Below are positions 1 to 37,366 of a DNA stretch of 37,366 nt, one piece after another. How positions within the stretch are numbered: position 1 is the stretch's first letter; each line of letters begins with the position of its first letter. Source of the DNA: Alphaproteobacteria bacterium (lineage in GTDB: Bacteria; Pseudomonadota; Alphaproteobacteria; Bin95); contig JAJECZ010000193.1 in assembly GCA_022821735.1 (NCBI GenBank), positions 1 to 37,366 on the forward strand, written 5' to 3'. A model generated the notes under the pieces. It worked only from the letters and a program-made list of their open reading frames with translations, was not told the DNA's origin and did no database searches. Made by a program: the position numbers and the translations under genes.

Positions 1-207
1 GGTCCAGGCTTCGCGGTCGTAACCGAGCCTTCGGTTCAGTTTGTCGCAGATGCTGAGCGCATCCTCCAGATTGAGTGAGATGAGCGCGGTCGGGACGTGG
101 CCGGCGAGGCCTTCGATGACGATGCGAATCTGCTGCACCTCGGTCTCGACGTCGTATGCCGGCGCGAAACAGAAATTGGGTTCGTCCGGCAGGGTCTGCG
201 CGGTCAT
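1..207 (-). CDS. Hypothetical protein, N-terminal part (runs off the window edge)
   Basis: ATG at 207 with upstream AAGGAG; reads MTAQTLPDEPNFCFAPAYDVETEVQQIRIVIEGLAGHVPTALISLNLEDALSICDKLNRRLGYDREAWT with no stop. Not in the ORF track. Confidence 0.7.
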   Translation of the reverse strand, partial: MTAQTLPDEPNFCFAPAYDVETEVQQIRIVIEGLAGHVPTALISLNLEDALSICDKLNRRLGYDREAWT

Positions 208-243
208 GGGGGCTCTCCTTCGGTTGCGGCGGCAGCGGCCGCC

Positions 244-274
244 GCCCGGCCGGCAATACGTATGCCGGCCGGGC
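244..274. repeat. Perfect 12-bp inverted repeat (hairpin) downstream of the helicase gene
   Basis: GCCCGGCCGGCA-atacgta-TGCCGGCCGGGC; no U-tract on the minus strand. Confidence 0.75.
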
Positions 275-299
275 ATTGAACGGGTGGATTCTCCGGGAG

Positions 300-3200
300 T
301 CACGCAGCGAGCGGCCAGCGGTCGAGGATGCGCTCCACCGCGCCGGCATTGGGGGCGAATATCCGCGCCCGGAACGAGACGATCTCGACCGTGCAGCCCA
401 TGCGCCGGAGTGCTGGCAGGTCGGTGTCCGCCGGTCCCTCGACCTCGACCCGGTTGCCACCCATCAGGCGGCGGCGCGCCAGCCGCCAGCCGTTGGCGAG
501 GGAAAGCGCGTTGCCCCGGTCCATGACCGCCGCGAAGGCTTCCGCGCCGGTCATGGCCGGTCCGCCGTCGAGGCCGAAGCCGGCGCGTACCGAGCGAACC
601 TGCTCGGCGTCGAGCACGCGCCCGATGAGCGCGATGCCGTCATCGCTGGTGAGCCGCCTGACCCGCATGTTCTCGGCCGGCAGGAGGTCCCAGACCGGCA
701 GCAGCAGGCCGGAGGCGAGCCAGAAGCGGGACTCGCGGTGGGACGGCAGGCCGGCGACCTCGGAGTCCCAGACGCGGCGCCACTGCGCTTCGTCGGCGCG
801 GCGCCAGTTGGAGGCGGTGAACTCGGCCTGGGCCATGCGGTCCCGGGTGGCGGGGCGGATCAGCTGCACCCGTTCCTGCACACCGCCATTGTCCAGCATG
901 CGCGACGGCGCCGGCAGCAGGACGGCGGCGCGCTTCGAGCGCGTGTTGACGACGAGACGGGGCTTGCCGTCCGGAGCCGGATCGCGGGCGCCCATGGCGA
1001 GAGCGGCGTCGGCGGAAAGCGGCACGAGCCGGTCGCGGCGGACGATCTCGACCAGCTCGGTCGCCACACCGGTGCCGGGATGTTCATAGAGCGTCTCCCG
1101 TCCGCCGACAAGGAGGGAGTCGGCGACGACCGTCTCGACGCCGACCTCGTAGATGCCGGCCTCCATCGCCTGCTCGATATTGCTGGCGATACGGTCCTCC
1201 AGATCGGCGAAGAGCTGGTTCTGCTCGGCAATGGGGAGCGCCAGCAGCCGGTTCAGGAACTTCGGCATCGGCGGCAGGTCGTCCTTGAGCCCGCCCTCAT
1301 GGACGATCTTGAGGCCGGTCGACTCCTGGAACCGCTCCGCGTTCCAGCCCTCGATACGCCCGCGCCAGAGCGCGCTGTAGAACTGCCTGAGCGCCGCCTT
1401 CGCATAGTCGGATTCGAGATTGTCGCTCTCGCGGAAGAGCGCGGCGTCGCTGCCGCCCATCGCGGTCTGGCTGTCGCGCTGGCCCCGGGTGATGGCGCCC
1501 AGGCTGTCCAGCCGCCGGGCAATGGTGGCGATGAACCGGCGCTCGCCCTTCACGTCGGTGGTGACGGGCCGGAACAGCGGCGCCGAGGCCTGGTGGGTGC
1601 GGTGGGTGCGTCCGAGCCCCTGGATCGCCTGGTCGGCCCTCCAGCCGGGCTCCAGCAGGTAGTGAATGCGCCGCTCGATGTTGGCGCAGGACAGGTCGGC
1701 GTGGTAGCTGCGCCCGGTGCCTCCCGCCATGGAGAACACGAGGATGCGCTTCTCGGCGTCCATGAACGCGGCGGTCTCGGCGAGGTTGGCGGACGCGGGC
1801 CGCGAGCGCAGCGAGAGCCGTTCGCCCTTCCCGTCCGCCATGCGCAGGATCCGCCGCGACCGCCCGGTGACCTCCGCAACGGCTTCGTGCCCGAAATGCT
1901 GCACGACCTGGTCGAGCGCGGTCGGCACCGGCGGCAGCGCGGCGAGCTTCTCGATCAGGGCGTCGCGCCGTTCCTCAGCTTCCTTGCAGACGACGGGGTT
2001 GCCGTCCCCGTCGGTTGCGGGCCGGCTCATCAGGTTGCCGCCGTCGTCGGTAAACGGCTCCTGCAACTGCACCGGGAAGGCGTGCATCAGGAACGACAGG
2101 ATGCCGTCCCGGGGCGTGAGGTCGATATTGAGGTCGTCCCACTCGGAGGCCGGGATCTCCGCGATCCTGCGCTCCATCAGTGCCTCGCCGGTGGAGACCA
2201 GCTGGACCACGGCCGAGCGCCCGGCATCGAGGTCGGCCTCGACGGCCCGGATCAGGCTCGGGCATTTCATGCCGGTCAGCAGATGGCCGAAGAAGCGCTG
2301 CTTCATGCCCTCGAAGGCGCTGTATGCGGCCGACTTGGCGTTCCTGTTCAGCGTCTCCTCGCCCTGGACGATGCCGGTGGCCTTCAGGGCCTCCTCGATA
2401 TTGTGGTGGATGACCTTGAAGGCGCCGGCATAGGCGTCGTAGATGCGCCGCTGCTCGGGCGAAAGCGGATGTTCGAGGATGTCGACCTCGACCCCGTCAT
2501 AGGCGAGCGCGCGGGCCTGGTAGAGGCCGAGGGCCTTCAGGTCCCGCGCCACGACCTCCATCGCGGCGACGCCGCCGGCTTCCATGGCGGCGACGAAGTC
2601 CGTGCGTTTCTCGAACGGCGTCTCGCCGGCGGCCCACAATCCGAGCCTGGCGGCATAGGCAAGGCCGGGGACGGTGGTGGCGCCGGTGGCGGAGACGTAG
2701 GCGATGCGCGCGTCCGGCAGCGCGTTCTGCAACCGCAGCCCGGCCCTTCCCTGCTGGGAGGGCTTCGTCTCGCCGCGCTCGGACTTCGAGCCTGCCGCAT
2801 TCGCCATGGCGTGGGCCTCGTCGAACACGATGACCCCGTCGAAGGCGTGGCGGTCCTCCTCGTCGAGCGAGCCGGCCAGCCACTCGACGATCTGCTCCAG
2901 CCGCGAGGGCTTGCCCTGGCGTGACGGCGAGCGCAGCGTGGCATAGGTCGCGAACAGGATGCCCTCGTCGAGGGGGATCTCCATTCCCTGGCGGAAACTG
3001 CCGAGCGGGATGACGTCGCTCTCAAGCCCGCCCAGCGCCGTCCAGTCGCGCTGTGCGTCTTCCAGCAGCTTGTCGGACTGCGAGAGCCAGAGGGCGCGTT
3101 TGCGGCCCCTCAGCCTGTTGTCGAGGATGATCGCGGCGACCTGGCGGCCCTTGCCGCAGCCGGTGCCGTCTCCCAGCATCCAGCCCCGGCGGAACCTCAC

Positions 3201-4787
3201 CGGCTCGGACAGGGTTTCGCCGTCCGCCGTTACGAACGACGTGTCGATCTCTTCGGCGTTGCCATCCTCGTCTTCCGGGCAGCGGTGGACGGTCTCCCAA
3301 TGGGAGCCGATGCGGTAATCCGCGTCCAGATGCCGGGAATGGGCCTCGCCGGCGAGCACGACGCTCTCCAGCTGGGCGTCCGACAGCAGGCCGTCCGTCA
3401 CGACGCATTCCGGCAGAATGGGTCGCCAGGCCGGCGCCGGATGGGGCACGGCGGCCATGGCGGCGGACTGCACCAGCGGCGTCGGATGCTCGACGGCGCC
3501 CGGCACCCGTACCGCGCCCGGCCGCCAGGAGGCGTAGGGACCGGTCGTGTTCGCGCCCACAGCGGTCGTCGGTTCGACAGGGCCGGTCTCGACCGCAAGC
3601 TTCGATACGGGCCCCCAGTCATGGGTCGCCCGCGTCTCGGGCGTCGATGCTTGTTTGGGCCCCCGCCGCTTTGCAGGCGTTGGCGCGACCGCCTTGCCGA
3701 ACAGGTCGCGCGCGGGGCCGGCCGGGGCGGGCGCGATCGGCTGGCGGGGCGGCACCTGGGCGATGACGGCATCGAGAAGCTCGGCTGCATCGGCAGCGCA
3801 TGCCGTTCCGTCCAGCTCAATATCGGCCCCGGCGCCGCGTTCCAGCACGGTGAGGCGGGTGTCGAAGCCGGTGCCGCGCCTTGCATAGGCGCGGCCGTCG
3901 ATCGCCATGGTGAAGATGCAGCGGGCCGGCGGGTCGAGACGGCTGACGGTGTCGCCGGGCGCGCAATGGGCCGAGGTGATCGTCACCAGCCGCCCGCCGG
4001 GTGGCAGCATGGAGGCGGCCGAGCGGACATGGCGCAGGTCGGCGTCGCGCCGGATGCGGTCGACCCCCGGCGTGACGGAGAACGGCGGGTTCATCAGCAC
4101 CACGGTCGGCCGGACGTCGCGCAGCCGGTCCGCAATCGCCTCCGCGTCGAACGCGGTGACGACGGCCTCGGGGAAGAGTCTGGTGAGGAGGCGCGCCCGC
4201 GTGTGGGCGTATTCGTTAAGGTAGAGCGCGCCCGGCACCCGGTCGCCGAGCGCGCACTGCGCCATCGCCGCCAGCATGCCGGTGCCGGCCGAGGGCTCCA
4301 GCACGGTATCGCCGGGACGGACTCCCGCCGCCTGGAGGACCGCCCAGGCCAGCGTCAGCGGGGTCGAGAACTGCTGGAGCCGGACCTGCTCCTCGGAGCG
4401 CCTGGTATGCGAGGGCTCCAGCGCCGCGCCGGCTTCCAGCATCGCCAGCATGCGGCGGGTCCCGTCCGGCCCGGCGCCGGCATTGCCGTGCATGGGATTG
4501 CCATAGCGCTGCATGAACAGGACGGTGGCGGCCTCGGCAGCCTCGTAGGCGTCCTTCCAGACCCAGGCGCCCGCAGCGTCCGATCCGCCGAAGGCATCCG
4601 TCATGGTCTCCCGGAGGGTCGCGGCATCGAGAGACTTGCCCGCCTCCAGCACCGGCAGCAGGGCTCGGGCTGCGGCGAACAGGGCGTCGCCGGCCACCGG
4701 GCGGGCCGTTTCGGCGATCGGGTCGATGGCGGTGTGGGAAAGAGGGGGACGCGCGAGGGCGTCCGGTGCCGGGCGGGCGTCGAGCAT
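300..4787 (-). CDS. Strawberry-notch-family fusion: N6-adenine methyltransferase + P-loop NTPase + SF2 helicase C-terminal domain
   Basis: QQFSTP, VLEPSAGTG and NPPF (MTase); GDGTGCGKGR, DEAH, SAT and QGLGRTHR (helicase). Start placed at ATG 4787 with GGAG RBS. Confidence 0.92.
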   Translation of the reverse strand: MLDARPAPDALARPPLSHTAIDPIAETARPVAGDALFAAARALLPVLEAGKSLDAATLRETMTDAFGGSDAAGAWVWKDAYEAAEAATVLFMQRYGNPMHGNAGAGPDGTRRMLAMLEAGAALEPSHTRRSEEQVRLQQFSTPLTLAWAVLQAAGVRPGDTVLEPSAGTGMLAAMAQCALGDRVPGALYLNEYAHTRARLLTRLFPEAVVTAFDAEAIADRLRDVRPTVVLMNPPFSVTPGVDRIRRDADLRHVRSAASMLPPGGRLVTITSAHCAPGDTVSRLDPPARCIFTMAIDGRAYARRGTGFDTRLTVLERGAGADIELDGTACAADAAELLDAVIAQVPPRQPIAPAPAGPARDLFGKAVAPTPAKRRGPKQASTPETRATHDWGPVSKLAVETGPVEPTTAVGANTTGPYASWRPGAVRVPGAVEHPTPLVQSAAMAAVPHPAPAWRPILPECVVTDGLLSDAQLESVVLAGEAHSRHLDADYRIGSHWETVHRCPEDEDGNAEEIDTSFVTADGETLSEPVRFRRGWMLGDGTGCGKGRQVAAIILDNRLRGRKRALWLSQSDKLLEDAQRDWTALGGLESDVIPLGSFRQGMEIPLDEGILFATYATLRSPSRQGKPSRLEQIVEWLAGSLDEEDRHAFDGVIVFDEAHAMANAAGSKSERGETKPSQQGRAGLRLQNALPDARIAYVSATGATTVPGLAYAARLGLWAAGETPFEKRTDFVAAMEAGGVAAMEVVARDLKALGLYQARALAYDGVEVDILEHPLSPEQRRIYDAYAGAFKVIHHNIEEALKATGIVQGEETLNRNAKSAAYSAFEGMKQRFFGHLLTGMKCPSLIRAVEADLDAGRSAVVQLVSTGEALMERRIAEIPASEWDDLNIDLTPRDGILSFLMHAFPVQLQEPFTDDGGNLMSRPATDGDGNPVVCKEAEERRDALIEKLAALPPVPTALDQVVQHFGHEAVAEVTGRSRRILRMADGKGERLSLRSRPASANLAETAAFMDAEKRILVFSMAGGTGRSYHADLSCANIERRIHYLLEPGWRADQAIQGLGRTHRTHQASAPLFRPVTTDVKGERRFIATIARRLDSLGAITRGQRDSQTAMGGSDAALFRESDNLESDYAKAALRQFYSALWRGRIEGWNAERFQESTGLKIVHEGGLKDDLPPMPKFLNRLLALPIAEQNQLFADLEDRIASNIEQAMEAGIYEVGVETVVADSLLVGGRETLYEHPGTGVATELVEIVRRDRLVPLSADAALAMGARDPAPDGKPRLVVNTRSKRAAVLLPAPSRMLDNGGVQERVQLIRPATRDRMAQAEFTASNWRRADEAQWRRVWDSEVAGLPSHRESRFWLASGLLLPVWDLLPAENMRVRRLTSDDGIALIGRVLDAEQVRSVRAGFGLDGGPAMTGAEAFAAVMDRGNALSLANGWRLARRRLMGGNRVEVEGPADTDLPALRRMGCTVEIVSFRARIFAPNAGAVERILDRWPLAA

Positions 4788-5025
4788 GGGGCGGTCTCCG
4801 TGCTGCAAGGGACGGGAGACCGGCGGGATGCGCTGAGGGGGAGAACTCGGAACCGCTCCCGCCCGGCCCCGCCGGCCCGCCCCCGACGTGCCCGACTGCC
4901 TCCTGCCGGCGCAGGGCGCGCCGGGGAAACCCGGCGCGGCCGCGGCCGGTAGATGCGTTCGGGAAGGTGCGGGAATGCCTGCGGAGCCTGCGCCGCTCCG
5001 GGCCGGCGCGGGATGTGCGGCGGGA

Positions 5026-5670
5026 TCAGCCGAAGAATTCGCCCGCGGACGTAAACGACCACTCGTTTACGGCGAGGGTCTCGTCGATCGCGGTGTCGGA
5101 GGTCAGGTGCTCGTATTCCTGCCGGAGCTGGCGGTAGAGCCAGCGCGCGAGATCGCGCATGGCCCCGGTCACCGTGTCTTCGGCATCGTCCGTCGGCGGC
5201 TGCCAGGTCGGACTGTCGCGTTCGACCACGATGGTCATCGTGTGTTCGTGGCAGTAGCGCCCGCGCTGGCTGATCGTGGCATGCAGCTGGTGGAAATTGC
5301 GCCTCTGGACGGCCTGCAATGTGTCGGCGATGCGGTGCAGCTCGTCATCCTTGGGCGCATGGGCGCGGATCGCCTTGGCGGCGCCCCTGGCATGGCTGTA
5401 CGAGCCCTCGAAGCTCGCGCCGTCGCCCTGGTTCCAGAAGCCGGTCCAGTACAGATGCGGCTTGTCGCGGGTTCCGCCGCCATAGAGGCCGACAGGGCTG
5501 GTGCGAAGCGTCACGCCGAGGATGCCGCAGATCGTCTCGAAATCCTCGTAGACGAAGTCGTACCACTCATAGTCGAGGCAGGACTGGCGATACCAGGAAC
5601 GGGCCGCCTCCTTCGCCGCGTCCGAAAGCTCGTCGATCGTGTAGACCGTGATCTCGATGACCCGCGGCAT
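5026..5670 (-). CDS. Conserved plasmid/ICE protein, family usually labelled 'antitoxin of toxin-antitoxin stability system' (function unproven)
   Basis: Recognisable MPxVIExTVY..ELSD.AKE.AR.WY, GFWNQGDGASFE and LARWLYRQL..EY segments. Confidence 0.75.
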   Translation of the reverse strand: MPRVIEITVYTIDELSDAAKEAARSWYRQSCLDYEWYDFVYEDFETICGILGVTLRTSPVGLYGGGTRDKPHLYWTGFWNQGDGASFEGSYSHARGAAKAIRAHAPKDDELHRIADTLQAVQRRNFHQLHATISQRGRYCHEHTMTIVVERDSPTWQPPTDDAEDTVTGAMRDLARWLYRQLRQEYEHLTSDTAIDETLAVNEWSFTSAGEFFG

Positions 5671-5672
5671 GG

Positions 5673-6470
5673 TCAGCACTCCTGCGGGCCGGGCCCGGCG
5701 CCGTCCTCGCGGATGTCATAGCGGCTGCCCGGGAAATGCTTCATCGCCCGGTCGACATAGGCTTCCGCCTCCTCGCGGCTGTCGAAACGGCTGTCCATGG
5801 CGGCGCCGATGCCGAGAGTGAACATCCGGGACCTGACCAGAAACCTGCCGGTCACGGGCGCTTCCTCGCCGTCGGGGACGGGCCGTGGCGAAGGCGGGCG
5901 GGATACTCCGGCGCTGGCCTGAGCCCGGCGATCCGGGGCTTGCCCGCTTTCCGGCGCCGGGTTGCGGCGGGCATCGCCGGGGGCGGCGCGCACGAACCGG
6001 ACGGCTTCGCGGATGCGCCGCCTTGCAACGCGGTCGTGGTCCAGGTTGGCGCGGAACCAGAGGGCCGGCTTGCGGGAAAACCACGCAGAATCGGCAACAT
6101 ACCCGTCGGCATAGGCCACGAAATGGTTGCTCGCCGAGATCGCCCAGGTTCCGGCCGGCGCGGGGTCCAGGAACGTGCCGAGCGTCATGGCGCGCTCGTC
6201 GAAGGGAACGCCGGCGAAGATCCGCTCCCAGGCCTCCTCGCTGCGCGCGAACCGGCGCTTGCGGAGCTTCGGATGGCGGATGGCGTAATCCGGCGTCCAG
6301 CCGAACTCGGCAAGCGCGGCGGCGAGCTCGTCCATGAAGACGCCGTTGACCGAGCGCCGGTCGAACAGGCGGCGGATGGTGGCGGCGGCCTCATGTGTCG
6401 GCACGCCGGCGATCGCGGAAATGGCGGAGGGGCCGCACTTGGTGGCGCGGCCGGTAATCCTGTGAAGCAT
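5673..6470 (-). CDS. Hypothetical protein, possible papain/C39-like Cys-His-Asp fold
   Basis: ATG 6470 with AAGGA RBS; motifs KCGPSAISAI and NHFVAYADGYVADS. Confidence 0.6.
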   Translation of the reverse strand: MLHRITGRATKCGPSAISAIAGVPTHEAAATIRRLFDRRSVNGVFMDELAAALAEFGWTPDYAIRHPKLRKRRFARSEEAWERIFAGVPFDERAMTLGTFLDPAPAGTWAISASNHFVAYADGYVADSAWFSRKPALWFRANLDHDRVARRRIREAVRFVRAAPGDARRNPAPESGQAPDRRAQASAGVSRPPSPRPVPDGEEAPVTGRFLVRSRMFTLGIGAAMDSRFDSREEAEAYVDRAMKHFPGSRYDIREDGAGPGPQEC

Positions 6471-6534
6471 GGCGGTTCCTTCAGGTGTCGGGAGACGGGG
6501 ATGGACGGTCGGGGCGGAAGGCTCCGGCGGCGCG

Positions 6535-7344
6535 TCATGTCCCCGGGGAAGAGGGGCCGGCCGGCGGGGCGGGGTCGAGCGGGGTTCCGAGGATGCGGAG
6601 GACCTCGCGCCAGACGCCGGGCGAGCGGTCGGCGGCGAGCAACCGGGCGATGCGCCGGCGCTTTTCGATCCGGTATTTCCGGGTCTTCTCGGCCTCGGCG
6701 AAGGCGAAAATCTTGCAATAGCGCCCGACCCCCGAAAGGGTTTCGGCGGCATGGCAGCGCCCGGCCTCGCCGAAGCCGTGGATGCGCCAATAGCGCCCGT
6801 CGCGCTGCAGGATGGCCGCCTCCTCGCCCTCGACCAGGAAGGCATGGACGCCCGGGCGCCTGCGCCTGGTTGCGGTCCGGGGCCGGAGGCCCGGATATTC
6901 CGGGAGGAAGGCGCGGGCCGAGTGAAGAACCGCCACTGCGATCTCCCGGCTGTCGCAGACCTTGTCGAACACGAGGAGCTCCGGCGAACCGGCCGGCAGG
7001 GCCTTGCGCAGCATGGCGTGGAGATGGCCGGCCAAGGCGCGCAGCGCATCGCCCGCGCTATCGCCGGGGTCGAGCCGGTCGCGGTAATGCCGTCCCCCGA
7101 GGTCGTAGGCGGCGCGGCGGATGGCGGCGTCGAGGGAGAAGCGCCGGGCGCGCGGCGACAGCGCGTTGCAGGACCGACCTTCGGCGTCGAGCGCGCCCTC
7201 CCGGGTCCAGCCGGCTTCCAGCAGCGCGATCGCATCGTCGCAGATCTCCGCCGGCGTCACGATCGGCGGCCGTTCGCCAAGGGGCGCCGCCGGGGCCGTC
7301 CGGCAATCGGCGCCCTGGAGGGAGGGGTCGGGAAACTGTGTCAT
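6535..7344 (-). CDS. Hypothetical protein
   Basis: ATG 7344 (MTQFPDP...), protein-like composition, same strand as neighbours. Confidence 0.6.
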   Translation of the reverse strand: MTQFPDPSLQGADCRTAPAAPLGERPPIVTPAEICDDAIALLEAGWTREGALDAEGRSCNALSPRARRFSLDAAIRRAAYDLGGRHYRDRLDPGDSAGDALRALAGHLHAMLRKALPAGSPELLVFDKVCDSREIAVAVLHSARAFLPEYPGLRPRTATRRRRPGVHAFLVEGEEAAILQRDGRYWRIHGFGEAGRCHAAETLSGVGRYCKIFAFAEAEKTRKYRIEKRRRIARLLAADRSPGVWREVLRILGTPLDPAPPAGPSSPGT

Positions 7345-7556
7345 GACAGGGTGTCCATGGTGATGTGTGACGGGGAGCGGTCTTGGCGGCGATGCGGCGC
7401 GGCGCAGGGCCTCCCGCGCCGCCCTGCCGGCCTGCCCGGCGCCGGCTGGCCGGACTCCGGGTGGCGGAAGGCGCGGCGGAGCGGGACGGAACAACGGGGC
7501 CGGTCCGGAACGGGGTTGTCGGGAAGGAGAGGCTCAGGCCGCCGGGCGGCGGGAGC

Positions 7557-8249
7557 TCAGAGCAGCGAGACCGGCTCGACGCACCGCGGATCGTCGTTGG
7601 CGGGCCGGTTGACGTGCGTGCTCACCGGCCAGGCCGTCATGGCGTCCGCGGGACACGGATCGAGAGGAACCTCCCCACCCGCGAGCCAGGCGTCCCAGGC
7701 GTCCGGCGGCAGGATGACCGGCATGCGGCCGTGGACCGGCGCGACCGTCCCGTTGGCGGCGGTGGTGAGGATGGTGCAGGTCTCGACCGCATCGCCGGGG
7801 CTGCGCTCGGCGAGCGATCCGGTGAGCGCCGCGCCCTCCGGGACCGTCCAGCGTTCCCACAGGCCGGCGAAGGCGAAGGGCGCGCCGTCCCGCAACCCGA
7901 ACAGCCAGGGCTGGCGGGTCCCGCCGTTGCGCCGCCACTCGTAGAAGCCGTCGGCCGGGATCAGGCAGCGCCGGTGCCGGAAGGCCGATCGGAAGGAAGG
8001 CTTCTCCGCCGCCGTCTCGGACCGCGCGTTGATGAGCTTGTGGCCGATCACGTGGTCCCTGGCCCAGGCGGGTATCAACCCCCACCGGAGCATGGCGAGC
8101 GTGCGGCCATGCGGTGCGGCGCGCACGACCGCGACGTCCTGGCTGGGCGCGATGTTGTAGCGGGGCCGCAGGTTGAGCGGCGCGCCGATGAGGTCCATCA
8201 GCTCATGCAGCTCCCTCCACGAGAGCCTCTGGGTGAACCGGCCGCACAT
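7557..8249 (-). CDS. SOS response-associated peptidase (SRAP; YedK/HMCES family, protects abasic sites in ssDNA)
   Basis: N-terminal MCGRF, RYNIAPSQ, WGLIP, NARSET, GFYEW, HGRMPVIL. Confidence 0.96.
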   Translation of the reverse strand: MCGRFTQRLSWRELHELMDLIGAPLNLRPRYNIAPSQDVAVVRAAPHGRTLAMLRWGLIPAWARDHVIGHKLINARSETAAEKPSFRSAFRHRRCLIPADGFYEWRRNGGTRQPWLFGLRDGAPFAFAGLWERWTVPEGAALTGSLAERSPGDAVETCTILTTAANGTVAPVHGRMPVILPPDAWDAWLAGGEVPLDPCPADAMTAWPVSTHVNRPANDDPRCVEPVSLL

Positions 8250-8290
8250 GCCAGCGACATTAGCCGCATCGGCGTCGGTTTGTCATTATT

Positions 8291-8305
8291 GTTCTTCTAT
8301 TGTTC
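8291..8305. promoter_or_regulatory. Alphaproteobacterial LexA (SOS) box
   Basis: GTTC-TTCTATT-GTTC matches GTTC-N7-GTTC exactly, in the AT-rich gap between the divergent SRAP gene and a small ORF. Confidence 0.85.
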
Positions 8306-8315
8306 TTATGCCACC

Positions 8316-8582
8316 ATGCAAGCCATGGAGAGAAAACACACCATTCCGGTCTCGCGGGAGGACCTGGTGTTCTCGGTCGACATGGCGCTGCGCAAGGCGG
8401 AGCGCTTCTGGCCGAAGAAGCGCGGCCCCGGCGACCACGACCGTCTCAGGCCCTTTGCCGAGATGATCGTGGACCATCTCGAGCTGTGCGGCATGCGCTG
8501 CTTCAGGAGGCCCCGCGGACCCGGCCACAGCACGCCCGATCCCTGGGCCACGCCGCGAACGGACGGCGGCGGGGACGGCTGA
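8316..8582 (+). CDS. Small hypothetical protein, probably SOS-regulated (start 8316 or 8325)
   Basis: MQAMERKHTIPVSREDLVFSVDMALRK...EMIVDHLELCGMRCFRRPRGPGHSTP; starts about 10 nt after the LexA box. Confidence 0.65.
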   Translation: MQAMERKHTIPVSREDLVFSVDMALRKAERFWPKKRGPGDHDRLRPFAEMIVDHLELCGMRCFRRPRGPGHSTPDPWATPRTDGGGDG

Positions 8583-8598
8583 CCGAGGCGCAGGCAGG

Positions 8599-9348
8599 CT
8601 ATAGCAGGCCGCGCGACTGGAAGCTGACCGTGCCGGTCGGCGTGACGATGAGATGGTCGAGCAGCGTGACCCCGATCGTCTTCAGCGCGTCGCGGACGCG
8701 GCCGGTCATGTCGATATCGGCCCTGGACGGTATGGGATCGCCCGACGGGTGATTGTGTACGGCTATCACCCCGCTGGCCTGAAGTTCGAGGCAGCGCACG
8801 CAGATCTCGCGCGGATAGGCTGGTGTGTGGCAGACCGTGCCCTGCTGGTGCAGGCGGTCGGCGATGAGCCTGTTCTTCCGGTCCAGATACAGCACGTGGA
8901 ATTGCTCGACCTCGCGATGGCCGGCGATGGTGCGGCAATAGTCGATGACCTCGGAATAGTTGCAGAGGGACGGGCGCACGGCGGCGGGAACGGCCTGCCG
9001 CGCCATGCGGATGCCGAGCGCCTCGGCGGTCTTGAGGGCGGCGAGCGCGTCCTCGGAGACGCCGGGCACGGTGCGCAGCCGGTCCGGACGGGCCGCCAGA
9101 GCTCGGGGCGCAGTGCCGAAGGTGTCCAACAACGCGCCGGCCAGCGCCCTGGCGTCGTCCACGCCCTGACGCCCGGCGAGCAGCAGCTCCAGCAGGTCGC
9201 GGTCGTCGACGGCGTCGCGCCCGGCGCGCAGGAACCGGGCCCGGAGCCGGCGGCGGCTTACGGCCTCCCGGACCGAGGCCGGGCCCGCCGGCATGTCCAA
9301 CAGCGGCATCTCGTCGAAACCCGGTCCGGGCCTGTCCTGCGGGCTCAT
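8599..9348 (-). CDS. radC: RadC-family JAB-domain protein
   Basis: ELLELLL and helix-hairpin-helix region, E...F.VLYLD.KNRLI, HNHPSGDPIPSRAD, LLDHLIV. Confidence 0.93.
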   Translation of the reverse strand: MSPQDRPGPGFDEMPLLDMPAGPASVREAVSRRRLRARFLRAGRDAVDDRDLLELLLAGRQGVDDARALAGALLDTFGTAPRALAARPDRLRTVPGVSEDALAALKTAEALGIRMARQAVPAAVRPSLCNYSEVIDYCRTIAGHREVEQFHVLYLDRKNRLIADRLHQQGTVCHTPAYPREICVRCLELQASGVIAVHNHPSGDPIPSRADIDMTGRVRDALKTIGVTLLDHLIVTPTGTVSFQSRGLL

Positions 9349-9647
9349 GCGGCAATCTCCCGGTTGGCGGCGTGCTTGCGCTCCGCGGCGCGGGCGCGGC
9401 AGTGCTCGATCAGCCGGCCGTATTCGTCGCCGTCGAGGATGCGGTCGACATGGAGCAGCGAGGCGAGCTGGAGGCCGATCAGGCGGATGGCGGGGTCGTC
9501 GCGCTGGGAGACCCCCTCCGCGATGGCCTGCCGGCAGGCGGTGTGCAGCGCGAGCGCGACGCCGGAGGGGTTGCAGGCCCCCGGATCGACGATGTCGAGC
9601 GCTGCGCGGTGGCGGTCGTACCGGGCGGGAAGGTCCGGGAAGCTCAT
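9345..9647 (-). CDS. Hypothetical protein
   Basis: 100 aa, 4-nt overlaps with both neighbours; GACNPSGV and DDPAIRLI segments. Confidence 0.7.
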   Translation of the reverse strand: MSFPDLPARYDRHRAALDIVDPGACNPSGVALALHTACRQAIAEGVSQRDDPAIRLIGLQLASLLHVDRILDGDEYGRLIEHCRARAAERKHAANREIAA

Positions 9648-9976
9648 CGCCCGGCCCTCCTCATACTGTCGACGAGGCCGTCAACGACCGCCGCGTCGGC
9701 GCCGCAGGCCTCGCCCCAGCCGCGCAGGTTGCGCTCGAAGTCCTCGACGCAGCCGAGATGGGCGTTGAAGAACGGGTCCTCGGTAGTGGCGGCCAGCACC
9801 GACTCGCCGGCAACGGATATCCCGGTGATGGCCGGGAGGGTCATGGGTTCGAGGCCGAGCAGCCAGCAGAGGAAGGCGCCGAACATGGGCGAGAGGCTCT
9901 CGCCCCGGCGCGGGTCCATCGGGTGCATCGGCGGCGGCGCGCCGGCGGGCGCGGCGGCAATCGCGGGATCGGGCAT
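9644..9976 (-). CDS. Hypothetical protein
   Basis: ATG 9976 with ACGGAG RBS; stop overlaps the next start. Confidence 0.65.
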   Translation of the reverse strand: MPDPAIAAAPAGAPPPMHPMDPRRGESLSPMFGAFLCWLLGLEPMTLPAITGISVAGESVLAATTEDPFFNAHLGCVEDFERNLRGWGEACGADAAVVDGLVDSMRRAGR

Positions 9977-9999
9977 GGGCGGTCTCCGTGATCGGGAAA

Positions 10000-10037
10000 G
10001 GAAAGCGCCCCCGCCCGCGTGCCGGGGGACGGGGCGC
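10000..10037 (-). terminator. Terminator-like hairpin with pyrimidine tract after the DUF2958 gene
   Basis: GCGCCCC...GGGGCGC stem followed on the minus strand by TTTCCTTTCC. Confidence 0.45.
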
Positions 10038-10059
10038 AAAACCGGGCTGCGCAAAGGGA

Positions 10060-10446
10060 TCAGGCGCCGGCGGGACTTGTGCGGCTGCGGGCGGCCGCGT
10101 CGAGTTCCGGACCCAACTCCACGATGCGCCCGGCACGGCGCGCGGCTTCGGCGTAGACGCCGATCGGGTGGACCGGCTGGAACCAGAGGTCCCGCTCGAT
10201 GCCGAGGCCGAACGGACCCTCGAAGGCCTCCAGTTCGCTGAGGCGCACGCTGCCGAGCTCCGGGGTGCCGAACCCGAGATCCATGAGCCCGAAATGGATA
10301 TCGGGGTCCTCCGGATCGGCATCCACGATCAGCCAGGTGCCGGCGCCGGCGGGGTTGAACCACTTGACCAGCGGAACCCTGTCGCTGTCGGGGTTCCTGC
10401 CGTTGGCGATCAGCTGCTCGCGAAGTTCGGGGGTAAGCAGTTCCAT
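10060..10446 (-). CDS. DUF2958 domain protein
   Basis: P.VKWFNP.G.GTWL, FGLMDLGFGTPELGSV.LSEL, GLGIERDL.F. Confidence 0.88.
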   Translation of the reverse strand: MELLTPELREQLIANGRNPDSDRVPLVKWFNPAGAGTWLIVDADPEDPDIHFGLMDLGFGTPELGSVRLSELEAFEGPFGLGIERDLWFQPVHPIGVYAEAARRAGRIVELGPELDAAARSRTSPAGA

Positions 10447-10625
10447 GGGTTGTCTCCCGGCGGGGTGAACGGGTGTGCGGCGGGCCGGAACGCTCCCGCG
10501 CCCCGCCCGCCCGGCGCCCCCCGGGAGGCCGGCCACCGCTCCGGGGGAGCGGAACCGGCAGCGGGCCCGATGGCAGGGAGGCGGCGCCAACCCCCGGATG
10601 GAGGTCCGGACCGGGTTCCGGCGGC

Positions 10626-10847
10626 TCAGTGGGGCGCTATCTCCGGTATCGAACCGGGCGGGCCGAGATCGACCGCGACATTGCCGTCGCGGACGGTGAC
10701 CGTGACGGTGCGGCCGGGCGGCATCAGCCAGAGCAGGTCGGTCCAGACGGCATCGGCGATGGCGCGCTTCTGCGCTTCGTCACCGGGCTCCTCCGGAGCG
10801 GGCGCGATGAATGCCGTGCTCGCGGCGGGCATGGCGTCGAGCTTCAT
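10626..10847 (-). CDS. Small hypothetical protein resembling the C-terminus of the upstream GHKL ATPase
   Basis: ATG 10847 with ACGGAG RBS (alternative start 10865); AIADAVWTDLLWLMPPGRTVTVTVRDGNVAVDL. Confidence 0.6.
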   Translation of the reverse strand: MKLDAMPAASTAFIAPAPEEPGDEAQKRAIADAVWTDLLWLMPPGRTVTVTVRDGNVAVDLGPPGSIPEIAPH

Positions 10848-10939
10848 GGTTGCGGTCTCCGTCATGGCGAACCGCCCCGGCGCGGGACGGCGGCGGGGCG
10901 GCTTCGGGTTGGATGGAAGGTCGGCGGCCCGGCGGCCAG

Positions 10940-11281
10940 TCAGCCGTCCAGGATGCGGACCCGGGCCCTGCCGTCCTCGACGCGGGCGGCGGGCCGGCCG
11001 TCCGGGCCGAGCCACACGGTCACCAGCGGCGGCTCGCCGCCTTCCGCGAAGCGGTCGGGGACAGGGAGTGACCCTTCGCCCCAGGGATCGCGGCCGGCGC
11101 CCTCGCAGACCGCATCCACATGGGTGTAGGTGACATGATCCGTGCTGCGCCAGCCGGCGGCGTCTTCGTTGGCGGTGCCGATGGCCTTTCCGAGGGCTTC
11201 CTCCAGGCTCCCGGCCTCGACCGTGACGGTATTGGCGTGGTGCGCATAATACCCGCACTGCACGGTCCAGGCCCGGGTCAC
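10940..11281 (-). CDS. Hypothetical protein
   Basis: GTG 11281 overlaps the upstream TGA (GTGA); VTVEAGSLEEALGKAI segment. Confidence 0.65.
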   Translation of the reverse strand: MTRAWTVQCGYYAHHANTVTVEAGSLEEALGKAIGTANEDAAGWRSTDHVTYTHVDAVCEGAGRDPWGEGSLPVPDRFAEGGEPPLVTVWLGPDGRPAARVEDGRARVRILDG

Positions 11282-13056
11282 GACGCGGCCTCCGCGGCGG
11301 CGCCGAGGGTCACGGTCACGTCGGGCCGGCGGATGCGGATGTCGACGGTGCGCTCCCGCGGCGCGAGCCATATCAGCTCGCGGCGGACGGCCTCCACGAT
11401 GGAGGTGCGGCAGGCCTCGTCGTCGGACAGCAGCAGGCGGGTCGCCAGATGCAGCGCCTGCTCGTCGAACCGGTCGCGCTGGGTCTCCCAGCTGTCCGAG
11501 TCGGCCTCGTCCGACGGCGAGAAGAACCCGGCCCTGAGAAGTTCGGCAAGCTCGTGCGGCTGGAGGGCGCTGTCCACCGCCACCAGCGGCATGGCGTCGT
11601 CGATCCAGCCCCAGGCCTCCCCGGCGAAGACAAGATCGGCCGGCAGGTCGAGGGTGCGCGCCGGACCCGATGCCGGACGGACGGCGAGCTCGAACCGGAT
11701 GGCGGCAGGCCGGGAGGGCAGCGGCGCGGCCGGTGAACGCGACGTCTCGGGCAGCGGGTACTCGTCGAGCGCCATCCACTCGCCCCCGGCGGCGACCTCG
11801 ACATGGATCGCGGTCACCCGGTCGAGCCCGTCATACCAGTCGTAGCCCTCCAGCCTGCGGTCGGTCTCGAACAGGTGCCGAGCGATGCCGTCGCGTTCGG
11901 CGGCGCGCCAGAGCGCCTGCGCCTCGGGCGGCTCCGGATCGCAGGCCATGACAAGGGCGTCGTGGCCGGCGGCGGCGAGCTTCGGCGGATCGCGCCAGTC
12001 GTTGACATCGGCGACGGAGGGCCGCCAGGGCCGCAGCAGGGCCGGCGGCGGTGCGATGCCGATGCCGGCCTCGCGCGCCCGCGTCCAGTCCCGGAAGACG
12101 GGGCGCGGGTCGGGGTCGGCGGCCATGGCGCGGTAGGCGGCGAGGCGTGCGGCTTCGCGCATCTCGTCCAGGAAGGCGTTCCCGACCGCCTCCTTGCGGG
12201 CCGGCAGGACCAGCTCCAGCTCTGGGCAGTCCTGGATGTCGGCACATACGCTCCAGACGGGCCCGTGGACGGTCTCGACCGCGGGAAGCCCGACCGGCAG
12301 GGTGAGGCCGAAGAAGTTGAGGTCGGGGTCGTTGTAGCCGCGGTGGCGGCTCCGGAAGACGCCGAAGGCAAGGCCGCGCCACCGCTCGGCATGGACGGCC
12401 CCATCGAGAAACGCACGGCGGGGCAGCTCCTCCGGGCCGGCGCCGCCTTCCGTACCGTCCTCGAAGAGGACCGGAAGCGGGTAATGGCGGGCGGCGTTCT
12501 CGGCCGCGTTGCGGATCGCGCCGGCGGACTCGCCCGCCCGAAACGAAATCGACGTCCCATAGGGAAACGGCGCGCTGTCGTCGGCATGAACCTCGGCCTC
12601 GGCCTCCCCGAGAAAATGCGCCGGGGCCAGTTCGACCGTCCAGCCCGGCGGGGTCTCGCCGTCCGGTGAACGCGGGCGCGAGGTGACGGTGCAGCCACGG
12701 CGGGCCAGGCTGGCGAAGCCGAAGCCGGCGGCGTCCTCGCGCCGGACCAGCTCGTCGGACCAGCCGTTCTGGCCGAAGCTCAGCAGCAGGGCGGGATCGG
12801 CGATGCCCTGGCCGTCGTCGGCGACTGTGACGGTGAAACCGTTCTCGCCGCCATCCGGCGACTGCCCTGCCGGCCCGGGGACCGGCGCAGAGACAGAGAT
12901 ATGAACTTGGGTGGCGCCGGCCCGCCGGCTGTTCTGCAGGGTCTCGGCGAAGATGTCGGCAAGGGTTGCGGCATAGATGCGGGTGACCCGCCTGACGGCG
13001 CTCTCGTGGATGCGCGCGCGTATGGTCGGCGGGAGAGGTACGGCGGTGGGGCTCAT
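11278..13056 (-). CDS. GHKL (HATPase_c-like) ATP-binding protein
   Basis: ETLQNSRRAGA (N box), DDGQGI (G1), AGFGFASL (G2), GTSISF. Confidence 0.85.
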   Translation of the reverse strand: MSPTAVPLPPTIRARIHESAVRRVTRIYAATLADIFAETLQNSRRAGATQVHISVSAPVPGPAGQSPDGGENGFTVTVADDGQGIADPALLLSFGQNGWSDELVRREDAAGFGFASLARRGCTVTSRPRSPDGETPPGWTVELAPAHFLGEAEAEVHADDSAPFPYGTSISFRAGESAGAIRNAAENAARHYPLPVLFEDGTEGGAGPEELPRRAFLDGAVHAERWRGLAFGVFRSRHRGYNDPDLNFFGLTLPVGLPAVETVHGPVWSVCADIQDCPELELVLPARKEAVGNAFLDEMREAARLAAYRAMAADPDPRPVFRDWTRAREAGIGIAPPPALLRPWRPSVADVNDWRDPPKLAAAGHDALVMACDPEPPEAQALWRAAERDGIARHLFETDRRLEGYDWYDGLDRVTAIHVEVAAGGEWMALDEYPLPETSRSPAAPLPSRPAAIRFELAVRPASGPARTLDLPADLVFAGEAWGWIDDAMPLVAVDSALQPHELAELLRAGFFSPSDEADSDSWETQRDRFDEQALHLATRLLLSDDEACRTSIVEAVRRELIWLAPRERTVDIRIRRPDVTVTLGAAAEAAS

Positions 13057-13078
13057 GCGGGACCCTCCGTGACATGCG

Positions 13079-13118
13079 GAAAGAAAGCGCCCCGCCGGGC
13101 GGTGAACCCGGCGGGGCG
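13079..13118 (-). terminator. Rho-independent terminator-like element after parB
   Basis: Perfect 12-bp stem CGCCCCGCCGGG / CCCGGCGGGGCG (13088-13118), then CTTTCTTT on the minus strand. Confidence 0.6.
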
Positions 13119-13139
13119 TCTCGATGGCCGCCGTGGCGG

Positions 13140-15542
13140 TCAGTGGACGCGGCGGAGGAACTCGGGGATCTCCGCCGGGTCCGCGGGCGGGGCGTGGCCG
13201 TTGACCGGACCGGTGTGGATACCGGCGTCGTCCTCCTCGCTGGCCGTGGATGGACCGGTGTCGACCGCTTCGGCAGTGATGCCGTCGCCGGTCTCGTCCG
13301 CAGCGTCATCGCCCGACGGTTCGGCCGACGCGGCATGGCCATTGCCGTCAACCGCAGCCGGAGCGTCCCCAGTTGCGGTGTCGGAGCCGGCGGCCCCTTC
13401 CACGGGTTCCGCTTCGGCGGAGGCCTCGACGGCGTCCGGCGCGGGCTGCGCCTCCGCCGCCGCGTGGTCCACCACGTCGCCGATGCGCCCGGTATCGAAC
13501 GCCCTGAAGCCGGGCGGTGTCCAGGCGAGCGCCGCCGCGTGCATCCCGGCGCTCAACCCCGGCGGGGTGGCGCCGGCCGCGAACGCGGTCTCCATCGCCT
13601 CCGCCAGCACCGGCTTCCTGGTCTTCGCGCGCGCCGACGCCCAGGCGATGCCGAACACCGTGCGGGCGATGTCGAGGATGCGCGCCTTGGCGATCCGCGA
13701 CCACAGCATCGCCGCCGTCGGGCGGACATGCTTCGCGAACTCGATGTCGAGGCGGGCCACCGTGGCTTCGAGCTCGGGACGCGCCTCGGGCTCGAAGGCG
13801 AGTTGCGGCTTTACCGTGCGCGCGACGCAGGCGGCGAACAGCGCCTGCTTCTCGGCCACGGGCAAGGCCCGGAGCGCCGCGAAGGACTCGCCGTCGTCCT
13901 CGATCTCCAGCCAGTCCAACGACAGGCCGGAGCGGTCCTCAAGCATCGCCTCGCCCGGCGACCAGTCGGCGAAACCGGCGTCGTTCATCCGGGTGGTCGG
14001 CCGGTCGGCGGTCTCGCGCACTGCGATGTCGAGCGCATGCGGCGTGTAGCCGCGGGTGAACACGGAGCGCCCCATCTGGAACACCGTGAGGTCGAAGGCC
14101 GCCTCGAAGTCGCCGGCGAGATGCGCCTTGACCAGCGCGGTCCGGATATGCCGCAGGTCGTCGGCCAGCCCGATGCCGACGCCCGCCTCCTTGCGCGCCT
14201 CGGCCTCGCGGTCGCGCGGCGGCGCCATCGGGGTCGAGACCGGCGAACCGGCGTTGTGGACAGCAGGACCGCCGGTGTGGACGCCGTGGGTCGCGGCATT
14301 CGGGTCGTGACCGTTGGCGGCCGGGGAGGCGGCGCCGCCGGCCTCTTCCGGCTTCGGCATGTCCTCGGGCTTCACCAGCCCCTGGATGACCTGCATCGCG
14401 CCGTCATGGCCGACGGTGACGATGCAGCCCGCCATGGCGAGATCCTCTCGCCGGAACACCGCGCGGGCGTCGACGGCGCCCGCGATCTCGTCGAGGCGGG
14501 TCTCGATGGCCTCGGCTTCCGAGACCAGCTCCCCGGTCCACTCCTCATCGTCGATCTCGGCGAGTTCCGCCTGCCGGGCTTCCAGCCTGGCGATCTCGGC
14601 CAGCTCCTCCTCGGTCGGTGTGCCGGGCTCGGGCTCGATGCGGCCGCAACTGGCAGTGTCGCTCCAGTCGACCTCGACCATGGCCATGGCCCACTTCCAG
14701 CGGGTCGCCAGCTCGTCGGCCGCAGCCTGGAGCTTCTGCGTCGCGAGCTTCTCCAGCAGCACCGGGTCCTCGAACCAGACGCCGCTCTCGTCGTCCCGCG
14801 CGAACAGGTCGCGCATGACGGCGCCGCCGGCGGCCTCATAGGCCTCGACGCCGACGAAGCGGGCGATCGCGGTGGCGCCTGGCACCCGCTCCTCGGTCAG
14901 CAGGCGCTTCACCTGCCAGGCCGACGGGCGGTATCCCTGGCCCGCGACCTGCTCCCAGACCGCCATCTGGCGCTCGCGGTCGGCGGTGACGGCGAAGGCC
15001 TTCAGCACTTCGAGGTCGATCTCGTCCGCGCGGTAGGCGTCCAGCAGTTCCGGCGCCGCGTTGCCGAGGCGGAGGCGCTGCTCGACGATGCGCTCGGAGG
15101 CCCCGAAACGCACCGCGATGGCGGAAACCGATTGGCCGGCGTCGGCCAGCTTCGTGAACGCGACCACCTGGTCGGCGGGGTGCATCGCGATGCGGATGAC
15201 GTTCTCGGCGAGCGAGAGTTCGGCGGGGTCGGCGTCGCCGGACCTGACCTGGCAGGGCACCGGATGGTCGGCATCGAACACCTTGTCCTCGACCAGCGCC
15301 TGCATGGCCCTGAAGCGGCGCCCGCCGGCGACCACCGCGTAGCGCTCGGCGCCATCTTCGGCGGAGTCATCGGTGCGGACGACGAGGTTCTCCAGCAGGC
15401 CGAGGGCGGCGATGGAGGCCTTGAGCTCGGCGTCGGCCCGGGGATCGGGCGGGGTCTTGCGGACGTTCTCGGGCGCGAGCGCGAGCCGGCTCAGCGGGAT
15501 CTCCCGGATGAGCGGCCCGGCCCCGGGGGCGATGAAGTTCAT
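13140..15542 (-). CDS. Long ParB/RepB/Spo0J-family protein of the mobile-element type
   Basis: ENVRK, LKASIAALGLLENLVVR, VVAGGRRFRA, SLAENVIR, HTH-like IAVRFGASERIVEQRLRLG; acidic low-complexity tail. Confidence 0.9.
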   Translation of the reverse strand: MNFIAPGAGPLIREIPLSRLALAPENVRKTPPDPRADAELKASIAALGLLENLVVRTDDSAEDGAERYAVVAGGRRFRAMQALVEDKVFDADHPVPCQVRSGDADPAELSLAENVIRIAMHPADQVVAFTKLADAGQSVSAIAVRFGASERIVEQRLRLGNAAPELLDAYRADEIDLEVLKAFAVTADRERQMAVWEQVAGQGYRPSAWQVKRLLTEERVPGATAIARFVGVEAYEAAGGAVMRDLFARDDESGVWFEDPVLLEKLATQKLQAAADELATRWKWAMAMVEVDWSDTASCGRIEPEPGTPTEEELAEIARLEARQAELAEIDDEEWTGELVSEAEAIETRLDEIAGAVDARAVFRREDLAMAGCIVTVGHDGAMQVIQGLVKPEDMPKPEEAGGAASPAANGHDPNAATHGVHTGGPAVHNAGSPVSTPMAPPRDREAEARKEAGVGIGLADDLRHIRTALVKAHLAGDFEAAFDLTVFQMGRSVFTRGYTPHALDIAVRETADRPTTRMNDAGFADWSPGEAMLEDRSGLSLDWLEIEDDGESFAALRALPVAEKQALFAACVARTVKPQLAFEPEARPELEATVARLDIEFAKHVRPTAAMLWSRIAKARILDIARTVFGIAWASARAKTRKPVLAEAMETAFAAGATPPGLSAGMHAAALAWTPPGFRAFDTGRIGDVVDHAAAEAQPAPDAVEASAEAEPVEGAAGSDTATGDAPAAVDGNGHAASAEPSGDDAADETGDGITAEAVDTGPSTASEEDDAGIHTGPVNGHAPPADPAEIPEFLRRVH

Positions 15543-15752
15543 GCGAACCTCCGTCAATGGTGTGTGGAAATGCACGGAAGCGGGGTTCGGCGAGCGACTC
15601 CCGCCGGCCCGCGTCCGCGCCGCCCGGAACCGCGCCATGCTCCCCTCCGGACGGAGCAGGCGGCAGGGCGGGCAGCGAAAGCACGGCGGCGGCGCGCGCC
15701 GGGGAGGGGGCCGGAAGCGGCGTCCGGGGCCGCAGGTCCGGGAGGACCGCCG

Positions 15753-16421
15753 TCAGCCGTGCAGGGAGGGAAGGTTCATCGGATATGGCCGGCGAACCAA
15801 CCGCCAGCCGTCCAGGCAGGGTTCGACCGCAATGGCGTCCCGCGCCGCGGCATCGTGGCGGCCGAGCGCGGCGAGCGCCTCCGCCCGGTCGCGATGCACC
15901 GGGATCGCCGCGTCCAGCCGGTCCGCCACCGCGAGCCACCAGTCCACGATCTCGCACACCCCGACCGGGGTATGGGGTGCCCTGTCGAAGGCCACGGCCC
16001 CGTCGCCGGCGAACATCCGCTTGCCGCCGCGGCAGCCCCAGATCTCCGGGTGGCGCTCCGCCCACCCCTTCAGCGCAGGCGCGTTCATGAACCCCAGGTC
16101 GCGGGCGAGCGCATGGCCGCCCTCGAAATACATGAGCGGCGTCACCGTCCCGTCGGACCTGGCGGCCATCAGGGTCTCGCCGGCATCGTCCGGGGGGAAA
16201 TCCGCATCGCGCCGCCAGCTCACCGCCGCATGGTCCATCAGGCGGCCGAGCGCATACCAGCCGCCATGGCAGGCGAGCGTGCGGCAGCCGTCGCGGCGCA
16301 CGATGCCCCAGTCCATGGGAGCCTCCCGGTCGCCGCCATGGGCGTCGACGGCGCGCCGGATGCGCGCCATGGCGAGGCGGACTGCCCCGGGCGAGGGATG
16401 GACGGTCTGCATGTCTGTCAT
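15753..16421 (-). CDS. Hypothetical protein with a CxTxACxxGW motif
   Basis: ATG 16421 (or 16412) with GGGAG RBS; DGCRTLACHGGWY. Confidence 0.6.
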   Translation of the reverse strand: MTDMQTVHPSPGAVRLAMARIRRAVDAHGGDREAPMDWGIVRRDGCRTLACHGGWYALGRLMDHAAVSWRRDADFPPDDAGETLMAARSDGTVTPLMYFEGGHALARDLGFMNAPALKGWAERHPEIWGCRGGKRMFAGDGAVAFDRAPHTPVGVCEIVDWWLAVADRLDAAIPVHRDRAEALAALGRHDAAARDAIAVEPCLDGWRLVRRPYPMNLPSLHG

Positions 16422-16498
16422 CTCCCGGTCGGTGAGGTTGCCGTTCGGTCGGACCCGCTGACTGCCGTGTCGCGCCTGCGCAGCTTGGACGGCCTTCG

Positions 16499-16988
16499 TC
16501 ACGTCCCGTCTCCGGCGCCGGGCTCGACAAGGTGGACATAGGCGAGCTCGGCAATGCGGCGTTCGGCGTCGGCGAGGGGGCGCAGCGGCTCCGCGCTCAT
16601 CTCCCGGTATGAAAGGCCCAGCACAATCGGCAGCGCGCCGAGGCTCCATATGGCGTCCGTCCGCCGGCCGCGCTCGCGGGTCGATATCCAGTCGAGCAGG
16701 CGCCCGCCGAGCCAGACCGCCACCTCGCGGGTGCGGTCCGGGCGGTAATACCGCACGGCGCCGAAGCTTGGCGGGCGCGCTTGCCGGGCCAGGACCTTGC
16801 CGGTCTCCTCCTCATAGCGGCGGACGGCCTCGGCGAAGTCCGCGCCGGGGCTGTCCCATTGGGGCCCCTGCATGCGCCAGAGGTACTCCTGGCCGGTCAG
16901 CATCATGAAGGCGTCGAGCCGGTCCTCGGGGCCGCGCTCGGCGGAGAATGCGGGCGGCGCGTTCGGTGGGGTCGGGGCGCTGAGCCAT
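16499..16988 (-). pseudogene. Hypothetical gene apparently interrupted by a 1-nt frameshift
   Basis: Strong RBS AAGGAGG with ATG 16988 (MAQRPDPTERAARILRRARP). The protein-like continuation (EDRLDAFMML...) is in another frame, joined by removing one base of the GGGG run at 16928-16931. Confidence 0.5.
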
Positions 16989-17121
16989 GCCGGCCTCCTT
17001 CTTGCGGAACCTGCCCGCCCGGCGCTGGCCCTTGCCTCCCGATGGCTGGACGCGGGCTCGCGGGCCGGGCCGGTCAGCCGGTGCAGATGCGGTCGAGGGC
17101 ATCGGCCTCGAAATGCAGGCC

Positions 17122-17361
17122 TCACGCCTGCCGCCCGTCGTGATCGACCAGGGTCATGCCCGGCGTCACGGAGACGAACAGGGGCGTAATCAGGTAGTCC
17201 GGTTCGCCGCCTTCCTGCTGTGGCGGACACCGGCTGACGGCGGCGATGGCGGCGGCCGGCTCCCCCGAGACGAAACAGGAGAACAGGCAGAAACTCCCGG
17301 CCTCGCCTCCGGTCAGCGCCTCGAACGCGCGGCGGTGCTCCTCAGTGATGTTGGTCGACAT
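17122..17361 (-). CDS. Small hypothetical protein, possibly DUF6117-like
   Basis: ATG 17361 with GGAG RBS; AFEAL..G..G.F.LFSC...GEP.A.I.AV...DY.ITPLF pattern. Confidence 0.65.
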   Translation of the reverse strand: MSTNITEEHRRAFEALTGGEAGSFCLFSCFVSGEPAAAIAAVSRCPPQQEGGEPDYLITPLFVSVTPGMTLVDHDGRQA

Positions 17362-17802
17362 GGCGGCGGTCTCCCCGGCGGCGGCGCGGGGGACCGCCTC
17401 TCGGGCCCCCGGTCCGCCCGGGAAACGCCATCCACGACCTCCAGGCGCCGTGCAGCCTATTGGCGGCCGGAGAGCGCGGAGGCGCAGGAAGGCGGGCTGC
17501 GATCGGCCCCGGTCGCGAGGCCGCTTGCCGGACGGCAGGGAAACCGGGCGCATTGCCGGAGATACCGGCGGGCCTGCCGGCCGGTTCCGGCCGCCGGAAC
17601 TTCAACCGGAATGCACCTTGGCCCGGCCGTCGAACTGACCGGTCAGGCGAGGTCGCCGTGTAGGCGTCCGAACTCCTGCATCGGTTGCTCCGGCGACGAC
17701 AACGCCAGGCGCAGCCGCAATGTCGCATCACGAACGGCCGCAAATCATGCAACTGTGAACCGGTCCACACGGAAAACCGGACATGCCGGGAGGAAACAGC
17801 GC

Positions 17803-18618
17803 ATGACAGGCCGTCGCCTTGTTGAAAGACCTGCCTTTCGGATAACCGCGATTGCAGCCTTTGCGTTCCTTGCCCCGTTCGCTTCCCTGCCACAGACGCA
17901 GGCGGCGGACTCGCCCTGGTATCTGGGCTTTCAGGTTCCGGTCATGTTTATCGACGACACGGAGTCGAGGACGACAGGCAGCAACACGATCCAGGGCCAT
18001 GCGCTGCCTTACAGCGCGAGGGCCACCTCCGAATACAAGGCCGGTTTCAAGCTCGCCGGCATAGTGGGCTATGAGTTCGGCGGGAACCTGCGCGTCGAGG
18101 GCGAACTGTTCTATGCGCGGGCCAGGGTGGACAGGCAGATTTACGGCAGCATCGTCTCGGCGGGAAATCCGGTTCCCGTCAGGGTGAATGTTCCGATCTC
18201 CGGCAGCGCCAGCCAGACGGGCGCCATGGCGAATATCTGGTTCGACATTCCGACGGACACCGACTGGACCCCTTATGTCGGCGGCGGCGTCGGCCTCATC
18301 CGGGTGGACCAAGGCGATCTGGAATACGACGCCAACACGCTGGCGAACAGGCTCGCAAAACTGCAGAACCCGAATGCGCCCGATTTTCCGCCCGGCTTTG
18401 TCCCGGAGATTTCATCGACCGATACCGCGTTCGGCTATCATTTTGGCGCCGGCGTCGGCTACCGGCTCAACGACAGGACGGTCTTGCAGTTCGGCTACCG
18501 CCTGCAGGCTGCGAATGACCTGGAGTTCGACGGCCGGAACGCCTTCGGCAACAGCATCGATGTAAAGACGGAACTGCGGGCGCACCTGTTCGAAATCGGG
18601 GTGCGGATGCGGTTTTGA
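17803..18618 (+). CDS. Outer-membrane beta-barrel protein (OMP_b-brl / Msp4-Opa-like)
   Basis: Signal-peptide-like N-terminus ending QTQA; GIVGYEF..LRVEGE, MANIWFDI, PYVGGGVG, YHFGAGVGY; C-terminal Phe (GVRMRF). Confidence 0.88.
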   Translation: MTGRRLVERPAFRITAIAAFAFLAPFASLPQTQAADSPWYLGFQVPVMFIDDTESRTTGSNTIQGHALPYSARATSEYKAGFKLAGIVGYEFGGNLRVEGELFYARARVDRQIYGSIVSAGNPVPVRVNVPISGSASQTGAMANIWFDIPTDTDWTPYVGGGVGLIRVDQGDLEYDANTLANRLAKLQNPNAPDFPPGFVPEISSTDTAFGYHFGAGVGYRLNDRTVLQFGYRLQAANDLEFDGRNAFGNSIDVKTELRAHLFEIGVRMRF

Positions 18619-18828
18619 CAGGCGTTGGTTGCCGACAGCCGCAGCCATGCACCGGTCCCTCCAATGATCCCGGGGCGCGAACGCCACGGACGCCCGCCCG
18701 GAAGAAAAAGAACAGGAAGACGCCCACGAAATTGCCGATATGCAGTACGTTGAGCCGATGTTGCATGTTGGGCGGGACTCGCCCATGAATTGTCGTTCGA
18801 TGCGAGCCGAAGACAGGAGACCGTCTGC

Positions 18829-19092
18829 ATGATCGAGGAAACCGCCCTGACGAAAGGTCAAGTCCGGAAGCTCACTGCCCTTCGCAAATCCCTCGGGCCT
18901 GCCATTGCCGACGAGGCATTTGCCAAATGGCTCGGCCAGCGGGTCGAGGCGCCAGAGGCCGACAGGGACGCGGAGGTCATCTCGGATGCGCTGTGGACTC
19001 TGGTCCAGGCAGGCAGGCTTTCGATCCGGCGGGGCGGCTACATCGTGCGGCGAGGCCGTAGGCGCGTCATCGTCGAACCGGGCGAAGCCTGA
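18829..19092 (+). CDS. Small basic hypothetical protein
   Basis: AGGAGA RBS then ATG 18829; LTKGQVRKLTALRKSLG...IRRGGYIVRRGRRRVIV. Confidence 0.7.
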   Translation: MIEETALTKGQVRKLTALRKSLGPAIADEAFAKWLGQRVEAPEADRDAEVISDALWTLVQAGRLSIRRGGYIVRRGRRRVIVEPGEA

Positions 19093-19524
19093 CCGCCGGC
19101 GACAAACCCGTCGGCTCCGCGTGCGGGACGCAGCAAGGAATGGCACGAAGGTGGAAACAGCACAGGGACAGACAAAGAGCGCCTCCACGTCGAATCCGTG
19201 CGCTTGCGACACGATGACGGATGTCACCGCCCACTCGTCCATCCGGTACAGGGAATGCAAGCAGAGCGCCAACTTGGGCTCCCTGAGCGCTCCCCAGCCG
19301 CCCCGGCGTGACAGAACCGGCAGAAATGTGCCTTCACGGGTCTAGAGGGAAACGGCATGTCCTCAGGTAGTCCAGCCATTCATGCCAACAGTAAACCACC
19401 GAAGGGTCACCCCGACCGTCACCTTACATTGCCAAGGTGGACACGAACCGTCAGAAATGCGATCAAGGTGGTCGATGACGTTGAAGTATTCCACTGACGC
19501 GCAGCTCTTGCCAGGAACCGACAA

Positions 19525-20907
19525 TTGGATGCAGCTAGGGCGCAGCGAATCTTCAGCGACCTCCAAGGCGTATCCGTCGGCGGATGGATTGTAAGCCGGT
19601 ACATCGGCCATGGTGGATCAGCAGTCGTCTTGGAAGGTCGCCGAGGAGGTGTTGTCTCTGCATTAAAGTTGATCGACCCCGAACTTGTTGAACGATTTGG
19701 GAAAGAACGACAAATAGCTCGCATTCGCCGAGAAGGTGAGCTAATTGCACACGACAATCCATATTTGGTTAAAATATACGATGCCAACGTGTGTTTAGAG
19801 ACCGACTACCTTTATGTGGCCATGGAATTGCTAGAAACCCCAACCCTGACAGACTTGATTCCTGATTTCCCTCGTGACAAAATTCTCCCTATACTTGAAC
19901 AAGTAGCTCATGCCGCCAAATACCTGGAAGCGAAAAATTTTGCTCATAGAGACATTAAACCGGATAACGTTTCAATCACCGCAGATTACAAGACAGCTAA
20001 ACTTCTTGATCTTGGCATTATTCGTCCCGTGCTAATCGAGAACACCGGCAACGTTACTGAAGATGCCTTTATTGGTACCACTCGGTACAGCTCTCCAGAA
20101 TACTTAACTCGTGAAGGAGATGGGGACAGCCCATGCCGCTGGCGCTCCTTAACCTTCTATCAACTAGGAGCGCTTCTACACGACATGATAATGAGGCGAC
20201 CGCTTTTTCATGACATTGATCACCCCCGAACCCGGCTCACTGACGCGGTCCGCTACACTACACCCGCAATCGAGTGTGCCGAGGTACACCCTAGGCTTGT
20301 GTCTCTAGCGAAGTGTTGTTTGCACAAGAACTGGCGTCTTCGATTAAATCTAGTAACTTGGGACGCCTTTTCAACGAATCCCAGGGCAATTGATGCTCGT
20401 TCGGCGAAACAGAGGGTACTCGACCGCGTTGAGGCGGGACGAGGCTCTGCCGCTGAGCCGGAAACGCCGGTAGCAGTGCGTTCTCAAAGGAGTGTAGTGG
20501 CGGGCATTCGTGCTCATATGGCCAATACCATTCATCAATCTTGTACAGAGTCTGGGGCTTTTCCGCCCATCGCGATCAATGATCTGGGAGACCCTGATCA
20601 ACCATGGCTCATCATGCGCGCTGGCCCTTCCCAACAACACGCATTGGCGGATGTTCTGATTGTCGGGTTTCTTCTAGAAGTCCTCGATGAGACTGGCGTG
20701 TACGTTCGGATTAGCGCAGTATCAGCTCTCGGAGAGTCTCAGTTTCATGCTGAAATGCCGGAGCTTTTGCAGGTCTACTCGGGTGAAGTGACGTCGCCGC
20801 AACTACGATCCGAAGTTGACAGCTATATGTTTCTGGCTTTCGATCATGCCCAGAGAAGTATTACTCATCGTGAGTCGAATGTGCTGTCACTAGAGGTGCC
20901 GCAATGA
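19525..20907 (+). CDS. Hanks-type Ser/Thr protein kinase with unknown C-terminal domain
   Basis: IGHGGSAVV, ALKLI, HRDIKPDNV, DLG, GTTRYSSPE. Confidence 0.92.
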   Translation: MDAARAQRIFSDLQGVSVGGWIVSRYIGHGGSAVVLEGRRGGVVSALKLIDPELVERFGKERQIARIRREGELIAHDNPYLVKIYDANVCLETDYLYVAMELLETPTLTDLIPDFPRDKILPILEQVAHAAKYLEAKNFAHRDIKPDNVSITADYKTAKLLDLGIIRPVLIENTGNVTEDAFIGTTRYSSPEYLTREGDGDSPCRWRSLTFYQLGALLHDMIMRRPLFHDIDHPRTRLTDAVRYTTPAIECAEVHPRLVSLAKCCLHKNWRLRLNLVTWDAFSTNPRAIDARSAKQRVLDRVEAGRGSAAEPETPVAVRSQRSVVAGIRAHMANTIHQSCTESGAFPPIAINDLGDPDQPWLIMRAGPSQQHALADVLIVGFLLEVLDETGVYVRISAVSALGESQFHAEMPELLQVYSGEVTSPQLRSEVDSYMFLAFDHAQRSITHRESNVLSLEVPQ

Positions 20908-22073
20908 CAAATGTATTCGAAACCTGGTGGCGTGAGCCTTCGGAACTAGACCACGAGCAGGGGAATGTTATTTCTCTACCACCGGATGGCAGTTATCTTG
21001 TGAAGGGCCCACCGGGCAGCGGGAAGACAAACCTCCTGCTTCTTCGGGCCAATTACGTCACACTCAGGGAACATTCTAATCTTGTGGTTGTAACGTTCAA
21101 CCGGACGTTGAGGGAGTTTATTCAATCTGGTGCCCAAAGGTACTCTTTTGAGCCAAACCGCATTGTGACAGTAAGGCAGTTTTTCAACGAGCTGCTAAAG
21201 GAGGCAAACCACAGCTATGAAGAGGCTGGAGATTTCGGAGAGATGCGGCGGGCTAGGTTGGAAGCTGTTCAGGAGATCGTAGCTAATAGAGGTGGCGCAA
21301 TTTTTGATGTAATCTTGCTGGATGAGGCACAAGACTATGTGTCTGGCGAGATAGAGGTGTTTCGGTCACTTTGCCATGATCTGTTTATGGTAGCGGATTC
21401 TCGGCAACAAATATATCCAGGTGATACGGATATGGGGTTTCTTGAAGATAAGGTTGATGAGCAAATCGAGTTGACGCGTCATTATCGGAACGGTTTGCCT
21501 ATATGTCAAGTCGCGGACGGAATTGGAGGCACGTTCAGTCGCCCCTATACAGCGATTTCACCAACATGCAATTACAATTCTCCGGACCTTCAACCATCAG
21601 TGGAGATTTTTCGCGGAAACTTTGATACACAATGCGAAGAGATAGCTCGCCGGCTACAGAACCAACGAAGAGCGTACCCGGAGGCCGTTCTCGGAGTAAT
21701 TTGCCCGCGACTTAGCGAGGTGAGCCGTATCAGTGAGTTCCTGTCGCGGACGGAGTTGGCGGATCTGGTGTGTGTCCAAACAAGGGAGGATGGGTATCAA
21801 CCGGTGGATCCGAGCAAGCCAATCTGGGTGTCCACGGTGCATAGCGCGAAGGGCTTGGAATTTCGAGCATTGCACTTCGCATCTGCTGAAATCGTCACCC
21901 ATTTTGGCGCGGAACAGAAACGCTTGACCTACACCGCTGTGACTAGGGCGAAGACGGCGCTGAATGTCTATCATGACAGAGCGTTGCCGGGGTACTTTGA
22001 CGCAGCGTTGAATGCTGTTCGACCAGTTGCGAGGCCGAACGCGGATATCGGGGTCGCTTTTGGCACGAAGTGA
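20904..22073 (+). CDS. Minimal superfamily-1 (UvrD/Rep-like) helicase/ATPase
   Basis: GPPGSGKT, LLDEAQD, LTRHYRN, STVHSAKGLEF, YTAVTRAK; only 389 aa; ATGA overlap with the kinase stop. Confidence 0.9.
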   Translation: MTNVFETWWREPSELDHEQGNVISLPPDGSYLVKGPPGSGKTNLLLLRANYVTLREHSNLVVVTFNRTLREFIQSGAQRYSFEPNRIVTVRQFFNELLKEANHSYEEAGDFGEMRRARLEAVQEIVANRGGAIFDVILLDEAQDYVSGEIEVFRSLCHDLFMVADSRQQIYPGDTDMGFLEDKVDEQIELTRHYRNGLPICQVADGIGGTFSRPYTAISPTCNYNSPDLQPSVEIFRGNFDTQCEEIARRLQNQRRAYPEAVLGVICPRLSEVSRISEFLSRTELADLVCVQTREDGYQPVDPSKPIWVSTVHSAKGLEFRALHFASAEIVTHFGAEQKRLTYTAVTRAKTALNVYHDRALPGYFDAALNAVRPVARPNADIGVAFGTK

Positions 22074-23409
22074 AACATACTGGGTGGCGGACTTAAGCCG
22101 CGAAGACATCGTTGAGGTTGCTAGGGGAGGCCCTGCGAACCCGGTGCGAGTGCCTGCCTCGCAGATCCCTAGAATGGATGCGGGACCAGACGGGGCATTG
22201 GCGGTATGGCGTGCAGTATCCAAAGGTGAGCTCGGTTGCCTGCCCCAAGTCATTATTGCAGACCAAGGAGTTCTTGAGGACTTCACCGCGTGGGCAGCGA
22301 CCTATTTCCCAAGCTTGGGTCCCCTAAGTGCCCAAACCCGGTTGCTGACGCCAACGGTCTTGCGAGAGGCGCGTAGGAGAGAGAGCGCGACCAACTGGAG
22401 AAGGCTAGCGGCGTGCGCGGTGGCGCTCTGCTTTGGGGAGGTACTAAGTTATACAGATCAGTCCAGACGAGCGACGGATATTACCTTTATCATGTGCCGG
22501 AGTACACTTTCCTTTACCTTGATACGCAGTGCAATACTGGGTTTTCAACCAAGTAGAATAAAGGAAATAGCGCAATCATGGAGAAGTGTTAGGAGTAGGC
22601 TAGGTCAGTCCACTAACGTGGAGTCTTCACAGCTCGTTCAAGAAATTATATTTGACTTGGCCAAGAAGGCCGAGGTGGGCACAACAGCAAAAGGAAGGGC
22701 ACTGCTGGGTTACGATCTCGATGTGCCTTCAATTCTTGGTAGATATGGCGTATATGGCGTTGGTAATGAAGGGCCTTTATTTTCTAGCCGGCAAAAGCAT
22801 GAACGAAGCCTGACTGCGGAGGAAAGGGTCGAAATATTTGATCGTGTGAGCACGGCGCTGGTGCATGAAGGAGGGCGGGGAGATCTAGAGAAAGGGTTGA
22901 TCTTGGCGACTCTGGCATACTGGTGCAGAGCAGGCTTTCCCCAGCAGTTAGCGATTATGGCGCCCTATCAGGAGGTGTTTCCGCAAAGCACCATATGGTT
23001 AGCCGCGCTACAGCAAGAAAGCGCAAAATCGGATGCGCTAGCGATTGGAGAAGGGATTGGCTGGCGTTTGGCTAGGGAGTTATTTCGCGCCGGGGATGTA
23101 TTTGCCACGCCAAGTTGCGATATATCGGAATTGGAGCTCGAGGTGTTGATGAGAGGAAGCAACTTCAAAGGCTTGACGACTGCCTCGGATAGAGCCCGAC
23201 TGGAAGTGGAATTGTTTCCAGGGGTTACAACGGTTGTGAGAACCGAACACTACTCGGTTCAAAGTCCGGGTGAGGTGCCGATAACTGGCAACACTCTTCA
23301 TAGTGCTTTCGAAGAAAAAGAAAGAGAGAGGGCATTGAAGTCAGTGGAGAGTTCGTTACAGAGAGCCGTTAGGGATATTCAAAGGTTGCGGAGACAAAAA
23401 AGAAGGTAG
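22060..23409 (+). CDS. Hypothetical protein, third gene of the kinase-helicase operon (start TTG 22060 or ATG 22012)
   Basis: Long open frame in low-GC DNA overlapping the helicase stop; coiled-coil-like basic C-terminus; no motif recognised. Confidence 0.8.
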   Translation: MARSETYWVADLSREDIVEVARGGPANPVRVPASQIPRMDAGPDGALAVWRAVSKGELGCLPQVIIADQGVLEDFTAWAATYFPSLGPLSAQTRLLTPTVLREARRRESATNWRRLAACAVALCFGEVLSYTDQSRRATDITFIMCRSTLSFTLIRSAILGFQPSRIKEIAQSWRSVRSRLGQSTNVESSQLVQEIIFDLAKKAEVGTTAKGRALLGYDLDVPSILGRYGVYGVGNEGPLFSSRQKHERSLTAEERVEIFDRVSTALVHEGGRGDLEKGLILATLAYWCRAGFPQQLAIMAPYQEVFPQSTIWLAALQQESAKSDALAIGEGIGWRLARELFRAGDVFATPSCDISELELEVLMRGSNFKGLTTASDRARLEVELFPGVTTVVRTEHYSVQSPGEVPITGNTLHSAFEEKERERALKSVESSLQRAVRDIQRLRRQKRR

Positions 23410-23537
23410 AGCGGTGTGGGTGTCACCCGGCTCATGGCCTTGACCCCTCAGAATCCATTGGGAGCGATTGCTTGTGGATGCTGATCGGCGTCGAAATAGC
23501 GCGCCGAACAACAAGGGCTGCATTATGCGGTCAAGTA

Positions 23538-24458
23538 TCAACTTTTACCCAGAACATCGGTCAGCTTTTGCGCCTTCTGCAGGCTTGCGAACGACGTGTA
23601 GCGAGGGCTCTGCATGGCACCCTGCGGAGCGTTTCCGTAGGGAATAGGCCCGATAGGCTTGGCGCTCTCCGAAAACACAACCTTGTACTTTCCGCCTTCG
23701 CCATAGGGCTCGATACGGGAGACAGGGGCGTAGTGCGTGATGGCGGAAACAGGCTGCGTGCGATATGCGGCGATGTATTTGATCTTGTCGAGCATGCCGC
23801 CGGAGATGCGAATCGCATACCAACAGTGTTGGCCGAGGAACGTCTCCTCGAACCCGTCCTTCTGGGCCGGAACGATGATCGTGTCGCGCTTCCGGCTTGT
23901 CGGCTGTGCGCTGGACAGAGGATCGGTGGCGAACGGAGCCGCGACCGCCTTCGGGAACTCGAAGGCCCGCAGACCGACCAGAGGAAGAATCTGCAGAATC
24001 TCCTTCATGAATCCTTGGGTGTCTGCCTTCTCGGCTTCAGTCAGCGATGGCTCCTGGGGCGCGTTGCCGTTGTCGAGAAGGGAGCGCCCTGTCTCCACAC
24101 CTCGCTTGACGAGGGCATATTCGAGCCAGGTGACGTGCGCCCGGTTCAGTCCGCCGGAGGTCGAAACGAACACCGCGGCCCAATCCCAGAAGTCCTTGTC
24201 CTTGTGGTGCGAATCGATGCGCCCCTTCACGCCGTCGGCCTGCCCGATATAGAGGGTGGGCAGATCGTCATCCTCGTTGCGGTAGCCGACGAGAACGTAG
24301 ATGCCGGTGCGCTGCATTTCGCTGCGCTGGCGAACCTCGGACCAGTCGGACCTGCGAAAAACCAGCCCAAGGCCGGTCCAGTTCATGCGGTCGATCAGGC
24401 GGACCCCTTCCGGATCGCCATCAGGGACAAATATGCGGATGGTGAACGGATCAGCCAT
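23538..24458 (-). CDS. GIY-YIG nuclease family protein with extra C-terminal domain
   Basis: GIYVLVG...LYIGQ..G...RI..H; LEY catalytic Glu region; LDN. ATG overlaps the upstream TAA. Confidence 0.88.
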   Translation of the reverse strand: MADPFTIRIFVPDGDPEGVRLIDRMNWTGLGLVFRRSDWSEVRQRSEMQRTGIYVLVGYRNEDDDLPTLYIGQADGVKGRIDSHHKDKDFWDWAAVFVSTSGGLNRAHVTWLEYALVKRGVETGRSLLDNGNAPQEPSLTEAEKADTQGFMKEILQILPLVGLRAFEFPKAVAAPFATDPLSSAQPTSRKRDTIIVPAQKDGFEETFLGQHCWYAIRISGGMLDKIKYIAAYRTQPVSAITHYAPVSRIEPYGEGGKYKVVFSESAKPIGPIPYGNAPQGAMQSPRYTSFASLQKAQKLTDVLGKS

Positions 24459-25648
24459 TATTGTCTCGCGACGAGAGACGCGGAACTTGCTTCGTATCGA
24501 TATTGGGTAATGGTTCCATCCCGGATCTTTTGAACTGCGTCGTCGATGACGTCGAGAGGCACCAGGAACCACTCGCGCGGCACAACCGGATTGCCGAAGC
24601 GGTCTTCGATCTCGATGTCAAGACGCGCCGGCGCGAAGATGCGGTGGATCAACTGCTCCAGCTTCGCGCGGTCGATGTTGTAGAGACTATAGGTGGCGAC
24701 GATCTGGACCTCGGCCATCAGGAACGTCGGGTCGAGCCGGGCGCCGGCGATGCGCGTTTCCACCTTCGCGGTGGTGACGCCGATTTTATGCACGAGGTCA
24801 CGGTTTTCAGCGACGAACGGAATATCCGCCTTGCTCCGCAGCACGTAGATGGTGCCGCTGGCCTCGTCGCCGTCCGCGGTCATGTCAGCAAACAGCGGAC
24901 CCGCCGACGTCTCCAGTATCCGTCTGCCCTTCTCGTCCTTGTGCAAGGCCCGCTGGAGCGAACGCCTGAGCATGTTGCTCTCGGTGCCGTTATCAAAGAT
25001 CACGCGCAGCCGCGCGTCGCGGTCGCCGTAACGCTGCGTGAACTCCTCGCCCATCTCAGCGACATAGGCTTTCTGCCCGCCAATGATGAAGAACCGGCCG
25101 GGCTCGATGTCGGCCTGGATGCCAAGGGGACGGGTTTCCCGGAGACCGGCGTCCAGTTCCTTCTGGACTTGCTCGAAGAGCGGACGGAACGTCTCGAAGT
25201 CCTCGCATTTGCTGCGGGTCGCGATCTCCTCAGCGGCGCGTTTCTCTGCGCTCGATCGCACGTGGCGGAGTTCGCCAATGTCCGGCGCGGCAGACTCGAC
25301 GCCGAGCTCCGCCAGCAAGGCGTCGTCGTCCATACCGTCCGGGGACGGGGAGGCGGTTTCGGCTGGATGGCTCAGGAGATCCTGATGGTCGAGAGAGGAT
25401 AGCAATTCCCGACATTTATCCTGCTCGCGGATACGGTCCAAACGCACCGCATAGAGACGTTCGAAGATGTCGCCGTCCTCGCTGTGGCGCGGAGCGTGGC
25501 CATGCGCCTCGACGAAACGCTGGATTTCTTCGAAGCCCGCGATGATCCTCTCTTCTTTCGGCGTGCGGCTTGCCGCCTTCTCCGGCTCGACGACGACGCC
25601 GAGGTCCGCGAGCAGGGCGTCGTCCTCGTCGGTGAACTTCCTATCCAT
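24458..25648 (-). CDS. YeeC-like T5orf172 (GIY-YIG superfamily) protein
   Basis: GTIYVLRS, HKIGVT, VETRI, KLEQLIHRIF, PREWF; position after the YeeB-like helicase. Confidence 0.88.
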   Translation of the reverse strand: MDRKFTDEDDALLADLGVVVEPEKAASRTPKEERIIAGFEEIQRFVEAHGHAPRHSEDGDIFERLYAVRLDRIREQDKCRELLSSLDHQDLLSHPAETASPSPDGMDDDALLAELGVESAAPDIGELRHVRSSAEKRAAEEIATRSKCEDFETFRPLFEQVQKELDAGLRETRPLGIQADIEPGRFFIIGGQKAYVAEMGEEFTQRYGDRDARLRVIFDNGTESNMLRRSLQRALHKDEKGRRILETSAGPLFADMTADGDEASGTIYVLRSKADIPFVAENRDLVHKIGVTTAKVETRIAGARLDPTFLMAEVQIVATYSLYNIDRAKLEQLIHRIFAPARLDIEIEDRFGNPVVPREWFLVPLDVIDDAVQKIRDGTITQYRYEASSASLVARQ

Positions 25649-27686
25649 CGGCGGCCGCAGCCTTCATGCGGGCGAGGAACGCCACGCCCTCTGCCATGCG
25701 CTTCTCCCATGGATCCGCTGACGTGATCGACGGCAGGCGGCCGCGCTCCTGCTTGAACCGGAGGGCTCGCCGCGCGAGGTCGCGCGCCTCCTCCGGAGTG
25801 AGTTGGATTTTCTTCGCCGTGATGATGGCGGCGACCTGTTTCAGGCTCTCCTCGCTCATCGCTTTGGCCAGGATCGCGTAGGCCTCGCCGAAGGGGTTGA
25901 TCCTGTCGATCAGGTCGATTTCGAGGTCGCGCACGTCCATGGCGAATTTCCGGACACCGTCGATCAGCGCGGTGCCGCCGTTCGACTGTGCCTGCGGCTC
26001 ATCGAGCACGGCCTCCTTCGCCTTCTGGGTCAGGTTCAGCGCGGCGATGGCGTGCTGGCGAACCGCCTCCCGGTCTTCTTCGGAGAGTTCGGGATATCGA
26101 TCCGTGACGATCTTGCCCATACGGACCTGGGTCAGTTCCTCAGGCACGAGTTCCTCGTCGAACAGCCCGCGCTCTACGGAAGTCCTGTCCTGCGCGAACG
26201 CAGCGATCACCTCGTTCAGATCCTCCCGGCAGATGCGCTCAGCCTCCTTGCCCTTCGGTGCCACCAGTCCCTTGATCTCGATGTGGAACTGGCCGGTATC
26301 GTGATTGAAACCGACATTGCACTTCTCCGGGTCGTAACCTTCGTCGCCGTAGTCGGCGCCCTCGACCGGACCGCTTTCCGGTCTCTTCGGCGTGAAGTTG
26401 AAACGGGGCGCGAGCACCTGCTCCATCAACAGGCTCGCCGCGATAGCCTTGAGCGTATCGTTCACGGCCTCGGTGACCGCCTCTTCCGAGGCGTCGGGCT
26501 CGGCGATCAGGTTGGTGAAGCGGGCGCGGGCCTTACCAGGCGCATCGCGGGTCGCGCGGCCGATGATCTGCACGATCTCGGTCAGGCTGGAGCGGTAGCC
26601 CACCGTCAGCGCGTGATTGCACCAGATCCAGTCGAAGCCCTCCTTGGCCATGCCGAGGGCGACGATGATGTCGACATGGTCGCGGTCGCTCATCCGGTCC
26701 GTGTCCCGGAGCGCGGCAGCGACCGGCTCCCGCCTCACAGGGTCATCGTCGACCAAGTCAGCGATCCGCAGAATGCGGCCTCCGGGCATCCTGACCAGCT
26801 GAAATCCGGTCGTCGCGTCCGTGCCTTCCCACTCGCCCAGCTCCTCGATGATGTGCTCCACCTCACGAATCTTGTCCTTGGTGCTCTCGCGCGAATTGAC
26901 GCTGGGGATGTGGATGATCGTCTTCTCGCCCGGATCGAGCACCCGCAGGATGTCGTCGGCATAGTTCCCTGTGTAGAAGAAATAACCGATGTCGAGCCGC
27001 TTCAGATACTCATAGCCGTTGAGCTGCTCGTAGTAGGTATATGTGACGGTCTCGAACCGCGCCTCGTCGTGGGGCATAAGCACGGGCTGGGCATCGCCCC
27101 GAAAGTACGATCCCGTCATGGCCACGATATGTGTCCGGTCGCGGGCAATGAGCTGTCCGACATGCTCGCCCAGCCGATTGTCGGGATTGGCCGAGACGTG
27201 GTGGAACTCGTCGACCGCGATCAGTCGGCCGTCGAAAGCATCCGCGCCGAACCGTTCCATGGCGAAGCGGAAGGTGGCGTGGGTGCATACCAGGACGCGG
27301 TCATCGCTCTTGAGAAAGGTCTTGACGGAATTGACCTTGCCGCCGTCCGTGCCCGGAGCGTTGCAGAGGTTCCATTTCGGGGCAACGGTCCAGTCGGCCC
27401 AGAAACCGAACTCGCGCAACGGCGCGTCAGCGAAGCTCGCCCCTATGGTCCTCTCGGGCACGACAATGATTGCCTGACGAAGGCCCTGGTTGTGCAGTTT
27501 GTCGAGCGCGATGAACATCAGCGCCCGGCTCTTGCCCGATGCCGGTGGCGACTTGATCAGGAGGTACTGCTCGCCGCGCTTCTCCCACGCCCTCTCCTGC
27601 ATCGGGCGCATGCCGAGTTCGTTGGATCGGGTGGAACTGCCGCTGCAGGCGTACGTGACGGAAACGGAGGGGGCGCTTTCGTTCAT
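25641..27686 (-). CDS. YeeB-like SF2 DExH helicase
   Basis: SPPASGKS, DEFHH, MTGS, KEGFD, QIIGRATR; start ATG 27686 overlaps the upstream stop. Confidence 0.9.
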   Translation of the reverse strand: MNESAPSVSVTYACSGSSTRSNELGMRPMQERAWEKRGEQYLLIKSPPASGKSRALMFIALDKLHNQGLRQAIIVVPERTIGASFADAPLREFGFWADWTVAPKWNLCNAPGTDGGKVNSVKTFLKSDDRVLVCTHATFRFAMERFGADAFDGRLIAVDEFHHVSANPDNRLGEHVGQLIARDRTHIVAMTGSYFRGDAQPVLMPHDEARFETVTYTYYEQLNGYEYLKRLDIGYFFYTGNYADDILRVLDPGEKTIIHIPSVNSRESTKDKIREVEHIIEELGEWEGTDATTGFQLVRMPGGRILRIADLVDDDPVRREPVAAALRDTDRMSDRDHVDIIVALGMAKEGFDWIWCNHALTVGYRSSLTEIVQIIGRATRDAPGKARARFTNLIAEPDASEEAVTEAVNDTLKAIAASLLMEQVLAPRFNFTPKRPESGPVEGADYGDEGYDPEKCNVGFNHDTGQFHIEIKGLVAPKGKEAERICREDLNEVIAAFAQDRTSVERGLFDEELVPEELTQVRMGKIVTDRYPELSEEDREAVRQHAIAALNLTQKAKEAVLDEPQAQSNGGTALIDGVRKFAMDVRDLEIDLIDRINPFGEAYAILAKAMSEESLKQVAAIITAKKIQLTPEEARDLARRALRFKQERGRLPSITSADPWEKRMAEGVAFLARMKAAAADG

Positions 27687-28543
27687 GCGGGCCTGACCCT
27701 CCGGTCGAAGCGGCGAAGGAACAGGCGTGCCGTCACGAGCGAAATCTGAAGCCTGAAGGTTGCATCTTCTTCCTCGGACAGGCCCGGATGTCCGCCATGG
27801 GGATGCATTCTGCTCATCAACCCCTGAACGTATTGTGGCTTTTGGTTGTTGGGATTCCACTCGTTGTAGTCGATGAGCAGGAACGGTGGCTGAAGGCGGC
27901 CGAGATAGTCCCGTTTAGCCTTGCCGTCACCGCTACCAGCATAACCCAACCCGGTGGCGATTTCGTTGAGGTAACTTTCATGGAAGTTTCGCAACTCTCC
28001 GTTGGCCGATGACCACTCCCCACGTCCGAATGCTGAGAGTGCCTGAGTCAAATGCCCCTTCGCAACGGTAAGGCCGTGTCGGTTCAATAGCAGTGCAATT
28101 TCGGTTTCAGCTTCCCGGAAATCGAGTTCGGGAACGTCTGAAGGCAGCATCCGCACAAGCTGAACGGTCGTTTCCGTTTGCTCGCTTGGCCAATAGGCTT
28201 CGGAGTCGACCTCTTCCTCCGTCGTGCGAACTTCGAACCCGTCAAATCGCAAGCCTGCAACGAGCTTCCTCCAGGCAGCCGAATGTTGCATGTACTCGGC
28301 CGCCGAAATCGCGATTTCGACTACTGCGCGGCTCAAGTGTACCCGTCCACCTTCTGTCAGGACCTCAATTTCCTCCTCGCAGGCGATACGCGCCCAGTCC
28401 GCAACCCGCGCCGGTTTGCTCGACGCTCTGCACCTTCCTGCTATACCCCACTCGACCTCCAGCACCTCCATGGCGCCGTGTGACTGGAAACTCGAAACGA
28501 CCTCGGCAGCAGCGACGACGGTCATGCGACTGAACTCGCTCAT
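27683..28543 (-). CDS. Hypothetical protein with a possible Abi_C/HEPN-like C-terminal domain
   Basis: 286 aa, ATGA overlaps on both ends; HLTQA...SSANGELRNFHES and RMHPHGGHPG...EEDATF helical pattern. Confidence 0.7.
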   Translation of the reverse strand: MSEFSRMTVVAAAEVVSSFQSHGAMEVLEVEWGIAGRCRASSKPARVADWARIACEEEIEVLTEGGRVHLSRAVVEIAISAAEYMQHSAAWRKLVAGLRFDGFEVRTTEEEVDSEAYWPSEQTETTVQLVRMLPSDVPELDFREAETEIALLLNRHGLTVAKGHLTQALSAFGRGEWSSANGELRNFHESYLNEIATGLGYAGSGDGKAKRDYLGRLQPPFLLIDYNEWNPNNQKPQYVQGLMSRMHPHGGHPGLSEEEDATFRLQISLVTARLFLRRFDRRVRPA

Positions 28544-31293
28544 GCCGTTCCCTTCGCTTGGCTGCTCATGTCGATGTAGAGTTGGAAGAGCTTCTCCAGG
28601 CGTTCCGTGTCGTTTCGGAAGCGGCGCCCGATATAGATGCGCTCGAGAATCTCGTCGTTGCGTTCATGCGCCGCGCGCAGATCGTTCGGCATCTTCGAGG
28701 GATCGTAGAGGTCGGCGATGGTTGCCGGGAAGTGTGCCTCCCGGGTGAGCAGAATATTCTCAGCGCTGTCCGTGAGGTCGGCCTTGTTTTTCTTCGTTAG
28801 CGAGGGCACCGGAAATGTATTCCATCCGAGGACACTGGAATAGGAAAACCGCATTTCCAAACGCCCACACACTGCGCCAATCCATGCGATATGCAGTTTG
28901 GAAACAACAAGCGCCATATTCCAGAGTGGAGCATCATAAAGGGCGTAGCATTTGATAGTAGCGACCGCCCGTTCATTCATTAGGTCGCAAGGAAGATATT
29001 CTCTGTTCTCCGACGTGGTTTGAGGTACTATCATAAAATTGCTGCCAGCCGCCGTAACGTCACGAAAGCGATGAGGGGTGCCCGCCAGCAATTGCGCTGT
29101 TGTGTCAGTTAACTTTTTGCTTCTCACTTTGCGGACTGCCTGGACACGTCGCCTTATGCCTTCGATGGCGTTCGCCTCATTTAATGATTCATCATCGATC
29201 CAAAGACATACCCGCGGGATGCCACTGACCACTTCCTTCGCCCCATAAATGGGTCGAAAAAATTTCACTGCTCGGGCGTCTTCGGCGATCAAGCTACGTG
29301 CGTCGGCAGGAGACATAATTAAATCGATGGCAAAATACGGATGATTACCATTGCTCATGGGTGAAATTTCGGAAATAGGTGTCGTCTCCTTTCTTACATA
29401 GAGTTCTGGGCCCGGAATAAGGTACCCGTTGATTTCAGGGACATGTCGAATGGAGGTCTTATTATCTTCAACATCGAAGAGCCTTACAGCTTTAGCATGG
29501 CTCGCGGAAAGTCCAATAACTATGACAGTAATGCCAGCATTATTGGCAGCCAAGTTTTTCCACTTGAATGAACGATACGCGAAATGGATAGAGGCACCCA
29601 ATTGGCTCAGAAGAGGCCATAACACAGCAACTTGGCTGCCTTGGCAGATTGAATTCGTGGCGACAAGTGCTGCTGCGCCGTGAGTTTCCTTGAGGAAGAC
29701 CGCGGCCTTTAGGAACCAAGCAGTTACGTAATCGAGGTTTCCCCAGCGCTTTATAGTCCCCTTGAAGATGTGCTCAAGATCTTGTTTCTGTTCTTTCGAT
29801 TGCTTGTTGTAGCCCGAGTAAGGAGGATTTCCGCAAACATAGGTCTCGCCGCCTTCGTTCTCGAAGTCGATCTCGGCCTGATCGAGCGGTGTTTCGAACA
29901 GGTCATCGGCGGTATGCTTGACGGCGGTACCGGTAGGCGGGCAGATGTTTAGCCAGTCGAGCCGCAGCGCGTTCCCACAGGTGATCCAGTTCATGGCGTC
30001 AAGCGGAAGGAATTCCGTCAGCGCTTCCCGCTGGCCACGATGCAGCACGTCGCACTGATATTCTGCAATGACCAAGGCGAGGCGGGCAATCTCGGCCGGG
30101 AAGTCCCGCAACTCGATGCCCCGGAAGTTGGTCAGGGGAATATCCGATCGGCGCCCGCTCTCGCGCCTTCTCCTGTTGACCTCCGCCTCGATCTCGCGCA
30201 TCTCTTTGTAGGCGATGACCAGAAAGTTGCCAGAACCGCACGCTGGATCGAACACGCGGATACGAGCCATGCGGTTGCGCAGGTTTAGAAGCTTGCGAGA
30301 ATTGGTCCCGGCGTCTTCCAGTTTCTCGCGAAGATCGTCGAGGAACAGCGGATTGAGCACCTTCAGGATGTTCGGCACGCTGGTGTAGTGCATGCCGAGC
30401 GCGCCGCGCTCCTTGTCGTCGGCGACAGCCTGGATCATCGATCCGAAGATGTCCGGGTTGATCTTCTTCCAGTCGAGGTTCCCGATGTGAAGAAGATAGG
30501 ATCGCGCAATCCGGCTGAACCGAGGCACCTCCGTCGACTCCGAGAAGAGTCCTCCGTTCACATAGGGAAACGAGGCGGCCCAGCGCGGGATGTCAGCACC
30601 CTTCCGTGCCTGAGCATCCGTATTCATGGCGCGGAATATCTCGCCGATCACCTCGTGGGTGTTCGAACTGTCGGCCGCGCTCATCCACTCGATCGTATCA
30701 GTGAAGAGCCCCGATACGTTGAAGATATCGGTGTCCTCCGCGAAGAAGCAGAAGATGAGTCGCGCCATGAAGTGATTCATTTCGGGACGGCGCTCGGCAG
30801 CGCCCCATTTCGGATTCTCCTTCAGCAGTTCGACATAAAGCCGGTTCAGGCGTCCGGTCGCCTTGATGTCGAAGGCGCTCTCTCGGATCTGCTTGACGGT
30901 CGTGATGCCGGCGAGAGGCAGGAAGAAGCCGAAATATTCGGGGAAGTCCGGATAGTCGCAGACGATGACGTCGCCGCTGCTCAGCTCCTCGGCGTGGAAA
31001 TCCTCCCCGTCGGTGGCAAGGACGAACTTGGCCCTGGCGCGCGTCGTCGCCGGGCTGGCCTTGAGCTCCGCCAGAGTCGCCGCCGCCCCGCCTTTGGGAC
31101 ACACCTTGATGTGGATGTTGCTGCGCTGCAGCACGCCGCCAAGGTCGGAATTGTTCAAAGCACCGGAACGAAGCCGCTTGACCGTCGTCGTCTTGTTGCC
31201 GAAAGCCTCCAGGAACGCATAGGGAAACTCACCGCCCTCGAAGGGCCGTTCGGCGAGCGCGGATACCGCTTCTTCGATCTCAACGGCATTCAT
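28540..31293 (-). CDS. YeeA/DnmA/MmeI-like N6-adenine DNA methyltransferase with target-recognition domain
   Basis: FPYVNGGLF, PDIFGSMIQ, GMHYTS, FDPACGSGNFL, GNPPY, LVATNSICQG, NTFPVP, ADLYDP. Confidence 0.93.
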   Translation of the reverse strand: MNAVEIEEAVSALAERPFEGGEFPYAFLEAFGNKTTTVKRLRSGALNNSDLGGVLQRSNIHIKVCPKGGAAATLAELKASPATTRARAKFVLATDGEDFHAEELSSGDVIVCDYPDFPEYFGFFLPLAGITTVKQIRESAFDIKATGRLNRLYVELLKENPKWGAAERRPEMNHFMARLIFCFFAEDTDIFNVSGLFTDTIEWMSAADSSNTHEVIGEIFRAMNTDAQARKGADIPRWAASFPYVNGGLFSESTEVPRFSRIARSYLLHIGNLDWKKINPDIFGSMIQAVADDKERGALGMHYTSVPNILKVLNPLFLDDLREKLEDAGTNSRKLLNLRNRMARIRVFDPACGSGNFLVIAYKEMREIEAEVNRRRRESGRRSDIPLTNFRGIELRDFPAEIARLALVIAEYQCDVLHRGQREALTEFLPLDAMNWITCGNALRLDWLNICPPTGTAVKHTADDLFETPLDQAEIDFENEGGETYVCGNPPYSGYNKQSKEQKQDLEHIFKGTIKRWGNLDYVTAWFLKAAVFLKETHGAAALVATNSICQGSQVAVLWPLLSQLGASIHFAYRSFKWKNLAANNAGITVIVIGLSASHAKAVRLFDVEDNKTSIRHVPEINGYLIPGPELYVRKETTPISEISPMSNGNHPYFAIDLIMSPADARSLIAEDARAVKFFRPIYGAKEVVSGIPRVCLWIDDESLNEANAIEGIRRRVQAVRKVRSKKLTDTTAQLLAGTPHRFRDVTAAGSNFMIVPQTTSENREYLPCDLMNERAVATIKCYALYDAPLWNMALVVSKLHIAWIGAVCGRLEMRFSYSSVLGWNTFPVPSLTKKNKADLTDSAENILLTREAHFPATIADLYDPSKMPNDLRAAHERNDEILERIYIGRRFRNDTERLEKLFQLYIDMSSQAKGTA

Positions 31294-31423
31294 CGATCAA
31301 ATCCTGTCCTAATCAAGGATAGGCGATTGGGCTTGGCAAGCCCACTACCGGGAAGAGACTCAGGTGCCGGTGGTGTAAGAACTTGGTGTCTTTAGCAGCG
31401 CGCGGCGGGAAGGGTGGAGTCGC

Positions 31424-32509
31424 TCAGGCCCGCTCGGAAAGGAGCGCCAAGAGCGGCGGGTTGATGTAGAGGTTTTCGCGCCCCGCTTTGATCTCCTCGA
31501 GGAGGCCTTCGGCCGTGAGGGCTTTCAGGTAAATGGCGGCCGTCTGGCGCTTGGCTATATCCGCCTTGACCACGTCGCCGATCCGGCAGTAGGGATGCAC
31601 GAAGATCAGTTCCGCGAGTTCCCGGGAATAGATCCTCGGCATCCTCTGTCGAATTGCGGCGCCCGTCTCGTCGAGAAGCTCACGGATCGCACGGATTTTG
31701 GCCGTAGTCCATTCGGCTGTCGATCTGATAGCCTCGAGAATGAACAGTATCCACGTTTCCCAGGCCTGTCGGGTAGTGACCTCGAGCAGATACCGGTAGT
31801 AGAGCGCCTTGTTCCGGATGATGTGTCGGCTGAGATAGAGCACGGGTATGTCCAGCAGGCCCTTGTCGACGAGATAGAGTAGGTTCAGCACGCGTCCGGT
31901 TCGTCCGTTTCCGTCGACGAACGGGTGGATCGCCTCGAACTGATAATGCATGACGGCAAGGCGGATCAGCGGGTCGATCTCCCCATCCTCGTGAATGTAG
32001 CGCTCCCAGTTGGCCAGCTTGCTACGGAGAACGTCCTCTCCTTCCGGCGGCGTGTAGATGACCTCGTCGGTCGCATCGTTCACCAACGCCGTTCCCGGCG
32101 TGGTGCGAATGTCGAGTTCCACCCCCTTGATCGTTCGACAGACCTCGACAGCCATGGTGGTCGCAACCGGCCGCTGCCCCAGCATCTCGAAACCTCGGTG
32201 CAACGCGGTGCGGTAGCGCAGAGCTTCCTTGGTGGCAGGGTCGGCTCGACCCGCCGCGTCGTTGGCATAGCGGAACAGCCGGTCAGCCGTCGTGACGATG
32301 TTTTCGATCTCGGAACTCGCCTGCGCTTCGAGCAGGGGGATCGAGTTGATCAACATCGCTTGGTTCGGGATGAGATTCCCGGAGACGCGGAGCTCGGCCA
32401 GTGCCGCGCGCGCGGCAATGCAACTGCGGAGAATGGCCTTGGTTTCCGTTTCCGATGCCGGCGGCAGGTCCGGAAGGTCGTTGAAGGGACAGCCGGGGTC
32501 GAAGGTCAT
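31424..32509 (-). CDS. fic: Fic-family protein adenylyltransferase (SoFic type: Fic_N + Fic + wHTH)
   Basis: Catalytic HPFVDGNGRTGR, inhibitory SSEIEN, C-terminal RQTAAIYLKAL..GLL HTH. Confidence 0.94.
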   Translation of the reverse strand: MTFDPGCPFNDLPDLPPASETETKAILRSCIAARAALAELRVSGNLIPNQAMLINSIPLLEAQASSEIENIVTTADRLFRYANDAAGRADPATKEALRYRTALHRGFEMLGQRPVATTMAVEVCRTIKGVELDIRTTPGTALVNDATDEVIYTPPEGEDVLRSKLANWERYIHEDGEIDPLIRLAVMHYQFEAIHPFVDGNGRTGRVLNLLYLVDKGLLDIPVLYLSRHIIRNKALYYRYLLEVTTRQAWETWILFILEAIRSTAEWTTAKIRAIRELLDETGAAIRQRMPRIYSRELAELIFVHPYCRIGDVVKADIAKRQTAAIYLKALTAEGLLEEIKAGRENLYINPPLLALLSERA

Positions 32510-32529
32510 GTTGATGTATCCTGCTTCTC

Positions 32530-32604
32530 TCGACAAATTTTCCGAACATGTCGATCCTGTCGACTTGTCGCTTCAACGTGTCGATGAAATGAGAATACAT
32601 CGAC
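32530..32604. promoter_or_regulatory. Cluster of TGTCG(A)/TCGAC repeats upstream of fic, candidate operator
   Basis: TCGACA 32530, TGTCGA 32549, TGTCGAC 32558, TGTCG 32566, TGTCGA 32579, ATCGAC 32599. Confidence 0.5.
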
Positions 32605-32778
32605 CCAATGTCCCGTAGCAAGAAGATGGGCTGGTAATGTCGCCCACAGTTCATCGGGCTGTCCAAACTCTCTACTACGGCTGAAGAGACCGCCGAGATG
32701 CAAGCGCTGATACGACGGATGGGTTGCGCGTACCGCCGCCGCGTTGGAGCGCGAACCTGACGAAAGAGGCATCAACGT

Positions 32779-35550
32779 CTACCTGCGTGCTGCCGCAGCG
32801 AGCCTCCGGAAGGCTGGATCGGATGTAGAAGAGGGGGCTTTGGATTCTATTCGACCCAGCGCGGCGCCGAGGTCATCGGGAATTGCTGCGTATTGCGTGT
32901 CGCCGACCGTCAGGTCGAGCAGCCGCAGGAACGCGAGAGCCTTCGGCGCATCATCAATCGCTTCCGACAGTTGCGGCATCCGCAGCTGTTCCGACATACC
33001 GCCTTCAAGGAAGCCGTAGCCGAGCATCGACGAGCAGTCGAAAGGAACGAGGAAACGCTCGATTTCGTCGACCGCTTCCGAAAATGCCTCGCCCGAGACT
33101 GCCGGGAGACAGGCAAGTTGATGACTGACGCCTGCGGTGGCGAGGGATCGTTCCTGCGGCCAGACTTGTTCCAGAAAGGGCTTGACGGCCGACAAGAACG
33201 ATATGCGCGCCGTGTGTGGCCCGTGGTCGACCTTGTATTCGTAGTCCTGAAACTGCCGGATCGCCAAGGCGGCCCATTCCCGTATGTCATCGTCGGCAGC
33301 GCGCAGCGCCTGGGAAATACGGGCCGGGGAGACGGCCGGCTCGCGCTGGTCCTTGAATGCGGTCAGTCCTTCGTGGACCAGACAGGACACAAGGTCCTTC
33401 CGGGCTTCCTTGTCGAGTCGATCATCGAGAACCCTTTTCGATACCTCGTCGCCGATAATTTTCAGGACTTCCGAATCAATCCAGATCGATGCGACTGCAC
33501 GCCAAAGCAGGACCGATTTGTCGTCGTCCGCCAGCAGCGGCTCGACGAGCTGCCGCCTCGCCCATGCAGGGTCGGCCCGAAGAAGTTCCGGTAGCTTCCG
33601 GGTAAGCTGACAATGTGCGATGAGACCGCTGTAGCCCGGCGCGGCAATGGTGCAATCGCGCATCTGCGCGAACAGGCTTCCATCGTCGATTGGATGGCGA
33701 CTTTCGTCGGTGACCCGAACCAACTCCAGAAATACCCGGAGAAGCTTCCCGACAGGCCGGGGAAACGCATCGATTTCCTCCGGTGCGCGCCCTTCGCCGG
33801 CTGTCCGAACAGGTATGTCTGCGAGGTCCCTGTCGTTTCCGGCCGTGGTTGCATTCTCGGCCTCGACGGCAACCGGCCATGCGCGCAGCCAGGCCCGTTG
33901 TCCCTGCTTGCTCTCGATTACGTGCTCGGACCACATGTAGAGCCAGTGGCAAATTCCGCCGACCGCCGCCTCGACGGTCGCGTCGGAAAGCCGGTTCAAC
34001 AGGCCCAGGACCCGAACGGCTTCAGACCGGGTGTCGCGCGGCGTCTCGCTCTCTGGCTGCGACCCAAAGTGCGTGTGCGTATATCCGAACCGATCCCAGA
34101 GGCGAGGGAAGCGATCGACCAGAGAAGCCGCACTCTCGAGATCGCGCAGAACATGAACGGCCCGACCGGACTGTTGGAGCCAGTCCGAGGCCTGGTCGGC
34201 GGAAGTCTCGCCTGACAGGGCAACCTCAAGCGCCTGAAGCCGGGCTTCCCCTTCCAGATCATCGAAACGGGATCCCGGAGCAATGCCCGGTGGAAAGCGG
34301 GGTCGGACCCACGGATCGCGAAAACCACCGTCGATAGTCATTTTTCCGAGACCTGGAAATTCGTTGGCCGCTTCAACCAGCCAGTCCCGGTCCGGGATCG
34401 GCAGGATGCCGCCGCCAGTCTCGATCCGCCTGAGTTCCATTGCCGAGAATCCGCGTCTCGCAGCACGAACCTGTTCGGCATCCATAGTTCCGGGGAAAAA
34501 CCTGCGGGGCAGTCCCCTGCGCAAACGCCTGACGATCAGCGCTTGTGTTTCGGTCTCGAAGTCAGCGAAACGTACCGCGCGTAGTTCGGCGAATTCCGGA
34601 AAGCGCGGAAAATTCCAGAAATCGTTGTCGTCGAGGGCCGTCAGGAACTTGCCTGCTTCGACGGCAGAAACTGCGTCGGCGTTGCGAGCGGCAGCTGCCC
34701 ACAGACGCCGGTAGATCGCCATATCGGAATAACGCCAACGCCAAAGGAACGATCTCGCTGTCCCGACGTCGAGTTCGGCGAGGCGCCGGACCACCGCATG
34801 AAGCAATTTGACGGCAGGTCCCATACCGGGGGTAACGGCATCGGGTTCGAAGACCCGACCGCCCGGTCCGTCCCAGTCGTTGACGCCAATTTCCGGAGGC
34901 ACGAAATACACCCGAAGAGGAGAAGCGTCGGCATACCAGTCGTCCTCGTTGTCGCCGTAGATGCGCCGGGCGATGTAGAGGCCGCGGTCGATTGCGGACA
35001 TCAGGGCGCTTGCCAAGGCATGGAGAAAGACGGCATCGGCTATCTCGTCCAGGCCGAAGTCCATGCGGTGGTTCTGGAAGCCGATTAGAAAGCTGGTGCT
35101 GCTCAGGCTGGCCGATAGCAGGTCACTGAACTTCTTCGGACGTCGGGGCTTTCGACCGGGTAACCCGGGGCGGCGGGCTTGCAACGGTTTCAATTCGAGC
35201 CGTGGAGCCAACAGGTTGGTGATGTCGTCGATGAGCGCGCCGGAACGGTCTCCCTTCTGCAGCCGCCTGCGGATCTGCTGAAGCGCCGCTGCCGGAGTGG
35301 CTCCGGTCGTCGGACAGGACCAGCTTTCCAGGGTAAGAGACCATGCGGTTGCATAGGGCTCCCGAAGTCGCGTCGCACCAGGGCCGGTCAAGAGTTCGAG
35401 AATTGCGGAGCGTTCGACCTGCCTGTCGGGTCTCAGCCTGAGTGCCCAGTTCAAGATTTCCGGTTCCGCGAGACGGCCCTCGAGAAACGCCGCCGCAGTC
35501 CGGAAACGCGCCCGGTCCTGCACATTGAGGTCTGACGGCGAGGAGATCAC
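32779..35550 (-). CDS. Large helical protein resembling the C-terminal (sensor) part of the defence-associated sirtuin DSR1
   Basis: 923 aa; GTG overlaps the SIR2 stop. C-terminal VKPFLEQVWPQERSLAT..VS..LA.L....GEAF.EAV..I..FL.P and L..I...AP....DP.FRRL resemble the DSR1 C-terminus as I recall it. Confidence 0.7.
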   Translation of the reverse strand: MISSPSDLNVQDRARFRTAAAFLEGRLAEPEILNWALRLRPDRQVERSAILELLTGPGATRLREPYATAWSLTLESWSCPTTGATPAAALQQIRRRLQKGDRSGALIDDITNLLAPRLELKPLQARRPGLPGRKPRRPKKFSDLLSASLSSTSFLIGFQNHRMDFGLDEIADAVFLHALASALMSAIDRGLYIARRIYGDNEDDWYADASPLRVYFVPPEIGVNDWDGPGGRVFEPDAVTPGMGPAVKLLHAVVRRLAELDVGTARSFLWRWRYSDMAIYRRLWAAAARNADAVSAVEAGKFLTALDDNDFWNFPRFPEFAELRAVRFADFETETQALIVRRLRRGLPRRFFPGTMDAEQVRAARRGFSAMELRRIETGGGILPIPDRDWLVEAANEFPGLGKMTIDGGFRDPWVRPRFPPGIAPGSRFDDLEGEARLQALEVALSGETSADQASDWLQQSGRAVHVLRDLESAASLVDRFPRLWDRFGYTHTHFGSQPESETPRDTRSEAVRVLGLLNRLSDATVEAAVGGICHWLYMWSEHVIESKQGQRAWLRAWPVAVEAENATTAGNDRDLADIPVRTAGEGRAPEEIDAFPRPVGKLLRVFLELVRVTDESRHPIDDGSLFAQMRDCTIAAPGYSGLIAHCQLTRKLPELLRADPAWARRQLVEPLLADDDKSVLLWRAVASIWIDSEVLKIIGDEVSKRVLDDRLDKEARKDLVSCLVHEGLTAFKDQREPAVSPARISQALRAADDDIREWAALAIRQFQDYEYKVDHGPHTARISFLSAVKPFLEQVWPQERSLATAGVSHQLACLPAVSGEAFSEAVDEIERFLVPFDCSSMLGYGFLEGGMSEQLRMPQLSEAIDDAPKALAFLRLLDLTVGDTQYAAIPDDLGAALGRIESKAPSSTSDPAFRRLAAAARR

Positions 35551-36848
35551 GGTTTTCGTTGCCGCTCTCTTTCGGCGCCGACCGCCAGAATCGCATCGAG
35601 CCAGGCAGGTTCGGCGCCGGCTGCGGACGCCACTTTCGCAAGGTGAACGCGTTCGTCGGGGCTAACCCGCCTGAACAGATGATCGAACAGCCCTCGATCA
35701 GAGTCCGATGCGTCAGTCCTTCCTGACTTTACGATGCGCCGAATTTCCCGGTCGACCAGCTGCTGTTTCCCATTGATTGCCGAAAGAGCGGCCCAACGTT
35801 GGAGCGTGTGAAGCAGGACCGTATGGTCTCGGTCCGAAGCGTCGTAGTGAATCGGCACGATGCCCCTTGCGCGCCAGTCCTCAAGCGCGACGGTATCGGG
35901 ATCGTCGGAACCTACGAAAATGAACCGCTCCTTGAGGTCGTCGAAGCGGCTTTCGTCCGCGGCAACTGCATTCAGGAGGTAGCGCATCGGCGGGTCGTTG
36001 GCGCTGTAGCCGACGAGAACGAGATGAAACAGTCGGGCGGCGTCGTAGATGAGGTCGGGAACGATGCGCCGCCGCAAATAGAGTTCCCCGAAATCCTGGT
36101 CGGTAAGGACCAGGTCTGAGTGGCGGGAGGGATTACGGGTCAACGCTCCGTGAATGTGGAAGACGCCGGCGAATTCCGTTCGCTTTGTCGGTCGGAGGAT
36201 CGATCCGAGCGCGTAGCTCTGCGCGGGCACCCGAAGATTGCTTGCGGCTCGCTCAAGCAAAAGGTCGAAATTGGTAGTCATGATGGTCGTCGCACCACCG
36301 CGGTCCGCTAGCCGGATGAGCGCGCGGTGGATTGGCGCCGGGCGTCCGGCGCGGGGCGCATCGGCATCGTCTGAACGCGCCGCGGTTCCTTCGAACCTCG
36401 ATGTCGCCGGCTTCGGTTTGGCCCGCGGCGGGTGAAGAATCTCGACTACCCTGCTCCTGACCTTGCTGTCTTCGCGCGTACGGCTGTCGAAACGGCGTTC
36501 CAGCATGCCGAGGACAACATCGTACTCACGAGCGAGGAAGCGTTCGACTTCCGCCGCCTGGCGATCGGTCAGAGCCGAGCAATCCGGTTTTCGCGGGCCG
36601 CTCGAATTGAGGGAGGCATTGGTCAATATCTCGCAGACGCCCGGATCGAGAGTCCGATAAACATCGAGAACGAGTTGCCGGAAATCCGGCAGCCCCGCCT
36701 GCCTGGAGATGCCGGCTCCGCATAGGAAAAGCACGTCTCCCCGCGCATGGGCCAGCAACAATCGCTCGGGGATTGCCGGCAGGTCGGGTGCCAGCGAGAT
36801 TGTCCGCTCGGCACTGTCGGGAGGCTTGTAAGGGTTTCGATCATACAT
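35547..36848 (-). CDS. SIR2-like (SIR2_2) NADase-domain protein, DSR1 N-terminal-like
   Basis: IPERLLLAHARGDVLFLCGAGIS, GLPDF, TTNFD, HIHG, LVLTDQDFG, GYSANDPPMRYLL. Confidence 0.9.
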   Translation of the reverse strand: MYDRNPYKPPDSAERTISLAPDLPAIPERLLLAHARGDVLFLCGAGISRQAGLPDFRQLVLDVYRTLDPGVCEILTNASLNSSGPRKPDCSALTDRQAAEVERFLAREYDVVLGMLERRFDSRTREDSKVRSRVVEILHPPRAKPKPATSRFEGTAARSDDADAPRAGRPAPIHRALIRLADRGGATTIMTTNFDLLLERAASNLRVPAQSYALGSILRPTKRTEFAGVFHIHGALTRNPSRHSDLVLTDQDFGELYLRRRIVPDLIYDAARLFHLVLVGYSANDPPMRYLLNAVAADESRFDDLKERFIFVGSDDPDTVALEDWRARGIVPIHYDASDRDHTVLLHTLQRWAALSAINGKQQLVDREIRRIVKSGRTDASDSDRGLFDHLFRRVSPDERVHLAKVASAAGAEPAWLDAILAVGAERERQRKP

Positions 36849-37366
36849 CGGCAGGGCTTAATTTTGCGCGGTGCCACTATAGTGTCGTTCGGCGTGGCTG
36901 TTGAACGCCGAAACGCATTTGAAGTGGCTACAACCAGCTCAAACAATGGGATCATCGGATGGTGTGGAACTACATCCAAGCGACAAGCGTGGATTGATGA
37001 GCAGCGACAGGAGCAGGATGGAAGTAGGCCGAGTCCGCCGGCAGTCGAGGCGGAGGACCCCCACGTGGTTGTGCGAACCCGAAGTCCCGCTGCGTCTATT
37101 GTGGCCTGTCGATGACGTCGTCCGACGCACTGTCGCCATTTGGTCGACGGAATGGGAAGGTGCAGAAGTTCGGTCGGTGCGCGGGATGTCGCGCCAAGCG
37201 TGAGGGCTACCGCCGTAGACTGCCAATTGGCGGCCTTGCACGAATGCTGGCGACAGCTGGTCACGCCAGCTGTCGCGGGCTGACGGAATTGACCTGACAT
37301 GGGGCGACCGGAGTTCGATCGAATCCGCTTGCGTTATGAAGACGAGTTTAGCTGAAGAACTCATAA

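Follow-up and report, generated by a model that had tools for sequence, protein, structure and literature searches.

A horizontally mobile operon encoding a Ser/Thr kinase, a minimal UvrD/HelD-like helicase and protein X, a candidate modular defence system

Three overlapping genes within the window (the whole 37,366-nucleotide stretch analysed here) encode a Ser/Thr kinase, a minimal UvrD/HelD-like helicase and a third protein, termed X, and make up a single operon that moves horizontally and belongs to a widespread, so far unnamed family. Comparison with relatives revealed that the trio is a conserved, co-inherited unit rather than a chance neighbourhood. We lean towards regarding it as a so far undescribed modular defence system, in which helicase and X would form the core and the first gene, usually a kinase, could be swapped. 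Its most likely role is to protect against phages or other mobile DNA.

Layout, conservation and spread of the operon

The preliminary description had placed three co-oriented overlapping genes at 19525-23409, and the open reading frames match it exactly. The gene limits below are those of the open reading frame list.

19525-20907, + strand: gene 1, the kinase (460 aa, TTG start)
19591-20349, + strand: catalytic domain of the kinase (residues 23-275, the extent of the Pfam match)
20377-20904, + strand: C-terminal domain of the kinase (residues ~285-460), of no known family
20904-22073, + strand: gene 2, a minimal UvrD/HelD-like SF1 helicase or ATPase (389 aa)
22012-23409, + strand: gene 3, protein X (465 aa from the ATG)

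The ATGA in which the kinase stop and the helicase start were said to overlap (20904-20907) was read directly in the DNA. Gene 3 does overlap the helicase stop codon (22071-22073), with a length that depends on its start, being 62 nt from the ATG at 22012 or 14 nt from the TTG at 22060. Since only 9% of the sequences in the 122-sequence family alignment cover residues 1-21 of gene 3, and the X profile match in the host genome begins at 22078, the real start may be TTG 22060 (449 aa) rather than ATG 22012.

To gauge conservation, 80 loci were drawn from 232 helicase relatives in one-genome-per-species contigs. X follows the helicase directly in 76 of the 77 loci that leave 1.3 kb or more for it, and a kinase of the same architecture directly precedes it in 70 of the 76 with room (68 meeting the spacing rule, plus L060 and L074, whose kinase ORFs lie outside it), establishing that the three-gene order is conserved across genomes. 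The homologues also co-occur, with all three genes detected in 67/80 loci, and they abut or overlap in relatives as they do here. Moreover, the three proteins have correlated distance matrices (r 0.80-0.82, Mantel p 0.001, 59 loci).

The closest copy, in an Alphaproteobacteria MAG (L001), shares 62%, 76% and 51% identity in kinase, helicase and X, respectively, and comes after an integrase gene. X was found by profile search in only one of 37 genomes of the host's family, which together with the integrase bears out the horizontal acquisition surmised earlier. Beyond this copy, the family is present in Pseudomonadota, Planctomycetota, Acidobacteriota, Bacteroidales, Bacillota, Myxococcota, Dehalococcoidia and Leptospira, with Pseudomonas fluorescens PS655 and Brevundimonas vesicularis PY2210 among its cultured carriers, and four copies lie on plasmids or megaplasmids. 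In 1-kb windows, GC is 0.50-0.56 across 19501-23500 versus 0.67-0.75 across 1-17000, and the trio as a whole has ~50% GC in a host genome of roughly 72%. The trio had been called much more AT-rich than its flanks; the low-GC tract is, however, longer than the trio, running from ~17.5 kb to the window end (GC 0.50-0.65).

The three proteins and the exchangeable first gene

Gene 1 matches Pkinase (PF00069, E 3e-24, residues 23-275), and its L001 homologue likewise has a TTG start, in the same place, and aligns over 458 residues at the identity given above. In 64 aligned family members, K48, H141-R142-D143, K145, N148, D162 of the DLG motif and P191-E192 all reach 95% conservation or more, and the kinase thus retains its full catalytic set. 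Across the same 64 members, the commonest residue has a mean frequency of 0.54 over residues 1-284 versus 0.26 over the C-terminal domain, which is the fast-evolving, most variable part of the kinase. This domain matched no model in Pfam, PADLOC or NCBIfam, and its profile matched none of the alternative gene-1 proteins described below.

Gene 2 carries UvrD-helicase and UvrD_C_2 (Pfam, E about 1e-11). G35-K41 (which we take to be Walker A), D140-E141 of DEAQD, R167-Q168, Y194-R195, H313/K316-E319 and T347-K350 are invariant or nearly so in 20 relatives. As the catalytic residues of kinase and helicase are at least 90-95% conserved in the family alignments, both are predicted to be active enzymes. 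The closest solved sequences to the helicase are HelD/helicase IV (6wvk, 6e-18), then PcrA, UvrD and GajB, all of which (about 500-770 aa) are far longer than its 389 aa.

Protein X matched no Pfam, PADLOC or NCBIfam model, and no Pfam family recurred among 100 X members, in a family that comprises at least 800 cluster representatives (50% identity clusters; profile search, E<=1e-3). The AlphaFold2 model built with 122 sequences (pLDDT 87.1, pTM 0.83) predicts an N-terminal alpha/beta domain, a large helical domain, a beta-hairpin and a long C-terminal helix, and gave no Foldseek match at E<=1e-3 in PDB or BFVD. The modelled helical domain (127-361) aligned weakly in VIA-align with metal-dependent ADP-ribosylglycohydrolases (ARH) at Z 6.4-7.4, whereas a Z under 8, or for helical proteins under about 13, can stand for no more than a common arrangement; the rmsd to ARH chains was 4.4-5.2 Å over 185-210 residues, with seven ARH-family entries among the top nine. 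Two further ARH entries appeared in the Foldseek search of BFVD at non-significant rank, hhalign against an 8-sequence ARH alignment returned a probability of 0.09%, and PF03747 (ARH) matches were absent among 100 X members at E<=1. The likeness of the X model to ADP-ribosylglycohydrolases is weak and unconfirmed. In the X family, E143 and E375 are invariant, and conservation is 90% or more at W66, R110, T165, S167, E270, D370 and E400, while X as a whole diverges fastest of the trio (mean p-distance 0.80 vs 0.65-0.69).

Six of the 76 loci with upstream room have no kinase before helicase-X, and another gene stands there in four or five of them. In L045 its product resembles the N-terminal, monooxygenase-type effector part of a PADLOC LmuA model (5e-66) and also gives FAD-oxidoreductase Pfam matches, and in L013 it encodes an AAA_16/NACHT-like (STAND-like) ATPase with a PDC-M28C match (8e-19). 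The first genes of L017 and L019 encode homologous proteins of about 280 aa. L056 has no first gene of such a kind, just an M78 peptidase, and the sole candidate in L022 is an ORF of no identified kind 337 nt upstream. Because these six loci keep the pair in the absence of the kinase, helicase plus X is the invariant core, and the kinase looks like an exchangeable module rather than an obligatory controller.

We infer complex formation, signalling direction and targets within the trio as follows. The helicase-X core would survey invader nucleic acid or a nucleoprotein complex, using ATP, and upon detection would turn on the gene-1 module. Here the module is the kinase, which would phosphorylate host and/or phage proteins and thereby halt phage development or the infected cell, with an outcome resembling abortive infection. 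The wiring might also run the opposite way, which we consider rather unlikely. In that case the kinase would be a sensor or regulator whose C-terminal domain recognises a phage product, as the Stk2 kinase reportedly does, and which phosphorylates the helicase or X; X would be a metal-dependent hydrolase effector that the helicase delivers to or loads on nucleic acid. The two invariant glutamates of X, with the near-invariant D370, E400, E270, T165 and S167, form an enzyme-like pattern consistent with this arrangement, as is the weak ARH alignment; hhalign, however, speaks against such kinship, and Z values of that size may reflect mere common arrangement. If gene 1 were the sole effector, the L056 and L022 pairs would lack one, which favours X as the effector. 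A most variable C-terminal domain would also suit a sensor kinase, and so would the replacement in L013, since STAND-like ATPases are usually sensors; the replacement in L045, in contrast, matches an effector part and no sensor, and rapid evolution such as that of X is more usual for a recognition component.

Defence genes and mobile DNA around the trio

A cluster of RM-like, Fic and sirtuin genes had been reported beside the trio, and each was recognised here, as an MmeI-type RM gene, SoFic and SIR2/Dsr1. The neighbours in the window are:

23538-24572: PDC-S14
24458-27860: T5orf172 protein and DEAD helicase
28540-31293: MmeI-type IIG RM (1e-271, with weak PglX matches)
31424-32536: SoFic
35547-36848: SIR2, N-terminal part of Dsr1 (split Dsr1)

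The left half of the window holds genes of conjugative-element type (AAA_34/Helicase_C_4, SRAP, RadC, DUF2958 and ParB_N).

Among the relatives, the trio frequently sits in a defence-island context. On a Rhizobium leguminosarum plasmid it adjoins Hachiman-type genes (DUF1837 and a DEAD helicase), a RelA/SpoT protein and DarT. A PADLOC-family defence gene, known or candidate, lies within two ORFs in 18 of the 80 loci (a raw count, uncorrected for background), including complete Gabija, IetAS and PDC-M41 as well as Dsr1, DRT UG20, TIR-APAZ, DruE, dGTPase and RM genes. In L021 a genuine Gabija (GajA 5e-267, GajB E 0) stands beside the trio as a separate system.

The other 62 of the 80 loci gave no PADLOC match within two ORFs, which counts against the defence reading. 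The neighbours of the L001 copy, a topoisomerase and a RecQ helicase besides the integrase, fit mobile-element DNA metabolism equally well, and HelD, to which the helicase comes closest among solved sequences, serves to recycle RNA polymerase and is no defence protein. These observations, together with the relatedness of the helicase to PcrA/UvrD and the conjugative-element-type genes in the left half of the window, would also suit a non-immune role in the maintenance or DNA/RNA transactions of integrative and conjugative elements, for example that of a HelD-like ATPase assisting RNA polymerase or the replication fork, together with a partner and under kinase regulation. Travel with mobile elements would then explain frequent landing near defence genes. 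We nevertheless judge this role improbable: gene 1 is replaced by defence-type modules (the LmuA-like protein and the PDC-M28C-like ATPase), complete defence systems immediately adjoin the trio in many unrelated genomes, its spread within the host's family is very patchy, divergence is very rapid in X and in the C-terminal domain of the kinase, and the trio is found also away from recognisable conjugation genes.

Relation to named systems and possible significance

The trio is not described in the full-text literature searched. The preliminary description had recognised no named system in it, and this stands: no named system fits, and defining components of Gabija, Mokosh type I, MADS, BREX type 2/Pgl, Lamassu and TerY-P are absent from the operon. 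The trio could still be a divergent member of Gabija, Mokosh type I, MADS, PD-T4-6/Stk2, BREX type 2/Pgl or TerY-P, given that PADLOC matched the kinase best to mad6 (2e-31) and PD-T4-6 (8e-31), and also to MkoA (2e-8), and the helicase to 'C3a187 NERD+UvrD' (7e-22), GajB (1.5e-14) and mad8 (2e-6). We regard such membership as very improbable, since these matches span only generic kinase or P-loop/UvrD domains, the NCBIfam scores for MAD6 and PglW fall far under their cut-offs, X matches no PADLOC model, and the operon is without GajA, the MkoB PLD nuclease, other MADS genes, PglX/PglZ and TerY/PP2C.

GajB of Gabija, like the trio helicase, is a short SF1 protein of UvrD type to which no nuclease is fused (solved-sequence match 8e-14), but the helicase gives partial GajB matches only, and where Gabija has the OLD-family ATPase/TOPRIM nuclease GajA the trio has the kinase and X; PADLOC did not find GajA among the other genes of the window. 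For MADS, antiphage_MADS6 scored 36.3 bits against a cut-off of 460 (NCBIfam), the PADLOC mad6 match is confined to the kinase domain (model positions 53-301 of 659) and that to mad8 to the P-loop, and X matches no mad model. BREX type 2/Pgl was likewise rejected (BREX_PglW 24.3 bits against a cut-off of 990 in NCBIfam, with no PglZ match in the window). TerY-P consists of TerY (vWA), a PP2C phosphatase and a Ser/Thr kinase, and no vWA or PP2C domain was found in the operon or its window neighbours with Pfam and PADLOC. PD-T4-6 and Stk2 are, like gene 1, Hanks-type Ser/Thr kinases, which in their case suffice on their own for phage defence, and the Stk2 kinase is said to act as an effector by phosphorylating many proteins. 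The similarity is confined to the catalytic domain (PD-T4-6 model positions 6-254 of 292); moreover, both are stand-alone genes, whereas the trio kinase is operonic with helicase-X and has an unrelated C-terminal domain.

The best NCBIfam match of the helicase is HelD_BACSU, at 50 bits (1e-13) against a cut-off of 419. This match spans only the C-terminal part of the model (positions 510-765 of 779), and the helicase is about half as long as HelD, although HelD/DNA helicase IV also provides its best solved-structure sequence match.

According to passages of one preprint, type I Mokosh pairs a PLD nuclease with a fusion of kinase and Upf1-like RNA helicase, the STK domain being carried by the helicase gene (Millman et al. 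2022, bioRxiv 10.1101/2022.05.11.491447). Type I on that account also brings a Ser/Thr kinase domain and an SF1 helicase together for defence. MkoA, however, is a single fused protein (PADLOC model of 1112 positions) whereas the trio encodes kinase and helicase separately; the MkoA match falls on the kinase region only, the trio helicase is UvrD-like, the PLD nuclease MkoB is absent from the operon, and X is extra. The same passages have LmuA bearing the exchangeable effector domain of Lamassu, with a monooxygenase among the variants (Millman et al. 2022, bioRxiv 10.1101/2022.05.11.491447). Lamassu (LmuA/LmuB/LmuC; DdmABC) resembles the proposed design of the trio in joining a conserved ATPase core and partner to a swappable, effector-bearing first protein. 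Its core is SMC-family LmuB with LmuC, whereas that of the trio is a minimal SF1 UvrD/HelD-like ATPase with X; a kinase, the usual first gene of the trio, is not among the LmuA effector domains which those passages list. None of the trio's proteins matches LmuB or LmuC, and the LmuA match is limited to the L045 replacement.

More tentatively, the trio may represent a new widespread modular immune class, in which a minimal UvrD/HelD-like ATPase and X form a universal sensing core and the outputs are interchangeable, mostly a eukaryotic-like Ser/Thr kinase. If so, it would provide a helicase-triggered, phosphorylation-based immune signal, and a slot that holds both LmuA-like and STAND-like modules would link two otherwise unrelated defence architectures.

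An overlapping gene trio and its products

Three ORFs were called at 19525-23409 of the window, and their coordinates, strand and ATGA overlap all reproduce those of the preliminary description:

19525-20907, + strand: gene 1, a kinase of 460 aa with a TTG start
20904-22073, + strand: gene 2, a helicase of 389 aa
22012-23409, + strand: gene 3, protein X of 465 aa

Reading of the sequence places the ATGA common to the kinase stop and the helicase start at 20904-20907, and the helicase stop (22071-22073) inside the gene 3 overlap. Because X residues 1-21 are occupied in 9% of sequences of the 122-sequence family alignment and the X profile match in the genome starts at 22078, gene 3 may start at TTG 22060 instead of ATG 22012; the previously noted overlap with the helicase stop thus stands under either start, and it is the start codon that may need revision. 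Scans for promoters and terminators around the operon gave counts not above those in shuffles. With a GC content of 0.50-0.56 vs 0.67-0.75 across the first 17 kb of the window, the trio (3.9 kb) is indeed the AT-rich segment it had been taken for. The lower-GC tract (0.50-0.65) spans ~17.5 kb to the window end and so extends beyond the trio, which therefore belongs to a foreign island larger than itself.

Residues 23-275 of gene 1 form a Pkinase domain (Pfam, E 3e-24), and for the C-terminal region of ~180 residues Pfam, PADLOC and NCBIfam all gave nothing. Conservation reaches 95% or more at K48, H141-R142-D143, K145, N148, D162 and P191-E192 among 64 aligned family members; since these are the catalytic residues, the kinase looks active. 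In the same alignment the commonest residue at a position has, on average, a frequency of 0.26 in the C-terminal region vs 0.54 in the kinase domain. Gene 2 encodes a protein of SF1 in which Pfam recognizes the N- and C-terminal signatures of UvrD; 20 relatives vary little or not at all in the blocks that we take to be Walker A, DEAQD and motifs III, IV, V and VI. Both the kinase and the SF1 ATPase are thus intact. The nearest solved sequences of the helicase are HelD/helicase IV (6e-18), PcrA, UvrD and GajB, of whose length it has only about one-half to three-quarters. Its relatives number 1806 at E<=1e-3 among 7999 scored candidates, and the 120 listed are mostly ~380-390 aa long.

Protein X has no match in Pfam, PADLOC or NCBIfam, and no Pfam family recurs among 100 members of its family even at E<=1. 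A word-indexed search with X retrieved 8 proteins, the window's own included, whereas its profile, run against 1.84 billion cluster representatives, matched 800 at E<=1e-3 and 500 at E<=1e-10, those listed being mostly ~430-480 aa. Searched against genome contigs, X alone found nothing and the X alignment found one locus; the alignment found nothing in metagenome contigs. Longer or fused forms of X at 845-2410 aa were not found, which is weak evidence. A sequence-profile search of the PDB gave nothing below E 0.25, and the ESM Atlas gave no usable match. An initial model of X from 8 close homologues was unusable (pLDDT 44) and was replaced by an AlphaFold2 model from 122 sequences, which is confident (pLDDT 87.1, pTM 0.83) and predicts the following parts:

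X residues ~22-125: alpha/beta domain
X residues 127-361: large helical domain
X residues 396-410: beta-hairpin
X residues 430-464: long C-terminal helix

Foldseek with this model gave no match at E<=1e-3 in PDB and BFVD; the structure search of X effectively covered the helical domain 127-361. When this domain was compared with 48,161 PDB representatives, seven chains of the ADP-ribosylglycohydrolase (ARH) family (8za7_A, 6dre_A, 6g1p_A, 1t5j_A, 6g28_A, 2cwc_A and 3g9d_A) stood in the top nine rows, aligned over 185-210 residues at rmsd 4.4-5.2 A with Z 6.4-7.4, values of Z that are common for helical proteins. The modelled helical domain may therefore resemble the ARH fold, a weak and unconfirmed likeness. 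At the sequence level, hhalign of X with an ARH alignment from eight genomic PF03747 matches gave a probability of 0.09%. E143 and E375 of X are invariant, and conservation is 90% or higher at W66, P78, A93, W94, P104, R110, T165, S167, W190, E270, G308, P324, W329, G350, P367, D370, E400 and P403; this conserved acidic set is compatible with X being a putative enzyme.

Conservation of the trio and exchange of its first gene

The gene order was followed through relatives of the window helicase in one-genome-per-species contigs, which gave 232 stretches; the best 80 were taken as loci L002-L081, and a locus was counted as having room for a neighbouring gene when at least 1.3 kb of contig was available. 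Among the 80 loci, X as detected by its family profile lies directly 3' of the helicase in 76 of the 77 with room, the sole exception being L079, which has the most distant helicase relative. A kinase of the same architecture lies directly 5' in 70 of 76 loci with room (68 identified by script, plus L060 and L074, whose kinase ORFs fall outside the script's spacing rule), and the complete trio was detected in 67/80 loci. Conservation of the three-gene order across genomes, proposed as a check in the preliminary description, is thereby borne out. Copies in L023, L058, L061, L069, L074, L075, L076 and L081 are fragmented, through either gene decay or faulty assembly. Over 59 loci the distance matrices of the three proteins are correlated with one another (r 0.80-0.82, Mantel p 0.001), indicating that kinase, helicase and X genes move and evolve as a set; divergence is fastest in X, whose mean p-distance is 0.80 vs 0.65-0.69 for the other two. 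The trio is accordingly a co-inherited, tightly packed and mobile operon of abutting or overlapping genes.

No universally conserved fourth gene was found across the loci, which hold small subclade-specific ORFs only. An extra co-oriented ORF of ~150-170 aa lies directly downstream of X in one subclade (L038 5927-6442, L041 4550-5062, L043/L044 7460-7915), and one of ~170-200 aa lies directly upstream of the kinase in another (L050 3055-3603, L051 3087-3590, L054 2993-3601). These ORFs are homologous within each of the two subclades, and the five scanned (L038, L041, L043, L050 and L054) have no Pfam match. In L079 (699-4854) the helicase relative, of 27% identity, is followed by a 623-aa protein that matched nothing and a PIN_8 protein that weakly matches PcrA/UvrD Tudor; the same minimal helicase may here be part of a different system.

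The helicase-X pair is invariant and the first gene is variable. Six loci with room have no kinase 5' of the pair. In L045 the first gene encodes a 552-aa protein, its end abutting the helicase start, that matches PADLOC LmuA (5e-66, model positions 16-474/827) as well as FAD-oxidoreductase Pfam families. The first gene of L013 encodes a 522-aa AAA_16/NACHT-like ATPase (PDC-M28C, 8e-19); that of L019 is an unannotated ORF of ~280 aa, homologous to a contig-truncated upstream ORF of L017, a locus with <1.3 kb of room upstream and outside the six; and that of L031 is a 371-aa ORF with no Pfam match that overlaps the helicase start. Upstream of the pair in L022 there is only a 289-aa ORF with no Pfam match, ending 337 nt before the helicase, and in L056 only an M78 CapP-like peptidase (4011-4894; PADLOC capP 4e-26, Peptidase_M78 7e-20). 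The L056 peptidase gene is directly upstream of the pair and is itself preceded by a 136-aa ORF, which hints that this copy is under CapH/CapP-type transcriptional control. As these six loci have another first gene or none, helicase-X is the core of the family and gene 1 a swappable module. Searched with a profile of the C-terminal domain of the kinase, the proteins found in place of the kinase gave no match at a cut-off as loose as E 10, so their sequences reveal no docking domain in common.

The main alternative is a reversed wiring, with the kinase as sensor or regulator and X as the effector. It is favoured by L056, which lacks a kinase, perhaps also by L022, and by the invariant acidic residues of X, but we regard it as rather unlikely. 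On balance we favour a defence cassette with a helicase-X core and an exchangeable first gene. The preliminary proposal of a phosphorylation-controlled defence module is partly supported: the trio is a real, widespread and apparently undescribed candidate for a defence cassette, but its core is helicase-X, the kinase is exchangeable, and control by phosphorylation is hypothetical.

Mobility and genomic neighbourhood

The closest copy, in an Alphaproteobacteria MAG, has 62% (kinase), 76% (helicase) and 51% (X) identity to the window's and starts 195 nt after an integrase gene. X is present in 1/37 genomes of the host's own family, that one being the window's genome. By record title, carriers belong to Alpha-, Beta- and Gammaproteobacteria, Myxococcota and other former deltaproteobacteria, Planctomycetota, Acidobacteriota, Bacteroidales, Bacillota, Eremiobacterota, Dehalococcoidia and Leptospira, and helicase identity to the window copy does not track taxonomy, planctomycete copies (44%) outranking most proteobacterial ones. 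Helicase relatives occur on four plasmid or megaplasmid records; phage records gave no tblastn match to the helicase at E<=1e-10, and plasmid records no match to X at 1e-5. On an R. leguminosarum plasmid, the RefSeq table names a 'protein kinase', an 'ATP-binding domain-containing protein' and, immediately 3' of the helicase gene, a 419-aa 'hypothetical protein', which by its position is a candidate X. On a Cupriavidus plasmid record no gene is listed for 640 nt past the helicase gene, after which comes a 242-aa hypothetical protein, the PLSDB gene tables being incomplete. A search of sequencing runs gave one DNA run, possibly the source, with no RNA run among those listed.

Neither tRNA genes nor long direct repeats were found as island borders. 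At the GC transition lies a + strand ORF (16987-18618) encoding a 543-aa protein with an OMP beta-barrel domain (6e-16), indicating a Gram-negative host. The preceding segment, 300-16650, has host GC and carries genes of conjugative or integrative element type, encoding AAA_34/Helicase_C_4 (1502 aa, strawberry-notch-like), SRAP, RadC, DUF2958, DUF6197, a 592-aa HATPase_c protein and an 832-aa ParB_N protein; an element of this type may carry the defence island as its cargo. On the other side of the trio, the neighbourhood described from the sequence as RM-like, Fic and sirtuin genes was correctly recognized and corresponds to an MmeI type IIG enzyme, SoFic and SIR2/Dsr1:

23538-24572, - strand: PDC-S14 candidate single-gene defence protein (PADLOC, 1e-58), convergent with gene 3
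24458-25648, - strand: T5orf172/MUG113 protein
25641-27860, - strand: DEAD/ResIII helicase with a PMBR repeat
27683-28543, - strand: 286-aa protein without a match
28540-31293, - strand: MmeI-family type IIG RM enzyme (1e-271)
between the MmeI RM enzyme and Dsr1: SoFic (7e-116)
32779-35550, - strand: C-terminal part of Dsr1
35547-36848, - strand: SIR2 part of Dsr1

A + strand ORF at 23472-24533, of the same size as the PDC-S14 gene, has no match and is probably spurious. The four genes at 24458-31293 are co-directional and overlapping, and may form one composite RM-linked system rather than four separate genes. Dsr1 is split here into two genes overlapping by 4 nt, and a similarly split Dsr1 adjoins the trio copy of L063 (7630-11056).

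Neighbours at the 80 loci were scanned with PADLOC, covering two ORFs to either side (151 in the first position, 130 in the second) and leaving out of the defence count RecQ/topoisomerase matches (by Pfam), regulators and proteins in the gene-1 position. Complete systems beside the trio are Gabija (L021), IetAS (L073) and PDC-M41 (L076). Other neighbours comprise the split Dsr1 of L063, DRT UG20 (L030), DruE (L039), SspH (L071) and PDC-S37/Hhe (L059); further ones comprise a TIR-APAZ protein and PDC-S32 (L022), dGTPase and Vsr (L026), and PDC-S21 and RmrA (L035). In L025 the RTasHel and GajB models both match a helicase of UvrD type, and L004, L005, L011, L037, L054 and L056 have RM genes. On the R. 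leguminosarum plasmid the cassette adjoins a DUF1837 protein and a DEAD helicase, which we take to be a Hachiman pair, a RelA/SpoT protein and DarT. A defence-island location is thus frequent. The enrichment near defence genes that had been anticipated is suggested by raw counts, with a defence-family gene within two ORFs in 18/80 loci and none in 62/80. A non-immune role, in maintenance or associated with transcription, is improbable in our judgement.

Relation to known systems and proposed action

PADLOC matches of the trio (mad6, PD-T4-6, MkoA, GajB, 'C3a187 NERD+UvrD' and 'C3a189 kinase') cover generic catalytic domains only, and NCBIfam scores lie far below cut-off (36 vs 460 bits for MAD6, 24 vs 990 for PglW and 50 vs 419 for HelD). 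None of the partner genes that define Gabija, Mokosh, MADS, BREX/Pgl, TerY-P or Lamassu is present. These results agree with the earlier impression that no named system matches, and membership of one is very improbable. A full-text literature search returned no description of the trio, which is apparently undescribed; supplementary tables and many journals, which lie outside that search, may list it.

The closest parallels are partial. Passages of Millman et al. (2022, bioRxiv 10.1101/2022.05.11.491447) describe the LmuA N-terminal domain as an exchangeable Lamassu effector, with a monooxygenase among its variants, and the helicase gene of type I Mokosh as carrying an STK domain. The conserved ATPase core and exchangeable LmuA effector of Lamassu offer an analogy for a helicase-X core with a swappable gene 1, and GajB of Gabija is, like gene 2, a short UvrD-like protein. 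By analogy with Lamassu, Gabija (GajB) and kinase-based defences, the helicase-X pair would detect an invader nucleic acid or nucleoprotein complex, using ATP, and would then activate the gene-1 module; where this module is the kinase, as here, phosphorylation of host or phage proteins would stop infection. This direction of signalling, from helicase-X to gene 1, is put forward tentatively.

The cassette combines parts of known kinds with one protein that has no significant match to a known fold. Its small size (3.9 kb) and its presence in cultured Pseudomonas, Rhizobium, Brevundimonas, Achromobacter and Burkholderia make direct testing possible. If it protects against phages, it would constitute a new defence family in at least 10 major bacterial lineages, with a third component that has neither a family nor a significant solved-structure match. 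The output seen most often would be a helicase-coupled Ser/Thr kinase; to our knowledge, only a few systems of kinase-based immunity are known in bacteria so far. The exchangeable first gene, one variant of which has its N-terminal effector part in common with a Lamassu LmuA, would then represent a natural experiment in which one ATPase core activates unrelated effectors.
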